A stretch of DNA of 64,000 nt, from the NCBI GenBank assembly GCA_937888435.1, contig CALAQS010000351.1, forward strand, positions 1,942-65,941, given 5' to 3'. Origin of the DNA: an uncultured Acidobacteriota bacterium. GTDB taxonomy: Bacteria > Acidobacteriota > Thermoanaerobaculia > UBA5066. Within the stretch, counting starts at the first letter, position 1. Each line of letters starts with the position of its first letter. Both the position numbers and the translations under genes were made by a program. Under the pieces are notes generated by a model. That model ran no database searches. It worked only from the letters and a program-made list of their open reading frames with translations, and was not told the origin of the DNA. This document shows, in pieces, positions 1-64,000 of this stretch.

Positions 1-1137
1 GTGAAGGACGCTTTCCCCGCGCCTGACGAGGCCCTTCTCGATCGCGACCTCGAGTCCGGCGAGCGCGGCGACGCCCGTGGGCTCGGCGAAGACACCCGTG
101 CCGCGGGCCAGGCGCGGAATCCAAGAGAGGATCGCCTCGTCGCGCGCGGTCACGATCGCGCCGCCCGACGCGCGGACGGCCCGGAGGGCCTTGATGCCGT
201 TTCGCGGCGCGCCCACGTTTATGGAGTCGGCGATCGTGTTCGCCTCGACCGGCTCGATGCGCTCGTCGCCGCGCGCGAAGGTCCGGGCGAGCGGCGAGGC
301 GCCTTCGGCCTGGACGGCCAGGAGGCGCGGCAGGCGATCGATGACGGCGTGCCTCTTCATTTCGACGAGCCCCTTCCAGATCCCCGCCGTCGTGCAGCCG
401 TCGCCGAGCGCGACGGTCACGACATCGGGCATCCGGCCGCGCATCTGCTCGGCGATCTCCAGGCCGCAGGTCTTCTTCCCCTCGACGAGATACGGGTTGA
501 TCGCGCAGTTGCGGTTGTACCAGCCGAACGCCGCAACCGAGGACTGGCACGTCCGGAACGCGTCCTCGTACGGACCTTCGACCAGGAACACCCTGGCGCC
601 ATACACGAGGAGCTGGGCGACCTTCGCCTCCGGTGCGGAAACCGGCACGAAGATGAACGCCTTCATCCCCGCCTCGGCCGCGAAGCCGGCCAGCGACGAA
701 GCCGCGTTGCCGGTCGACGAGCAGGTGATCTCCTTCCGCCCGAGCCACCGCGCGCGCGTGACGCCGACCGAGCTGGCGCGGTCCTTGAACGATGCGGTGG
801 GGTTGCGGCCGTCGTCTTTGACGAAGAAGGCACCGAGGCCGAGCTCCTTCGCGAGCGCCGGCGCCTCGACCACGGGCGTGAAGCCCACCTGGAGGCGCGG
901 CCGGACGACGTCGTCGGGAAGGGGCAGGAGAGCCCGGTAGCGCCAGAGCGAGAGATCACGGTCGGCTTCGAGGGCCGAGGCGCCGAAGGTCCTCGCGATG
1001 AGCTCGTGGTCGTATTCGACGTCGAGGATTCCCTCGATCCCGCACCGCGGGCAGGTGTACTCCACTTCTCCGTGCACGTATACGGCCCCACACAGGACGC
1101 ACCTCAGACCCGTGACCTTCTGCAGCGGGCGGCTCAC
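1..1137 (-). CDS. thrC: Threonine synthase, partial (C-terminus lies beyond the window's 5' edge)
   Basis: Not in the ORF track because it runs off the edge. My translation of the minus strand from GTG (1137-1135) gives VSRPLQKVTGLRCVLCGAVYVHGEVEYTCPRCG, a Cys4 zinc-ribbon N-terminus. It continues FVKDDGRNPTASFKDRASS (the PLP-lysine motif of threonine synthase) and CSSTGNAASSLAGF. The frame stays open for 379 codons to position 1. The start lies 4 nt after the stop of the upstream gene. Confidence 0.85.
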   Translation of the reverse strand, partial: MSRPLQKVTGLRCVLCGAVYVHGEVEYTCPRCGIEGILDVEYDHELIARTFGASALEADRDLSLWRYRALLPLPDDVVRPRLQVGFTPVVEAPALAKELGLGAFFVKDDGRNPTASFKDRASSVGVTRARWLGRKEITCSSTGNAASSLAGFAAEAGMKAFIFVPVSAPEAKVAQLLVYGARVFLVEGPYEDAFRTCQSSVAAFGWYNRNCAINPYLVEGKKTCGLEIAEQMRGRMPDVVTVALGDGCTTAGIWKGLVEMKRHAVIDRLPRLLAVQAEGASPLARTFARGDERIEPVEANTIADSINVGAPRNGIKALRAVRASGGAIVTARDEAILSWIPRLARGTGVFAEPTGVAALAGLEVAIEKGLVRRGESVLH

Positions 1138-1141
1138 GCCC

Positions 1142-3754
1142 TCACCGTTTCAACGCCCGGGCCGCGGCGGAATCGCGCATGGGCAGAGTGAACCGTCGGA
1201 CGCCGTCGAAAGCGTGCAGGGCTGCGGCCACGGCAGGAGCCGTCGGCACGAGGCCGATCTCCCCCACGCCCTTGGCGCCGAACGGGCCGTCGGGCTGCGG
1301 GTCCTCCACGAGGATCACCTCCACCTCGGGCATGTCCAGAGCCCTCAGGACGCCATAGTCGCGGATGCGGAACGACGCCGGCATGCCGCCCACGCAGACC
1401 ATGTCCTCCGTGAGCGCGTAGCCGAGGCCCATGTGGATGGCCCCTTCGATCTGTCCCTCGCAGAGCTTCGGGTTGATAGCGCGCCCCACGTCGTGGGCGG
1501 CCACGACCTTCGACACGCGGCCGTTCTCGTTCACGACGACGACCTGCGTGGCGAAGCTGAAAGCCGGGTGGAGCTTCATTGGCTTCCCGGGCGGCGGCTC
1601 GTGGCCAAGCTTCGTCGTGTCGTCCTGCAAGACCTCGCCCACGTAGACGGTGCCCGCGAGGCTCGCGAGCGTTTTTCCGGAATCCAGGTCGGCCCTCAGC
1701 TTCCGCGCCGCGTCGATCACCGCGCGCCCACCGAAGAAAGTCGCCCGCGAGCCCGTCGTCTGTCCCACCGCCATCGGAAAGCGCGTGTCGACCCGGGCGC
1801 GGAAGACGGACGCTTCGAGGCCCGTCACCTCGCACGCGCACTGGATCAGGACCGTGAGAAGGCCCTGGCCCATCTCGGTGAAGCCGTTGTAAAGCGTGAC
1901 GCGGCCGTCCTCCTCCACGGCGAGCCGCGCCCGCCCCCACTCCTTCGCGCCGTTTCCAATGCCGCAGTTCTTGATGCCGCAGGCGATGCCTGCCCGGCCC
2001 GGGTTCTTCTCCCAGACGTCCTTGACGGCGAGGAGCGTCTTCTTGAGGCCGACGGAAGCCGTGAGCTTTTGCCCACCGGACCAGTCGTCGCCCACCTCGA
2101 GCGCGTTTCGCCACCTCATCTCCCAGCCGTCGAGACCGGCTTTCTCGGCCAGCATGTCGAGAACGCCCTCCATGGCGAAGTGGGCCTGGTTCGCGCCGAA
2201 GCCGCGCATCGCGCCGCAGGGCGGGTTGTTCGTGTAGACGGCCAGCGCCTCGACGTCCAGGTTCGAGCACCTGTATGGCCCTGCGGCGTGTCCGGCGGCG
2301 CGCTCGAGCACCTTCATGCCGCAGGACGCGTAGGCCCCCGAGTCGCCGATCATCCGCGCCCGGACCCCGGTCAACCGGCCCTCGGAGTCGCACCCGGCGC
2401 GGTAGTGCATCCGGATGGGATGCCGTTTCGGGTGGAGGCGCATGGACTCTTCGCGCGAGAGGACGAGACGTACGGGCCACCCCGTAGCGTGGGCCAAGAG
2501 CGCGGTCTGCGCCTGGATCGACATGTCCTCCTTGCCGCCGAAGGCGCCGCCGTTCGGGACGAGGACGACGTGCACCTCGTCCTCGGTCAGGCCGAGGAAC
2601 GCGGCGACCTGCCGCCGGTCGTCGAAGACGCCCTGCCCCTGGGTGTAGAGGGTCAGGCGGGCCTTCGAGTTCTGCCCTGCGAAGTCGCCCGGAGCGGCGA
2701 GACACGCCTCGGGCTCCAGGTACAGGTGCTCGATGCGCTGCGTCTGCCACGTGCCCTCGACGACGTGCGCCGACGCCGCGAGCGCGGCCTCGACGTCGCC
2801 GCGCTTGACGACCGAGCGCGAAAGGAGATTGCCCTCCCCACCCACGCGCGGGGCGCCCGGACGAAGTGCCTCCTCGGGGTCGGTCACGGGCGGGAGGACT
2901 TCGTACTCCACGTCCACGAGCGCCGCCGCGGCGCGGGCGGTGCGCGCGTCGACCGCGGCGACGGCGGCGAGAACGTCGCCGACGTAGTGCGTCTCCTCGC
3001 CCTCCGCCACGAAGCCCGGCCAGTCGTCGACGATCAGGCCGAAAAAACGCTTGCCGGGCACGTCGCGCGCGGTGACGACGCCCATCACGCCGGGATGACC
3101 GGCCGCCCTCGATGTGTCGACCCTCTTCACGAGGGCCCGCGCGTGCGGCGAAAGCGTGACGGCGCCGTGGAGCATGCCGGGGAAAGCGAGGTCGGCGACG
3201 TAGGGCCGCGTCCCGAGCGTCAGCTCCTCGGCTTCGTAGCGGTCGAGACTGGTCCCGACATGGCCCGAGACGTCCGGCGGCGAGATCGGCTCGCCCCGGC
3301 GCAGGCGGGCGGCGGCATGGAACGCATCGACGATCTTGACGTACCCGGTGCATCGGCAAAGGTGCGGATCGAGCTTCCGCTTGATTTCTTCGTCCGTCGG
3401 ATTCGGGTTCGCGTCCAGGACGCTCTTCATCCGGAGCGCGATGCCCGGGATGCAGAAGCCGCACTGAAGGCCCGCCGTGCGCGCAAACGCCTCGCCGTAG
3501 ATGCGGCGCTCCCCTTCGGGTACGCCCTCCAGCGTCAGGACGCTCTTCCCCCCGGCGTTCCGGGCGGGGATCGCGCACGAGGTTTTCGGATGCCCGTCCA
3601 CGAGAACGAGGCACGCCCCGCACTGCCCCTGGGGCGAGCAGCCGTCCTTCGGCGACGTGATCCCCGCGCCGTCGCGGAGGAGCTCCAGGAGCGACGCCTG
3701 GTCCGGGACGTCGAAGGCGCGGGCTGCGCCGTTGAGTGTCAGCTCAACGTGCAC
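1142..3754 (-). CDS. MOP-type molybdopterin aldehyde oxidoreductase / xanthine dehydrogenase family protein ([2Fe-2S] domains fused to the MoCo domain, no FAD domain)
   Basis: 870-aa ORF with a GTG start and GGAGG about 7 nt upstream. The N-terminus has two 2Fe-2S motifs (CSPQGQCGACLV; LQCGFCIPG...CRCTGY). Mo-domain signatures follow: GGAFGGKED, CGAMRGFGANQ and GAKGVGEIGLVP. Confidence 0.85.
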   Translation of the reverse strand: MHVELTLNGAARAFDVPDQASLLELLRDGAGITSPKDGCSPQGQCGACLVLVDGHPKTSCAIPARNAGGKSVLTLEGVPEGERRIYGEAFARTAGLQCGFCIPGIALRMKSVLDANPNPTDEEIKRKLDPHLCRCTGYVKIVDAFHAAARLRRGEPISPPDVSGHVGTSLDRYEAEELTLGTRPYVADLAFPGMLHGAVTLSPHARALVKRVDTSRAAGHPGVMGVVTARDVPGKRFFGLIVDDWPGFVAEGEETHYVGDVLAAVAAVDARTARAAAALVDVEYEVLPPVTDPEEALRPGAPRVGGEGNLLSRSVVKRGDVEAALAASAHVVEGTWQTQRIEHLYLEPEACLAAPGDFAGQNSKARLTLYTQGQGVFDDRRQVAAFLGLTEDEVHVVLVPNGGAFGGKEDMSIQAQTALLAHATGWPVRLVLSREESMRLHPKRHPIRMHYRAGCDSEGRLTGVRARMIGDSGAYASCGMKVLERAAGHAAGPYRCSNLDVEALAVYTNNPPCGAMRGFGANQAHFAMEGVLDMLAEKAGLDGWEMRWRNALEVGDDWSGGQKLTASVGLKKTLLAVKDVWEKNPGRAGIACGIKNCGIGNGAKEWGRARLAVEEDGRVTLYNGFTEMGQGLLTVLIQCACEVTGLEASVFRARVDTRFPMAVGQTTGSRATFFGGRAVIDAARKLRADLDSGKTLASLAGTVYVGEVLQDDTTKLGHEPPPGKPMKLHPAFSFATQVVVVNENGRVSKVVAAHDVGRAINPKLCEGQIEGAIHMGLGYALTEDMVCVGGMPASFRIRDYGVLRALDMPEVEVILVEDPQPDGPFGAKGVGEIGLVPTAPAVAAALHAFDGVRRFTLPMRDSAAARALKR

Positions 3755-3874
3755 GAAGAGCCTCCATTCGACCTGTCAGGATAACGGATGTCGGATCGTT
3801 CGATCGACTCTTCGAGCCGGGCGAGCGGGAACGGCCTCCGTGCTATGACCCAAAGGGATGAATCGCGCGACGGC

Positions 3875-5422
3875 CTACACCCTGACGAAGTCGATGTAGC
3901 CGCGTTCGACGTCGGTCGAGACGAGCTTCACGCTCACCTTGTCACCGATCTCGAGGCCCTCGCTGCCGCGCACGACCTTGCCTTCCACGGGCGGCCGGAA
4001 GATGCGCGCCCACGTGCCCTTCTCCGATGCACCGGTCACGATCCCGTCGAAGCGCTCGCCGATGCGCGTCTCGAGGAGCAGCGCCGCCGCGGATTTGCGC
4101 ACGAGGCGCTCGACCTTGTTCGCGGCGTCCTCCTGCTCGGTGCAATGGAGGGCGAGGCCGTTCAGCTCGGAGACGGAATAGGGTGACGAGCAGTGTGCGA
4201 GCGCGGCCTTCAGGAGACGCTGCGTGATCACGTCGGGGTACCGGCGATTCGGCGCGGTGGAGTGCGTGTAGTCCCGCACGGCGAGCCCGAAATGGCCGAC
4301 CGGCTCTTTGCCGGGCAGCTCGACGACGTATTCGCCGGCGCCCATGAGCTTCACGATGACGAGGGAGAGGTCCGGGAAGCGCAGCGGATCCGCTTTTCGC
4401 CGTGCCGCGAGGAACTCCTCCAGCGCCTTCGAATCCGGCTCCTCGGGCAGCGAGAACCCGTGCTCAGCGGCGACGGAGACGATGCGCTGCCACCTCTCGG
4501 GGGATCGTACGACGCGCCGCAGCGCGGCGAAGCCCGCCTCCTCGAGGTAGCGGGCCGTCACGCCGTTCGCGGCGATCATGAAGTCCTCGATGAGCTGCCT
4601 CGGCTGGTTCTGCTCGTCCACCGTCAGGTCGCGAATCTCGTCGCCGTCGAAGACGGCCCGCGCCTCGATCGTCTGGAGGTCGAGCGCGCCGTGTGCGTAA
4701 CGCAGGCGGCGAAGGCGCTGCGAGACGTCCTCCTGAAGCCGGATCTGCGCGTCGACCCCCGGCACTCTCGCCATCGCTTCCGGCATCTCTCCGCGTCCGT
4801 CGCGCCAGAGGTCCGCAGAGTCGTAGGCGAGCTTCGCCTTGTTGCGCACGAGGGAACGCGTGACGCTCGAGTCGCCGAGCGTCCCGTCCGCGTTCACGAC
4901 GTATTCGATGACGACGGCGAGCCGGTCCTCGTCCTGATTCAACGACGTGAGGTCCGTCGAGAGCTTTTCGGGCAGCATCGGGAAGACGCCGCCGGCCGTA
5001 TAGACCGACGTCGTGTTCCGCGCGGCTCGCGAGTCGAGAGGGGTCCCCTTCCTCACGAGCGCGTCCACGTCCGCGATCGCGATGAGCACCTTCACGGAGC
5101 CGCCGCCCAGCTCCTCGGCGACGGAAAGCTGGTCGAGATCCCGGCTGTCGTCGTTGTCGATGGAGGCCCAGAGGAGGTCACGCAAGTCGCGAATAGCGGG
5201 GTCCTTGTCGCGGGCGGGCGCCTCGATGTGCGTCAGCTGTTGGAGCGCATCCTTCGGGAAGTCGGGATCGAGCCCTTTTTCGCGCATCGCGCGGCGCGCA
5301 ATGTCGGCGAGGTCGGAGCGGTGGTGGCGGCCTCTCGGGCTCACGGCCCGATCTTGACATGGCGCAGGTTCGTCGAGGTCCGGAGCCCCCGCTCCTTCGC
5401 GCGGCTGCTCAATCCCTGTCAA
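3875..5422 (-). CDS. RNB-domain 3'-5' exoribonuclease (RNase II/R family) with C-terminal S1 domain
   Basis: 515-aa ORF. RNB motifs are [13 protein letters not shown] and [26 protein letters not shown]. The C-terminal S1-like segment reads [21 protein letters not shown]...[20 protein letters not shown]. No N-terminal cold-shock domains are evident. Confidence 0.85.
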
Positions 5423-5735
5423 GCGGTTTCAGCTCGAGGAAGACGTCCCCATACATCGCCACGAACCGGCGGTACCAATCCCAGGCGAAGCGCCGGTTCT
5501 TCGAGACTTGCGCCAAACCTTCGACTGTCTTGTCGTTCAGGCGAGGTTCAGGATCGGTATCCATCATGCCCGGCATGGCTCTTTGGGCTTCGACCTCTTC
5601 GCGCAAACCCTTGGGATAGCACTTCTTGTTGTCGCAGAAGTGGGTCCCCCTGGTCCCGTTTCCTTTGGCAGTTCCCTCTCTGATACGGATAGACCAGCCC
5701 CGGACGCTGCGCCGGGCCTTCATCTTCGTCGCCAT
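5409..5735 (-). pseudogene. ppdK: Decayed remnant of the N-terminus of pyruvate phosphate dikinase
   Basis: 108-aa [52 protein letters not shown] matches the conserved PPDK N-terminal block [39 protein letters not shown]. The upstream part ([11 protein letters not shown]) matches the region before it, with an internal deletion. About 770 aa of a normal PPDK are absent. The 3' end overlaps the RNB gene start. Confidence 0.6.
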
Positions 5736-5861
5736 GCGAGCTTACCCCTCTGATTCCGGATGTCTGACGATGGCGTCGAATTCCCGTGACTTGCCAGGTT
5801 CCAGTTATCCCTCGCTAAAAAAAGGGCGTAGCATAGAGACGGGTGTCCCTGAAGGGGAAAG

Positions 5862-6350
5862 ATGTACCGGAACTTGAACGAGATCCTGCCCGACGAGGCG
5901 CAAAAGCAGCGCGCCCGGTTCGCTCCGGTCGAGGTGCCTGCTCCCGCACGGCCCGTCTGGAACTGGGAAGAGCTGAACGCGAAGTTCCGCCCCCGCCTCA
6001 TCGCCGCCGGCGTCATCCGCTTCGGCCTCACGCAGGACGACTGCGAGGACGCGGCGCAGACCGTCTTCCTCAAGGTGCTCGCGATGAACCCGCGCGTGCG
6101 CGACCCGAAGGCATACCTGCGCGCGGCGTTCCTGAATCAGTGCAACAACATCCTGCAGGCGCGCGAGAGGCGGAGCATCGCGCCTCCCGAGCCGGCGACC
6201 GCCAGCCGCCCGCTCACTCTCGCGGACTCTGGAGAGATCGCCGCCCGCGCCGCAACCGTGCCCGTTTCCTCCAGGACCGCACCGATGCGTGCCTTCCGGC
6301 GCACGCTGTGGGGGCGCATCCGCGCCGGACTCGCGAGGCTGAGGCCGTGA
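5862..6350 (+). CDS. ECF-type sigma-70 family factor (clear sigma-2, short and degenerate sigma-4)
   Basis: 162 aa. The sigma-2-like block is LTQDDCEDAAQTVFLKVLAMNPRVRDPKAYLRAAFLNQCNNILQARER. The C-terminal GEIAARAATVPVSSRTAPMRAFRRTL resembles the sigma-4.2 HTH (EIA...PxGTVxSRLxRAR). An ATG start is preceded by gaagggga. Confidence 0.55.
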   Translation: MYRNLNEILPDEAQKQRARFAPVEVPAPARPVWNWEELNAKFRPRLIAAGVIRFGLTQDDCEDAAQTVFLKVLAMNPRVRDPKAYLRAAFLNQCNNILQARERRSIAPPEPATASRPLTLADSGEIAARAATVPVSSRTAPMRAFRRTLWGRIRAGLARLRP

Positions 6351-7600
6351 AGAAGGACGACGTCTTCGACGCGATTCTCGAGAGCGAGGTCGTGCCCGAC
6401 CTGCCGCGTCAGGCCATGGGCCGCACGCTTCCCTTCGTGAGACCCAATGCGCGCGTCTCCGTGGAGGACATCTATCGTCTCTCGCAGGCGGCCGAAAAGC
6501 CCGCCGAGCTCATCCTCCAGACCGCACGCGCGGGTGCAGACGAGCTTGCTGCCGCGCTCCGCTCGCTGGACGGAAAACCCCACCGAGGCTTCGCGCTGCT
6601 GTATGCGGCGCAAAAGGCGTTCTCGCTTGTCCCGGAGGATCCTGCCCGCGCAAGACTGGTCGCCGATCTCCTATTCGCGGAAGCTGCGACTCTGGCGGCA
6701 GCAATTCCTGATTCTCGTGCGTCGACCCCCGCACCTCGCCAGGCCGTCCAGGCCGAAGCGACGCTTCTGAAAGCTTACGCGTTCCTTCAGTCCAGCGAGC
6801 CCCTACTTGCGCGCGAGGCCATCGCACCCGCTCGCGAGTTCTTCAGAGAATCCGGCGATCTTGGTTTCGGCGCCGCTCTCTGCGATTACTACGAAGGCCA
6901 GGCCGCGAGCTATGCGCGCGACTACGCATCCGCCGAAGGGCTTCTGAAGCGCGCTCTCGCGACCTTCTCGGAGTTCGGTCAGGACCATCTACGCGCGCGG
7001 GCTGAGGTTGCGCTCGGAACGCTTCTTCTCCACCGCGGCCAGAACGTCCGGGCTCTCCGGTATCTCGAAAGAGCTGGGGGTTGCTTCGACCCGGAGCAGG
7101 ACGCGCAGTTCCTCGTCCCGGCTCTGAACAACCGCGCTCAGTGCCTCATGCGTCTGGAGAGGTTCGACGAGGCACGCGCCGCGCTGGCGAAATCTCTGAA
7201 CCTGTGCCGGCGTTTCGGCTTCCGTTCGCATCTCCTGTTCGTGCGGAACGGGCTCGCCGAACTCGACGTGCACCGCGGCCAGTTCAAACGCGCGCTGCGC
7301 GCTTTCGGTGAAATCGTCAAGGAAGTCACCTCGCCGATCGACGTTGCGTTTGCGCGCCTTTACATCGCCGAGTGCCACGCTCGCCTCGGGAGCTACGGGC
7401 CGATGGCGACCGAGATCGAGGCGCTGCGGCGAGAGCGACAGGCAAACGCCTTCGCTCCTTCACCCGCTTTCGGCGAGCTCTTCGTCTGCCTCGATCAAGG
7501 GATGCTCGACGCCGACCTCATCGCGCACGTCCGCGAGTACCTGCAGGAAGAGGAAAACGGCGTGAAGGGTGCGTACCGCCCGCTAAGGCTCGCCGGCTAG
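6347..7600 (+). CDS. TPR-like helical-repeat protein, putative partner/regulator of the upstream ECF sigma factor
   Basis: The real part of track ORF 5843..7600 starts at GTG 6347, forming a GTGA overlap with the sigma stop. The sequence has alpha-helical repeat character (AEATLLKAYAFLQSSE, ALCDYYEGQAASYARDYASAEGLLKRAL, AEVALGTLLLHRGQNVRALRYLERA, LNNRAQCLMRLERFDEARAAL). No TM segment. Confidence 0.6.
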   Translation: MKKDDVFDAILESEVVPDLPRQAMGRTLPFVRPNARVSVEDIYRLSQAAEKPAELILQTARAGADELAAALRSLDGKPHRGFALLYAAQKAFSLVPEDPARARLVADLLFAEAATLAAAIPDSRASTPAPRQAVQAEATLLKAYAFLQSSEPLLAREAIAPAREFFRESGDLGFGAALCDYYEGQAASYARDYASAEGLLKRALATFSEFGQDHLRARAEVALGTLLLHRGQNVRALRYLERAGGCFDPEQDAQFLVPALNNRAQCLMRLERFDEARAALAKSLNLCRRFGFRSHLLFVRNGLAELDVHRGQFKRALRAFGEIVKEVTSPIDVAFARLYIAECHARLGSYGPMATEIEALRRERQANAFAPSPAFGELFVCLDQGMLDADLIAHVREYLQEEENGVKGAYRPLRLAG

Positions 7601-7629
7601 ACATAACTCAGCACCTGTCGCGAATTTAC

Positions 7630-7659
7630 TCGGCCGCCTTCGGGCGGCCGATGTTTTTT
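7630..7659 (+). terminator. Rho-independent terminator of the sigma/TPR operon
   Basis: tCGGCCGCC-ttcg-GGCGGCCGa forms a 9-bp GC stem with a tetraloop. It is followed by tgTTTTTTc and lies 30 nt after the TAG stop at 7600. Confidence 0.7.
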
Positions 7660-7752
7660 CGGGCGTCGGGGGTCAAAACGGCCCGCGTCCCTTGTCTTAG
7701 TAAGTGAAGGGCAGGAGAAATGCACCTGTCCGGCCGCGGGGTAGGAGGACGT

Positions 7753-7905
7753 ATGGAATTCTTCTTAGCGTTTTTCGGGCTTTTTTCGGGTTTTCTGATG
7801 GATGGCCCGGCCATTGTCGGACGCCACGGAGGCGCGTCGATCAGCTCGACCCCCATCGGAATCAGTGTCACGCCTATTGGAATCAGTATCACGCCTATTG
7901 GCTGA
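7753..7905 (+). CDS. Candidate small ORF (50 aa): hydrophobic N-terminus plus C-terminal tandem heptapeptide repeat
   Basis: ATG 7753 has GGAGG 4 nt upstream, in the same frame as track ORF 7720..7905. The translation is MEFFLAFFGLFSGFLMDGPAIVGRHGGASISS-TPIGISV-TPIGISI-TPIG*. It lies in a less GC-rich intergenic island between two hairpins. Coding status is unproven. Confidence 0.35.
   Translation: MEFFLAFFGLFSGFLMDGPAIVGRHGGASISSTPIGISVTPIGISITPIG
7855..7902. repeat. 21-bp direct tandem repeat, about 2.3 copies
   Basis: The copies are atcggaatcagtGtcacgcct / attggaatcagtAtcacgcct / attggc. There are two substitutions between the full copies (c/t and g/a). Confidence 0.9.
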
Positions 7906-7986
7906 GAGAGTCCGGGCTGACAGGAATTTAGCGAACGCCGTCTTCGGCGTCTGGGGAATTTTTCGCTCGGGAGGAGGAGTACCGAC

Positions 7987-8397
7987 ATGCTGAGAAGCCA
8001 CCTGCCGAAGGAAGAGCCGGCTGGCGACGTCACGCTGTCGTTGATGCTCCATGCGCCGCAGCCGGTCGTCGTGCCGAGCGCGACAGAGCCCGGGAAGGTT
8101 CTCCTTCACCTCGAAATCCGCAACAAGACTCTTCAAGCGTGGGAGGGGTCCACCGAAGCGGGTCCCCTCCTCGAGATGATCCTCCTCGACGCGGAAGGCC
8201 ACGAGCGCTCCCGGCAGACGCGCCAATGCCGGATGCTCGCCTATCCCACCCGCCTGGAGCCCGGGCGGGGATTCAACCTCCCCCTCTTCTTCACCCTGCC
8301 CGGGCTCTCCTCTTCCGGCGAAGACTTCCGCATCGAGATTCGCCTCGTGCCCGGCCGCGAAGTCCTCACCGGCCATCTCCGCGTCGAACCGCACTGA
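7987..8397 (+). CDS. Hypothetical protein (136 aa, beta-rich, no signal peptide seen)
   Basis: ATG is preceded by a strong SD (gggaggaggagtaccgac-ATG). The composition is protein-like (LLHLEIRNKTLQAWEGSTEAGPLLEMILLDAEGHERS...FRIEIRLVPGREVLTGHLRVEPH). I recognise no family. Confidence 0.6.
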   Translation: MLRSHLPKEEPAGDVTLSLMLHAPQPVVVPSATEPGKVLLHLEIRNKTLQAWEGSTEAGPLLEMILLDAEGHERSRQTRQCRMLAYPTRLEPGRGFNLPLFFTLPGLSSSGEDFRIEIRLVPGREVLTGHLRVEPH

Positions 8398-8477
8398 CGG
8401 CGGATTGACGTGGCGCGCCTACGCGGCGCGCCGCCCCGGTTGACCTACCTCCGCCCTTTTCGGCATCATCCGGCGCG

Positions 8478-9386
8478 GTGATCCCAGCGGAAAGCTCCGT
8501 TTCCTCTCTCATCGGCATTCCGACGCAGCGGCCGACCGCCTGGTGGCTCGAGACGCTTCGAAAGCGCGCCGAGAGAATGTACGGCGAGCGCCTCGACCTG
8601 TCGAAGCCCGTCGAGTTCGACTCCGAGGAAGAGCGCCTTGCCTGCGTCAAGTTCTTCAATGCGGCGTACCGCGCCGAGGAGTCGGGGAAAGCCGGCGCGC
8701 ACAGGCTCGCCGAGGAAGTCCGCGCGTGGGATCCCGACCTCGCCGAATGCCTCGTGCTGTACGGCAACGAGGAAGGCTGGCACCGCGAGCTCCTCGACGA
8801 GTTCCTCGCGCACATCGGCGGCGGCGTGACCGAGATGGGGTGGATGGTCACCTCGTTCTACAAGACCTACGCGAAGGCCGAGCGCATGGAATCGATCATG
8901 CTCACGAACCTCATGTTCGAGACGATCGGCGCCACGACGTACCGGCTGTCGCTCCGGCGCGTGAAGCAGCCGCTCGCGCGGCAGGTGCTCACGATCCTCA
9001 CGCGCGACGAGTCTTTCCACGTGCCGCTCAACGTGCACTTCATCCGCGAGATCCTGAAGCACCACCCCGAGCGCAGCCGCGCGCGCCTGAAGGCCATCTA
9101 CCAGATGGTTTTTCACTCGCTCGTCCTGTTGTCCCTCGGAAGCCGCAAGGTGGCGCGGGATTTCGACCGGATCTCCTGGAAGGAGCTGACCTCGGCCTAC
9201 ATCGAGAATCTCGGCCGCCTCTTCGTGAACGAGCCCGACCTCGACTTCGCGCCGCCGCGCCACCTGCTCGCGGCCTTCGGCATGTCGCGCGGCAGCTTGA
9301 GGAACGCGGACGGCGTCGACGCGATCAGCGTGGCCGCGGCCGAGGCGGCCGCGCGGCGCGAAGACGTCAACGTGACGCCGCTCTAA
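8478..9386 (+). CDS. Ferritin-like diiron oxygenase (AurF-like N-oxygenase family type)
   Basis: 302 aa. Two E...ExxH carboxylate-bridged diiron motif pairs are present: AYRAEESG...NEEGWHREL and LMFETIGA...TRDESFHVPL. The GTG start is uncertain; an internal ATG at 8577 is possible. Confidence 0.7.
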   Translation: MIPAESSVSSLIGIPTQRPTAWWLETLRKRAERMYGERLDLSKPVEFDSEEERLACVKFFNAAYRAEESGKAGAHRLAEEVRAWDPDLAECLVLYGNEEGWHRELLDEFLAHIGGGVTEMGWMVTSFYKTYAKAERMESIMLTNLMFETIGATTYRLSLRRVKQPLARQVLTILTRDESFHVPLNVHFIREILKHHPERSRARLKAIYQMVFHSLVLLSLGSRKVARDFDRISWKELTSAYIENLGRLFVNEPDLDFAPPRHLLAAFGMSRGSLRNADGVDAISVAAAEAAARREDVNVTPL

Positions 9387-11205
9387 ACGCCGCTTTCGCC
9401 CGGAGCGGGGCCGGTCCCTCGCCCTTCACCAGCCGATAGGCGCCCGCCGGAAGCTCGCCGAGATCCTGCGCCGTTCCGTCCGGCCACCGCACGGTCACGC
9501 GCGCCGCGGCCGCAGTCCCCAGCCCGAAGTGCAGCGGCAGCCACGAGCCGCTCGCGTACGACGGCACGATGTAAAACTCCTTCGCTCGTCCGCCGACCGT
9601 GATCTTCGTTCCGAGGACGGTTTTCCGGTCGGCTCCCACGACCGGAAGGATCTCCAGCGCGCGCCCTCCCGGAGCCGTGTTGCGAAGGACGATCGCGGGC
9701 ACGTCGATCGGGTTGAAGACGAGGTCTTCCCGCCCGTCGCCGTCGAGGTCGCCGCTCGCGAGGCCGCGCCCCACGATGCAGAGGCGGCCGAGGTCGCCCG
9801 ACTCCGCCGAGACGTCGCGGAACTTGATCGCTCCGGGCGCGCTCTCGTTGTGGAAGAGGAATTGCCGCTGCGCGTAGCTGCGCTCGCCCACGGCAAAGTT
9901 CTTCGCCGCCGGATTGAACCACTGCGCAACGACCGTGAAAAGGCGCGGGAGGATCTGGCCGCTCGAGACCGCGAGGTCGTCCCTGCCGTCGTTGTCCCAG
10001 TCGAGCGCGGCGACGCCCCACTTCGAGAGCGGGAGGACCGGGTCATTGCCGCCCCCGAACGCCTCGATCTCGCTCTCGGCGAACGTCGCCCCCTCGACGT
10101 TGCGGTAGAGCGTGTTCGGCTCGTTCGCGTAGTTCGTGACGTAGAGGTCGGGCCGCCCGTCGCCGTCGAAGTCCGCCACGGCGAGTCCCATGCCGCTGCG
10201 CGTCCGCCGCCCGAAGGCGGTCGTGCTGCCTTCCTCCGGATATCCCGTACCGGTTTCGTCCGAAACGTCGCGGAAGCGGCCGCCGCCCTCGTTGTGGAAG
10301 AGCGTGTTGCGCCACTGGTCGTTCGAGACGTAGAGGTCGGTCTTCCCGTCGCCGTCGTAGTCGAGCGCGACGGCTCCGATCGTCTTGCTGCCCGGATCCC
10401 TCGTGCCGCTCGCGTCCGTGACGTCCTCGAATTTCCAGCCGCCGAGGTTCCGGAGCATCTGGTTGTCCTGCCCCTTGTACTCGTCGGGTGTCATGAAGGA
10501 GGTGGCCTTCGCCTTCGATTCGCGGTCGGGGTCCGTCTCGAGATAGTTCCCGATGTAGACGTCCGGGAGTCCGTCGCCATCGATGTCGAGGGCCGCGAGA
10601 GCGACCGTGAACTTCCCGCCCTCGAGGCCCGTCTTCTCCATCCTCTCGAACGTCCCATCGCCCTTGTTCCGGAAGACGAGGTTCGCCTCCCCGGCGTTGC
10701 CGATGACGAGGTCCGGGAAGCCGTCGTTGTCGAGGTCAGCCCACATCGCCGTGACGCCCCAGCCGCAGGCCACGACGCCCGATCTCTCCGTCACGTCGTC
10801 GAACGTGCCGTCTCCGCGGTTCCGGAAGAGGCGCGTGCACTCGGCCAGAGGCTGCGTTCGTCCCGCCTTCCGCCATTTCGTGGCGCTCTTCACCTGCTGG
10901 ACGAGGACGAGGTCGAGGTTCCCGTCTCCGTCGAAGTCCGCGAGCGCCGCGCCGCCGCCCATCGTGGGAATGAGCTTCGCGTCGATGAGGTCGCCGTGAA
11001 AGCGGAATCGGACCCCGGACGCCTCCGTGACGTCCGTGAACAGGGAGCCCGTGACGTTCTTCCTCCGGGAGCTCTCCCCGTGCAGGAGAAGGCTGCACGC
11101 CGCGGCGCCGGCCGCCGCGACGAGGACGACCACGAGGGCGAGAAATCGACGCACGAAAGTCGAGTATAGGGCGCGGGACCGCATGGGAGAGAATGAGGCC
11201 GGCAT
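9367..11205 (-). CDS. CRTAC1/ASPIC-UnbV family protein with FG-GAP/VCBS repeats, secreted
   Basis: 612 aa. It has repeated FG-GAP-like DxDGDGxxD motifs (ADFDGDGNLDLV, ADLDNDGFPDLV, LDIDGDGLPDVY, LDYDGDGKTDLY, ADFDGDGRPDLY, GDLDGDGREDLV). The C-terminus is UnbV/ASPIC-like (KITVGGRAKEFYIVPSYASGSWLPLHFGLG). The N-terminal signal is FLALVVVLVAAAGAAAC. The start could be 11184. Confidence 0.85.
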   Translation of the reverse strand: MPASFSPMRSRALYSTFVRRFLALVVVLVAAAGAAACSLLLHGESSRRKNVTGSLFTDVTEASGVRFRFHGDLIDAKLIPTMGGGAALADFDGDGNLDLVLVQQVKSATKWRKAGRTQPLAECTRLFRNRGDGTFDDVTERSGVVACGWGVTAMWADLDNDGFPDLVIGNAGEANLVFRNKGDGTFERMEKTGLEGGKFTVALAALDIDGDGLPDVYIGNYLETDPDRESKAKATSFMTPDEYKGQDNQMLRNLGGWKFEDVTDASGTRDPGSKTIGAVALDYDGDGKTDLYVSNDQWRNTLFHNEGGGRFRDVSDETGTGYPEEGSTTAFGRRTRSGMGLAVADFDGDGRPDLYVTNYANEPNTLYRNVEGATFAESEIEAFGGGNDPVLPLSKWGVAALDWDNDGRDDLAVSSGQILPRLFTVVAQWFNPAAKNFAVGERSYAQRQFLFHNESAPGAIKFRDVSAESGDLGRLCIVGRGLASGDLDGDGREDLVFNPIDVPAIVLRNTAPGGRALEILPVVGADRKTVLGTKITVGGRAKEFYIVPSYASGSWLPLHFGLGTAAAARVTVRWPDGTAQDLGELPAGAYRLVKGEGPAPLRAKAAFRAASR

Positions 11206-11222
11206 CGATCAGGAGGGCGCAC

Positions 11223-11900
11223 ATGGGCGAGAACGTCTCCTTCACCGTGAACGGCCAGAAGGGCGAGGGATGGTTCGCGAAGCCCGTGTCGGGCAAAGGG
11301 CCGGCCGTCGTCGTGATTCAGGAGTGGTGGGGTCTGGTGCCGCACATCAAGGACGTGACGGACCGCTTCGCGAAAGAGGGCTTCGTCGCGCTCGCGCCCG
11401 ACCTCTACCACGGCAAGACGACGACCTCGCCGGACGAGGCAGGGCGTCTCCTGATGGAAATGGACACGGAGCGCGCGGGCCGCGAGATCGCGGCGGCCGG
11501 CGCGTATCTTCTGAACCGGCCGGAGTGTGCGTCGAAAAGCTTCGGCGTCGTGGGCTTTTGCATGGGCGGCGCGCTCGCGCAATTCGCGGCCACGTCGAAC
11601 CCGAGCGTGGGCGCCGCCGTGAGCTTCTACGGCGGCTTCAAGAAAGTGCCAATCCGCTGGGAGAACCTCTCTTGCCCGATCCTCATGATCTACGGCGAGA
11701 TCGACGAGAGCGTCCCCGCATCCGAGGCGAAGCCGCTCGAGGACAAGCTCAAGGCGCTCGGGAAAAAGGTGGAGACGATCATCTTCCGCGGCGCGCCGCA
11801 CGGCTTTTTCAACGACACGCGCCCCGGCATCTACCGGGAAGAGTGCGCGGTGGACGCCTGGCAGAGAACCGTCGCCCACTTCCGCGCGCACTTGGGGTAG
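11223..11900 (+). CDS. Dienelactone hydrolase family protein
   Basis: Motifs are PAVVVIQEWWGL...DVTDRFAKEGFVALAPDLYHG and the nucleophile elbow GVVGFCMGG, with HGF near the C-terminus. I prefer the ATG at 11223 (AGGAGGG 5 nt upstream) over the track start at 11193. Confidence 0.85.
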   Translation: MGENVSFTVNGQKGEGWFAKPVSGKGPAVVVIQEWWGLVPHIKDVTDRFAKEGFVALAPDLYHGKTTTSPDEAGRLLMEMDTERAGREIAAAGAYLLNRPECASKSFGVVGFCMGGALAQFAATSNPSVGAAVSFYGGFKKVPIRWENLSCPILMIYGEIDESVPASEAKPLEDKLKALGKKVETIIFRGAPHGFFNDTRPGIYREECAVDAWQRTVAHFRAHLG

Positions 11901-11903
11901 GAG

Positions 11904-13850
11904 ATGGCGATCGAGACGGTCCGAACCGTCTGCAACAGGGACTGCCCCGACGCGTGCGGCCTGATCGCGACCGTCGAGGACGGAAGGCTCGTCTCCTTAG
12001 GAGGCGATCCCGACCATCCGGTCACGAAAGGGTTCCTCTGCCAGCGCACGTCGCAATACCCGGCGACGCAGAACTCCCCCGACCGCATCACGACACCTCT
12101 CATGAGAAAAAACGGGCGGCTCTCTCCGGCCTCGTGGGACGAGGCGCTCGGCCTCGTCGCGGACCGCCTCCTCGCGATCCGGAAGGAGTCCGGCCCCGCG
12201 GCGATCCTCCACTACCGTTCGGGCGGATCGCTCGGACTCCTCAAGTCCGTCGTGGACTATTTCTGGGAGCTGTTCGGGCCCGTCACCGTCAAGAGCGGCG
12301 ACATCTGCTCGGGGGCGGGCGACGCGGCGCAGATGACCGATTTCGGCGAGGAGGAGTCGCACGACTTCTTCGATCTCCTGAACGCGAGGAACATTCTCCT
12401 GTGGGGCAAGAATCTCGCCGTCTCGAACGTGCATCTCATGCCCCTCCTTCAGCAGGCGAAGCGAAGCGGCGCACGCGTGATCCTCGTGGACCCGATCCGG
12501 CACAAGGCCGCGAAGCTCGCCGACCGGACGATTCTCGTGCGCCCCGGCGGAGACTTCGACCTCGCGATGGGCGTCGCCGCGCGGCTGTTCGAGACGGGCG
12601 GCGTCGTCCCGGACGCGGAAGGGTTCTGCGACGATTTCGCCGCATTCCGCGCTCTTGCGACAGCGCGCCCCGCCGCGGACTGGGCGAAAGCGGCCGACGT
12701 CGGCGTCGAGGACGTCGACGCGATCGCCTCGGCGCTCGCCGAACGGCCGTGCTCTATCCAGGTGGGCTGGGGCATGGGCCGGCGGATGAACGGGTCGGCG
12801 ATCGTCCGCGCGCTCGACGCGCTCGGCGCGATCAGCGGCAACCTCGGCATTCCCGGCGGGGGCGTGTCCTTTTATTACAAACGGCGCGGGCCGTTCGACA
12901 CCTCGTTCCTGAAGAAGACGCCGCCGCGCGCGATCCCCGAACCCCTCCTCGGAGCCGGAATCCTCGCGGCCGAGGATCCGCCGATTCGCGCGGTCTGGGT
13001 GACGGCCGGCAACCCGGTATCGATGCTGCCGGACTCGGCGACCGTCGCCCGGGCGCTCGAGACGCGCGAGCTCGTCGTCGTCGTGGACACTTTCGTGACC
13101 GACACCGCCCGCCGCGCGACGGTCGTCCTGCCGACGACCTCGCTCGTCGAGGACGACGATCTCCTCGGCGCGTACGGGAACCACTTCATCGGTGCCTCGG
13201 TGCCCGTCGTGCGCCCGCCCGCCGGCGTCAAGAGCGATCTCGAGGTGATTCAGGCGCTCGCAGAAGAGATTGATGCTCGGACCGGAAGAGAAGAAGAGAA
13301 GATTTCCATGAAAGTAAGAGGGTCCGCCCGCGATTGGAAGGAAAGGCTGCTCGCACGAGTGGCGCCGTTGGGCGTTACCATTGATCGCCTCGAGCGTTCC
13401 TCCGTCCGCAACCCTTTCGCAGAAAACGTTCTCTTCGGAGATCGAAAGTTCCCGACCGCGTCCGGCAAGGTGAACCTCGTCCACGAGATGCCTCCCTCCC
13501 CGCCCGAGGAGGCCGGCTTTTCCCTCTGGCTCTTTTCGAACTCCACCGAAAAGTCGCAGAGCTCACAGTGGGCGGCTCCCGAGCCCGAAATGCTCACCGC
13601 GACGTGCCATCCGGCAGCGGCGAACGGGTTTGCCGACGGCGCTCTCGTGCGCGTCGAGAGCGCGCTGGGCTCGATCCGCGTACGGCTAAAGCACGACGCC
13701 TCGCAGCGCCGCGACGTCATGATCGTGCCGAAGGGCGGAAACTTCGACCGCGGCAACTGCGCGAACGCGCTCATCAAAGCGCGCACGACGGATGCGGGCG
13801 AGGGCGCGGCGTACCAGGACTGCCGCGTGCGGCTCGTCCCGGCCACCTGA
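11904..13850 (+). CDS. Molybdopterin-dependent oxidoreductase (MopB/DMSO-reductase superfamily, cytoplasmic, N-terminal 4Fe-4S)
   Basis: 648 aa. The 4Fe-4S motif CNRDCPDACGL...CQR is at the N-terminus. MopB blocks include ILLWGKNLAVSN, RVILVDPIRHK and VWVTAGNPVSMLPD. The C-terminal MGD-binding beta-barrel reads CHPAAANGFADGALVRVES..G. It begins 3 nt after the DLH stop. Confidence 0.85.
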   Translation: MAIETVRTVCNRDCPDACGLIATVEDGRLVSLGGDPDHPVTKGFLCQRTSQYPATQNSPDRITTPLMRKNGRLSPASWDEALGLVADRLLAIRKESGPAAILHYRSGGSLGLLKSVVDYFWELFGPVTVKSGDICSGAGDAAQMTDFGEEESHDFFDLLNARNILLWGKNLAVSNVHLMPLLQQAKRSGARVILVDPIRHKAAKLADRTILVRPGGDFDLAMGVAARLFETGGVVPDAEGFCDDFAAFRALATARPAADWAKAADVGVEDVDAIASALAERPCSIQVGWGMGRRMNGSAIVRALDALGAISGNLGIPGGGVSFYYKRRGPFDTSFLKKTPPRAIPEPLLGAGILAAEDPPIRAVWVTAGNPVSMLPDSATVARALETRELVVVVDTFVTDTARRATVVLPTTSLVEDDDLLGAYGNHFIGASVPVVRPPAGVKSDLEVIQALAEEIDARTGREEEKISMKVRGSARDWKERLLARVAPLGVTIDRLERSSVRNPFAENVLFGDRKFPTASGKVNLVHEMPPSPPEEAGFSLWLFSNSTEKSQSSQWAAPEPEMLTATCHPAAANGFADGALVRVESALGSIRVRLKHDASQRRDVMIVPKGGNFDRGNCANALIKARTTDAGEGAAYQDCRVRLVPAT

Positions 13851-13954
13851 TCCGCCCGGAAACAAACGCGAGCGCGTAGCGCTGAAGGTCCTGCCCGAAA
13901 GATTCTTCGAAGACGAGGAGAATCAAGACGCCGGCGCAGTCTGAGAGACGACAA

Positions 13955-13987
13955 TGTGGCCGCAACACTGATATGATGGTGGCCACA
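13955..13987 (+). promoter_or_regulatory. Candidate vapBC promoter/operator: inverted repeat TGTGGCC-N19-GGCCACA enclosing a TATGAT -10 box
   Basis: Read directly: TGTGGCC (13955-13961) and GGCCACA (13981-13987) are reverse complements. TATGAT is at 13972-13977. The SD aggagga and ATG 14002 follow. Confidence 0.4.
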
Positions 13988-14001
13988 GGAGGAAGTCTCG
14001 C

Positions 14002-14274
14002 ATGACTCGTATCGGTGTCCGGGGTCTCAAGGATCATCTGAGCGAGTACCTGAGGCGGGCGGGAGACGGCGAGCGAATCGTCGTCACGGATCGGGGTGAG
14101 CCGCTCGCGGCCCTGACGCCGATCGAGGAAACGGATGAGGCGCGATGGGGGTGGAACCTGGTTCGTGAAAGGGTCGCGAGCTGGAGCGGAGGCAAGCCTC
14201 GGGGAAGCGCGAAGGCTGCGGTGCTGAAGGGAAAGAAGACGACAGCAGAGATGGTCCTCGAGGACCGCCGTTGA
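14002..14274 (+). CDS. Type II antitoxin, Phd/YefM-like
   Basis: 90 aa. MTRIGVRGLKDHLSEYLRRAGDGERIVVTDRGEPLAALTPI is typical of a Phd/YefM N-terminus. It has a 4-nt TTGA overlap with the PIN toxin gene. Confidence 0.85.
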   Translation: MTRIGVRGLKDHLSEYLRRAGDGERIVVTDRGEPLAALTPIEETDEARWGWNLVRERVASWSGGKPRGSAKAAVLKGKKTTAEMVLEDRR

Positions 14275-14690
14275 TCGGCTATCTCGATACGAGCAGCCTG
14301 GTGAAGCTCTATGTCGAGGAGAAGGGCTCGCGCCTCGTTCGGGAGCTCGTGGAACGTGCCGAGCTCGTGGCGACGTCTGTCGTGACGTACGCAGAGGCGC
14401 GAGCGGCCCTTGCCCGCCAGCGACGCGAGGGTGGGCTGACGGCCGTGGGGTTCGAGCGGGCAAAAAAAGACCTCGAGCAGGACTGGCCGAGGTACCTGGC
14501 CGTCGAAGTCAGCGAGGCGGTCTACCGCAACGCCGGAGACCTCGCCGAGAAGCATCATCTCCGCGGCTTCGACAGCCTTCACCTCGCGTCCTACCTCTCT
14601 CTGTACGGAGACGGCGTGCGACAGATCCGCTTTTCGTCGTTCGACGAGGCACTCAATCGCGCGGCGCGGAAGGAAACGAAGGCACGGTAG
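14271..14690 (+). CDS. vapC: Type II toxin, PIN-domain ribonuclease VapC
   Basis: 139 aa with a TTG start. PIN acidic residues sit in the expected contexts: YLDTSSLV, TYAEARAAL and LRGFDSLHLAS. Confidence 0.9.
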   Translation: MIGYLDTSSLVKLYVEEKGSRLVRELVERAELVATSVVTYAEARAALARQRREGGLTAVGFERAKKDLEQDWPRYLAVEVSEAVYRNAGDLAEKHHLRGFDSLHLASYLSLYGDGVRQIRFSSFDEALNRAARKETKAR

Positions 14691-14705
14691 GCCCCCGCGG
14701 GCGTC

Positions 14706-15911
14706 TCAGGCGCCCGGGCGCAGGAGCTCGCGGGCCACGACCATCCGCTGGATCTCGGACGTGCCTTCGCCGATCGTGCAGAGCTTCACGTCACGGTAGA
14801 ACTTTTCGGCCGGGAAGTCCTTCGTGAAGCCGTATCCGCCATGGATCTGCACGGCGAGATTCGCCACGCGCACGGAGACCTCCGAGGCGTAGAGCTTCGC
14901 CATCGCGGACTCTTTCGTCGTGACGCGGCCCTGATCCTTCGCCCAGCCGGCGCGGTACGTCAGGAGGCGCGCCGCGTCGATCTCCGTCGCCATGTCGGCG
15001 AGATAGTTCCGGATGGACTGGAACTCGGAGATGGCCTTGCCGAACTGCTTGCGTTGCTGCGCGTAGCGGAGCGAACAGTCGAGGGCGCCTTGCGCCATGC
15101 CCAGCGCGAGGGCCGCGATCGAAATGCGTCCTCCGTCGAGCACTTTCATCGCCTGAACGAATCCTTCTCCCGCCGCGCCGAGGAGGTTGCCTTTCGGAAT
15201 CCGGCAGTCCTCCAGCACGATCGTCGCGGTGTCGGACGCCCTCATGCCGAGCTTGTTCTCCTTCTTGCCCGCGTGGACGCCCTTCTGGTGAAGGTCCACG
15301 ACGAACGCCGAGATGCCGCGCTTGCCCGCCGCCTTCTCCGTCACCGCCATGAGGACCGCCGCGTCGCCGACGGAACCGTGTGTGATGAACGTCTTGGCGC
15401 CGTTCAGCACCCACGCATCGCCGTCGAGGACGGCCGTCGTGCGTGTCCCGCCGCTGTCGCTGCCCGCCTCGGCCTCCGTGAGGCCCCAGGCTCCGAGGAG
15501 CTTCCCCTGCGCGAGGGGCGTCACCCACGCGCGGCGCTGCCCCTCGTTTCCGAACAGCCAGAGGTGGTTCGTGCAGAGGCTGTTGTGCGCGGCGACCGAA
15601 AGGCCCACCGAGCCGTCCACGCGCGACAGCTCCTCGATCACGTGGATGTAGTCGATGTACGTCAGGCCCGCGCCGCCGTACTCCTCCGGCACGAGCACGC
15701 CCAGCATCCCGAGGTCGCCCAGATGGCGCATCGCCTCGCGCGGAAACGTCTGGGCTTCGTCCCACTCCTTGACGTGAGGCGCGATCTCGCTCTCCGCGAA
15801 TTCGCGCACCATCCGTCGGATCGCCTCCTGCTCGTCGGAAAGCGAGAAGCTCATACCGGTTGGAGCGTGGGCCGAGGGAGAGGGTGAGTCGAGGACCGGG
15901 GCAGGGACCAT
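14706..15911 (-). CDS. Acyl-CoA dehydrogenase (short/medium-chain type)
   Basis: 401 aa. Blocks include [44 protein letters not shown] and [32 protein letters not shown]. The ATG at 15911 has AGGAGA upstream; an internal ATG at 15854 (MSFSLSDEQ) is an alternative. Confidence 0.9.
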
Positions 15912-15926
15912 GTGAGTCTCCTGGGC

Positions 15927-15957
15927 AAAAGGAATTTGACGAGTCCGTCAAATTTCC
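15927..15957 (-). terminator. Hairpin followed by a T-run after the membrane-protein gene; could instead be an operator for the acyl-CoA dehydrogenase gene
   Basis: The minus-sense sequence is GGAAATTTGACG-gact-CGTCAAATTCC followed by TTTTgccc. The core ATTTGACG/CGTCAAAT arms are perfect. It ends only about 5 nt before the SD of the acd gene. Confidence 0.4.
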
Positions 15958-15965
15958 GTCGAATC

Positions 15966-16982
15966 TTACACGAGTGTGGGAGGGGCGTCGCCGTCCGGGG
16001 CCGAGGCAACGGGCGGAACGCTTCCGCCGCTCGCCACCGGCCAGAGCGAGACGAACGAGCCGGTTACGACGAGATCGTAGGCGAAGCTCACGAGCATCTG
16101 CGCCGCGACGAGGAGGCCCGTTCCCGCGAAAACCAGGACGAGGGACCGCCCCGCGAAAAATGAAAGGGCGAAGCGCGGGACGAGGAACGCGAATCCCGAG
16201 ACGAAGCCGGCCGCGAGGGTCAGCAGATAGAGCAGCACGACCCGCGAAAGCGAGGTGCGTATGAGGGAGACCGCCCGCGCGACGGCTTCGAGCGCATCGA
16301 CGTCGTCGCTCGCGGCGAGACGGCACGAGACGAGATAGAGCACGCGCAGTGCGACGGACCCGCCGATGACGAGCGGCAGGAAGAGAACGAAGAGAACGGT
16401 GGCCGCCATCACGAGGCCGCCTCGTTCACCCGTCGCCGCGAGAACGACGAGGCCGATCGGCAGGAGAATCAGGAGGACCAGAGACGAGACCGCGAGCGCA
16501 TAGAGGTTCACGAGCGCGAAGAAGCGCCCGAAGAGCCGGCGGGCCGACTCGCGGAAGACGGCCCCGAGGCCCGGACGACGAAACGCGGGAAGGAGAGCGT
16601 CCTCCGAGGCGTGCGCGTCGATCGCGACAAGGGACCCAACGATACCGGCCCTCAGATACGCCGCGAGGAGCGTGAGAAGGAGCAGGACGACGAGCAGGCC
16701 GAGGAGGCCGCCGACGAGCGCCCACGGCGCGGCCAGCAGGCCTTCGAAGAAACTCCAGAGCCGCGGCAAGAGCGACCCGGCGTCTCGCGCGAAATCCGAT
16801 ATCCGCGGGAACCCGCGATGAAATCCCGCCAGACCCAGAAGCACGACGAAGACGGGGACCGCGACCGCGCCGACCACCACTGCGGCGAACGCGAGTGGCG
16901 CGAGGATCAGGCCGGGATTCGCCACGAGCGCCGAAAGCCCGCGCCGGAACGCCTCGGGCGCCGGGCGCGCTGGCGTCGTCAT
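15966..16982 (-). CDS. Polytopic membrane protein of unknown function
   Basis: The real part of track ORF 15966..17144 starts at ATG 16982 (MTTPARPAPEAFRRGL), 4 nt after the stop of the dnaC-like gene. There are at least 6 long hydrophobic segments, for example LILAPLAFAAVVVGAVAVPVFVVLLGLAGF and LLGLLVVLLLLTLLAAYL. Confidence 0.65.
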   Translation of the reverse strand: MTTPARPAPEAFRRGLSALVANPGLILAPLAFAAVVVGAVAVPVFVVLLGLAGFHRGFPRISDFARDAGSLLPRLWSFFEGLLAAPWALVGGLLGLLVVLLLLTLLAAYLRAGIVGSLVAIDAHASEDALLPAFRRPGLGAVFRESARRLFGRFFALVNLYALAVSSLVLLILLPIGLVVLAATGERGGLVMAATVLFVLFLPLVIGGSVALRVLYLVSCRLAASDDVDALEAVARAVSLIRTSLSRVVLLYLLTLAAGFVSGFAFLVPRFALSFFAGRSLVLVFAGTGLLVAAQMLVSFAYDLVVTGSFVSLWPVASGGSVPPVASAPDGDAPPTLV

Positions 16983-16986
16983 CGGC

Positions 16987-17712
16987 TCAGACCTTGACGG
17001 CGCGCCACGCCCGGTAATCGAGCCCATCGAGCACGACGAGGTCGCACATCTCGTAAAGGCGGCTACGGACCATCGTACCGATGCGATCCTCCAGCTTTTC
17101 CTCCCCCTGGCGGACCGGCGCGTCGGAGTAGTTGGAGGTGACAATCGTCAGGCGCTGGCGGTTGTAACGCGTGTTGATGAGCCCGTAGAGCACGTCGCGA
17201 ACCCAGTCGGTCGGGCGCAGAGCGCCCAGCTCGTCGAGGACCAGCAGCTCGGCGTCGCGATAGGGCGCGAGGACGTCGTCGGCGTTGTCCGGGTTCGTGC
17301 GCGAGAACGTCGCCTTGATCCGTTCCAAGAGGTCCGAGAAGTCGCAGAAGATGCCTCTCACGCCACAGTCTTCGATGAGGGTCTTCAGGATCGCGACAGA
17401 AAGATGCGTCTTCCCCACGCCGACGGGCCCGACGAACATGAGGCCCCGATCCCGTGTCTTCCATTCCTCGATGAACTTGCGCGCGATCAGGCTCGCGCGC
17501 ATGTGGCTCTGAGAAGCTCCGGGGCGCTTCAGGTCGAAATTCTCGACCTTGCAGTTCAGATAGCGCTGGGGAATCTCCGCGGCTTTCAGGCGGGCTTCCG
17601 CGAGGCCGGCCGCCCGGCAACGGCAGATGACGGCACGGCCCTCGAGAGTCTCGAGGACGCCGAACCCCTTGCACGCGGGGCAGACTTCACCGGCGGGAGC
17701 GTTTGCGGCCAC
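16987..17712 (-). CDS. DnaC/DnaI/IstB-like AAA+ ATPase with N-terminal Cys-rich motif
   Basis: 241 aa with a GTG start. It has CPACKGFG...CRC, Walker A (GPVGVGKTHL), Walker B (LLVLDELG) and sensor (IVTSN). Confidence 0.8.
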   Translation of the reverse strand: MAANAPAGEVCPACKGFGVLETLEGRAVICRCRAAGLAEARLKAAEIPQRYLNCKVENFDLKRPGASQSHMRASLIARKFIEEWKTRDRGLMFVGPVGVGKTHLSVAILKTLIEDCGVRGIFCDFSDLLERIKATFSRTNPDNADDVLAPYRDAELLVLDELGALRPTDWVRDVLYGLINTRYNRQRLTIVTSNYSDAPVRQGEEKLEDRIGTMVRSRLYEMCDLVVLDGLDYRAWRAVKV

Positions 17713-17728
17713 GGCGTGATTCTAGGGC

Positions 17729-18616
17729 TTAATTGAGGAACGCTTTCAGGGCCCGGCTCTTCATCGTGCGCTTGATGCGCGCGATGGCCTGCGCCTCGAT
17801 CTGGCGCACGCGCTCCCGCGAGAGGCGCAGTTCTTCTCCGATCTCCTGCAGCGTCATCGGCTCGCGCTCACCGTCCGAGCCGTCCTCCGGGATGCCGAAG
17901 CGGCGGCAGAGGATCGCGCGCTCCTTTTTCGGAAGCGACTCGAGGAGGTTGCGCGTCTGCTCCACGGACGAACGCTGGAGGAGCTGGTCGTCGGCGGCCG
18001 CGACGGACGTCTGCTCGAGCGTATCCCCGAGCGTGCGGTCCTCCTCGGCGCCGAAAAGCTCGGAGAGCGACTCGGAGCTGCGCGACATGGCCATGAGATT
18101 CCGGGCCTCGTCCGGGCGAAGGCCGGCCTCCGTCGCGATTTCCTCCATCGTGGCTTCCCGACCTAGCGACCGCGCAAGCGCCTCCTTCACGCGTCCCAGG
18201 CGGGAGTGGAGCGTCGCCTGCTTGTGCGGGAGACGGATGGCCCCCCATTGCTCGGAAAGGGCGTTCGAGATCGCCTGGCGCACCCACCAGACGGCGTACG
18301 TGATGAACTTGACGCCGCGATCGGGGTCGAAGCGCCGGGCGGCCTGGATGAGCCCGATGTTGCCTTCGTTGATGAGGTCGAGGAACGAGATGCCGGGGGA
18401 ATGGAACCGCTTCGCGTAGGAGACGACGAACCTCAGGTTTCCCCGCACGAGCTCGTCGACGGCCTCGCGCCGCGCCTCCTCGGAGGAGTCCGCGCACCGA
18501 ATGATCCGCCCGAGCTCCCGCTCCCGCTCGGGCGTGAGGATCGCGTACCGCGCGATGTCGTCGAGATACTTTCTCAGGACCTTGGAGTCGTCTTCGGGAC
18601 GCAGGCGCTGGCTCAC
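17729..18616 (-). CDS. Sigma-70 family RNA polymerase sigma factor (RpoD-like group 2/3; regions 1.2, 2, 3, 4)
   Basis: 295 aa. Blocks are YLDDIARYAILTPERERELG, NLRFVVSYAKRF...FLDLINEGNIGLIQAARRFDPDRGVKFITYAVWWVRQAI and TLQEIGEELRLSRERVRQIEAQAIARIK. Confidence 0.85.
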   Translation of the reverse strand: MSQRLRPEDDSKVLRKYLDDIARYAILTPERERELGRIIRCADSSEEARREAVDELVRGNLRFVVSYAKRFHSPGISFLDLINEGNIGLIQAARRFDPDRGVKFITYAVWWVRQAISNALSEQWGAIRLPHKQATLHSRLGRVKEALARSLGREATMEEIATEAGLRPDEARNLMAMSRSSESLSELFGAEEDRTLGDTLEQTSVAAADDQLLQRSSVEQTRNLLESLPKKERAILCRRFGIPEDGSDGEREPMTLQEIGEELRLSRERVRQIEAQAIARIKRTMKSRALKAFLN

Positions 18617-18658
18617 CGAAAGCGATTATGCCCTTCGCCGGACGCGCCGGGGGGGTCG

Positions 18659-19090
18659 TCAGCGGGTCCGGAGAACGATGGCGCCCCGCGGGCGGACCGT
18701 GAGCGCCTTCGACGCTTCCCCGCTGCGGGACGCGTGTTCGGCCGCGACCGCGCGGATGGAGTCCATGAGGCGGCCGACTTCGCCTTCCATGCGCTTCAGC
18801 CGCGACTTCAGCTCCAGGATGACCTCCACTCCCGCCAGGTTCACACCCAGCTCGCGCGTGAGCGTGAGAATGATCTCGAGGCGTTCGACCGTCTCGAGAT
18901 CGTAAAGGCGCGTATTGCCGGAGGAGCGGGCGGGCCGGATGAGGCCCTCACGCTCGTAGAGGCGCAGCGTCTGCGGATGGACTCCAAAGCGCCGCGCGAC
19001 CACGCCGATGAAGACGTAAGTGTCCCGCGGAGCAGGGGCTGGTTCGGGGCCCGCCGCGTCCGGCCGGGCCCCCTTGCGACGAGAGTCCAT
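18659..19090 (-). CDS. hspR: MerR-family heat-shock repressor HspR
   Basis: 143 aa. The MerR HTH is YVFIGVVARRFGVHPQTLRLYEREGLIRPARSSGNTRLYD, followed by a coiled tail. It lies 9 nt downstream of dnaK, the classic dnaK-hspR linkage. Confidence 0.8.
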   Translation of the reverse strand: MDSRRKGARPDAAGPEPAPAPRDTYVFIGVVARRFGVHPQTLRLYEREGLIRPARSSGNTRLYDLETVERLEIILTLTRELGVNLAGVEVILELKSRLKRMEGEVGRLMDSIRAVAAEHASRSGEASKALTVRPRGAIVLRTR

Positions 19091-19099
19091 CTCGCAACC

Positions 19100-21010
19100 T
19101 TATTTCTTCTGCTCCACGACCTCGGCGTCGATGACGTCGTCGGCCGGCTTGGATGAGGACGAATCGCCGGGCGTCTCGCCGCCCTCGCCCGCGGGGGCAC
19201 CCGCCGGGGCCGACTTGTAAAGCGCCTCGGCGATCTTGTAGCTGGCCTTCTGCAGATCGTGAGCCGCCTTCTTCAGCACCTCGGCATCGCCCGGGCTCGT
19301 CTCGAGGACCTTCTTCGCGTCGGCAACCGCCGACTTGACGGACTCCTTCTCCGACTCCGGCACCTTTTCGCCGCTCTCGTCCACGAGCTTCTCCGTCGAA
19401 TAGATGAGCGCGTCGAGCGCGTTCTTCGCCTCGATCGCCTCGCGCCGCTTCTTGTCCCCTGCGCTGTGCGACTCGGCGTCCTTGACGAGCTTCTCGACTT
19501 CCTTTTTGTCGAGGCCCGAGGACGACGTGATCGTGATTTTCTGCTCCTTGCCCGTGCCGCGATCCTTCGCCGACACGTTCAGGATCCCGTTCGCATCGAT
19601 GTCGAACGTGACCTCGACCTGCGGCATGCCGCGTGGCGCCGGCGGGATCCCCACGAGGGAGAAGACGCCGAGGAGCTTGTTGTCGCCGGCCATCTCGCGC
19701 TCGCCCTGGAGCACCTTGATCTCCACTGAGGTCTGGCCATCGGAGGCCGTGGAAAACGTCTCGGCCTTCTTCGTGGGAATCGTCGTGTTGCGGTCGATGA
19801 GCTTCGTCATCACGCCGCCGAGCGTCTCGACGCCCAGCGAAAGCGGCGTGACGTCGAGGAGAAGAAGGTCTTTCACGTCGCCCGCGAGGACGCCGCCCTG
19901 CAGGGCCGCGCCGATCGCGACGACCTCATCGGGGTTGACGGACTTGTTCGGATCCTTGCCGAAGAAGTCCTTCACGATCTGCTGGATCTTCGGCATGCGC
20001 GTCTGTCCGCCGACGAGAACCACCTCGTCGATCTTCGAGGCGTCGAGCCCGGCATCCTTGAGCGCCTGTCGGCACGGACCGACCGAGCGCTGCAGGAGAT
20101 CGTCGACGAGCGATTCGAGCTTCGCGCGCGTGAGCTTGATGTTGAGGTGCTTCGGCCCGGAGGCGTCCGCCGTGATGAAAGGGAGGTTCACGTCGGTCTC
20201 GACCGTCGTCGAGAGCTCGATCTTGGCCTTCTCGGCGGCTTCCTTGAGGCGCTGCGTCGCCATCGGGTCCTTCGAGAGGTCGATCCCCTGGTCCTTCTTG
20301 AACTCCGACTGGAGCCACTCGACGATCTTCTGGTCGATGTTGTCGCCGCCCAGGTGCGTGTCGCCGTTCGTCGACTTGACCTCGACGACGCCCTCGCCCA
20401 CCTCGAGGATCGAGATGTCGAACGTGCCGCCTCCGAAGTCGTAGACCGCGATCGTCTCGTTCTTTTTCTTGTCGAGGCCGTACGCGAGCGCCGCGGCCGT
20501 CGGTTCGTTCACGAGCCTCTCGACCTTGAGCCCCGCGATCTGGCCCGCGTCCTTCGTGGCCTGGCGCTGCGCATCGTTGAAATAGGCCGGCACCGTGATG
20601 ACGGCGCGGTCCACCTTCTCGCCGAGGTACGCCTCCGCGGCCTCCTTGAGCTTCGTGAGGATGATCGCGGAGATTTCCGGCGGAGACAGCTCTTTGCCGC
20701 CCACGGAGACGCGTGCGTCGCCGTTCGCGGAGCGAATGACCTTGTAGGGCACCATCTTCATTTCGTCGTTGACCTCGTCGAAGCGGCGGCCCATGAACCG
20801 CTTGATCGAGTACACGGTGTTCTCGGAGTTCGTCACCGCCTGGCGCTTGGCGACCTGCCCGACGAGGCGCTCGCCCGCTTTGGCGTAGGCGACGACGGAG
20901 GGCGTCGTGCGTCCCCCTTCCGAATTCGCGATGACCTCAGCCGTGCCGCCCTCGAGGACGGCGACGACGCTGTTCGTGGTGCCGAGGTCGATACCGATGA
21001 TCTTGCTCAT
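19100..21010 (-). CDS. dnaK: Molecular chaperone DnaK (Hsp70)
   Basis: 636 aa. Hsp70 signatures are [22 protein letters not shown] and [11 protein letters not shown]. An acidic C-terminal tail is present. Confidence 0.98.
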
Positions 21011-21056
21011 TGCAGGTGCTCCTCCGGACCCTTCCCTAAACGTGGGTCCACGGCTG

Positions 21057-21085
21057 AATCTAGAATCTTAGCGTGCTATTGTCAA
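21057..21085 (-). promoter_or_regulatory. Sigma-70-type promoter of the dnaK operon, with a weak HAIR-like imperfect inverted repeat in the spacer
   Basis: The minus-sense sequence is TTGACA (21085-21080), a 17-nt spacer, then TAGATT (21062-21057). GGAGGAG and the ATG follow about 40 nt downstream. CTTGACAatagcacGCTAAG only loosely resembles the HspR HAIR consensus CTTGAGT-N7-ACTCAAG. Confidence 0.55.
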
Positions 21086-21130
21086 GTTCTATGTTAGAGG
21101 CACCTACATCATCGAAGAAGATCGCGTAAG

Positions 21131-22438
21131 TCATTCTACAATGACGATTTCCTTCTTTAAAGTGGGCTGGATGTCGTCTCGTCTGGTGCTGTGCAGGACG
21201 AGCGTTCGCGAGAATAAGAGGTCCGGGTCGGTGTGGCCGAGAGGATCGAAGCCGACCAGATAGAACTTCTCGTCCCGAACGATGTAGCGGTACGCGGCTC
21301 CCCATGGATCCCTGAGGTCGGCCGGCGTCAGGATGTGCGAATCCACGAGCACCTCGACCGTCTCCGGGAGCCGCCCGGAAAGAAGCGTGTATGAGTCGAC
21401 TCCTTCCGCAACCCTTCGGAGCTTGAGAAGCGAAAGCGACTTCCTGAACCCGTCGACCAGCGGTACGCGCCGCGGCGGGAGCGTGAGCAGGTTCAACGGG
21501 TTCTTCGACTGGAATCTGAACGCGAGAAGCGCGAGCACCGCGAGAACGAGGCCGGCGAGAAGCGCGATGTCGAGCGGCCTGCGGACCGCTCGCGCGTGCG
21601 CGGGGACGTCCGCGATGAGCGCCTCTTGGGGAAGCTCCTCGGGGCGCGGCGCGCTTTCCTCGATCAGCCCGCGGCTCACGAGGTCGAAACACGCCTTGCA
21701 TCCGTCGAACTCCGACAGAAAAGCCAGCTCGTTGATCTCGGCAACGGTTCGACTGCCGTCCACGAGCTCGTAGACGGACCATTCGGCACGCGAGACACGG
21801 ATCGGGTCGAGCCTTTTCTCGCGGGCCCGCCGTGCGAGCGTGGAGTCCTCGACGTCCTCGACGGCGTCCTCGGCCTCGGCGGGGATCACGGGCTGCGCGA
21901 CGGGAACCCTCTGATACACGAGGTCGAGGGACCAGACCACCTTCTCGACGATCGGCCACTCGTCGATCATCCGGGCGCCTTCCATCAGGAGGCGCTCGAC
22001 GGCGATGGGCGTCGTCGACTCCGTGTCGTAGTCGACTTGCTCGGTCTGCTCGAAGACGTAGTCGCCGTCGGTCCACCGGAAAAGGCCGTATGCGATCCGC
22101 TTGATCTGGATGTCGAGCCCGTCGCGCAGGTCCTGCGCGGAGCAGAACCCGTTCTTGAGCAGGATGAAGCCGAGTCGCTGCAGCGTCTGGGCCTGCATCT
22201 CGAGGGCCCGCGCGAGGCCTTCCGCCGTCAGGCGCCGCGTCTTGACGAGGACGGTGCCGAGACGCGTGTCGAGCCGCTGTGCTGTGGACTCGGCCGAGAC
22301 GAGCATCCCGTCGAGAAACCCGAGCGTCACGGTGTCGGCGGGTCCGCGCACCGTGAGGAGGCCGGTTTTGTGCTGAAGCGAGATGAGCTGGAGGATGTCC
22401 GCTAGCGAGAAATCCCGGAGAGTGCCTTCGAGCGCCAT
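21131..22438 (-). CDS. DUF4388 (PATAN-type) domain protein
   Basis: 435 aa. The N-terminus GTLRDFSLADILQLISLQHKTGLLTV...LGFLDGMLV is the hallmark DUF4388 start. A second DUF4388-like stretch is IAYGLFRWTDGDYVFEQ. It also has a mid TM segment and a C-terminal DPWGAAYRYIV motif. Confidence 0.75.
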   Translation of the reverse strand: MALEGTLRDFSLADILQLISLQHKTGLLTVRGPADTVTLGFLDGMLVSAESTAQRLDTRLGTVLVKTRRLTAEGLARALEMQAQTLQRLGFILLKNGFCSAQDLRDGLDIQIKRIAYGLFRWTDGDYVFEQTEQVDYDTESTTPIAVERLLMEGARMIDEWPIVEKVVWSLDLVYQRVPVAQPVIPAEAEDAVEDVEDSTLARRAREKRLDPIRVSRAEWSVYELVDGSRTVAEINELAFLSEFDGCKACFDLVSRGLIEESAPRPEELPQEALIADVPAHARAVRRPLDIALLAGLVLAVLALLAFRFQSKNPLNLLTLPPRRVPLVDGFRKSLSLLKLRRVAEGVDSYTLLSGRLPETVEVLVDSHILTPADLRDPWGAAYRYIVRDEKFYLVGFDPLGHTDPDLLFSRTLVLHSTRRDDIQPTLKKEIVIVE

Positions 22439-22441
22439 TCG

Positions 22442-24367
22442 TCAGGCCCTGCGCGTCGAGGTGACGAATCCGACGATCCAACCGGTCAGGGCGACGACCA
22501 TCCAGAAAAAGACGCCGGGAGTCCCGGCTGTGAGCGTCGGCCGCGGCAACGTCGCGAGCGTATCCCGGAGGAGGATGGCGAGAAGGCCGAACGCGAACAG
22601 CCCGAAAGCGATCACGGCCGCCAGGAGGCGTGAGTCGAGGAACGCGCTGGAGCCCGGGAGCAGGCTGTTCAGGACCAAATGGATCCGGTCCTCGAGCGAC
22701 CGGCGCCGCCTGACGTCATCGAGCTTCTGGAGCTTCGTCTCGATCGCGACGCCGTCTTTCTTGAGGTACACATGGACGCACTGCGAGCACAGGAGGGCGC
22801 TCTCTCCCGGCGGCTTGCAGAGCCGGCAGAAAGACCGGCCGCATTTCTGGCATTCGGACGCATACCCGCGCCCTTGCTTCCGCGACCGGTCGAGAAAAAA
22901 AGCGGCGCCGATCGCGAGAAGAACCGCCCAGAGCAGGGGCACGCCGAAATCAACCGAGAAGGGAGTCCCCGTGAAGCGCGGGAGGCCGAGTCCGTCCCCG
23001 AGCTGGTAGGTCCGGTAGTGTCCCAGCAGGCGCCGGGTGCGGCCGTCGCGCTCCATGCGCTCGATCTTTTCGCGCGCCTCGTGCGGCGTGAAGCCGATCG
23101 AGACGACCTTCACGAGAGTCGGTGCCTCCTGAAAGCCCTGGACCGCGTGCGCGTCGAGAGCTCGTGCCTCCTGGAGCGTCTGGGCGGCCTCGATCGTCCG
23201 GAACGTCTCGGCGTAGAGCAGGGCGAGGTTGTACCGCGCCGCGATGCTGCGCCCATCGCGTTTCAGCGCTTCCTGGTAGTCCTCCTGTGCGGAGCCGAGG
23301 TCGCCGTCCACGAACCGGATGTTGCCGCGATTGACGAGGCATCGGATGTCGCTCGGGGCCATGCGGGAGCCTTCGGTGTACTCGGAGATCGCGCGATCGT
23401 TCTGCCCGAGCGCCTGGTAGAGGCGCCCGAGGACGAAGCGGATGTCCACGTCGTCGGGAATGATGTTCTTGGCCGCCTCGAGGTTGTCGAGGACGCGCTG
23501 GTCGTAACGGGACTCGTGCAGCGCCTCGGCGGCACGCAGGATTGGCGACGACGTGATGGCCATGTCGTATGCGACCCGGTCCAGCACCGGCAGGAGCAGC
23601 ATCGAGAGGGCGAGCGCGAGACTGGTCGCGATTTTCTGCTCCAGGCTCGCGTAACCGAAGAGAAGAACGAAAAGGAACAGAGCGAGCCACAGAACGTCCA
23701 GCGAGAGGAGCAGAGGCGCAACGAGGAACGCGGCGACCGCGATTCCGGTCGCGCGGCCGTGGAGGATTCCCTCCGCCGACTCCCTGAGGTCGTGGACGAG
23801 GCGCGGCCCGTTCCGGACGAGGAGCACGAGAATGGCGGCGAGAGCGGCGGCACAGGCCGTGAGCAAGAGAATCAGGACGAGGCGTACGAGCACGACGCGC
23901 CGCGACTCGCCGTCGGCGAAGGTCGCGCGAAGTGCCCCGAGAAGGTCCGGGACGAGATCGCCCCATGCCCGCGACGAGGCCGAGAGCGACAGGCGCGCCC
24001 AACGGGGCTCGGGGAGGTCCGGATCGAGGCGCATCGCGGCGGTGAACGCCCCGCGCGCGATCTCGCGCTTGCCTGCCGCGAGCTCGCGGCCCCCGAGAAG
24101 CGTCGCGGACAGAGCGAGGTCCGTCATGCGCCGGATCTCGATCTTCTGGGCGTGCTTGAGGATCTCGTCCACCTTGGCGCGCGCCAGCGGGCTGTCCCCC
24201 TCTTCCTGCGCGGCGAGCCAGCCGAACCACTGTCCGCGGACCAGCTTCCGGAATGCCGTCTCGTTGGATTCACCGGGCGCGACGAGGACCTGGGATCGGG
24301 CGGGAACCGCGGAGAGGAGCGTGAGCAGGGCGAGAAGAGACGCGGCGGCACGCCCGTGCAGGGCCAT
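22442..24367 (-). CDS. TPR-repeat membrane protein with a C-terminal cytoplasmic Cys-rich (zinc-ribbon-like) segment
   Basis: 641 aa. It has a signal/TM N-terminus and several TM helices. TPR repeats include VLGRLYQALGQNDRAISEYTEG and AQEDYQEALKRDGRSIAARYNLALLY. The Cys-rich segment is CQKCGRSFCRLCKPPGESALLCSQC. Confidence 0.75.
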   Translation of the reverse strand: MALHGRAAASLLALLTLLSAVPARSQVLVAPGESNETAFRKLVRGQWFGWLAAQEEGDSPLARAKVDEILKHAQKIEIRRMTDLALSATLLGGRELAAGKREIARGAFTAAMRLDPDLPEPRWARLSLSASSRAWGDLVPDLLGALRATFADGESRRVVLVRLVLILLLTACAAALAAILVLLVRNGPRLVHDLRESAEGILHGRATGIAVAAFLVAPLLLSLDVLWLALFLFVLLFGYASLEQKIATSLALALSMLLLPVLDRVAYDMAITSSPILRAAEALHESRYDQRVLDNLEAAKNIIPDDVDIRFVLGRLYQALGQNDRAISEYTEGSRMAPSDIRCLVNRGNIRFVDGDLGSAQEDYQEALKRDGRSIAARYNLALLYAETFRTIEAAQTLQEARALDAHAVQGFQEAPTLVKVVSIGFTPHEAREKIERMERDGRTRRLLGHYRTYQLGDGLGLPRFTGTPFSVDFGVPLLWAVLLAIGAAFFLDRSRKQGRGYASECQKCGRSFCRLCKPPGESALLCSQCVHVYLKKDGVAIETKLQKLDDVRRRRSLEDRIHLVLNSLLPGSSAFLDSRLLAAVIAFGLFAFGLLAILLRDTLATLPRPTLTAGTPGVFFWMVVALTGWIVGFVTSTRRA

Positions 24368-24402
24368 GCGGCGCCCCGCCGACGGAGAGGTCCCGGAGGA
24401 CC

Positions 24403-24855
24403 TCAGCCGCGCCTCGCCGCGGGAGGCGGGACGGGGGGCTTCGGCTGCGGGGCGCCCGCGAGCCGCGTGAACGCGAGCTGGAGCTCGCCGAGCAGCCCTT
24501 CGAGCGCGTCGGACTCTTCGAAGGAAAGACGCCCGCGCGTCTTCTCGCGAAGCGCGAGCAGAGAATCGACGATCTGCCGGGCCCCCGCGAGATCCACCTG
24601 GCGGCGTCCTGTCGCCGGGTCGGGGAAACCCTCCATGTAGAGCGCCGCCGTCTGCGCGAGCATGTCGAGGAGGCGAAGGAACGCCGGGCTCGTGGCAGGC
24701 GCCACCTCGGCGGGCGCGGGCTCGGGAGCGGGGGCCGCGGGCTCGGGCGCCGGATCGGGCGCCGCGAGCTCCGCCTGCGCTTCCGCGCGCACCTGGCCGT
24801 CAGCCGTGAAAAGGCGGCGATCCACGACCTTGATCGGTTTCTCGCTTTCGGACAT
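24403..24855 (-). CDS. DUF1844 domain protein
   Basis: 150 aa. An A/P/E-rich linker precedes FLRLLDMLAQTAALYMEGFPDPATGRRQVDLAGARQIVDSLLALREKTRGRLSFEE, which matches my recollection of the DUF1844 pattern. Confidence 0.7.
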   Translation of the reverse strand: MSESEKPIKVVDRRLFTADGQVRAEAQAELAAPDPAPEPAAPAPEPAPAEVAPATSPAFLRLLDMLAQTAALYMEGFPDPATGRRQVDLAGARQIVDSLLALREKTRGRLSFEESDALEGLLGELQLAFTRLAGAPQPKPPVPPPAARRG

Positions 24856-24905
24856 AAATCCCCTCGGGTCAGCGTATTTTACGTAAACGCCGGGAGGTTG
24901 CGCGC

Positions 24906-25709
24906 ATGGAAGATTCGGATGCCGCCGGGGCTCTCGTCGCGCTCATGGAAAGGCTCCGAAACGAGTGCCCGTGGGACCGGAAACAGACGGCCCGCGACCT
25001 CGCCGGGTATCTTCTCGAGGAGTGCTACGAGGTTCTCGATGCTCTTTCCCGCGAGGACTGGCGGGAGCTGGAGGGCGAGCTGGGCGATCTCCTCTTCCAG
25101 ATCGTTTTTCTCGCTAAGCTCGGGCAGGAGCGCGGCGCCTTCGACTTCGCGAGCGTCGCGCATCGCATCCACGACAAGATGGTCGCGCGCCACCCGCACG
25201 TCTTCGGCGAGGCTGCGGTGCGGGACGCCGACGGCGTTCGCGTGCAATGGGAGGAGCTCAAGCGCAAGGAGCGCGAGAAGGAGGGCCGCCCACCCTCGCC
25301 GTTCGACGGCGTCCCGCCGGCACTCCCGGCGCTCCTGAAGGCCGTGCGCCTGACCTCGCGCGCCGCGGACCTCGGCTTCGACTGGGAGCGCGATGCGGAC
25401 GTCCTCGTCAAGCTGGACGAGGAGGTCGCCGAGTTCAAGGCCGAGCTGCTCGCGCCGGGCGGCGAGCGGAAAGAGCGCGTGGCGGCCGAGATCGGCGATC
25501 TCCTCTTCACCGTCGTGAACGTCGCCCGCCGCCACGGCGTGGATCCCGAGGCCGCGCTTCAGTCCACGAACGACAAGTTCCGCCGGCGCTTCGAGGAAGT
25601 GGCGCGGCGGGCAAAGGCGGCTGGGAGAGACGTCAAGACGACTCCCCTCGCAGAGCTCGACCGGCTCTGGAACGAAGTAAAGTCCGAAGAGAGCCCAGGA
25701 GATTCTTAG
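24906..25709 (+). CDS. mazG: Nucleoside triphosphate pyrophosphohydrolase MazG
   Basis: 267 aa with tandem MazG domains. Motifs are CPWDRKQT...LLEECYEVLDAL, ELGDLLFQIVF, LDEEVAEFKAE and EIGDLLFTVVNVARRHGVDPE. GGAGG lies 8 nt upstream. Confidence 0.9.
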   Translation: MEDSDAAGALVALMERLRNECPWDRKQTARDLAGYLLEECYEVLDALSREDWRELEGELGDLLFQIVFLAKLGQERGAFDFASVAHRIHDKMVARHPHVFGEAAVRDADGVRVQWEELKRKEREKEGRPPSPFDGVPPALPALLKAVRLTSRAADLGFDWERDADVLVKLDEEVAEFKAELLAPGGERKERVAAEIGDLLFTVVNVARRHGVDPEAALQSTNDKFRRRFEEVARRAKAAGRDVKTTPLAELDRLWNEVKSEESPGDS

Positions 25710-25798
25710 AAGGCTAAAAGAAGAAATGCGCCGCGGCGCGCCCCCATCCCATTCACCTTCTAAGAGAAACCACCGGCGCCCAGCCGAGACTCAACCGG

Positions 25799-26719
25799 CT
25801 ACGGCACCAGCTCGGAGACGCGCACGGCTCTCGGGCCTTCTTTCCCTCCGAGCAATCCGAGCTTCTCTGAAAGGAACGCGAGAGTCTCCTTTCGAGGATG
25901 CCCGATGAGAATGGCCTGGCCGCGCTTTTTCGCGAGACTGACGCCCTTCTCCCACGCCGTCTCGAGCGCGCCCGGGGCGCCTCCGGGATCCGCGGATTCC
26001 GCGGCCGCGTCGTCGAGGAACACGTCGCGCTCGAGGCAGGGGACGCCGAGCTTGGACGCTTCCACTCCGACGACCGACGCCGGCGTGGTCCTCGAGTCGA
26101 GAAAGAAAAGCCCTTTCTCCTTCACGACTTCAAGCACGGCGCGAACGACACGCGCGTCGGCGGTCGCCTTCGAACCCTGATGGTTGTTGACGCCGAGCGC
26201 CCCCGGAAGCCGCGTGAGCGCGTCGAGGACGCCCGCGCGAAGCGACTCGTTGCCGTCCTTGGGACCGAGCGAGCCCTTCTCGGCGCGGCCGGACTCCGGA
26301 TCCATCGGCAGGTGAACGAGGAGATCCCATCCCTTCTCGCGCGCGAGCCGGGCCGCCTCCGCGGCATGCGGCGCGCTCGGGATCACGGCAAGCGCGAGCG
26401 GCGCGTCGAGCGCGGCGAGCGACGCGAGCGCGGACGGCTCGTAGCCGAGGTCGTCGACGACGACCGCGACGACTCCTCCCCGCCGGCGGTCGGCGACCTC
26501 GAAATCAGACGGGAGCGGCGGAGCCGGCCGCGCCGCCACGGGAGACGCCGGGCGCGGCACGCTCTTCGAGGACGTGGGACGCGAGCCGGACGCGGGCTGT
26601 TCTCCCCGGCGCGCGCAGCCGCGAACGAAGAAGGTCACGGACACACCGAGGGCCACACCGAAAAAGACGAGAAGGACGCTCCGAAGACCCCCGCGCGTTC
26701 GCGTCTTCTGGCGCGTCAC
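25799..26719 (-). CDS. Divergent polysaccharide deacetylase family protein (YibQ-like)
   Basis: 306 aa with an N-terminal TM. Blocks are VAVVVDDLGY, LLVHLPMDP, ALGVNNHQGSKAT and FFLDSRTT. It has a GTGA overlap with the ctp stop. The envC-ctp-yibQ order is a conserved arrangement. Confidence 0.8.
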   Translation of the reverse strand: MTRQKTRTRGGLRSVLLVFFGVALGVSVTFFVRGCARRGEQPASGSRPTSSKSVPRPASPVAARPAPPLPSDFEVADRRRGGVVAVVVDDLGYEPSALASLAALDAPLALAVIPSAPHAAEAARLAREKGWDLLVHLPMDPESGRAEKGSLGPKDGNESLRAGVLDALTRLPGALGVNNHQGSKATADARVVRAVLEVVKEKGLFFLDSRTTPASVVGVEASKLGVPCLERDVFLDDAAAESADPGGAPGALETAWEKGVSLAKKRGQAILIGHPRKETLAFLSEKLGLLGGKEGPRAVRVSELVP

Positions 26720-28032
26720 GCGGCCGCTTTGGCCCGGATCGCGGACTCTGACAGGACCTTGAGACCCCGCTGAAGGATCGGATCGAGCCGGCCCCCGGTG
26801 TCGTCCGGACCGTGGTAGACCCGATCGTCAGGTTGCAGACCCCTGGGGCACAGCGCCTTTCCGGCCACTGTCCGGATCTTTCCGACCGACAGCTTCAACG
26901 ACCCACCGCTCGCGAGTTTCACGACCTGGGCCGTGAATCCCATGCCGACCGTGGGCTCGCCCACGAGGCGCACGGCGAGCTTCACCTTCTCCCCTTCTTT
27001 CGAGGCGTCGGTGCCCGGATCGAACGCCTCCGGCGCGTCGGGGTCCTCGGCGTTCGTCTTCTTCCTGTCCGCTGTCACGAGCGTCGCGCCGGCGTCGCGC
27101 GTCCCCGCATCGCGCACGGCGGCCGCGAAGAGCTCGGCCGGCCCGGCCGTCCCGCTGTCTACGAGGAGGACGAGCCGGCTCTCGTGCACGCGCTCGCCGG
27201 GTTCGGAACGAAACGTCTTCGTCTCGATCCGGCGGCCCGAGAGCTCACCGAGAGGACCGGCCGGCACGAAGAGGGCTGCTGCGCGCACAGCCTCGTCGAA
27301 CGAACCGGTCGCGCTGCTGCGCAGGTCGAGGACGAGCGGCCGCGTGCGGTCGAGCGGCTTGAGAATGTCCTTCAAGGCCGCCGTCGTGCCCGGCACGAAC
27401 GCCGGAATCCTGATCACCGTTTCGCCGTCGATCCGCTCGGCCGACGGGGCCGAAGGAGTCCAGCTCGCCCGCAAGATGTCGAACGTGCGATGGCGCGGCT
27501 TTCCGTCACGCACGACCTCGAGGTGAACGCGGCCACCCGCTTTGCCCGAGAGCCTGGACTCGAGCTCCCACAGCGCCATGCTCCGCGTGAGCACGCCGTC
27601 GATCTTCTCGATGACGTCGTCACTTCTCACTCCGGCCGCGGCGGCCGGGCTGCCCGCGACGGCCGCCACGACGACCGGGAAGCCGAAGCGCCTCGCGAGG
27701 ACGATCCCCGTGTCGAGGACCTCCCTCTTTTCCTTCGCGGCTTCGAACGCCGAGAACGCGGCCATCTTGTCGGGCGGAACGTACTCGGAGAACGGATCCA
27801 TCGCTTCCGTCATGCCGGCAAACGAGCCCGCGAGGAGCGGCTTCAGCTCGGTCGGCTCGACGTAATTCGACCGGACGAGACCGAGGACCTCTGTGAAGAG
27901 GCCGAGGGGGCGGTAGAGGGCTTCCTTGCCGTCCTTGTCCCTCTCGTCCGCGCCCATGCCGGGGAGAACGACGAACAGAGCGAGGAGAAGGGCGGCGGAG
28001 GCGGCGACGGAAAGGGCGCGGGTCTTGCTCAC
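26716..28032 (-). CDS. S41 family C-terminal processing peptidase
   Basis: The real part of track ORF 26716..28275 starts at GTG 28032 (VSKTRALSVAASAALLLALFVV signal). It has LFTEVLGLVRSNYVEP, a PDZ segment (GFPVVVAAVAGSPAAAAGVRSDDVIEKIDG) and an S41 core (LVLDLRSSATGSFDEAV, LVLLVDSGTAGPAELFAAA). Confidence 0.85.
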   Translation of the reverse strand: MSKTRALSVAASAALLLALFVVLPGMGADERDKDGKEALYRPLGLFTEVLGLVRSNYVEPTELKPLLAGSFAGMTEAMDPFSEYVPPDKMAAFSAFEAAKEKREVLDTGIVLARRFGFPVVVAAVAGSPAAAAGVRSDDVIEKIDGVLTRSMALWELESRLSGKAGGRVHLEVVRDGKPRHRTFDILRASWTPSAPSAERIDGETVIRIPAFVPGTTAALKDILKPLDRTRPLVLDLRSSATGSFDEAVRAAALFVPAGPLGELSGRRIETKTFRSEPGERVHESRLVLLVDSGTAGPAELFAAAVRDAGTRDAGATLVTADRKKTNAEDPDAPEAFDPGTDASKEGEKVKLAVRLVGEPTVGMGFTAQVVKLASGGSLKLSVGKIRTVAGKALCPRGLQPDDRVYHGPDDTGGRLDPILQRGLKVLSESAIRAKAAA

Positions 28033-28052
28033 CGGGGAATGATACGCGGGCC

Positions 28053-29264
28053 CTAACGCAGCCACAAAGCCGGGTCCACCGACGCCCGCGCATCGCGGAT
28101 CTCGAAATAGAGGCCCGCGACGTCGTCCTCGGGCGACTCGCCGAGAACGCCTACGCGGTCGCCGATCGCGGCGCGCTCGCCGCGCGCGATCGTGCCCGTC
28201 GCGAGCCGGCCGTAGAGCGTGAAGACGCCGTCGCCGTGATCCACGACGACGAGGTTTCCGTAGCCCTTCAGCCACTGTGCGTACACGACGTCCCCCGAGA
28301 AGATGGCGTGGACGGCCGTTCCGGGCGGCGCGTCGAGCGTCCAGCCCGACGAACGCAGGAACGTCTTCGGGAACCTCGGGTTCGCGATCCGGCCGAAGGG
28401 CACCGCGACCTTGCCTTTCAGCGGCCAGTCGAGAGCGCCGCGGTACTTCCGGATCGAGGCCGCGCCCGGCGCCAATGCGCGGCCCTTTCCCTCGAGAAGC
28501 TCGAGGAGGGCCGCGAGGCGCTCGGACTTGTCCTCGAGCTTCGACACCTGCACCTTGGCCGCCTGCGAGGTCTCTTCGAGCTGCGCGAGGAGCGCCGCCC
28601 GTCGGCCACGCGCCGCCAGAAGAGCCGTCTCTTTCTTCCGGCTCTCGGCCGCCAGCGTCGCGAGCTCCTTCCGCCGGTCCGCGAGGTCCTGTTCACGCTC
28701 CCCCAGCGTCGTCACCGCCGTTTCGTAATGTTCGAGAAGGGCGGCATCGCGCCTGGCCAGATGCGTCAGGATGCGGAGGCCCGCGAGGAACGACTGGCCG
28801 GAGTCGGCAGCCGCGAGCGGCCGGAGGTATCCGAGCCGGCCCATCCGGTAGAGAGCCGCAAGGCGGACTTCGAGGTCCTCGCGCAGAGTCCCGACCTCCT
28901 TCTGCGCCGTGTCGAGCTCCGAGGAGGCGCGCGCCGCCTCCCGCTCCGTGTCGGCCTTCTTCAATTCGAGGACGCGGCGCTCGGCGGTCTGGATCTGGAG
29001 GTCGAGCTCGGCCGTCTCCATCTGCGCCTTGAGATCCGCCGCGCGGCGCGTGGACACGTCGAGGCGCGCCCTCAGCCCGGCGATGCGGCGGCGCAGCTCT
29101 GCGAGCTCCGCTTTTCGCTCGGCGACGCCCAAGGACACCGCGGGTCTCTCCGCCGGCGGCGGCGTCTCGGCGGCGGCCGGTGCCGCCTCGGGTGCGGGCT
29201 CCTCCTGCGCGCGCGTTCCGGCGGCGAAAACGAGCAGCGCGACGAGCGCGGCGAGACGCCTCAG
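28053..29264 (-). CDS. envC: Murein hydrolase activator EnvC-like (coiled coil plus LytM/M23 domain); proposed CTG start
   Basis: The track ORF (28053..29138) gives the coiled coil plus an M23 domain (GWTLDAPPGTAVHAIFSGDVVYAQWLKGYGNLVVVDHGDGVFTLYG). The same frame is open upstream and encodes (L/M)RRLAALVALLVFAAGTRAQEEPAP, a signal peptide. No ATG/GTG/TTG is available there. CTG at 29264 forms a CTGA overlap with the upstream stop. Confidence 0.7.
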   Translation of the reverse strand: MRRLAALVALLVFAAGTRAQEEPAPEAAPAAAETPPPAERPAVSLGVAERKAELAELRRRIAGLRARLDVSTRRAADLKAQMETAELDLQIQTAERRVLELKKADTEREAARASSELDTAQKEVGTLREDLEVRLAALYRMGRLGYLRPLAAADSGQSFLAGLRILTHLARRDAALLEHYETAVTTLGEREQDLADRRKELATLAAESRKKETALLAARGRRAALLAQLEETSQAAKVQVSKLEDKSERLAALLELLEGKGRALAPGAASIRKYRGALDWPLKGKVAVPFGRIANPRFPKTFLRSSGWTLDAPPGTAVHAIFSGDVVYAQWLKGYGNLVVVDHGDGVFTLYGRLATGTIARGERAAIGDRVGVLGESPEDDVAGLYFEIRDARASVDPALWLR

Positions 29265-31426
29265 AAGAGCGGCACCCCGTCGAGCTTCTCGGGCGGTGGG
29301 ACGCCGAGCACGTGATAGATCGTGGCCGGAACGTCCGCGATTCCCGGTTGCTTGTCTTTCGGAAGCGCGCGATTCGCGAAAAGGATGCCCGGCACGACGG
29401 CGGGGTCCAGCGAGCAGTGATCTCCGGACCAGATCTGCTTGTTGTCCTCGAACATCTCCTTCGTCACGACGCCGAGGCTGCCCTGCCAGCCGATGCGCGT
29501 TCCCGCCGTGTTCGTCACGAAGAGGTCCGGGATGACGTCGGCGTCGAACGAGCCGTAGGCCTCCTCACGCGTGAAGATGCGCGACACGGCGCGCTGCCCC
29601 GTCTTCGGATCCACGAGCGTCACGAGCTTCTCCCGGATCTCGTCGCGCACGGCCTCGTACTCGGCGCCCGGCGAGACGCACCCCTGCCCCTCGCGCCCTT
29701 TCAGGTTGATGTAGATGTCGCCAAGGCCCATCGCGTAGGCTTTCGTCTTCGACCAGTCCACGTTCGGCCAGAACTCGCCCTGCCCGAAGAGCATTTCGAG
29801 GTCGGCTTTCTGCGAGCCGTCGCCGCCTTTGAGCGTCATGAAGCCGTTCTCGACGAGCCACGTGTTGTAGTTGACCGACCGCCGCCACGTCGCGAACCCG
29901 TGGTCGGACAGAACGATCAGGATGTCCTCGGGCCCCAGCTTCCTCATCGCGTCGCCCACGATCGCGTCCATCTTCTCGAAAGTCCCTTCCACGGCAGGCG
30001 CCCACCGCGCGGCCTTCACGGCGTCGTACGCGGGATGCTGCGGATCGAGGAAGCGCCAGAAGCAGTGCGCGACGCGATCGGGGAACTCGTAGATCTGGAC
30101 GAAAAGCCGCACGTCCCTCTCATCGAGGAAGTCGTTCATCATCTTCCGGAACGGCTCGATCGTGTGGTCTACGTCCTCGAGGAACGTCTTCTCGTCGATC
30201 GTCTCCTCGCTCATCGACCACGTGTCGATCTGCCAGCCCATCGTCTTGTAAAGGCCGTAGCGGTCCGCCAGTTTCCGCGCGAGATTGCCGGGCGCGGTGA
30301 TCTTCACGGACGGCGGGAGATCCGACGGGTTGAAGTGAATGGGCGAGAGGTAGAGCTTGATCTCGGGCGAAAGCGCCGCGAGGTGGAAGCGTCCGATGCC
30401 CGTCATCTTCACGAGAGAGTTGAACGGGAACGTGAAGACGACCCACGGCGACCACTCGCCGACCTTCAAGGTCAAAGGCTGAGAACCCTTAGGCGCGACG
30501 GTCAGGCTGCCGCCGTCGGCCGCGACCGTGAGTGTCATCGGCGTCTTGATGACGGGCGGCTCCTTGAAGAGCTCGTTGTACGGCCCGAAAACCTCCGTCT
30601 CGATCGTGCCCTTGTTCGACTCGAGCCGCACGAGCTCCACCGAAAACTCGTTCTTGTTCTTCGGGGCGAAGAACGGATCCGACGTGTAGTAGCTCGGCGT
30701 CCCGACGCGCCCGCGCACGTCCGTCACGCCGAGCCCGGAGAGCAGCCGCCCGCCGTCGTAGTCCACGGCGGGAAACGTCACCGGCACGTGCATGACGACG
30801 GACGAGATCCCCTTCCGCCCCGCTTCCTCCCAGAAGGGAGTCCCGCGGCGGTTGTTGACGGGCCAGGGGATTTCGGCGGGAAGCAACGCCGAGAGTCGGA
30901 TTCCAAGAAAGACGGCCACCCCAGCCGCAGCACAAGCGGCGCCGAGAACTGCCGCGCCCACGCGCCTTCTAAGAAATCTTCCAATCAGCGCAACAAGCAC
31001 GAAGGCAACGAGCGCGAGCACCGCCGGCACGGCGATCCGGTTTCCCTTTCCGAACAGAAAATTCTTCTTCCCCTCTTCCGCGATCGCGAATTCCGGGCGG
31101 TAGGTCTTCGGGTCCCGCTTCAGGAAGTCGAAGATCATCGTGCGGCCGGGCGAAAGGCCGGTTGAAAACGTGGACCAGGACACGGGTGTCTGCGCCGGAA
31201 TCGTGGGCGTCAGCGCCGTGAAACCGCCCTTCGCCGCGAGCGCCGCGAGATTCGGAAGACGGCCTTCGGCGACGGCTTTGGCGACGAGCGCGTGGTCCGC
31301 GCCGTCGAAGCCGAGGACGATGACGCGGGGAGGGACCGCCGCGGCCGCAGCCAGGGGCGTAGCGACAAGCGCGACGACGAGGACGAGTCCCGGACGGAGC
31401 CAGGACCTGAGCGTCGAGAATGGCAT
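29261..31426 (-). CDS. Alkaline phosphatase / nucleotide pyrophosphatase (type I phosphodiesterase) family protein, membrane-associated
   Basis: The real part of track ORF 29261..31612 starts at ATG 31426 (MPFSTLRSWLRPGLVLVVALVATPLAAAAA). It has VIVLGFDGAD, TIPAQTPVSWSTFSTGLSPGRT, an internal TM insert, and VLSDHGF...WSGDHC metal-ligand blocks. Confidence 0.8.
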   Translation of the reverse strand: MPFSTLRSWLRPGLVLVVALVATPLAAAAAVPPRVIVLGFDGADHALVAKAVAEGRLPNLAALAAKGGFTALTPTIPAQTPVSWSTFSTGLSPGRTMIFDFLKRDPKTYRPEFAIAEEGKKNFLFGKGNRIAVPAVLALVAFVLVALIGRFLRRRVGAAVLGAACAAAGVAVFLGIRLSALLPAEIPWPVNNRRGTPFWEEAGRKGISSVVMHVPVTFPAVDYDGGRLLSGLGVTDVRGRVGTPSYYTSDPFFAPKNKNEFSVELVRLESNKGTIETEVFGPYNELFKEPPVIKTPMTLTVAADGGSLTVAPKGSQPLTLKVGEWSPWVVFTFPFNSLVKMTGIGRFHLAALSPEIKLYLSPIHFNPSDLPPSVKITAPGNLARKLADRYGLYKTMGWQIDTWSMSEETIDEKTFLEDVDHTIEPFRKMMNDFLDERDVRLFVQIYEFPDRVAHCFWRFLDPQHPAYDAVKAARWAPAVEGTFEKMDAIVGDAMRKLGPEDILIVLSDHGFATWRRSVNYNTWLVENGFMTLKGGDGSQKADLEMLFGQGEFWPNVDWSKTKAYAMGLGDIYINLKGREGQGCVSPGAEYEAVRDEIREKLVTLVDPKTGQRAVSRIFTREEAYGSFDADVIPDLFVTNTAGTRIGWQGSLGVVTKEMFEDNKQIWSGDHCSLDPAVVPGILFANRALPKDKQPGIADVPATIYHVLGVPPPEKLDGVPLF

Positions 31427-31509
31427 GTGCCATTCTATTCTCGCTCTCACATGCGCCGCAGCCGATCTCCCGCTGAAGAGGCCGGCTGCAGACGGAACCT
31501 CCTCCTCCT

Positions 31510-32385
31510 TCAATCCGGCGAAGGCAAAGGCGCGGGATCCCCGGCTCTCCAGCCGAAAACCGTGCGTCCGGCGACGGCGCAGAGCACGATCGCGCCCCCG
31601 AGAAGGGCCCACGCCGAGGGCTTCTCGCCGAGGCCGAGGAACGCCCAGAGCGGGTTGAACATGGGCTCGAGCATGCCGAGGAGCGACGCCTCCGCCGCCG
31701 GCACGACAGTCAGGCCGCGCACGAAGAGCACGTAGCTGATGCCCAGCTGGACGATGCCGAGAAAGAGAACGAGCAGGATCCCGCGCCCGTCGAGCGCGAG
31801 GTGGCCGCGTGCGAACGGAAACGCGAGGGCCGCCGCGAGGAAATTCCCGGCGATGACCGAGGGGATTGCGTCTCCCGCGGCGTCACGCCTGAGAAGAAGG
31901 ATCACGAGACCGAAGAAGAAGCCCGCCACGACCGCCACGAGATTCCCCGTGAGAGCGCCCGGATCGAGCCTACCGACGAAGAAGAGCGACATGCCGGCGA
32001 GCGCGACGGCCATGGCCGCGGCGTCGACGTGCCGGAAGCGCTCCTTGAGGAGGAACGGGGCGAAGGCGAGGACGTAGAGCGGACCCGTGTACTGGAGAAA
32101 GATCGCGTTGGCGGCCGTCGTCATCTTCGTCGCCGAGACGAAGCTCAGGATCATGAGCGCGTAGATGAGCGACGTCGCGATCGAGGCGTGCCGCCAGCGC
32201 GCGCGCGCCGGGCGAAAGACGACGACGAGGAAGATCGCCGACACGAGCGACCGCCAGAAGGCGACGCCGAGCGCCGGCAGCGGGACGAGCTTGATCGCGA
32301 GCCCGCCCGTGGACCAGAGGAGTGCGGCTGCGACGACGAGGAGCCGCCCCCTGAGCGGGGAAAGGGGCGCCACGGGTCCGCTCAC
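31510..32385 (-). CDS. DMT-superfamily transporter (EamA family)
   Basis: Only the C-terminal 291 aa of track ORF 31510..33465 look real. The GTG start at 32385 forms a GTGA overlap with the PP2C gene stop. About ten hydrophobic helices form two EamA-type halves (LWSTGGLAIKL..., FLGEKPSAWALLGGAIVLCAV). Confidence 0.8.
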   Translation of the reverse strand: MSGPVAPLSPLRGRLLVVAAALLWSTGGLAIKLVPLPALGVAFWRSLVSAIFLVVVFRPARARWRHASIATSLIYALMILSFVSATKMTTAANAIFLQYTGPLYVLAFAPFLLKERFRHVDAAAMAVALAGMSLFFVGRLDPGALTGNLVAVVAGFFFGLVILLLRRDAAGDAIPSVIAGNFLAAALAFPFARGHLALDGRGILLVLFLGIVQLGISYVLFVRGLTVVPAAEASLLGMLEPMFNPLWAFLGLGEKPSAWALLGGAIVLCAVAGRTVFGWRAGDPAPLPSPD

Positions 32386-33476
32386 GCACTCTTGCGTCTG
32401 ACCGCCGCGATCGAGACGTCGTCCTCCGCGGCGACCCGACCCAGAAAGAGATCGAGATCCGCCGCCAGAGCGGACACCACCTCGTAGGGCCGTGCTCCCG
32501 GCTTCAGGAAAAGAAGGTGCTCGATGCGCGCGTCGCCGAACTCCTCGCCGTTCGCGCCGCGCGCCTCGGAAAGGCCGTCGGAATGAAAAAGCAGCATCTC
32601 GCCGGGCGCGAGAGTGGTGGTCACGGGCAGGTACTTCACGTTCTTCCTGATGCCGAGGGGATAAGAGCCGGTGCCGAGTCGCGCGAGGACGCGCCCTTCC
32701 GCGTCCAGCTTGAGGACGGGCGGATGGCCCGCGACGATCGCCGTCATGCCGCCGCCCGGTTCGAGGAGCGCGTAGATGCCGGCGAAAAACGAGCGGGCGT
32801 TCCCCGTCTCGGCGAGAACGCGGTTGAGCGCGTCGATCATCGCGGCGGGGGACGGATCGACGGGAAGCTGCGTGCGAAAGACCGCGTGCGTGACCGCCAT
32901 GACGAGCCCCGCGGCCATCCCGTGCCCCGACGCATCGCCGAAGAGGACCGCGAGACGCCCATCCGGGAGCGGCTCGAAGGCGTACAGGTCCCCTCCGACC
33001 GTATTCGCGATGCGGTTGAACGCGCTGAGCTCGAACGCCCCGATCTCGGGAAGGACGCGCGGCACGAGCTGCGCCTGGAGATCGCGCGCCATGACGAGCT
33101 CGTCCTTGAAGTGCAGCTTGTCGACGAGCTCCATCGCGAGGAGGAAGGCGAGCGCGAGGACCGACACCAGGAGCGCCGCGAAAGGCCAGCCCTCGCTGCC
33201 GTTCCCGAACATGAAGGCGAGGATCGTCAGGACCAGCGCGACGGCGAACACGAGCCGGCGCGGCGGCGCGAGCCGCTTCGCAAGGCCGAAGACGATCGCG
33301 TTCGTCCTGCGAAGAGCCCTCTTCCAACGGCGGGGCTCCGCGGCGATCTTGTCCTCGTGGTCGGCAAGAAGGACGCGGGTCGCCCGCCGGAAGTCCACGT
33401 TCCACATGCCGCGCACGTCGGCGGCGTCGAAGGAGTGAACCGCTTCCTTCGTCAGGCTCTTCCAATTCGTCGACAT
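32382..33476 (-). CDS. Membrane-anchored PP2C-family (SpoIIE/RsbU-type) serine phosphatase
   Basis: 364 aa with two N-terminal TM helices. The PP2C core is VGGDLYAF...LFGDASGHGMAAGLVM...GEMLLFHSDGLSEA...DDVSIAAV. Confidence 0.85.
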   Translation of the reverse strand: MSTNWKSLTKEAVHSFDAADVRGMWNVDFRRATRVLLADHEDKIAAEPRRWKRALRRTNAIVFGLAKRLAPPRRLVFAVALVLTILAFMFGNGSEGWPFAALLVSVLALAFLLAMELVDKLHFKDELVMARDLQAQLVPRVLPEIGAFELSAFNRIANTVGGDLYAFEPLPDGRLAVLFGDASGHGMAAGLVMAVTHAVFRTQLPVDPSPAAMIDALNRVLAETGNARSFFAGIYALLEPGGGMTAIVAGHPPVLKLDAEGRVLARLGTGSYPLGIRKNVKYLPVTTTLAPGEMLLFHSDGLSEARGANGEEFGDARIEHLLFLKPGARPYEVVSALAADLDLFLGRVAAEDDVSIAAVRRKSA

Positions 33477-33697
33477 GTCTTCCTAGGCCCTCTCTCGCGT
33501 CTTCTCTACGAAATCTCGGCGCGGAGGGTTCTCAGGGTTTCGGGGGCACGCCGAGCCGCGCGAAGGCCTCGTAGAAGCGCGTGAGCGAGGCCTGCGTCTC
33601 GGCGTTCGTCATCGGAGGCCCGAGTCTATCCGCATCGCCAAAGTCGGAACGACCGACGCACGCAGTGCTGAGGCGACCCCGTAGAATCCGCCCGATC

Positions 33698-35095
33698 GTG
33701 GAGACGTTCGATCTTTTCGTCCTCGGCACGGGTCCGGCCGGGCAGCGCGCGGCCGTTCAGGCCGCGAAGCTCGGCAAGAAGGCCGGGATCTGTGAGAAGC
33801 GCGAGGTCGTGGGCGGGGTGTGCATCAACACGGGCACGATCCCCTCGAAGACGTTCCGCGAAGCGGTGCTCTACCTCTCGGGCTTCGCCCAGCGCGGGAT
33901 GTACGGCGCGTCCTACTCCGTGAAGGAGAACATCACCGCCGAGGATCTCCTCTTTCGATGCCACGCCGTCATCAAGCGCGAGATCGAGGTCATTCGGACC
34001 CAGATGAGGAGAAACGGCGTCACGCTGATCGCCGGGGCCGCGAAGTTCACGTCGCCTCACACGCTCACGGTGACGGGACTGGCGGCCACGGTCGAGGTCG
34101 AGGCGGACAAGATCGTCATCGCGACGGGCACGCGGCCCGCGACCCCGCCCGGCGTCGCCGTGGACGGGGAGACGATCTTGGATTCCGACGGCATCCTCGG
34201 CCTCAAGCTCCTCCCGCGCACCATGATCGTCGTCGGCGCCGGCGTCATCGGCGTCGAGTACGCGTCGATGTTCGCGGCCCTCGGCGTGGACGTGACGCTC
34301 GTCGACCAGCGGCCGCGCCTCCTCGACTTCGTGGACGGCGAGATCGCCGAGGCGCTCTCGTATGCAATGCGCAACATGAACTGCACGCTGCGCCTCGGCG
34401 AGGACGTCGCCGACGTGCACGTCGAGGGCCCGCGCCGCGCCGTCGCCCTGCTCAAGAGCGGCAAGAGGATCGTCGCGGACCTCCTCCTCTATGCGATCGG
34501 CCGCATCGGGGCGACGGCCGAGCTCGATCTTCCGGCCGCCGGCCTCGCGGCCGACGATCGCGGCCGGCTCGCCGTGAACGCCGACTACCAGACGCAGCAG
34601 CCGCACATCTACGCGGCGGGCGACATCATCGGTTTCCCCGCGCTCGCGTCCACTTCGCTCGAGCAGGGCCGACTCGCGGCCTGCCACGCGTTCGGCCTCG
34701 CCTGCACGTCGATGCCGCACCTGTACCCGATCGGCATCTACTCCATTCCCGAGCTCTCGATGGTGGGCAAGACCGAAGAAGAGCTCACGAAGGACGGCGT
34801 GCCCTACGAGGTCGGGGTCGCCCACTATCGCGAGATCGCGCGCGGCGCGATCTTCGGCGACGACACCGGCATCCTGAAACTCATCGTGCACCGCGAATCG
34901 CGGCAGCTCCTCGGCGTGCACATTCTCGGCACCGCCGCGACCGAGCTCGTCCACATCGGCCAGGCCTTCATGACGCTCGGGGGCGCGCTCGACGTGCTCG
35001 TCGAGACGGTCTTCAACTACCCTACGTTCGCGGAGTGCTACAAGGTCGCCGCCCTCGACGCGTACAACAAGCTGGGGCCCAAAGCGCCGTCCTGA
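33698..35095 (+). CDS. sthA: Soluble pyridine nucleotide transhydrogenase (Si-specific), SthA-like flavoprotein
   Basis: The GTG start at 33698 (VETFDLFVLGTGPAGQRAA) gives 465 aa. GGVCINTGTIPSK has the single-Cys CxxxxT motif typical of SthA, not the CxxxxC of lipoamide dehydrogenase. A second dinucleotide fold (IVVGAGVIGVEYA) and a C-terminal dimerisation domain are present. Confidence 0.8.
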   Translation: METFDLFVLGTGPAGQRAAVQAAKLGKKAGICEKREVVGGVCINTGTIPSKTFREAVLYLSGFAQRGMYGASYSVKENITAEDLLFRCHAVIKREIEVIRTQMRRNGVTLIAGAAKFTSPHTLTVTGLAATVEVEADKIVIATGTRPATPPGVAVDGETILDSDGILGLKLLPRTMIVVGAGVIGVEYASMFAALGVDVTLVDQRPRLLDFVDGEIAEALSYAMRNMNCTLRLGEDVADVHVEGPRRAVALLKSGKRIVADLLLYAIGRIGATAELDLPAAGLAADDRGRLAVNADYQTQQPHIYAAGDIIGFPALASTSLEQGRLAACHAFGLACTSMPHLYPIGIYSIPELSMVGKTEEELTKDGVPYEVGVAHYREIARGAIFGDDTGILKLIVHRESRQLLGVHILGTAATELVHIGQAFMTLGGALDVLVETVFNYPTFAECYKVAALDAYNKLGPKAPS

Positions 35096-35098
35096 GCC

Positions 35099-36070
35099 TC
35101 AACCCGCCGCAGCCGCGAAGCGGCGCACGATCTCGCCCGCCGGCTCGACCTTCTCGATCGTCGCGACGCTCTTCCCCGCCTGCCAGCAGTCGCTCGACGT
35201 CGCTCCCTTGAGCGAGGCGCCCTTGAGCCGGAACGCGGACCTCAGCGAGTAGTAGCCCCGGATCAGGTGCTTCGTCTTCCGCCCCTTGAGCATCAGGCGC
35301 GCGAGGGGCCCCGCCACCGTGCCCATGCGCTCGATGAACGGTGTCCGGATGACCGACAGCGGGACGCCCGTGATCCTTTCCGTCGCGACGACATCGTCCT
35401 CTTCCGCGTCGAGAATCGCCTTCTTGTAGTCCGCGTGAGCCGTGCACTCCGCCGTCGCGATGAAGCGCGTGCCGGCCTGAACCGCTGCGTAGCCGATGCC
35501 CAGCATCGCCTTGAACTCCCGCTCGCTTCCGACGCCGCCTGCGCACACGAGCGGCGCCCCGAGGCCGGCAAGTGACGCGTACAGCTCCTCCGGACCGAGC
35601 GTGCCGAGATGGCCGCCCGCCCGGCGGTTCACGCAGATGAGGCCGTCCACGCCCTTTTCGAGAGCCTTCTCCGCCCAGCGCCGGTCGATGACGTCGTGGT
35701 AGACGACGCCCCCGGCCGCGTGGACGCGCTCGACGACCCATCGCGGATCGCCGAGCGCCGTCACGAAGAACCGCACGCCTGCCTCCAGCGCCTCGTCCAC
35801 CCAGCGCGACATCCGCTTGAGGTAGACCGCGGAGAGCGATTTCTCGGTCAGAACGTTCACCCCGATCGGCTTCTTCGTGAGGCAGCGGATCTCGCGCAAC
35901 CCCGCCCGGAAATCGCGCCCGTGGACGAAGACGAGGGAAAGCGGCTGGACGACGCCGAGGCCCCCGGCTTCCGAGACAGCGGCCACGAGCTCGGGGTTGC
36001 TGCACGGATACATCGCCCCGCAGATCAGCGGCACCTCGACGCCCGCGGCTTCGGTGAAAACCGTCTTCAT
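35099..36070 (-). CDS. Nitronate monooxygenase / FabK-like FMN oxidoreductase (NMO family)
   Basis: The likely start is ATG 36070 (MKTVFTEAAGVEVPLICGAMYPCSNPELVAAVSEAGGLGVV). It has GVNVL..., VCAGGVGS and GYAAVQAGTRF blocks. Confidence 0.85.
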   Translation of the reverse strand: MKTVFTEAAGVEVPLICGAMYPCSNPELVAAVSEAGGLGVVQPLSLVFVHGRDFRAGLREIRCLTKKPIGVNVLTEKSLSAVYLKRMSRWVDEALEAGVRFFVTALGDPRWVVERVHAAGGVVYHDVIDRRWAEKALEKGVDGLICVNRRAGGHLGTLGPEELYASLAGLGAPLVCAGGVGSEREFKAMLGIGYAAVQAGTRFIATAECTAHADYKKAILDAEEDDVVATERITGVPLSVIRTPFIERMGTVAGPLARLMLKGRKTKHLIRGYYSLRSAFRLKGASLKGATSSDCWQAGKSVATIEKVEPAGEIVRRFAAAAG

Positions 36071-36205
36071 CGCGTCCGCCGCCCGGCCAGCCGCTGTTGT
36101 TTCACCGATGGCGCCATCCCCACCCTCCCCGCGCACGGATCTTAGGGGACGCGTGATTCCTGCGGAGGACGCTTCCAGTGGCATGCTTTGTGAGAGTACG
36201 TCCAC

Positions 36206-37132
36206 ATGCGCAGCCCGTTTCTCCGCCCCGTCGCCCGAATCCTCCTCCTCGCCCTCGCGCCGCTCACGCTCGACGGCTGCGTGTCGATCGGCGTCTCGCG
36301 CGCCGCGCTCGATTCCCCACCCGGCGCCGCCGCGCCGCTGACGGGCGCGCTCACCGTCTCAGTGTTCGAGAAGGCCGGCGACCGCGACGCGGCGCGCGTC
36401 GCCGCGTTCCCGGTCCTGTCCGAGCTCGCCCGCGTGACTGGCTCGGGCGAGGAGGCTGTCGGGCGCTCGATCGCGCCGGCGTGGACCCTCACGGACCTGC
36501 CGCCCGGAAAGTATCGCCTTCGAGTGACGCGGCGTCTCACGGCAGAGGGCGACATCGAGGCCCTCGAGAACCCGGGCGACAAGACCTTCGAAGTCTCCGC
36601 GGGCAAGAAGTCGACGGTGAGCGTCGTCCTGAAGAAGGTGCCCGTCTTCTGGATCGTCCTCGCGGCCGTCACGATCGTCGCTCTCGTCGTCCTCGCGATC
36701 GCCGGCGCCCGCCATCTGCCTCCTCCGCCCCCACTGCCGCCCCTCCCACCCATCTTCGTCGTGATCCCGGTCGGCGGCCACGGCGATTCGGGGCCGCCCG
36801 CTCCCGGCGCCGCCGACATCTTCCCCGCGAAGGGCTCCATCGTGTCCGCGCGGCGCGTGACCGTCACGTTTCTTCTCACAGCGCCGCTCGCGTCGGACGG
36901 CGTGGGCGAGGACGCGGTTCTCGCGCTCGGGTCGAAGTCGGGCGAGATCGCCGGCGCGGTGTCGTATCTTCCGCGCGACGGCCTCCTGAGGTTCTCCCCG
37001 TCACGCGACTTCGCGCCGGGCGAGACGGTGACGGTCACCCTGGACCTGTCGAAGCTCCGCGGCGCGGGCGGCAGAGAGGGCAGTGGCAAGGTCTCGACGA
37101 GCTTCCTCGTGCCAGTCGCCAGGGAGGAGTAG
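36206..37132 (+). CDS. Lipoprotein with a mid-protein TM helix, polyproline tract and C-terminal Ig-like (SbsA-type) domain
   Basis: 308 aa. The lipobox is LTLDGC, followed by a beta-sandwich-like segment (LPPGKYRLRVT). The TM helix is VFWIVLAAVTIVALVVLAIAGA and the proline tract is PPPPPLPPLPP. The C-terminal segment is ADIFPAKGSIVSARRVTVTF...FAPGETVTVTLD. Confidence 0.65.
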   Translation: MRSPFLRPVARILLLALAPLTLDGCVSIGVSRAALDSPPGAAAPLTGALTVSVFEKAGDRDAARVAAFPVLSELARVTGSGEEAVGRSIAPAWTLTDLPPGKYRLRVTRRLTAEGDIEALENPGDKTFEVSAGKKSTVSVVLKKVPVFWIVLAAVTIVALVVLAIAGARHLPPPPPLPPLPPIFVVIPVGGHGDSGPPAPGAADIFPAKGSIVSARRVTVTFLLTAPLASDGVGEDAVLALGSKSGEIAGAVSYLPRDGLLRFSPSRDFAPGETVTVTLDLSKLRGAGGREGSGKVSTSFLVPVAREE

Positions 37133-37150
37133 CGACGGCTGAGCCCAAGC

Positions 37151-37194
37151 TTGACAATGACCATGTGGTCAGTCCAAATAACGGCGTGGTCAGT
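37151..37194 (+). promoter_or_regulatory. Candidate promoter plus TetR operator of the efflux operon
   Basis: TTGACA is at 37151-37156. The perfect 14-bp palindrome TGACCAtgTGGTCA (37158-37171) fills the spacer, followed by ccaaat as a weak -10. GTGGTCAGT recurs at 37186-37194. It lies 24-67 nt upstream of the tetR ATG. Confidence 0.5.
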
Positions 37195-37217
37195 TTGTTG
37201 AACTCGCTCTATCACTT

Positions 37218-37829
37218 ATGACGACCAAGAAGCAGGTCGTCGAGGAGTTTCGCTGCCGTGCGATCCGGGACGCGGCGCTGCGCGTCGTCGGGCGCAAGGG
37301 GCTCGAGAAGGCGACGGTCGACGACATCGCCCGCGAGGCGGGCGTCGCGAAGGGAACCCTCTACCTGTACTTTCGTTCCCGCGACGAGATCATCGAGAAG
37401 ACGATCGGAGCCGCGGTCGACGACCTCCTCGCGCGCCTGCAGCGGGCCGCCGACGGCGCCGGGGAGGGGCCGTTCGACGAGGCGCTCGAGCGCGTCCTCA
37501 CGGCGGAGTTCGCCTACTTCGACGAGAACCGCGACTTCTTCCGCCTCTATTTCGCCTCGGGCGAGTACTCGGAGGACCGCCGGCTGCGCCAGAGCCGCCG
37601 CTACCGCCTGCACATCGACCAGCTCGTGGGGTTGATCGAGAGCGGCCGCCGCCGGGGCGAGCTGAAGAGCCTCGACTCCGAGCGGGCGGCCATCGCGATC
37701 GCCGGCGCGGCGCGCGACCTCATCCTCAGGCGCATCCACGAAAAGGAGCCCCCCCCACCCGAGTCCGACGCCCGCTTCCTGTCGGAGGTGCTGTGTTCGG
37801 GCCTCGCGGCCCGCCGGGTGGAGGGCTGA
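37218..37829 (+). CDS. TetR/AcrR family transcriptional regulator
   Basis: 203 aa. The TetR HTH is AIRDAALRVVGRKGLEKATVDDIAREAGVAKGTLYLYFRSRDEI. Confidence 0.9.
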   Translation: MTTKKQVVEEFRCRAIRDAALRVVGRKGLEKATVDDIAREAGVAKGTLYLYFRSRDEIIEKTIGAAVDDLLARLQRAADGAGEGPFDEALERVLTAEFAYFDENRDFFRLYFASGEYSEDRRLRQSRRYRLHIDQLVGLIESGRRRGELKSLDSERAAIAIAGAARDLILRRIHEKEPPPPESDARFLSEVLCSGLAARRVEG

Positions 37830-38650
37830 TGTCCGGGCCTGTGCTCTGCGCCGTCGATCTCACCGCTCCGGCGGACGGGACGGCGAGGTTCGCGGCGGTC
37901 TTCGCGCGCGTCACGGGCTCCCCCGTCACGCTCCTCCATGTGCGCGAGCGCGGGGAGGCGGAGCCCGCGGCGGCGGCGCGCCTCGCGGCGCTCGCGCTCA
38001 TCATCGCCGGAACGGGCCTCACGGTGCACACGGAGTCCACGGAGGGCGATCCGGCCGAGGCGATCGTCCGGCGCGCCACGGCGCTGGACGCCTCCGCCAT
38101 CGTCATGGGCACCCACGGGGGCCACGGCCTGGAGCGACTGATGCTCGGGTCCGTCGCCGAGAGCGTGTTGCATCGGACCGCGAGGCCCGTCGCAACGCTG
38201 CGCGGCCCGGGGCACGCGGGCGGTCCGATCCGGAAGATCCTCTGCGGCGCCGACCTCGCGGATCCCGCGCCCCTGCGCTACGCGGCCGCCCTCGCGCGGC
38301 GCTCCGCGGCGGAACTCGTCGTCGTCCACGCCGTTCAGGATCTGCCGGAGGTAGGCAGGCACGGCCTCGTTCCCGCGTCCTACGGGCCCACTCTTCTCGA
38401 AGAGGCGCGCCAGAGCCTCGGCCGGGCGGTCGCCTGCCTCGACCCCTTCCCGGGGCACATTTCGATCCGCGTCGTTCCGGGCCCGGCTTCGCACGCCCTC
38501 CTGCGGTGCGCCGACGACGAATCCGCGGACCTGCTCGTGGTCGGAGTCCATCCCCACGTCCTCGGCTCGACGACTCACCCGATCGTTCGCGGCGCCAACT
38601 GTCCCGTCCTCACCGTTCCCGGCGGAGCCGGCGGAGTAGAAATCGCATGA
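37829..38650 (+). CDS. Universal stress protein (tandem USP domains)
   Basis: The start at ATG 37829 overlaps the tetR TGA (MSGPVLCAVDLT). There are two USP units, each ending in the G-x2-G-x9-G(S/T) type motif (IVMGTHGGHGLERLMLGSVAESVLH; LLVVGVHPHVLGSTTHPIVRGANCPVL). Confidence 0.85.
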   Translation: MSGPVLCAVDLTAPADGTARFAAVFARVTGSPVTLLHVRERGEAEPAAAARLAALALIIAGTGLTVHTESTEGDPAEAIVRRATALDASAIVMGTHGGHGLERLMLGSVAESVLHRTARPVATLRGPGHAGGPIRKILCGADLADPAPLRYAAALARRSAAELVVVHAVQDLPEVGRHGLVPASYGPTLLEEARQSLGRAVACLDPFPGHISIRVVPGPASHALLRCADDESADLLVVGVHPHVLGSTTHPIVRGANCPVLTVPGGAGGVEIA

Positions 38651-39783
38651 CCAGACGCCTTCTCGTCCTCGTCCTTCCTCTCGCGGCCTTCGCCTGCTCG
38701 CGCGCGAAGGCCCCCGCGCCTCCTCCTCCGAAGGTCGTCGTGACGCCCGCGATCCAACGCGACGAGCCGATTCTCCGGGAGTGGATCGGCACGACGGAGG
38801 GCGACGTCAACGCGGACATCCGCCCGCACGTGGAGGGATATCTCCTGAGGCGCGTCTACAAGGAGGGGAGCTTCGTCCCGCAGGGCGAGCTCCTGTTCGA
38901 GATCGATCCGCGCCAGTTCGAGGCCCAGCTCCAGCAGGCCGAGGCCAACCTCGAGCAGGCGAAGGCCGCGCTCGCGAAGGCCGATCTCGACGTGTCCCGC
39001 GCCGAGCCTCTGGCAGTCCAGCGGGCCGTCAGCCAGCAGGAGCTCGATAACGCTCGCTCCGCGCAGCGCGGCGCCAGGGCCACGGTGGGCGCCCTCGAGG
39101 CGGCCGTCGCGCAGGCGCGGCTCAACCTGTCGTGGACCCGGGTCACGTCCCCGATCCCGGGCATCGCCGGAATCGCGCAGCAGCAGGTCGGCGACCTCGT
39201 CAACGGACAGACGGTGCTCACGACCGTGTCGAAGGTCGATCCGCTTCGCGTGCTCTATCAGCTCGGCGAGCAGGAGTACCTCGAGCTCGAGCGCGACCCC
39301 GCCATGCAGAACACGGAGCTCGAGCTCGTCCTCTCGGACGGCACCGTGTTCCCCCACAAGGGGCACGTGCTCCTCACGGGGCGCAACGTGGACGTGCGCA
39401 CCGGAACGATCGCGACGATCGGCCTCTTCCCCAACCCCGGTAACGTTCTCCGTCCGGGCCAGTACGCGAAGGTGCGCGCCGTCGTCAAGGTGCGGAAGGG
39501 CGCGATCCTCGTCCCCCAGCGCGCGGTCAACGAGATGCAGGGTTCGTATCAGATCGCCGTCATCGGCGCCGACGACAAGGCGCAGATCCGAACGGTCAAG
39601 GCGGCCGAGCGCATCGGGAGCCTGTGGGTGATCGAAGAGGGCCTGAAGGCCGGTGAGCGCGTCGTCGTGGAAGGGTTCTCGCGGGTCAAATCGGGGACGG
39701 TCGTCTCGGCCAGCGACGCCGCTGCTCCGGCGGCTGCGAGCTCGGCGACGGCGGTGCCCCTGACGGCGACCGCAGGAAAGTGA
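38647..39783 (+). CDS. RND efflux periplasmic adaptor (membrane fusion protein), lipoprotein
   Basis: The ATG at 38647 forms an ATGA overlap with the usp stop. The lipobox is LAAFACS. Blocks are [40 protein letters not shown], the coiled hairpin, and [12 protein letters not shown]. Confidence 0.9.
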
Positions 39784-39787
39784 CTCC

Positions 39788-42700
39788 ATGGCCCGCTTCT
39801 TCATCAACAGGCCCATCGTCGCGATCGTCATCGCGATTCTGACCGTCCTCGGCGGGCTCATCGCGATGCTGGGCCTGCCGGTCGCGCAGTTTCCCGACAT
39901 CGTCCCGCCGCTCATCCAGATCCAGACCTCGTACCCGGGCGCCGACGCGCTCACGATCGAGCAGTCGGTCGCCACGCCGATCGAACAGCAGATGAACGGC
40001 GTCGAGGACATGCTGTACCTCCAGTCGGTGAACGCGAACGACGGCACGATCACCGTACGCGTCACGTTCGACGTCGGCACCGACCGCAATGCCGACCAGG
40101 TCAACGCCCAGAACCGCGTGGCGCAGGCGCTGCCGAGCATCCCGGTCGAGGTGAACCAGTTCGGGCTCACCTACCGCAAGACGCAGGGCACGCCGCTCAT
40201 GCTCATCTCGCTCTACTCGCCCAAGGGGACGTACGACGGCCTGTTCCTCGGGAACTACGCGCTCATCAACGTCAACGACGCGCTCTATCGGGTCAACGGC
40301 GTCGGGCAGGTCCTAAATTTCGGCGCGTCCGACTACGCGATGCGGATCTGGGTCCACCCCGACCAGCTCGCGAAGCTCGGCCTCACGGTCGGCGACCTGA
40401 CCCGCGCGGTCCAGCAGCAGAGCACCGTGAACCCCGCCGGCCAGGTGGGCGCCGAGCCGGCCCCGAAGGGGCAGGAGTTCACGTATACGGTTCGCTCCCA
40501 GGGACGGCTTCTGACGCCAGAGCAGTTCGCGAAGATCGTCGTGCGCCTCAACCCGGACGGCTCCGCCGTGCGCCTCGGCGACGTCTCTCGGATCGAGCTC
40601 GGCGCCCTCACGTACAAGCAGATCGGCCGGATGAACGGCAAGGCCGCGTCGATCATCGCCATCTTCCAGGCGCCGGGGTCCAACGCGCTCGCCGTCTCCG
40701 AAGCCACTCGCAAGGCGATGGAGGAGCTCAAGCAGCGCTTCCCGGAGGACATCGACTACGCGGTCTCCGTCGACACGACGGCGCCCGTCACGGAGGGCAT
40801 CCGCGAGATCGTCATCACTCTCGGCGAGGCGATGCTTCTCGTCCTCCTCGTCGTCTTCATCTTCCTCCAGAACTGGCGGGCGACGCTCATTCCGCTCGTC
40901 GCGGTGCCGGTGTCGCTGATCGGCACGTTCGCCGTCTTTCCGCTCCTCGGATTCTCGATCAACACGCTCTCGCTCTTCGGGCTCGTCCTCGCGATCGGGC
41001 TCGTCGTTGACGACGCGATCGTCGTCGTCGAGGCCGTGGAACGCCACATCGAGGAGGGGATGACGCCGCGCGACGCGACGCTCCAGGCGATGCGCGAAGT
41101 CTCGGGACCGGTCGTCGCGATCGCGCTCATCCTGTCGTCCGTGTTCCTGCCGGTCGCCTTCCTCGGCGGCATCCAGGGGCGTCTGAACAAGCAGTTCGCG
41201 GTCACCATCGCGATCTCCGTCCTCATCTCGGCGTTCAACGCGCTCAGCCTCGCGCCCGCCCTCTCCGCGCTTCTCCTGCGCCGGCGAACGGAGAGCAAGG
41301 GCCTGCTCGCGCGATTCTTCGGGGGATTCAACCGCGCCTTCCAGCGCGCGACGAGGGGCTACATCTCGGTTTCCAGCCTCCTCATCCGCCGCTCGCTCAT
41401 CGCGCTTCTGATCCTCGGCGGCTTCGCCGTTCTCGCGGGGGGGCTTGGCAAGAAGATCCCGGGAAGCTTCGTCCCAGAGGAGGACCAGGGCTATTTCTAC
41501 CTGAACGTCCAGCTCCCCGACGCGGCCTCGCTGCAGCGCACGGACGACGTGTGCCGCAAGGTCGAGAAGATTCTCGCCGAGACGAAGGGCATCAAGTACT
41601 ACAACACCGTCGTGGGGTTCAGCCTGCTCTCGTACGTCTCGGCGACGTACAACGGCTTCTATTTCGTGTCGCTCCAGCCGTGGCACGAGCGCGACAAGGA
41701 CGGTCTCGACGCCAAGACGCTGATCGACCGCCTGAACAAGCGCTTCCGATCCGAGATCTCCGAGGGGACCGTCTTCGGGTTCATGCCACCGGCGATTCCC
41801 GGCCTCGGAGCCGCCGGAGGCTTTTCCCTCTGGCTCCAGGACCGGACAGGCGGCTCGGTCGACTTCCTGAACGACAACCTGCAGAAGTTCCTCGAAGCGG
41901 CCCGCAAAAGGCCGGAGATCGGAAGCGTGAACAGCACGTTTCGCGCCGCGGTCCCACAGGTCTTCGTCGACGTCGACCGGGACAAGGCGCTCAAGCAGGG
42001 CGTGCCGGTCGCCGACGTGTATCAGAGCCTCCAGACGTTCCTGGGCGGGACGTACATCAACCAGTTCAACCGTTTCGGCCGCCAGTGGCGCGTATTCATG
42101 CAGGCGGACGCCGCGGACCGCATAAAGCCCGAGGACATCGCCGGGTTCTACGTGCGGAACTCTCAGGGGGGGATGGTGCCGCTCTCGGCGCTGACGACGA
42201 TCCGCCAAACCGCCGGGCCCGAATACACGCAGCGGTTCAACCTCTACCGTGCGGCGCAGGTCACGGGCAGCGCCGCCGCGGGCTACAGCTCGGGACAGGC
42301 GATGGCCGCGCTCGAAGAGGTCGCCGCCCAGGCCCTTCCCCGGGAGATCGGGTACGACTGGTCGGATCTCTCGTACCAGGAGAAGAAGGCGTCGGGCACG
42401 ACTGGCCGGATCTTCGGGCTCTCGCTCGTCTTCGTCTTCCTTATTCTCGCGGCCCTCTACGAGAGCTGGTCCCTGCCGTTGAGCGTGCTGCTCTCGGTTC
42501 CCGTCGCGGTCTTCGGTGGCTTTCTCGGCCTCCTCCTTCGTCACTACGATTTCGACGTCTACGGGCAGATCGGCCTCATCGTCCTCATCGGCCTCGCGGC
42601 CAAGAACGCGATCCTGATCGTCGAATTCGCGAAGACGGAGCTCGAGAAGGGGAAAGACCTCGTCGAGGCCGCGCTCCAGGGCGCGCAGCTTCGCCTTCGC

Positions 42701-42973
42701 CCCATCCTCATGACGTCTTTCGCGTTCATCCTCGGCTGCGTGCCGCTGTGGATCGCGCAGGGCGCGGGCGCGGCCTCGCGGCGCATTCTCGGGACGGTCG
42801 TCGTCGCGGGAATGCTCACGGCGACCTGCCTCGCGATCTTCCTCATCCCGGTTCTCTTCGTGGTCGTCGAGCGAAGGCTCGGGAGCATGCGCGGGAAGAC
42901 GCAGGCGCCGCGGAAGGCCGGGACGGGACCGGAAGTCGAGTCCGCGATTGCCTCCTCGGGGGATCAGTCGTGA
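39788..42973 (+). CDS. RND multidrug efflux permease (HAE1, AcrB/MexB family)
   Basis: 1061 aa. It begins [18 protein letters not shown] and has the 12-TM architecture, [12 protein letters not shown] and [15 protein letters not shown]. Confidence 0.95.
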
Positions 42974-44400
42974 AGCGCCTGGCTCCCGCCTTCGCTTTCG
43001 CCCTCGCCGCGACCGGCGCGCTCTCAGGCTGCGCCGTGGGCCCGAACTACCAGCGTCCCGTGCTTCCCGCGCCGGAAAGCTTCTACGGATCGTCTCGGTC
43101 CGCGTCGGATGCCTCGTTCGCGGACACCCAATGGTGGGATGTCTTCGCGGACCCGGTCCTCCGCTCGCTCGTCGAGGAAGCGCTCCGAAACGGTTACGAC
43201 GTCCGCCTCGCCGCCGCGAGGGTCGAGGAGTCCCGCGCCCGTTACGGGATCGCGAGCTCTCTCTATTACCCGGACCTCGGCTATTCGGCAGGGCTGAGCC
43301 GCGTCCACACATCGGCCTATTCCCTTCCGGGCAACGTGACCGGAAATCAGGTCACCGCGAACGCTCTCGTCTCCTGGGAGCTCGACGTCTGGGGACGCGT
43401 GCGGCGCCTCAACGAGGCCGCCCGGGCTCAGTATCTGGCGACCGAAGAAGGCCGGAGAGCAGTCGTTCTCTCGCTCGTCGCGGACGTCGCGTCCGCGTAC
43501 TTCGACCTCAGGGACCTGGACGCCGAGCTCGAGATCTCGCGGCGCACGCGCGCGACGTTCCAGGACACGTACGACCTCTTCAGCCGCCGGCTCGCGGGCG
43601 GCGCCGCCTCGGCCCTCGAAACGGCGCGCGCCGAGGCTCTCCTCGACAACGCGTCGGCCCAGATTCCCGCCCTCGAACAGCGCATCGTGGCGCGTGAGAA
43701 CCAGATCACGCTACTCCTCGGGCGTTCACCCGGGCCCGTACCGCGGGGCGCCGCGCTCACCGAGCAGGCGATGCCTCCGGTCGTGCCCGCGGGCTTGCCG
43801 TCGGCGCTCCTTCTCCGGCGTCCGGACGTGCGGGCCGCCGAGCAGAGCCTCGTCGCCGCGAACGCGAACGTCGGCGTGGCGCGCGCGGCGTTCTATCCCA
43901 CGCTGAGCATCACCGGACTCTTCGGCGGGCTCAGCACGGGCCTCCAGGATCTCTTCGCGGCCGGCCGCACCTGGTCCATCGGGGCGGGCCTCCTCGGCCC
44001 GCTCTTCGCGGGAGGCAGCCTCAGGGCGCAGGAGCGCATCGCGCGAGCGCAGTTCGACCAGGCCCGCGTGGCATACGAGCAGGCCTTCACGCGCGCCCTC
44101 GGGGAGGTCTCGAGCGATCTCGTCGCGATCGAGAAGCTCGCCGCCGAGGAGACGGAGCGCGAACGTTCCGTCCACGCGACGCGCGAGGCCGTCCGCCTCG
44201 CCACGCTGCGGTACGAGTCGGGCCTTTCGGCGTACTTCGAGGTCCTGGACGCGCTTCAGTTGCTCCTGCCCGCCGAGACCGCCCTCGTTCAGACGCGCCG
44301 CGACCGGCTCACGGCGTTCGTCTCGTTCTATCGCGCGCTCGGCGGCGGATGGAACGACGCCCCACCTCCGCCGCCACCGGCGCCACCGGCGCACCTGTAA
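42970..44400 (+). CDS. Efflux outer membrane factor lipoprotein (NodT/OprM family)
   Basis: Only the last 476 aa of track ORF 41551..44400 look real. The GTG at 42970 forms a GTGA overlap with the RND stop. The lipobox is [13 protein letters not shown]. It also has WW..F.DP.L..L, tandem OEP repeats and YRALGGGW at the end. Confidence 0.9.
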
Positions 44401-44414
44401 ACTGCCCACCGCAC

Positions 44415-45572
44415 ATGGCCCGCTGGGAGCGCAAGGAGATCGTCCTCCGCACGAGTGCCGTCGGCCAGGCGATGACCGCCCCGGTCTTCTGGTGCCACGG
44501 CCGCAATCCGCGGCCCCTCGCGTACATCCAGGCGAACGTACATGGAGCCGAGCTGCAGGGAAACGCGGCGATCCTCGCGCTCTTCGACCTCCTCGAGAAA
44601 GAGCCCCCGCGCGGAAGCCTCATCCTCGTCCCCCGCGTGAACCCTGTCGCGGCGAACCAGCAGGTCGGCGACTACGTGTCGGGCGTTTTCGACCTCGCGA
44701 GCGGCGTCAACTTCAACCGCGGCTACATCAACCTGACGGGGCCCTCGCGCGGAAGCTCCGCGTGCTACGTGGACGTGGAGGCCTTTGCCGCCGTCCACCG
44801 CGACGCGACGCTCGCCGAGATCCGGGACGGCTTCCACGAAGCCCTCAAAGCCGCGCTTTCGGCCGTGCGCGACTCCGTCGGCCCGTGGGGCATGGAGGCC
44901 CGCCTCGAGTTCGCCCTCGCGATTCAGGAGCTGGCGATCGAGGCCGACGTCGTTCTCGACCTCCACACGGGCGACCGCGCCCCGCGCTACGTCTACGCAC
45001 CCGAGGGCGCGACCGCGGCGACGCGCGCCTTCGGGATTCCGTTCGTCCTCGAGGTGCCGCCCCGCTTCGCCGGCGCGCTGGACGAGGCGTCGTTCGTCCC
45101 GTGGAACGACCTCGCGGAAGCCTTTCGCCGCTTGAATCGCACGGACGTCAGGCGGTTCGTGGACGGATTCACGATCGAGCTGGGCTCCATGAACGCGTTC
45201 TCGATGGCCCAGGGCGTCGAGGATGCCAAGCGCATCGCCTCGGCCCTGCGCTACTACGGCGTCCTCGACGGCGAGCCCGACGAGCCCGCGTACCGCATCG
45301 TGGCGTGTTCGGTGGGCGACTATAAATCCATCTACGCGCCGGCCTCGGGGCTCGTGGACGCGATTCTCTCGCCCGGCACCCCCGTGAGAAAAGGCGATCT
45401 CCTCGCCCGCATGGTCGACCCGTCGCGCTGCTCGATCCCGCCGCGCGCGCAGGACGCCGTCGTGGAAGTGCGCGCGCCGGACGACGGCGTCGTTCTCCTG
45501 TTCCACGCGTTCTCCTCGATCCCGAAGGGCGCGCGGCTCCTCTCGATGATGACGAACACGCGCACGCTCTGA
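44415..45572 (+). CDS. Succinylglutamate desuccinylase/aspartoacylase (AstE/AspA, M14-like) family protein
   Basis: The likely start is ATG 44415 (MARWERKEIVL). Blocks are IQANVHGAELQGNAA (zinc HxxE), LVPRVNPVA and VVLDLHTG. It begins 14 nt after the OMF stop. Confidence 0.8.
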   Translation: MARWERKEIVLRTSAVGQAMTAPVFWCHGRNPRPLAYIQANVHGAELQGNAAILALFDLLEKEPPRGSLILVPRVNPVAANQQVGDYVSGVFDLASGVNFNRGYINLTGPSRGSSACYVDVEAFAAVHRDATLAEIRDGFHEALKAALSAVRDSVGPWGMEARLEFALAIQELAIEADVVLDLHTGDRAPRYVYAPEGATAATRAFGIPFVLEVPPRFAGALDEASFVPWNDLAEAFRRLNRTDVRRFVDGFTIELGSMNAFSMAQGVEDAKRIASALRYYGVLDGEPDEPAYRIVACSVGDYKSIYAPASGLVDAILSPGTPVRKGDLLARMVDPSRCSIPPRAQDAVVEVRAPDDGVVLLFHAFSSIPKGARLLSMMTNTRTL

Positions 45573-45579
45573 GCGTGCC

Positions 45580-47367
45580 TCACCTGAGATAGCCGAGCGA
45601 CCTCAGGTTCTCGACGTACGCCTTCGGGTCCACCGAAAGATCGGAGCTCGCGCGCCTTCGCCCCCACGACGCCACCGTCTCGCCGCTGGCCGCGCCTGGC
45701 GCGAGGAGATCGCTTCGCACGCGTCCCGCGATCTCGCGTGATGCGGGAACGCCCAGAACCGAGAGGACCGTGGGCGCGAGATCCACCGGCGCGAACGTCG
45801 ATTCCGCGCCTCTCCTCGCGAGGGGCCCCGAGAGAAGCACGAAGCCGCCGCTCTCGTGCCGTCCCGCGTCGAGGACGAGGACGAGAAGATCGGGCACCGG
45901 CGTGAGGCCAGGGTCGAGCAGGAATGCGCGCAGGTTCGCCGTCTCCTCGGTCAGGGCCGCCGCGAGCGCGACGCGGTCCGCGGTTCCGCGCTCGGGGTCG
46001 AGGAGTCCGGACGACAGAATGTCGGGCCCGGGGAGGTAGAGAAGCGCGAGGCGCGGGCTGTCCCGGCGCCACGCATCGCGAAAGGCGGCGAGCGCGAAGG
46101 CATCGAGGCCGTGCGCGTCCGCCTCGAGACGCTCGAATGTGCCTGGCTCGGGCGCGACGCGCGGCGCGAGGCGCGCGGCGCGCTCGGTGGCGTCGGCGGG
46201 CCAGCCTTCGCCCGCGAGCGACCCGCCCGCGCGCGCGGCGAAGAAAAGGTGATTTCCGAGGATCGTCCCTCCGCCTTCTTCGGCCGGGTAGGTCGTCCAC
46301 CAGTTCACCGTGAGAGACGGAATCCCGCCGCGGCTCGCGACCTCCCACAGCGAAGGCACGCGCCTCGCGCCGGCCGTGACGGACTCGCGCCGCGCCAGGT
46401 GCAGAGCCGGCAGCACGTCCTTCAGGTACCAGCCGGCGCCCGCGAGAGGGCGTACGGGCGACCTCACGCCCAAAACGCGCACGAGGTCGAGGGAGCCGAT
46501 CCCGTGGCGCTTCACGCTTTCGCCGGTCGCGACCGTCGTCCAGAAGGCGGCCGGGTCCCGCGCCTCCTTCGTGTAGCGCGCGCGCGCCGCCCCTTCCCCC
46601 GGGAGACCTTCGGTCCAGCCGTCGACGCCCACCACGACGACGCGCCGCGCATTCGCCGCCACGACGAGAGGAGAGTCCCCGGCCGCCGGAACGCGGAAGA
46701 AGAGCGCGGAGATGCCGACGAGGACGAGCGTTCCTCCCGCGAGGGCCCACGCCACGAACGTGCGGCGCGGCCGCGTCACGAAGAGCCGGCCGGAGGCCGC
46801 GAGCACCGTGAAGGCGAGACCCCGCGCCACGCGCACGGCGATGAGCACCGCGAACGCGACGGCGAGGAGGACCGCCGCGGCGGCCGGCAGGCCCGCGCTC
46901 TCGAGCGCAGGACGCGCCGCGAGGACGCCCGCAACGCCGGCGAGAACGCCGAACGCCACCGCGATCTCCATGGAGCCCTCTTCCGCGTCGCCGTGAGCGC
47001 GGGCCCTCAGGAGCGCGAGCAGGACGAGCGCGAGGACGACGAGCGAGGCGACGGCCGCCGCGCCCGCGAAGAGCCAGAGAAAGAGCACCGCCGCGTCCCG
47101 GAGCGGCAGCGCCGAGGACACGGCGTGCAGAACCGTCTGCGCGAAGGCGACGGCGGCGGCGAGAAACGCAGCCCCTGTCGCCGCGCCGAGGAGAAACGCC
47201 CGGGTCCGGGTGCGCGCCGCGAGCGCGCCCTTGAGAACGGCGCCCTCGACGCCCCGGTCCAAATAGCCCCTCTCGCGCAGGCGCGCGCGGGCGGCGTCGA
47301 GCGAAAGCTCGACGCCAGAAGAGGATTTTTCTGCTCCCTCTCGCAGGGGATCGTCTCGCTTATCCAT
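45580..47367 (-). CDS. Polytopic membrane protein with a C-terminal alkaline-phosphatase/NPP-like domain that appears degenerate
   Basis: 595 aa. The N-terminal half has at least 5 TM helices. The domain shows VVVVGVDGWTEG, FWTTVATGESVKRHGI (compare NPP ...T.PNH....TG..P..HGI) and YLPGPDI. Confidence 0.6.
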   Translation of the reverse strand: MDKRDDPLREGAEKSSSGVELSLDAARARLRERGYLDRGVEGAVLKGALAARTRTRAFLLGAATGAAFLAAAVAFAQTVLHAVSSALPLRDAAVLFLWLFAGAAAVASLVVLALVLLALLRARAHGDAEEGSMEIAVAFGVLAGVAGVLAARPALESAGLPAAAAVLLAVAFAVLIAVRVARGLAFTVLAASGRLFVTRPRRTFVAWALAGGTLVLVGISALFFRVPAAGDSPLVVAANARRVVVVGVDGWTEGLPGEGAARARYTKEARDPAAFWTTVATGESVKRHGIGSLDLVRVLGVRSPVRPLAGAGWYLKDVLPALHLARRESVTAGARRVPSLWEVASRGGIPSLTVNWWTTYPAEEGGGTILGNHLFFAARAGGSLAGEGWPADATERAARLAPRVAPEPGTFERLEADAHGLDAFALAAFRDAWRRDSPRLALLYLPGPDILSSGLLDPERGTADRVALAAALTEETANLRAFLLDPGLTPVPDLLVLVLDAGRHESGGFVLLSGPLARRGAESTFAPVDLAPTVLSVLGVPASREIAGRVRSDLLAPGAASGETVASWGRRRASSDLSVDPKAYVENLRSLGYLR

Positions 47368-47430
47368 GCAACACAGACGTTACCGCACCGGTGGATTTTG
47401 CTTAGAAGGGGTGAGTGGGGCCGCAGCGGA

Positions 47431-48396
47431 TCAGTTCTTCCGGTCCCTCAACAGAAGGGCGAACTCCCTCAGCAGAATCCCCTTCTTCCCGAACGTCCCG
47501 ATGGACTCGACGGCATGGGCCGTCAGCTCGGCGACGAGGGAGCGGGCGCCGTCCACGCCCACGTGCCGCACGAAAGCGGGTGCGGGCGCGCGGCGCGCGC
47601 TCTTGCCGGACTCTCGGGCCGGGGCCTGCTCGAGGAGGTCGTCCACGATCTGGAACGCGAGGCCGACGTTGCGCGCGTACGAGCGCATGGCCGCGAGCTC
47701 TTTCTCCCGCGCGCCGCCGAGCACGGCGCCGAACTCGGCCGACGCGACGAAGAGCGCACCCGTCTTGCGCGCGTGGATCGTCTCGAGACGGTCGAACGTG
47801 GCGGAAGCCGCGTCGGTCGCGAGGTCGAGCGCCTGGCCCGACGCGAGCCCCGCGAGGCCTGAAGCGTCTGCGAGGCGCGAGACGAGGTCGAGGGCGGCCG
47901 AGGCCGGGAGGCCGCCCCGCCGCGCGTGAAGGCCAGCCTCGGCGATGAGGCCGAACGCGCGCGCGAGAAGGGTCACCGCCACGAGAATGGCGTTCGCCTC
48001 GCCGTGGGTCACGTGCAACGCGGGTTTTCCGCGCCTGAGCGTGGCGTCGTCCATCGAAGGCAGGTCGTCGAGGACCAGAGAGGCCGCGTGCACCATTTCG
48101 ATCGCGCAGCCCACGTCGACGAGGCGCGCGCGAGGTACGCCGAACAGCTCGCCCGCGAGGACGACGAGCACCGGTCTCACGCGCTTTCCCGGCGAGAGAA
48201 GCGCTTCGCGCGCGGCGGATGGAAGCGGATCGCCCGGATCCTTCGACGGCGTGTCCGCCGCGAGGAGGGCCGGAAGGCGCGCGTCCACCGCGGCGCGCAC
48301 CTCGCCGAGAAGGTGCGAAAGAGCGGAGGACACAGGAGGCGCGGCCACGTCTCCCATTCGGACGGAGGACCAAACGCCGCGCCTCCCAGGACCCAT
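47431..48396 (-). CDS. Polyprenyl diphosphate synthase (FPP/GGPP synthase type)
   Basis: 321 aa. The first Asp-rich motif is LVLDDLPSMDDATLRRGKP and the second is FQIVDDLLE. Its ATG shares one nt with the TGA of the STAS gene (TGATG). Confidence 0.9.
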   Translation of the reverse strand: MGPGRRGVWSSVRMGDVAAPPVSSALSHLLGEVRAAVDARLPALLAADTPSKDPGDPLPSAAREALLSPGKRVRPVLVVLAGELFGVPRARLVDVGCAIEMVHAASLVLDDLPSMDDATLRRGKPALHVTHGEANAILVAVTLLARAFGLIAEAGLHARRGGLPASAALDLVSRLADASGLAGLASGQALDLATDAASATFDRLETIHARKTGALFVASAEFGAVLGGAREKELAAMRSYARNVGLAFQIVDDLLEQAPARESGKSARRAPAPAFVRHVGVDGARSLVAELTAHAVESIGTFGKKGILLREFALLLRDRKN

Positions 48397-48737
48397 CAGA
48401 AGCTCGCGAGCGCGTCCTTCTCGTTCGTGAAGACGTCGAACACGGTGATGAGCTGCGTCACCGTGAGGACGTCGCTGATCTTGGGCGGAAGGTTCACGAG
48501 CTTCAGCTTCGCCCCTTTGTGCGTGGCCGTCGTGTAGCAGCCCACGAGCTCTCCGATGCCCGAGGAGTCGATCGTCGTGACGTCCTTCATGTCGACGAGA
48601 AGCTTGGTCGCACCGCCTGTTATGGCGGTGTGGATCGCTTCCCGCATCTGCAGGTCGCCCGAGCCGATCGTGATCTTGCCGTGCAGCTCGACGATCTTGA
48701 CGTCGCCGACGTCGCGCATGGTTACCGTGGTCTTCAT
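48396..48737 (-). CDS. STAS-domain anti-sigma-factor antagonist (RsbV/SpoIIAA-like)
   Basis: The real 113-aa part of track ORF 48396..49100 reads MKTTVTMRDVGDVKIVELHGKITIGSGD...LLVDMKDVTTIDSSGIGELV...KLKLVNLPPKISDVLTVTQL. The phosphorylatable Ser sits in the DSSGIG context. Confidence 0.85.
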   Translation of the reverse strand: MKTTVTMRDVGDVKIVELHGKITIGSGDLQMREAIHTAITGGATKLLVDMKDVTTIDSSGIGELVGCYTTATHKGAKLKLVNLPPKISDVLTVTQLITVFDVFTNEKDALASF

Positions 48738-49198
48738 CGCGTTTGCGCTCCCTTCTTCTGATCGGAATCGAAGTGCTTTCTCATCGTGAGAATCGTGCCG
48801 CCGCGCTCGCCGCGCGAGAACGTCACGTCGTCCATGAACGTCTTCATATAAAAGATGCCGCGTCCCGACGTCTTCATCTGGTTCTCGGGCGCGAGCGGGT
48901 CCGCGACGGTGGTCGCCTCGAACCCCTCGCCCTCGTCGCCGACGACGATCTCGAGGCTGTTCGCGGAGCCCCCCAGGGAAAGCATCACGCGCCGGGAAGG
49001 ATCCTGGCGGTTGCCGTGCTTGATCGCATTCGCGAGCGCCTCGCGCAGCGCGACCCCGATCCAGTGCTCGGCGTCGTTCTCGATCCCGCGCAGCCGGCAC
49101 ACGTACTCGAGGACCGCCTGGCCGAGCTCGAGGTTCTCGTACCGGCTGGAGAGCCAGAGAACGATGGGCCCCGGCGAAGCGGGGGACGATTCAGTCAT
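48734..49198 (-). CDS. Anti-sigma regulatory Ser/Thr kinase (RsbW/SpoIIAB-like, GHKL ATPase)
   Basis: The real 154-aa part of track ORF 48734..49795 has the N-box LREALANAIKHGN, G1 (VGDEGEGF) and G2 (SGRGIFYMKTFMD). It has an ATGA overlap with the STAS start. Confidence 0.8.
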   Translation of the reverse strand: MTESSPASPGPIVLWLSSRYENLELGQAVLEYVCRLRGIENDAEHWIGVALREALANAIKHGNRQDPSRRVMLSLGGSANSLEIVVGDEGEGFEATTVADPLAPENQMKTSGRGIFYMKTFMDDVTFSRGERGGTILTMRKHFDSDQKKGAQTR

Positions 49199-49240
49199 AG
49201 CGGATGAACGAGGAGACGCGCTGCTAAGCTCGCCGCCTCG

Positions 49241-50629
49241 ATGTTTCCCTCCACACTCATCCAGAAACGCGTACGCATGATACGCGAGCGCGGCGCGGGC
49301 CGTCCATCGATCCGGTCGCGCGGCCGGGGACTTCTCGCGGCGGTCCTCGCGGCGATCGTAGCGACCGCGGCGGCCGCGCCCGACCCGGCCGGGCGCCCCA
49401 TCGCCGAGCGCCTTCCGGAGGCGGTGGCCGGCGCCCAGAAGGTCGTCGAGAAAGTCCGGGGCGTGCCCTTCCCGGGAAAAGTGGCGTCGGCGATCCTGCA
49501 CGAGAAAGACCTTCGGCGGGTTCTCGGCCAGAAGCTCGTCGAGGACCTGCCCGCGCCTTTCCCCCGCTACGCGGCCTCCCTCGCGGCCGTTGGCTTCTTC
49601 GACCCCGAACCTCTCCTCGAGCAGAAGCTCACGACGCTCTACGCCCGCCAGGTCGCCGGCTTCTACGATCCCGCCAAGAAGAAGTTCTTCATCGTGCCCG
49701 AGCGCATGGCCGAGACGGCGGCCGGAACCCCCGAGCTGGGCCTCTCGGCGGAAGCCCTTCTCGAAGACACTCTTCTGGCTCACGAGCTGACGCACGCGCT
49801 ACAGGACCGCCGCCTCGACCTCGTCCCGCGGCTCAAGGCGCTGCATGATTCCTCCGACGGACTGCTCGCGCTCGAGGCCTTCCTCGAAGGCGAGGCCACC
49901 GTCGTGATGATGGACGCGCTCCTCACGCGATTGCCCGACGAGGCGAAGGAGCTTGTCGGCGCCGAGACCCTCACGACGATGATGTCCGGCCTCGCCGCGG
50001 GCGCCACGATCGAGGGCGGCGAGGGCGTGCCACCCTTCTTCGTCAAGGAGATGCTCTTCCCGTACGTCGGGGGGACGGCGTGGATACAGGCGAAAAAGAA
50101 GGTCGGCGGATGGCCCGCCGTGGACGCCGCGTACGCCAGGCCTCCCCGCACGACCTCCGAGATCCTCCACCCCGACCGGGCCGGCACCGCGCGCGTCGTC
50201 CTCGACCCCGGTGACCGCCCGTCGGCGGCGAGCGTCCCGCCCGGGATGCGTCTTCTTTACGAGGATACGTTCGGAGAGTGGATGCTCGGAGAGCTCCTGG
50301 AGCGCGCCGGAGCCGCGAACGCCGCCGCGCTCGCCGCCGAGTGGCAGGACGACCGCGTCGTCTTTTTCGAGCCGAAGGAGTCGCTGGGCGCGGGGCCTCT
50401 CCCGGTCGGGTTCGTCTGGCGCATGCGCCTGACGTCGCCGGCCGCCGCAAAGCGCATCGCGGCGGCTCTCGAGCGACTTTACGAGCGGCCGGATGGCCGG
50501 GAAGCCGCCAACGTGACCGCCATGGCTGACCGCGTGGAGGTCGTGCGCGGCCGCATGACCGCGACTCCTGGCCCGGACCGGACTCTCAGTTTCCAGCCAG
50601 CAGCTTCAGCGCCGCCGGAAGGAAGATGA
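49241..50629 (+). CDS. Secreted putative zinc metallopeptidase (HExxH), family not recognised
   Basis: 462 aa. It has a signal-like LLAAVLAAIVATAAAA and the motif LLAHELTHALQD, followed by FLEGEATVVM (a possible third ligand). The start is uncertain (49241 or 49277). Confidence 0.6.
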   Translation: MFPSTLIQKRVRMIRERGAGRPSIRSRGRGLLAAVLAAIVATAAAAPDPAGRPIAERLPEAVAGAQKVVEKVRGVPFPGKVASAILHEKDLRRVLGQKLVEDLPAPFPRYAASLAAVGFFDPEPLLEQKLTTLYARQVAGFYDPAKKKFFIVPERMAETAAGTPELGLSAEALLEDTLLAHELTHALQDRRLDLVPRLKALHDSSDGLLALEAFLEGEATVVMMDALLTRLPDEAKELVGAETLTTMMSGLAAGATIEGGEGVPPFFVKEMLFPYVGGTAWIQAKKKVGGWPAVDAAYARPPRTTSEILHPDRAGTARVVLDPGDRPSAASVPPGMRLLYEDTFGEWMLGELLERAGAANAAALAAEWQDDRVVFFEPKESLGAGPLPVGFVWRMRLTSPAAAKRIAAALERLYERPDGREAANVTAMADRVEVVRGRMTATPGPDRTLSFQPAASAPPEGR

Positions 50630-51368
50630 AGAGCTGAATGGCGTCGAACGTGCCGTGCGCGAAGATGGACGTGACGGCGTTCCCGGTCTTCGCGAAGGCC
50701 ACGGCGAGGACGGTCGTGATCGCGAGCAGCCCCACGAAAAAGAACGGCTCCCCATAGCCGGCGTGCGCGAGGAGGAAGAAGATCGAGGCGGGGACCGCCC
50801 CCAGGCGGCGCTGGAGAAACGACCGGAAGTGGAACTCCTCGAGCGTCATCGCCATCAGGACGAGAAGGCCGCGCTGCTCCGCCGGGCGCGAGGCCAGCCA
50901 GCTCACGAGCGGCGGCACCGCGCGGTGCGGGTCGTAATCGAAGACCCGGAACAGAAGTGCCGCGCCGATTCCCACGACGATCGTGAGCGTCCAGCCGACG
51001 AGGCCGAGAGCGACGCCCGCGCCGGCCTCGGCGAGCGGACGTTTCGTGTCGAGCCCGAGGAAGGAGGCCGGGGACGGCCTCCCGCTGAGAAACCACCACG
51101 CGAGGAGGAAGAACGCGAGGAGCGCCTGCACGGCGAACACCTGCGAGAACCGCAGGGACGAGACGTCGGGCGCTCGCCCTCCCGCGGCGGCGGGCAGGAG
51201 CGCCGTGGCGACGAGGACGAGGGCGAGGAGCAGGAGCGCCAAACGCTTTCTCCACGGAGACGAGAAGAGATCGCGCCGGAAGGCACCCCTGCGGTCGGCC
51301 ACGAAGACGATGGCGAAGACGAGCGGCAGTCCGGCGCCGAAAAGGAGAGATCTGTCGAGCGAGGTCAC
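50586..51368 (-). CDS. CPBP family intramembrane glutamic endopeptidase (CAAX protease-like)
   Basis: 260 aa and multi-TM. CPBP motifs are LEEFHFRSFL (EExxxR), FFLLAHAGY (FxxxH) and FAHGTFDAI (HxxxD/N). Confidence 0.8.
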   Translation of the reverse strand: MTSLDRSLLFGAGLPLVFAIVFVADRRGAFRRDLFSSPWRKRLALLLLALVLVATALLPAAAGGRAPDVSSLRFSQVFAVQALLAFFLLAWWFLSGRPSPASFLGLDTKRPLAEAGAGVALGLVGWTLTIVVGIGAALLFRVFDYDPHRAVPPLVSWLASRPAEQRGLLVLMAMTLEEFHFRSFLQRRLGAVPASIFFLLAHAGYGEPFFFVGLLAITTVLAVAFAKTGNAVTSIFAHGTFDAIQLFIFLPAALKLLAGN

Positions 51369-51396
51369 GCGTGGGAGCCCGGAGGGCGAGGAGACT

Positions 51397-52749
51397 CTAG
51401 CAGACGTCCTCGCGGGCGCCGCGCGCGCCGGGGCGCGTCACGACCGGGCGGGCGGCGGGGCGCCCGAGAAGGAAGCCCTGGCCCCATGGGACGCCGAGGC
51501 CGCGGAGGCTTTCCAGCTCGCCCCGCGTCTCGATGCCCTCGGCGATCAGCTCGGCGTCGATGCGCTCGCCGAGCGTCGCGAGCGAACCCACGATCTCGCG
51601 CTTGATCCGGTCCTCGTCGAGGCCCGCGACGAGCGTGTGGGCCACTTTCACGTACTCCGGCCGGAGCTGCGCGATGGACTCGAGGCCCGAGTAGCCCGAG
51701 CCCGCGTCGTCGATCGCGAATCCGAAGCCGGCCGCCCGCAGCCGCCCGACGACCTCGCGAAACGCCGGGTAATTGAAGACGACCTCCTTCTCCGAGAGCT
51801 CGAGAACGATGTCCCCGTGCACGCGGCCCATCTCGGCGAGATTGCGGTCGTCGAGGAACACCGAGTGCGTGAGAAGCCGCGCCGAAGCGTTCACGAACAG
51901 GCGCTTTTTGCGCGCGGCCTTGGGGAGCGACGAGAAGACCGTCTCGACGCACAGGCTCTCGAGCTCGAGGAGGAGGTCTCCCTCGCGCGCCACGGCGAAC
52001 AGCTCGTCGGGCATCTCGAGCTCGTGGCCCGCCGGCCCGCGGATGAGCGCCTCGTAGCCGAGGACCTCGCCCGAGGTCACGCCAACGATGGGCTGGAAAA
52101 CCGCGCGCAGCCTCTTCGCGGAAAGAAGGGCCTTCAGCCTCTCGACGAACGACTTCTTCTCACCGCTCTCGCGGGCGTCGGCGAGCCGCGCCGCCTCGGC
52201 GAGCGCGCGCATGACCTGCCGCGACGGCCGCACACGCGGATCGTCAGGAACCACGAGCGCGGTCGCGTGAATGTGCATGAGGTCGACGGCGGAGCGCCCG
52301 AGCGCCTGCTTCAGGCGGCGCCCGACGCCCTGGCGCAGGCGCGCGGCCTCCGCCTCCAGCGTGACGCCGTGCCGCCCGGGAGCGCGCCGCGCGACGTCGA
52401 AAAGAAGGAAGACTCCGTCGGAGCCGTTGAAGGACATCGCGAGGAGGCCCGGGGCGAGAGGCGAAGCCGTGATGTCCTCGCGAAGGCTCGCGGCCGTCAC
52501 GCGCAGGATCCGGTCGTAGAGCTCCCATCCGTAAAGGCTCTCGACGCCCGCGAAGCGCCCGAGCTGAATGTAGACGACTCCGAGGTTCGCGACGCGCTCT
52601 CCCTTTAGATCGGCGAAGGGGTGCAGGGTCAGACCCGTGACGGCGTCATGGAGCAGCGACTCGAGACGCAGCCTCTCGATCTCGGGCACGTCGACCGGCG
52701 ATCGCTCGCTCACGAGCTTCAGGGAATCTGTGCGCGGACCTTTCGTCAT
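51397..52749 (-). CDS. c-di-GMP phosphodiesterase: degenerate GGDEF domain plus EAL domain
   Basis: The likely start is ATG 52749 (MTKGPRTDSL), forming an ATGA overlap with the response-regulator stop. EAL blocks are FQPIV...GYEALIRGP, ELSEKE, FAIDDAGSGYSGL and EGIET. The N-terminal GGDEF-like fold has GSDGVF in place of GGDEF. Confidence 0.85.
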   Translation of the reverse strand: MTKGPRTDSLKLVSERSPVDVPEIERLRLESLLHDAVTGLTLHPFADLKGERVANLGVVYIQLGRFAGVESLYGWELYDRILRVTAASLREDITASPLAPGLLAMSFNGSDGVFLLFDVARRAPGRHGVTLEAEAARLRQGVGRRLKQALGRSAVDLMHIHATALVVPDDPRVRPSRQVMRALAEAARLADARESGEKKSFVERLKALLSAKRLRAVFQPIVGVTSGEVLGYEALIRGPAGHELEMPDELFAVAREGDLLLELESLCVETVFSSLPKAARKKRLFVNASARLLTHSVFLDDRNLAEMGRVHGDIVLELSEKEVVFNYPAFREVVGRLRAAGFGFAIDDAGSGYSGLESIAQLRPEYVKVAHTLVAGLDEDRIKREIVGSLATLGERIDAELIAEGIETRGELESLRGLGVPWGQGFLLGRPAARPVVTRPGARGAREDVC

Positions 52750-53135
52750 GATTCTCCTCTTCCCGGCCCGGATGCCATCAGGGCACGCACGCGCGCCCGC
52801 AGCTCCTCGGCCCGAAACGGCTTCGTCAAGTGGTCGGTTCCGCCGACCTGCATCGCGGTGATCCGGTCGCGCACGTCGCCGCGCCCCGTCAGGAAGAGGA
52901 CGGGCAGGTCGCGGGTGATCGGCTGGCGGCGCACGATCTCGCACAGCTCCCAGCCGGTCAGGCCGGGCATGCTGACGTCGAGGACCAAAAGCGCCGGCGG
53001 GTTTTTGAGGACGGCCCGGAGCGCGGCCGCGCTGTCGCTCGCCCCGTCCACCTCGAAGCCGTCGAGCGACAGGACCGCCGCCACCGCCTCGACCATCGCC
53101 GGGTCGTCGTCCACGACGAAGATGCGCCCGCTCAC
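52746..53135 (-). CDS. Single-domain response regulator (CheY-like receiver)
   Basis: The real 129-aa part of track ORF 52746..53969 starts at GTG 53135 (GTGA overlap with the kinase stop). It reads RIFVVDDDPAMV...LLVLDVSMPGLTGWEL...PVLFLTGRG...DHLTKPF. Confidence 0.9.
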   Translation of the reverse strand: MSGRIFVVDDDPAMVEAVAAVLSLDGFEVDGASDSAAALRAVLKNPPALLVLDVSMPGLTGWELCEIVRRQPITRDLPVLFLTGRGDVRDRITAMQVGGTDHLTKPFRAEELRARVRALMASGPGRGES

Positions 53136-54436
53136 GCGCCGGCCTCGCGGGAGACGGGAAACATGATCGTGACCTCGAGCCCGTGGCCGGGCTCGGAAAG
53201 GAGCGAGATCTTCCCCCCGTTCTTTTCGAGCAGGTCCTTCGTGACGCCGAGGCCGATTCCCCGCCCCGGCACGCCGGACGCCGACGCGGACGGGCTCCGC
53301 CAGGCGAACGTGAACGCGTGCTTCTGCTCCTCCGGCGTCATCCCGGCACCCGTGTCGCTGATCACGACGAACGCGTGCTGCGCGACGACGCTCGCCCTCA
53401 CGCGCACCTGCCCGCCCGCCGGTGTGTACTTGACCGCGTTGTCGAGCACGTTGCGGAACGCGCGCTGGAGCGCGACGGGATCCGCGGCGACCGGAATCTC
53501 CGCGCCTTCGGCGACGAACTCGAGGCGCACCCTTTCGCCGTGGGCAAGACGGTACGACTCGACGAGCGTCGAAAGAACGCGCACGAGATCGGAGCGAGGG
53601 CTGGGCGGAGTCGCGGGCGCGACGGGTGAGGACACGGACGGCGCGGATGCCGGCGCGCGCGGCGGCATGCCCGCGAGGGACTCCATGAGCGTCATCTCGC
53701 GTGCGAGGCCCGCGAGGTGCGCTTCCGAAGGCAGCTCGCCGCGGCGTGCCGCCTCGGCCACGAGGTCGCCGTACACGCGAAGGACGGTGAGCGGCGATTT
53801 CAGATCGTGAAGAATCTCGCTCCGCGGATCGCGCACCGCCGCAGGGCTCGCGGGCGCGCTCTCCACGGCCAGCCGGACGGGCGCAGACGCATCCTCCGTG
53901 CCGGAATTCCGCCCGGGCGCCGTCCAACGGAGAACGAGCTCGACTCCGAAGGCCGCCGCGGCCGGCCACAGAAAACGCAGTGCGTTTGACCGCGCGGCGG
54001 CGGCCGTGGGCGCCGGAAACAGGACGACGAGGAGAGCCAGGCCCGCGTACGTGCCCACGAGGAGGAAGCGCCCGCCCTCACGCGAGAGCGCCGCTTCGGC
54101 CGCAACGTAAACGACGAGGAGCGGAAAGAGGTCGCTCGAGGGGCCGCCCGTCTTCCCGAGCGCGACGAGCGCGAGGGCAAGCGGCACGAGAAGGCGCAGC
54201 GGCGCCGCGAACGGGCCCAGAAGCCGCGTTCCGAGAGAGGTTGCGAGGAGCCCGCCGAGGGCGAGCGCGGAGGCCGCGAGAGTCGCGACGGCCGGCACGT
54301 CGGCGGGCGCGACGGCTCCCGACGCGAGCAGGACGAGGAGGGACAGGGACAGGAGGGCGGGCCCGAAAAGGCCCGCCCCCGCGGCAGCGCTCAGCGGCGG
54401 GCGCCCGTCCAGATCGACCTCGGGAGACGCCCACAC
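53132..54436 (-). CDS. Membrane sensor histidine kinase (HisKA plus HATPase_c)
   Basis: 434 aa. The N-terminus has about 5 TM helices. The H-box is ILHDLKSPLTVL, the N-box is RNVLDNAVKYTP, and G-boxes are SDTGAGM and GRGIGLGV. Confidence 0.85.
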   Translation of the reverse strand: MWASPEVDLDGRPPLSAAAGAGLFGPALLSLSLLVLLASGAVAPADVPAVATLAASALALGGLLATSLGTRLLGPFAAPLRLLVPLALALVALGKTGGPSSDLFPLLVVYVAAEAALSREGGRFLLVGTYAGLALLVVLFPAPTAAAARSNALRFLWPAAAAFGVELVLRWTAPGRNSGTEDASAPVRLAVESAPASPAAVRDPRSEILHDLKSPLTVLRVYGDLVAEAARRGELPSEAHLAGLAREMTLMESLAGMPPRAPASAPSVSSPVAPATPPSPRSDLVRVLSTLVESYRLAHGERVRLEFVAEGAEIPVAADPVALQRAFRNVLDNAVKYTPAGGQVRVRASVVAQHAFVVISDTGAGMTPEEQKHAFTFAWRSPSASASGVPGRGIGLGVTKDLLEKNGGKISLLSEPGHGLEVTIMFPVSREAGA

Positions 54437-54445
54437 GCCGAACGC

Positions 54446-55546
54446 TCAATGCACATAGGCGCAGCCGACCCGCATGCGGCCGTCCGAAAGGGGGACCGTG
54501 TTCACCCTCCGCATCGCCACGCGATGCGGTTCGCCGCTGTACCGCTGCAAGATCTCGCCCTCGAGCCGGTCGGGCGTTTTTTCCCGGGACGTGACGAACG
54601 CGAGCCCGCCATAAGAGATGTCGTGCACCTCCGCGAGCGCGCCCCGGCGCGCGCCGCGGCCGCCCATCTTCAGCGTCAGGCCCGGCACGCAAAAGCGCGG
54701 AAAGCGCCGCGTCCTCTCGAACGGCTTCGCGTTCTGGCGCTTCGAGGCGTAGAGGCGAATGTCGCTGATCTTGAGGAGGAAGTCGAGCAGGCGGCCATCC
54801 GTCGGGAACGTCGCGAGCCCGTAGTTGAGCCCCACCTTGAGGCCGACGCGAAGCGGAAGCCGGATGCCCGCCACCTTGTGCCGGATGCGCTCGGCGACGG
54901 CGAGACTGTTCACGACGTCGCTGTTCGGGAGCACGGTCACGAACTCGTCGCCACCGTACCGGCAGCCCGCGTCCACGACGCGCAGCGACTCGCGGATGAC
55001 CTTCGCCGTGCGCACCAGAACTCCGTCACCCACCGGGTGGCCGAGACGGTCGTTGATGGACTTGAAGCCCGCGAGATCCATCATGAGGACCGAGACGACG
55101 CCGCCCGCGCGCTCGGCACGTGAGACCTCGCGGTCGAGGTGGTCGTGGAGGAAGCGGCGGTTGTAAAGGCCCGTGAGCGGGTCCGTGATCGCGTTCACGC
55201 GAAGCGCCGAGATCTCGTTGTCGGACAGGAGGCGCGGCTCCTTCAGCTTTCCGAGCCGGCTGTGGAACTCGTGAAGAAGAGCCGTCTGGAGCGACACGGG
55301 CGCCCCGAGCGCGCTCTCCATCTTCTCGAATGCGCGCTCCACGCGCGCCCACAACGGCGGCACGTCGTTCACGGGAACCGTCACGCCGATCCACTCCACG
55401 AGGAGAAGGCGAAGGAGCTCGGTGCGCGTGACGCCCTCGCTCGCGGCGCCGAGATCGCGCTCGAAGCGCTCACGCGAGAAGCCCCGGGCGCGCCCGAGGC
55501 GAGCCAGCCGGAATACCCGGGCGGAGAGATCCTTTTCGGGCACCAT
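54446..55546 (-). CDS. Diguanylate cyclase (active GGDEF with I-site) fused to a C-terminal PilZ domain
   Basis: The likely start is ATG 55546 (MVPEKDLSARV). It has DPLTGLYNRRF and the RVVDAGCRYGGDEF block (RxxD I-site 5 aa before GGDEF). The C-terminal PilZ motifs are RRFPR (RxxxR) and DISYGG (DxSxxG). Confidence 0.85.
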   Translation of the reverse strand: MVPEKDLSARVFRLARLGRARGFSRERFERDLGAASEGVTRTELLRLLLVEWIGVTVPVNDVPPLWARVERAFEKMESALGAPVSLQTALLHEFHSRLGKLKEPRLLSDNEISALRVNAITDPLTGLYNRRFLHDHLDREVSRAERAGGVVSVLMMDLAGFKSINDRLGHPVGDGVLVRTAKVIRESLRVVDAGCRYGGDEFVTVLPNSDVVNSLAVAERIRHKVAGIRLPLRVGLKVGLNYGLATFPTDGRLLDFLLKISDIRLYASKRQNAKPFERTRRFPRFCVPGLTLKMGGRGARRGALAEVHDISYGGLAFVTSREKTPDRLEGEILQRYSGEPHRVAMRRVNTVPLSDGRMRVGCAYVH

Positions 55547-55550
55547 TTGT

Positions 55551-56054
55551 TCAGGCGTGGCGCCGGGCCGAGACGGCGCCCACGAGGCCGCCCTCCTCTT
55601 CGCGCGCGAGAGACTCCGCCGCGCGCGCGACGTCCTCCACGGTCTCACCCACCGGGAAGACGAGCATGAGCTGGCCACCGTGGAGGAGATCCACGAGCTC
55701 GCTGTCCGTCCGGGCCCACAGGACGTGTCCCTGCGCGACGAGCAGACGCGCACCGGCGACGTCGGGCTTCGAAGGGTCGAGGCGCCGAAGCGTCGCCACG
55801 ACGCGACGGACTTCCGACAGGCCGAACCCGGCGGCGCGCAGCCGGCCCGCGACGCGGAGCCGCACGACGTCGCCGAACGAATAGCGGCGCTTCGAGCCGT
55901 ATCCGGCGGCGCCCGCGAGAGACGGCGAGAAAAACCCGAGCCGGTCCCAGTGATCGAGCTGACGCGCTGAGAGCCCGGTCAGCCGCGCAACCTGCGCCGT
56001 CGAGAACGAAGCCTGAAGGATCCGGCGATTGAATTTCACGGGTGTAGTTTCCAA
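55551..56054 (-). CDS. MerR family transcriptional regulator
   Basis: 167 aa. The MerR HTH is FSTAQVARLTGLSARQLDHWDRLGFFSPS...RRYSFGDVVRLRVAGRLR. It is the first gene of the minus-strand c-di-GMP operon. Confidence 0.8.
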   Translation of the reverse strand: METTPVKFNRRILQASFSTAQVARLTGLSARQLDHWDRLGFFSPSLAGAAGYGSKRRYSFGDVVRLRVAGRLRAAGFGLSEVRRVVATLRRLDPSKPDVAGARLLVAQGHVLWARTDSELVDLLHGGQLMLVFPVGETVEDVARAAESLAREEEGGLVGAVSARRHA

Positions 56055-56168
56055 TTATACCCATGTCCCGAGCGAAAAGTCGGCGCCCGGGTCAGATTCC
56101 CCGGCGAGGGCTGCTAAACTCACCTCCCGCCTTCCCTTTCGCGGCGTTCACTCGAGGGTTTCGCGAGC

Positions 56169-57086
56169 ATGCGTGAAGAGCTGAGCCGGATCGATCTGTC
56201 CCCCATCGCCGACCTCGTGCGGATCAAGAAAGAGGAGCAGCTCCTCGCGGAGCGCCTGAAGAGCATGGAAATCCGCGCGGAGAAAGTGTCGTCGGCCGTC
56301 TACGAGCGGGTCCGAAAGGACTACGAGACGAGGCGGTTGGCGCTCGAGCAGGAGTCGCGGCCTCTCAAGGAGCAGGCGCGCCGTGAGTACCGGCGGCTTC
56401 AGGCCCTCCGGCGCGAGGTCGAGCAGGCTGTCGAGGCCGCGTCGTTCGACAAGGAGGAGGTCGAATTCCGCCGTGAGCTCGGCGAGCTCCCGGACGGCCT
56501 CTACAAGGAGCGGATTGCCGCCTGCGAGAAGCACCTCGCCGACGAACGCCAGGATCTCGAGGCGGTCCTGCAGATGAAGGCCACGTTCCTCGACGCGTTC
56601 CGGTCCGAGGAGGACCTCGAGACGCCGGACTCCGGCTCCGAAGGACCTGCTCCTCCGGCCCCGCGGCCCCCCGTGCGACCTGCGCCTTCGGCCCCGCCGG
56701 CCCCCTTTCCCGTCGAGAACGTCATCAAAGCGCCGCCTCCGTTCGAGAAGGCGCCTGCCGCGGCCCCGCCCGAGCCCCCGGACGCCACGGTCGTCCTGAC
56801 GCGGGCCCGCCTCTCGCTCCTGGACGGGGACAGGATCGCGAAGGAGTTCCCGCTGAAGCCCGGTGTCTCCATCCTCGGGCGCCTCGCTCTGAGCGACGTC
56901 CATCTGCCGACCCCCGACGTGTCGCGCAAGCACGCGCAGGTGATCGTCGGGCCGTCCGGCGTGTTCGTGGTCGACCTCGAGTCGGAGAACGGCGTCGTCG
57001 TGAACGGCAAGAAGGTGGACAAGGTTCAGCTCGTGGAAGGCGACGTGCTCACGCTCGGCAAGCAGCGGCTCGTCTTCCACGACTGA
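56169..57086 (+). CDS. FHA-domain protein with N-terminal coiled coil and Pro-rich linker
   Basis: 305 aa. The C-terminal FHA domain is SILGRLALSDVHLPTPDVSRKHAQVIVGPSGVFVVDLESENGVVVNGKKV...GDVLTLG. The N-terminal 150 aa are heptad-like and charged. Confidence 0.8.
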   Translation: MREELSRIDLSPIADLVRIKKEEQLLAERLKSMEIRAEKVSSAVYERVRKDYETRRLALEQESRPLKEQARREYRRLQALRREVEQAVEAASFDKEEVEFRRELGELPDGLYKERIAACEKHLADERQDLEAVLQMKATFLDAFRSEEDLETPDSGSEGPAPPAPRPPVRPAPSAPPAPFPVENVIKAPPPFEKAPAAAPPEPPDATVVLTRARLSLLDGDRIAKEFPLKPGVSILGRLALSDVHLPTPDVSRKHAQVIVGPSGVFVVDLESENGVVVNGKKVDKVQLVEGDVLTLGKQRLVFHD

Positions 57087-57152
57087 CGCCGCCCGGATCG
57101 CGCCGCCCCCGCTTCTTGACGGCGTTACCGCGGAATCCGATCATCCCGATCA

Positions 57153-59297
57153 GTGCAAGAGCCTGAGGGAATCGAGACCGCGCGACTTCTGCCGCCGGTG
57201 GGGGCGAATGCCCCCTTCGGCCTGCACCTCCTCCTGGATGTCTCGGGCGAAAGCCGTGAGCGGTCGCCGTTCGTGCGACTCTCGGAGTCCGACGACCTCG
57301 CGCGCGTCTTCCTGGCCGCGGTGAAGGGGGATGACGGCACCCTCCTCGAGCTTTGTGCGCTGAAGCTGATGCCGGACGCCTGGCCGGACGGCGTGACGCC
57401 GGGCGCGCTCGACATGACGAACCGCGATCTCGAGGACCGCTGGGACAGAGAGAAATCACGTCTCGTCGACCTGCGTGCGCTGTCGTCGCACTTCCCGCGC
57501 CTCATCCGCCTGGACGCCCCGGCGGGAAAAACAGCGGACCGCCTTCCACCGCTCCTCTATTCGCGTGCGGGGCGCTCGTTCTTCGTCCCGCCCTGCCCCG
57601 GCTGCAGGAGCCCGCTCTCGCTCTGTCGCGACGAGGCGTGGCTCGCGCGCACCGGCCTCCCGTCCTTCGCCTCGTCGCGGGAGCGCTTCGTCTGGTGCGA
57701 AAGCTGCGCCAAGGGACCCGGGGCGCCGACGGTTTACACGACGTCGCGGATCAGCACGCCGGGCGCTACCGTCCGCTCCGCCACCGACCTTCTCGACGAC
57801 CTGGGCCACGCGCTTCGCGAGGTCTGGACGGAGGAAGAGGCAACCGCCCTGGTCGGCACGGAAACCGCAAAGGCGGTGCGCTCCCTTCCCGCGGCCGCGG
57901 CTGGCGGCGCGAGCGCCCGGGATCTCTTCACGCCGCTGACCTTCTACGGGTCGCCCTTCCTCGTGACCGTGGCGGCCCCCCTCGACCTCGAAGCGCTCGC
58001 CGATGCGCTCGGCGGCCGGCCCTGGGAGGAGTTCGAGGTCCGAAGTGCAGGCACGGGCGGAGGGCTCCCCACGCGCTGGGCGTGGCTCGTGAGGGCGCCT
58101 GCGCCAACCCGACGGCTCCTCTTCGCTGAGGAGAGCTCCGGCCTCGATGCCGTCGAGATCTTCTTCCTGAAGCTGACCGCGTTCCGCCAGATCCTCGAAG
58201 GCCTCATCGACTATTACCGGGCCGCCGGACGCCCGCACCTCGACCTCCACCCCCGCCACCTCCTCTTCGAGCTTTCGGGAGCCGGCGACGGCCTTCCCCT
58301 CTTCTGGACGTTTCAGGCGCGGATCCACGGCCTGGCCGCAGCCGCGGTGACGCTCCCCGCCCCGGGATCGCCGTCGGTCGTCCTGCCCGGACAGGGGCTG
58401 GCCATTCCCTATGCGGCCCCCGAGATCCAGGAGTTCCGCCTGGCCGGATACCGGCCGTGTGAGCTCGTCTTCACCGACCTCGACGAGGACGGGACGGGAT
58501 CGCGGCGCTTCCGGCTCCGCGGCCGCGTCTCCGATGCGTACGGCCTCTATCCCTCGCCGCAGCCGCGCGACACGATCTTCCTGTCGGTCCCGGACCCGAC
58601 TCTCGACCTCGGCTTCACCGGCCTCGCCGTCCGGGCGACGCCCGGAGAGATCCGCTCGGACGAGGCGGCGTTCGCGAGCGACCTCGTCGCACTCGAGGAG
58701 AACGGCCTGCGCCGTCTCCGCCTCGCGCTCGGCACGAAGATTCCCGGGGCCCGCTATCGTGTCTTCCCGGATTTCGGCACGCCGAGCGACCTGCACGCTC
58801 TCGGCGTCTCCCTGCTCCGCCTGCTGCTTCGAAACGACGGCCAGGATGTCGCCGCCGTCCTCAGGGCGGCCGACCGGCTCACTCGAGAGGTCGCGGCGCT
58901 CGGGCCCGGCGAGGCCCGGCGGAACGTCACGCTCGCCACACTCCTCAAACGCGTTCCGGACGCGGCGCCCGTTTTCTCGAAGACGCAGATTTTCTGGGGC
59001 CATGACGACCGCCGCGCCGACCGGCCGAATGCCGTTCCGGAGACGCTCTGGGAACGGGCGGTCCTCCTCGCGCTCCGCCTCGTCACGCGCGTCGCGGGCT
59101 TCTCGGTCGCGGCCTCTCCCGCCGACTTCGATCCGCTCTTCCGGGAAGAGAAGCTCGAACGGATCGTCCCCGAGGTCGTGTCGCTCCTCGCCGAGCTGCA
59201 CTCTCTCCTCTTCGAGCGACAGTCGGTGCATCTCGAGATCCAGCAAGTCCTCGCCGAGATCCAGGAGAGCGAGCGTCTCTCCGAGGCGCGCCCGTGA
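57153..59297 (+). CDS. Cytoplasmic protein-kinase-fold protein with degenerate catalytic motifs (predicted pseudokinase) and a Cys-rich insert
   Basis: 714 aa with a GTG start. Kinase-like landmarks are LCALKLM (VAIK-like, K71), DREKSRLVDLRALSSHFPRLIRL (helix C / HPNIV-like), GRPHLDLHPRHLLF (HRDLKPxN-like, 362-371), ARIHGLA in place of DFG, YAAPE (APE) and PSDLHALGVSLLRLL (subdomain IX). The Cys insert is CPGC..C...CESC (148-185). No TM segment. The coding call is confident; the functional call is inference. Confidence 0.6.
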   Translation: MQEPEGIETARLLPPVGANAPFGLHLLLDVSGESRERSPFVRLSESDDLARVFLAAVKGDDGTLLELCALKLMPDAWPDGVTPGALDMTNRDLEDRWDREKSRLVDLRALSSHFPRLIRLDAPAGKTADRLPPLLYSRAGRSFFVPPCPGCRSPLSLCRDEAWLARTGLPSFASSRERFVWCESCAKGPGAPTVYTTSRISTPGATVRSATDLLDDLGHALREVWTEEEATALVGTETAKAVRSLPAAAAGGASARDLFTPLTFYGSPFLVTVAAPLDLEALADALGGRPWEEFEVRSAGTGGGLPTRWAWLVRAPAPTRRLLFAEESSGLDAVEIFFLKLTAFRQILEGLIDYYRAAGRPHLDLHPRHLLFELSGAGDGLPLFWTFQARIHGLAAAAVTLPAPGSPSVVLPGQGLAIPYAAPEIQEFRLAGYRPCELVFTDLDEDGTGSRRFRLRGRVSDAYGLYPSPQPRDTIFLSVPDPTLDLGFTGLAVRATPGEIRSDEAAFASDLVALEENGLRRLRLALGTKIPGARYRVFPDFGTPSDLHALGVSLLRLLLRNDGQDVAAVLRAADRLTREVAALGPGEARRNVTLATLLKRVPDAAPVFSKTQIFWGHDDRRADRPNAVPETLWERAVLLALRLVTRVAGFSVAASPADFDPLFREEKLERIVPEVVSLLAELHSLLFERQSVHLEIQQVLAEIQESERLSEARP

Positions 59298-61234
59298 GCC
59301 AGCCCGCCTTCTTCGCCGTCGAGGTCTGGCTCGGACCGATGGAAGGGCTTCGCTACGTCACACCGGCCGGGAATGCGCCGGTCACGATCCACATCGGTCG
59401 GGTCTCCGTGGACAAGAAGACGAACACGAGGAACGAGTTCGTCCTCTCTTACGGCCATGGCGTCTCGTCGACCCACGCGGAGCTCCGCTTAGAGCGGGGC
59501 CGGCTCTTCCTGAAGGATGCCGGGTCGACGAACGGGACCTCCGTCCAGTCCGGTCAGGTCACCGGCGAGGCCGAGATCCGTTCGGGCGACGTCTTCCTCG
59601 TCTCCTCGACGCCGGTCAGGGTCCGGCTCGTCGACGCGCCGCTTCCGGAGATGCCCTTCCCGCGCGTTCTCCGCGGAGAGGCGTGGCCGGACCCGGCAGT
59701 TCAGAGCATCGTGCGCGGAGCCCGCGAAGCGGCCGTGCAGCGCGGCGAGCTGTTCACCGACACGCGCCATCTCTGCGACGCGATCCTCCGCTCGCGCAGC
59801 GCGAGCATCCAGCGGATCCTGAGGGACGCAAGCTGGTCGCGCGAGCAGGCGCTGGCGGAGCTGTGGGAAGGCCGCCTCTTCGCGGGCCCCTACACGTGGC
59901 TCAACGACCTCTTCCTGCAGCCGATCGGCCTCAAAACCGGCTCCGACGAGCTGATCCTCTCGCCCAAGGTCGGCTTCCTTCTCGAGGAGTGCCAGCGCCG
60001 GTCCATCGAATCTTCGGCGATGGACCTCGAGACGACGCTCCGACACGAGCTGTTGACGCTGCTCAGGCAGGACGCGGAAAGCGCCGTGGGCTCGTGGCTC
60101 GCCCGGCGGCTTCCGGGCCTCGCCGCCAAGGAAGAGCCGCCGCCAAAACCGCCGTCATCCCCCCGCCCTTCGCCGCCCGCCGACGCGCCGCCGTCCGGGC
60201 CCGAGACCCGGCGCCCGCCTTCACAGAGGACGAAGCCCGTGAGAGCCGCGGAGGTCTTCGTCGACCGCGTCGCGGACCTTCTCACCAAAGACGAGAAGGT
60301 CCCGACTGCCCCCACGCCGCCGCCGGTCGAAAGGGCGGGCCCTGGGGCCGCGCTCGCCGGCGCTCCGCTCACCGAGGAGGAGATCGCTCTCGACCGGAAG
60401 GCGCGAGAGCTCGGCGACGCGCTCCTGCGCGAGTCTGCCGCCTACCGCTTCTCGACGCCGGCCGACCGGCGCGAGGCCCTCAGGTCGCTCGTCGTGAAGG
60501 AGCTTCACGCTCTCCAACCCGCCGGGAGGCCACGCGTCCTGGAGCAGTTGAGGCTGCAGTTTCCCATCGTCGCGCCGGGCGACGTGCCAAACCTCGAGGA
60601 GCTCCGGCTCCGGCGCCGCGTAGCCGAGCTGGAACGGCGCCTCGCCGAGGCGGCCTCCCGGCCAGCCGCGGCCGCGTCCAAATCGGCCGTCGCCGCGTCT
60701 CTGCCGTGGCGGACCTTGCTGACGCCGGAGGACGGCAAGGCCTCGACCTTAGAGCCCCGGCTCGCTTTCCTCCGCGATGTCCTCCGCTTTGCCCAGGACG
60801 TCGAGACGTTCACCCTCGGCCTCGTCGAAGCGATGACGATGCCGGGCGCCGAGACCGCGAACTTCCGCCTGCCTAACTTCCGCGACCGGCTGAGCGTCTT
60901 CTTCGCCGCTGCCGCCGAGGGGAAGGACGTGAACCCGGACGACGTGCGGGACTACCTCGCCGAGCTGCGGCGCTGGCAGATCGCCATTTCGGCGGGGCAT
61001 CACGAGGCGCCGAAGTTGTGGTTCACCAAGCTCTGGAAGAGAATCAGCCCGGCAGTCATCGAAGCGGGGAAACCGGAAGCGGGGTGGAAGCTCCGCGGGG
61101 AGACGGCGGAATGGTGGAACCAGTATCGCGACCTCGTGAAGGACCTCAACCCCGATCTCGTCCAGGATCAGGTTCTTCAGGCCGCGGCGCACTTCTCGCA
61201 GGCGGAATTCCAGAAACTCAACAAAAGGAAGTAG
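59294..61234 (+). CDS. tagH: T6SS-associated FHA protein (TagH/Fha-like) with an internal Clp-N-like double repeat
   Basis: 646 aa with a GTGA overlap with the upstream gene. The N-terminal FHA domain is IHIGR...VSSTHAELRLERGRLFLKDAGSTNGTSV. Residues about 133-272 resemble two Clp_N repeats. A Pro-rich linker follows. The C-terminal about 160 aa (RRWQIAISAGHHEA...LWKRISP...AEWWNQYRDL...FSQAEFQK) resemble the TagH C-terminal domain. Its position just before tssJ matches fha1-tssJ-tssK-tssL-tssM loci. Confidence 0.7.
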   Translation: MSQPAFFAVEVWLGPMEGLRYVTPAGNAPVTIHIGRVSVDKKTNTRNEFVLSYGHGVSSTHAELRLERGRLFLKDAGSTNGTSVQSGQVTGEAEIRSGDVFLVSSTPVRVRLVDAPLPEMPFPRVLRGEAWPDPAVQSIVRGAREAAVQRGELFTDTRHLCDAILRSRSASIQRILRDASWSREQALAELWEGRLFAGPYTWLNDLFLQPIGLKTGSDELILSPKVGFLLEECQRRSIESSAMDLETTLRHELLTLLRQDAESAVGSWLARRLPGLAAKEEPPPKPPSSPRPSPPADAPPSGPETRRPPSQRTKPVRAAEVFVDRVADLLTKDEKVPTAPTPPPVERAGPGAALAGAPLTEEEIALDRKARELGDALLRESAAYRFSTPADRREALRSLVVKELHALQPAGRPRVLEQLRLQFPIVAPGDVPNLEELRLRRRVAELERRLAEAASRPAAAASKSAVAASLPWRTLLTPEDGKASTLEPRLAFLRDVLRFAQDVETFTLGLVEAMTMPGAETANFRLPNFRDRLSVFFAAAAEGKDVNPDDVRDYLAELRRWQIAISAGHHEAPKLWFTKLWKRISPAVIEAGKPEAGWKLRGETAEWWNQYRDLVKDLNPDLVQDQVLQAAAHFSQAEFQKLNKRK

Positions 61235-61239
61235 ACGTG

Positions 61240-61713
61240 ATGCCGACCTTCGACGAAAAGCCCGACCGGTGCGTCCGACTCGCCGTCCTCGCCCTCGCGG
61301 TCGCCGGTGCCGCCTTTGCCGCAGGGTGTGGCTCTTCCGCGGCGAAGGTCTCATTCACCTGCGCACCCGAGATCAACGGCGGAACGCTCCTCACGGTCGA
61401 CGTCGTCCGGGCCACCGAGCCCGAAGTCGAGAGGATCCGTGCCCTCGGCGAAAAGTGGTTCTACGACCCGCTCCGGGACTCCCTCAGAGACAGGACGCGG
61501 ACCGCAACCTTTTCGCAGTCCGAGGGGCGCTGCGAGAAGGAGCTGACCGTCCCGGCGACCAAGGATGACAAGTTTCTCGTGATCGTCGCGGACTACCGCT
61601 TCCAGACCGCCGACCCGGGACGCTACCTAGTCGTCCTGCGCAGGGATCAATGGAAGGGCCGGACGATTCGGGTCCAGGTCCGCGACCGGGACTTCTCGAT
61701 CATCCAGCCGTGA
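61240..61713 (+). CDS. tssJ: Type VI secretion lipoprotein TssJ
   Basis: The real 157-aa part of track ORF 61018..61713 has the lipobox AFAAGCGSS. The beta-sandwich pattern is LLTVDVVRATE...F...KFLVIVADYRFQ. Small size and its position before tssK support the call. Confidence 0.75.
   Translation: MPTFDEKPDRCVRLAVLALAVAGAAFAAGCGSSAAKVSFTCAPEINGGTLLTVDVVRATEPEVERIRALGEKWFYDPLRDSLRDRTRTATFSQSEGRCEKELTVPATKDDKFLVIVADYRFQTADPGRYLVVLRRDQWKGRTIRVQVRDRDFSIIQP

Positions 61714-64000: not shown

Follow-up and report, generated by a model that had tools for sequence, protein, structure and literature searches.

Gene X encodes a probable T6SS accessory pseudokinase beside TagH in an uncultured Acidobacteriota bacterium

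Gene X lies in a 64,000-nucleotide stretch of DNA from an uncultured Acidobacteriota bacterium (the whole of this stretch is hereafter called the window), and its product is built on the eukaryotic-like protein-kinase fold. X is likely to be a T6SS accessory pseudokinase that has so far gone unrecognised, because this fold is found without the ATP- and Mg-binding residues and because the family to which X belongs is almost always encoded beside TagH. Gene X is the first conserved gene of a T6SS membrane-complex operon, and it is arranged with its neighbours as follows.

56169..57086, + strand: extra FHA protein, 305 aa, with a coiled-coil-like N-terminus, a Pro-rich linker and a C-terminal FHA domain (Pfam FHA E = 6e-15)
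57153..59297, + strand: gene X, GTG start, 714 aa, soluble kinase-fold protein with a degenerate active site
59294..61234, + strand: TagH/Fha-like protein, 646 aa (Pfam FHA E = 3.1e-10; weak C-terminal match to T6SS_FHA_C, E = 0.0046)
61240..61713, + strand: 157-aa lipoprotein in the TssJ position, signal peptide with lipobox LAAGC
61710..63080, + strand: TssK (Pfam T6SS_VasE E = 4.9e-83; also called in L011)
63073..63756, + strand: TssL (DotU), from gene calls in identical contigs

The open reading frame of X was also predicted by gene callers in four near-identical metagenome contigs (L001, L011 and L012 among them). An earlier sequence-only reading of this DNA had quoted a series of kinase-like motifs, and all were located in the translation: CALK with K71, DREKSRL with E100, SSHFPRLIRL at 111-120, HLDLHPRHLLF at 362-372, IHG at 391-393, YAAPE at 420-424 and DLHALGVSLL at 546-555, together with cysteines at 148, 151, 158, 182 and 185. 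The same reading had described a protein free of TM helices with a helical C-terminus, and this was borne out: no TM segment was found in X, the highest 19-residue Kyte-Doolittle mean being 1.73 in an Arg-containing, amphipathic helix that is buried in the AF2 model, and the C-terminus is helical in that model. Searches with X against Pfam and NCBIfam gave no match, Pfam Pkinase PF00069 was matched neither above its gathering threshold nor even at E <= 1, and a single-sequence PDB search returned nothing usable.

The kinase fold emerged from profile and structure searches, as that reading had proposed. When the whole family profile was compared with kinases by hhalign, helix F alone was aligned, with a probability of 32 %; the whole-profile comparison is nearly blind to kinases because two inserts interrupt the local alignment, and as a remedy the profile was split into segments and the inserts were excised. 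The excised profile matched protein kinases at 97.5 % (P = 5e-12) over 184-248 colinear columns, against P = 0.81 for a reversed kinase profile used as control, and all landmark residues were colinear in the alignment (beta3 Lys, helix-C Glu, catalytic loop, DFG, APE and helix-F Asp). Scored separately, the three kinase segments gave P = 5e-4, 1e-5 and 1.5e-5, and the inserts and the tail gave P > 0.15. The resemblance of X to kinases is far beyond chance. In PDB profile searches, 21 of the 22 weak matches obtained with alignment A1 and 7 of the 8 obtained with alignment A2 were protein kinases, with alignments that fell on the catalytic loop and helix F. Pkinase was also the sole Pfam family to match the shared core of family members (5/62, best E = 6.8e-6), with all five matches below the curated cut-off and one, individually scored, at 24.3 bits vs 31.7. 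The AF2 model of X (pLDDT 82) has a secondary structure that fits a bilobal kinase fold, and Foldseek placed it at TM 0.54-0.61 to the kinase domains of IRAK4, JAK3 and TYK2, with a probability of up to 0.99 over ~650 columns; the full model had no Foldseek match at E <= 1e-3, so that the kinase signal there is carried by TM-score and probability.

Along the gene, the segments and the residues discussed below are placed as follows, all on the + strand.

57153..57572, +: N-lobe, aa 1-140; five beta strands, helix C and two short strands (AF2)
57363-57365, +: codon of K71, the beta3 Lys
57450-57452, +: codon of E100, the helix-C Glu
57573..58124, +: inserted domain 1, aa 141-324, between the N-lobe and helix E
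57594-57707, +: Cys positions of a Cys4 zinc-ribbon-like cluster, C148-P-G-C151 ... C182-x-x-C185
58125..58448, +: C-lobe part 1, aa 325-432; helix E, catalytic loop, DFG-equivalent and APE-like Y420-A-A-P-E424
58236-58259, +: catalytic loop, H362-H369
58326-58337, +: DFG-equivalent, H392 / G393-L394-A395
58449..58763, +: inserted domain 2, aa 433-537; beta-rich module between APE and helix F
58764..59147, +: C-lobe part 2, aa 538-665; helix F (P-S-D-L-H-A-L-G), then helices G to I
59148..59294, +: C-terminal long helix, aa 666-714 (AF2 helix 666-712)

C-lobe part 1 alone matched kinases at hhalign P = 1e-5, and C-lobe part 2 at P = 1.5e-5 with D546 paired with PKA D220; D546 is invariant in 140/140 aligned representatives, and G551 is another invariant residue of helix F. 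The other modules have no such relationship, since hhalign against kinases gave no match for inserted domain 1 (P = 0.46) or inserted domain 2 (P = 0.78) and no kinase counterpart for the C-terminal helix. Inserted domain 1 bears, besides its cysteines, the near-universal motifs C158-R-D160 and L-G-G287-288, and its residues 295-320 are disordered. Its best zinc-ribbon match in Pfam was weak (Lar_restr_allev, E = 0.044), and when it was modelled alone (AF2, pLDDT 77) it matched no PDB fold (best E = 2.6); the assignment suggested by its sequence goes no further than a Cys4 ribbon motif. Inserted domain 2 (aa ~433-537) did not figure in the sequence-only reading. It is modelled with strands at 437-538 (pLDDT about 90), it contains D473, which is invariant in alignment A5, and Foldseek matches to small beta-barrels (SIP/FNR-type, Sen1) may correspond to it.

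Within the kinase core, X retains the beta3 Lys71, the helix-C Glu100 and the catalytic Asp364, and hhalign pairs K71 with PKA K72 and E100 with PKA E91. These retained residues count against an inactive X. The remaining catalytic set is non-canonical, as had been noted from the translation. The Gly-rich loop GxGxxG has no recognisable form, LSESDDLARV aligning with GTGSFGRV and Asp47 standing at a conserved Gly position. The catalytic loop reads H362-L-D364-L-H366-P-R-H369 vs [HY]RDxKxxN, with the Lys replaced by His366 and the Asn by His369, and hhalign pairs HLDLHPRH with the kinase sequence YRDLKPEN. The Mg-binding DFG Asp is lost, as claimed earlier, but the register of that claim, which had placed IHG at DFG, was off by one: in the family alignment and in hhalign it is G393-L394-A395 that aligns with DFG, so that Gly393 replaces the Asp and H392 is DFG-1. 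In sequence and fold X looks like a pseudokinase, since one or more of the canonical catalytic residues are absent from its kinase fold. The combination K-D-H-H-H at 71, 364, 366, 369 and 392 is common to 88/104 close homologues, and conservation of H362, D364, H366, P367 and H369 stays at 90 % or more even among homologues as distant as 25 % identity. The active-site region is strongly constrained in the X clade, and a pure scaffold would not obviously need such constraint.

X is flanked by FHA genes on both sides, and the sequence-only reading had suggested both as possible partners. The partner that is conserved is the downstream, TagH-like gene; the upstream 305-aa gene is found in close relatives only (present in L001, L002, L011 and L012, absent upstream of X in L003, L010, L013 and L024). 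The FHA domains of both proteins keep an intact pThr-binding signature, which in the TagH-like protein lies N-terminally (GR...SxxH...NG). The stop codon of X and the start of TagH share the 4 bp GTGA, and X-like domains are fused to FHA plus T6SS_FHA_C (TagH) in P0177, P0198, P0221, P0230 and P0231. By BLASTP, the 646-aa protein matched the FHA part of the fusion P0198 weakly and within the FHA domain only (E = 0.024), and TagH orthology is therefore drawn from domain architecture, not sequence. The 157-aa lipoprotein had no Pfam match, and the L024 gene in the same position matches T6SS-SciN/TssJ. Past the end of the window, the identical contigs carry TssM, TagF and two Hcp genes after TssL.

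This arrangement is widely kept. X lies directly upstream of FHA/TagH - (TssJ) - TssK - TssL - TssM in the window and in L001-L004, L010-L012 and L024; the order X-TagH-TssJ-TssK-TssL-TssM-TagF is found both in the clade of X and in members of 40-43 % identity, and members at about 25 % identity still lie within T6SS clusters. Among informative distant metagenome loci, X–FHA/TagH–TssK–TssL–TssM was found in 25/27, and FHA/TagH or TssK in all 27. The co-occurrence of homologues with T6SS genes, which had been put forward as a check, was thus seen with TssK downstream in 25 of these 27 loci, and the synteny, the natural TagH fusions and the GTGA overlap together link X to FHA proteins and the T6SS. 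Within the window, positions 1-56 kb hold no T6SS, kinase or phosphatase genes. Neither a PknB-like kinase nor a PP2C was found anywhere in the window or the T6SS-linked loci, and positive controls were detected; the PP2C search was done by tblastn over the window and the T6SS-linked loci (within ~10 kb), and the same query matched a PP2C in the unrelated locus L020. X is the only kinase-like gene in its T6SS cluster.

At 50 % identity the X family falls into at least 1,300 clusters, with 1,308 representatives found at E <= 1e-3. It is a new T6SS accessory family with X as its founding member, and the T6SS lineage that it serves occurs in Acidobacteriota (Thermoanaerobaculia), Planctomycetota/Phycisphaerae and other uncultured bacteria. 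It has no Pfam or NCBIfam model, and every member named by its source is a "hypothetical protein", except for a JGI label "serine/threonine protein kinase" in the P0127 cluster. Its architecture, read from alignments A1, A2 and A5, consists of an N-lobe, a Cys-rich domain (CRD, LGG), a C-lobe (PHL), a beta domain in which one Asp is invariant, helix F (PxDLxxLG) and a helical tail, and X conforms to it. When a 5.8-billion-protein index was searched with the broad alignment A2, the close clade already known came back and nothing further; a search with the canonical member P0127 gave 12 matches without names. A contig scan with alignment A4 on the catalytic-loop pattern gave mostly ordinary kinases; L013 and L014 were true family members, and L015-L022, pulled in by the pattern, were rejected. 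In a distant W-type subfamily (P0104) K71 is replaced by Trp, and no T6SS genes were found on its contigs, which are short and say little on this point.

Judging from the aligned sequences, the function of this family cannot depend on catalysis, since the full set K-E-D-K-N-D is kept in just 6 of the 147 best representatives, the catalytic Asp is replaced by N, G or A in many members, and the residues conserved family-wide (E335, D473, D546, G551, P361-H362-L363, W385 and W633) are not the canonical phosphotransfer ones; a structural role for them seems the natural reading. The beta3 Lys is kept in 72/147 and the helix-C Glu in 66/147 of these best representatives. Most of the family lacks even the catalytic Asp, yet its operon position is unchanged, and all 38 metagenome members occupy the same operon slot with the canonical catalytic set in none of them. 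The Cys4 cluster is conserved across the family, and sister clades in the same operon context carry Ser, Gln or Leu at the positions of the X His residues. No conserved Thr that could serve as an FHA ligand in X was found across the family; T272 is conserved in the close clade only and lies within a predicted beta-strand.

We consider with moderate confidence that the best explanation overall is a cytoplasmic kinase-fold protein acting as a dedicated T6SS accessory, in which X serves as a pseudokinase scaffold together with TagH; by analogy with EssB/YukC–FHA, a non-catalytic scaffold for TagH is its most likely role. X and TagH would form a stable complex, being co-translated from overlapping genes and joined as a single polypeptide in some lineages. 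With TagH, X would dock on the TssJ/K/L/M assembly platform and license or position T6SS assembly, with TagF as the likely antagonist, and the kinase domain of the X clade would be a rigid interaction or allosteric scaffold, not a phosphotransferase. We infer, then, that X binds TagH, works without catalysis and takes part in assembly control.

The main rival, which we regard as unlikely but a serious contender, is that X is an atypical active Ser/Thr kinase, either Mg-independent or with His366, His369 and His392 replacing Lys, Asn and Asp, which would replace PpkA in the cytosol and make pThr ligands on itself, TagH or TssL. CASK, which is active without Mg, offers a precedent, and Asp364, Lys71 and Glu100 are not only retained but aligned. 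Within the clade the HLDLHPxH...H motif varies very little, and this conservation makes an atypical activity of X possible as far as sequence can indicate. Both FHA domains keep their phosphothreonine-binding signature (GR/SxxH/NG), so a kinase should act somewhere, and the cluster holds no kinase-like gene other than X and no phosphatase. The few fully canonical relatives, which are present in T6SS clusters, also speak against inactivity, and activity therefore exists within the family. Set against this are the joint loss of four ATP/Mg elements (Gly-loop, catalytic-loop Lys, Asn and DFG Asp), the loss of the catalytic Asp itself in most of the family at the same operon position, and the lack of a PP2C partner to reverse phosphorylation; moreover, some T6SSs use TagH without a cognate kinase, e.g. 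that of V. cholerae (PMC10482370). A bolder and speculative proposal, to which we give only limited credence, is that the family, overlooked so far, belongs as an accessory module to the core of a T6SS lineage widespread outside the Proteobacteria. In the X clade the former ATP site would have become a conserved Asp/His centre (D364, H366, H369 and H392) for Mg-independent phosphotransfer or metal/ligand binding, and X would be a new kind of cytosolic trigger acting on TagH, and through it on T6SS firing, in place of the membrane PpkA/PppA pathway.

It is doubtful that X is a ligand- or metal-sensing pseudokinase switch gating TagH release and T6SS assembly, whose binding site would be the His-lined former ATP pocket (H362, H366, H369 and H392 plus D364) or the zinc-ribbon domain. 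The coordinated, conserved His at the Lys, Asn and DFG-1 positions in 88/104 homologues and the redox-sensitive, family-wide Cys4 cluster would suit such a switch, but the reading is purely inferential and sister clades have other residues at these positions. Kinase-fold effectors exist in other secretion systems and X stands in a T6SS locus, but a secreted effector with a kinase-like toxin domain is very improbable, as X heads the membrane-complex operon and does not neighbour genes for VgrG, PAAR or immunity proteins, as several lineages have it fused to TagH, a cytoplasmic regulator, and as its synteny is strictly conserved, unlike that of variable effector cargo. Hardly credible, finally, are an ordinary PpkA/TagE-type kinase, which would also sit beside Fha in a T6SS cluster but is rejected by the missing TM/periplasmic domain, the lack of a Pkinase match and the non-canonical catalytic residues, and a chance motif resemblance, which would agree with the lack of a Pkinase Pfam match but is rejected by P = 5e-12 vs 0.81 for the control, near-exclusive kinase matches in the PDB and a Foldseek TM of about 0.6.

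The proposed pseudokinase scaffold bears on how Fha/TagH works without PpkA, at a time when post-translational control of the T6SS is known almost entirely from the proteobacterial PpkA-PppA-Fha/TagF system. X defines a large unannotated family that is a near-obligate TagH neighbour in Acidobacteriota, Planctomycetota and other environmental T6SS loci, giving T6SS researchers another candidate accessory component, and a new profile model for it would improve T6SS annotation in metagenomes. Its members form a natural series within one operon context, running from the canonical kinase to several pseudokinase states that are independent of one another.

Among the systems close to X, canonical members of its own family such as P0173 (a Phycisphaeraceae MAG) and P0127 share its architecture and T6SS context; they score weakly on Pfam Pkinase (24 bits) and retain K-E-D-K-N-D (HLDLKPEN, IDLxS), where X has His, His and Gly at Lys, Asn and Asp. 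CASK has no Mg-binding Asn, and with GFG in place of DFG it has no Asp there either. Like X it has both the catalytic-loop Asn and the DFG Asp (to Gly) substituted and keeps the catalytic Asp, beta3 Lys and helix-C Glu, but it also keeps the Gly-rich loop and the catalytic-loop Lys, both missing from X, and it belongs to an unrelated lineage with a biology unrelated to secretion. PpkA/TagE resembles X in its kinase fold, its place beside TagH in a T6SS cluster and in the same operon as TagF, and both presumably act post-translationally on T6SS assembly. PpkA belongs to the canonical Hanks kinases (Pfam Pkinase); a TM helix anchors it in the membrane, its sensor domain is periplasmic, and its partner is a PP2C phosphatase, PppA. 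X, by contrast, is soluble, has no Pkinase match, lacks the Gly-loop, Lys, Asn and DFG Asp, contains two inserts and has no PP2C nearby. In a 2026 review of T6SS accessory factors, TagE/PpkA stands alone as a Ser/Thr kinase component of the T6SS, and a pseudokinase is not mentioned.

The best functional analogy for X may be drawn with EssB/YukC–FHA of the T7SSb, where likewise a degenerate kinase-fold protein is paired with an FHA protein in a secretion machine: EssB/YukC, the pseudokinase, is the assembly hub and needs no phosphorylation to bind the FHA domains of EssC/YukB (PMC9600267). There is no detectable sequence relationship, EssB/YukC chains being absent from the PDB profile matches at E <= 10 (A1) and E <= 1 (A2). 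EssB, from Bacillota, consists of a pseudokinase domain of ~200 aa, a TM helix and an extracellular domain, and the FHA domains of its partner have lost the pThr-binding residues, whereas those beside X have kept them. The parallel with this T7SSb pseudokinase-FHA hub suggests a recurrent design principle for the assembly of secretion systems.

X, the gene under study, encodes a protein of 714 aa and lies between two FHA genes, as the sequence-only reading had it. Its ORF was likewise predicted by gene callers in several near-identical metagenome contigs. The genes that surround it and the segments of the protein discussed here are:

56169-57086 (+): FHA305, a 305-aa protein with a C-terminal FHA domain (E = 6e-15)
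57153-59297 (+): X, 714 codons, GTG start
59294-61234: TagH646, a 646-aa protein with an N-terminal FHA domain (E = 3e-10) and a weak T6SS_FHA_C match
61240-61713 (+): 157-aa lipoprotein in the TssJ position
X aa 141-324: insert 1, Cys4 ribbon-like cluster with near-universal CRD and LGG motifs
X aa 433-537: insert 2, between APE and helix F, beta-rich and well predicted
X aa 666-712: long C-terminal helix at the end of the protein

X had no match in Pfam or NCBIfam, and a single-sequence search against the PDB returned nothing significant. Profiles built from two alignments of the family (A1 and A2) were searched against all PDB sequences and matched protein kinases in 21 of 22 and 7 of 8 cases, respectively, with marginal E-values (0.03-0.06) and alignments covering helix E, the catalytic loop, beta7-8/DFG and helix F. 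For hhalign, a small kinase profile was made from PKA, PknB and CDK2, the sequences of which were confirmed against the PDB at E ~1e-125. Compared by segment, the family gave P = 4.9e-4 for the N-lobe, 1e-5 for helix E to DFG and 1.5e-5 for helix F, and both inserts and the tail gave P values of at least 0.15. With both inserts excised, the core was colinear with the kinase profile over 184-248 columns (probability 97.5 %, P = 5e-12); the reversed kinase profile, used as a control, gave P = 0.81. An AF2 model with 30 homologues as input reached pLDDT 82 and pTM 0.82, and Foldseek aligned it to the kinase domains of IRAK4, JAK3 and TYK2 over ~650 alignment columns, with target-normalised TM of 0.54-0.61 and probabilities up to 0.99; because of the inserts, no match was obtained at E <= 1e-3. 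Taken together, the profile, segment, insert-excised and structural comparisons support the proposed kinase fold, which is therefore real.

The landmarks read from the translation were recovered at the residues claimed, including the CALK and DREKSRL contexts, HLDLHPRHLLF (362-372), YAAPE (420-424) and DLHALGVSLL (546-555), as were the absence of a transmembrane segment and the Cys-rich cluster (Cys148, 151, 158, 182 and 185). The residues of X were paired with those of PKA by hhalign:

K71: PKA K72, beta3 Lys
E100: PKA E91, helix-C Glu
D364: PKA D166, catalytic Asp
H366: PKA K168, catalytic-loop Lys
H369: PKA N171, Mg-binding Asn
H392: PKA T183, DFG-1
G393: PKA D184, DFG Asp
YAAPE: PKA YLAPE, APE motif
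D546: PKA D220, helix-F Asp

This pairing bore out the described catalytic loop, with Asp kept and His at the Lys and Asn positions, and the missing Gly-rich loop, Asp47 taking the place of the second Gly. The IHG string does stand at 391-393 and the DFG Asp is indeed lost, the proposed register being off by one. X has thus kept its catalytic Asp together with the pair of Lys and Glu, and has lost all ATP-phosphate and Mg ligands. Residues 71, 364, 366, 369 and 392 read K-D-H-H-H in 88 of the 104 homologues found by a word-indexed search, a signature of the window clade; these homologues are all annotated as hypothetical and belong mainly to Thermoanaerobaculia, and their names assign the window to this class of Acidobacteriota.

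The Cys-rich insert was confirmed, and a second inserted domain, missed in the sequence-only reading, was recognised in the kinase fold. Both define the whole family and not the window clade alone, and Asp473 in insert 2 is invariant across a 62-sequence alignment (A5). Insert 1, modelled by itself, reached pLDDT 77 and matched no PDB fold. A second Cys cluster in insert 1 (PCxxCx5C) is present in most other clades and was lost by the window clade (A2/A5).

Searched exhaustively by profile, a set of 1.84 billion representatives yielded 1,308 X-family clusters at E <= 1e-3, 713 of them at E <= 1e-30; the spread of the family outside Acidobacteriota and Planctomycetota is known from metagenome contigs only. 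Residues were surveyed in an alignment of the best 147 of the 1,308 representatives. The full K-E-D-K-N-D set is kept in only six (HLDLKPEN, I-D-L/F-G/A-S), and a member of the cluster of one such canonical representative carries the JGI label "serine/threonine protein kinase". The others are degenerate in varied manners, the catalytic Asp often being Asn, Gly or Ala. Helix-F Asp546 is invariant (140 of 140 representatives aligned there), and PHL, Gly551, Trp385 and Trp633 are almost invariant. When 62 diverse members were scanned with Pfam, the only families detected were FHA in five, Yop-YscD_cpl in five (the same FHA region), T6SS_FHA_C in four, one stray family, and Pkinase in five at a best E of 6.8e-6, under threshold. 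Several metagenome members (L043, L048, L050, L052, L053, L056 and L057) measure only ~375-490 aa from stop to stop and apparently miss the N-lobe with the T6SS context kept; a truncated subfamily or frameshifts may explain them.

In the window clade the gene order is FHA305, X, TagH646, the 157-aa lipoprotein, TssK, TssL, TssM, TagF, Hcp and Hcp. The stop codon of X and the start codon of TagH overlap (GTGA, 59294-59297), suggesting that translation of the two is coupled. The order without FHA305 is kept at 40-43 % identity (L003, L010), and a distant member (L024) shows X, a 248-aa protein, TssJ, TssK, TssL, TssM, TagF, ImpE and TssA. In relatives of 31 % identity X lies downstream of a fused TssB-TssC gene, and canonical members of ~25 % identity occur mid-cluster in the T6SS of a Phycisphaeraceae MAG and one other MAG. 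A metagenome scan by the family-specific helix-F motif added 40 distant loci, none with a catalytically canonical member. Where at least 3 kb lay downstream, FHA/TagH or TssK directly followed X in 27 of 27 of these loci, and TssK with TssL and TssM behind it was present in 25 of 27, in many cases along with TssA; TssB/TssC were frequently divergent upstream. The X core, FHA and T6SS_FHA_C are joined in one polypeptide in five of the top 147 representatives; MGE3171988.1 is an example of such a natural fusion.

A number of side observations were made on neighbouring genes. The 157-aa protein has a lipoprotein signal (LAVAGAAFAAGC, lipobox LAAGC) and no Pfam match; the L024 gene in the same slot matches T6SS-SciN/TssJ, and the lipoprotein is probably a highly divergent TssJ. 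FHA305, with a charged coiled-coil-like N-terminus and a Pro-rich linker before its FHA domain, occurs in the nearest relatives only, ahead of X, is missing from the 40 %-identity clades, and is a predicted second, clade-specific phosphothreonine reader. The TagH homologue of the 43 %-identity relative (L010, 12385-14352, +) has a weak precomputed Clp_N match between FHA and the C-terminal domain, absent from the window TagH at E <= 1. In Thermoanaerobaculaceae relatives, a single ORF with VipA (TssB) and VipB (TssC), a fused sheath gene, directly precedes the X homologue (L005, 8210-9994; L006, 349-2052). The Phycisphaeraceae cluster (L013) contains two tandem TssC (VipB) paralogues (16359-19625, +), the second with an insertion weakly matching a RanBP-type zinc ribbon; a gene for an ECF-type sigma factor separates the X homologue from TssA. 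On a 15.8-kb contig with no visible T6SS gene (L025, 344-9296, -), a 917-aa member (P0266) is divergent beside two pairs of an FHA-protein gene and a giant canonical-Pkinase gene (1,482 and 1,032 aa). Directly upstream of the window operon lies a divergent regulatory block (~50586-56054, -) with MerR, GGDEF (weak PilZ-like tail), histidine kinase, response regulator, EAL and Rce1-like protease genes, which could provide c-di-GMP input into T6SS expression. A 599-aa ORF (45580-47379, -) has a strong coding GC3 bias (0.86) and no Pfam match.

The reading with most support makes X a dedicated accessory protein of the T6SS that works with TagH. Gene overlap, adjacency and fusion are classic signs of a physical complex, and from the overlap, the near-universal adjacency and the repeated fusions we infer that X and TagH would form one. 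The residues conserved family-wide differ from those that are canonical for phosphotransfer. One or more essential catalytic residues are missing from most members, among them 38 of 38 sampled in T6SS operons. Both points argue that the conserved function is most likely non-catalytic. X would then be a pseudokinase scaffold or allosteric module by which TagH is presented to the platform of TssK/L/M; TagF, which the operon also encodes, would be the likely antagonist. The main rival is that X may be catalytic in an atypical way. It draws on the retained catalytic Asp, Lys71 and Glu100, on the tight conservation of HLDLHPxH, and on the Asn and DFG Asp substitutions, which resemble the pattern of CASK, reportedly a Mg-independent kinase. 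It draws also on the FHA domains beside X, both of which have an intact phosphothreonine-binding signature (GR...SxxH...NG) and look pThr-competent, and on the lack of a second kinase nearby: no PknB-like kinase or PP2C phosphatase was detected in the window or any T6SS-linked family locus, a scope that represents part of the organism's T6SS genes, and ordinary kinases were detected in control loci. In a related reading, X may bind a metal or ligand in its His-lined pocket.

X was ruled out as a PpkA/TagE kinase: it has neither a transmembrane nor a periplasmic domain, does not match Pkinase and carries non-canonical catalytic residues, and a PppA partner was not detected at its T6SS locus. 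Recent reviews on the accessory factors of T6SSs and on their regulation name PpkA/TagE as the sole T6SS kinase, and note that TagH is used in some T6SSs that have no kinase, e.g. that of V. cholerae (PMC13584744; PMC10482370). No such component was described in the literature covered by full-text searches that paired T6SS with pseudokinase or atypical kinase. The nearest functional precedent is EssB/YukC of the T7SSb, a pseudokinase whose binding to the FHA domains of EssC/YukB requires no phosphorylation and which serves as the assembly hub (PMC9600267); EssB and X have no detectable relationship. X is therefore rated as representing a new family of the protein-kinase-like superfamily, unique in its two-insert architecture, and as an accessory partner of TagH in the T6SS that had so far gone unrecognised.
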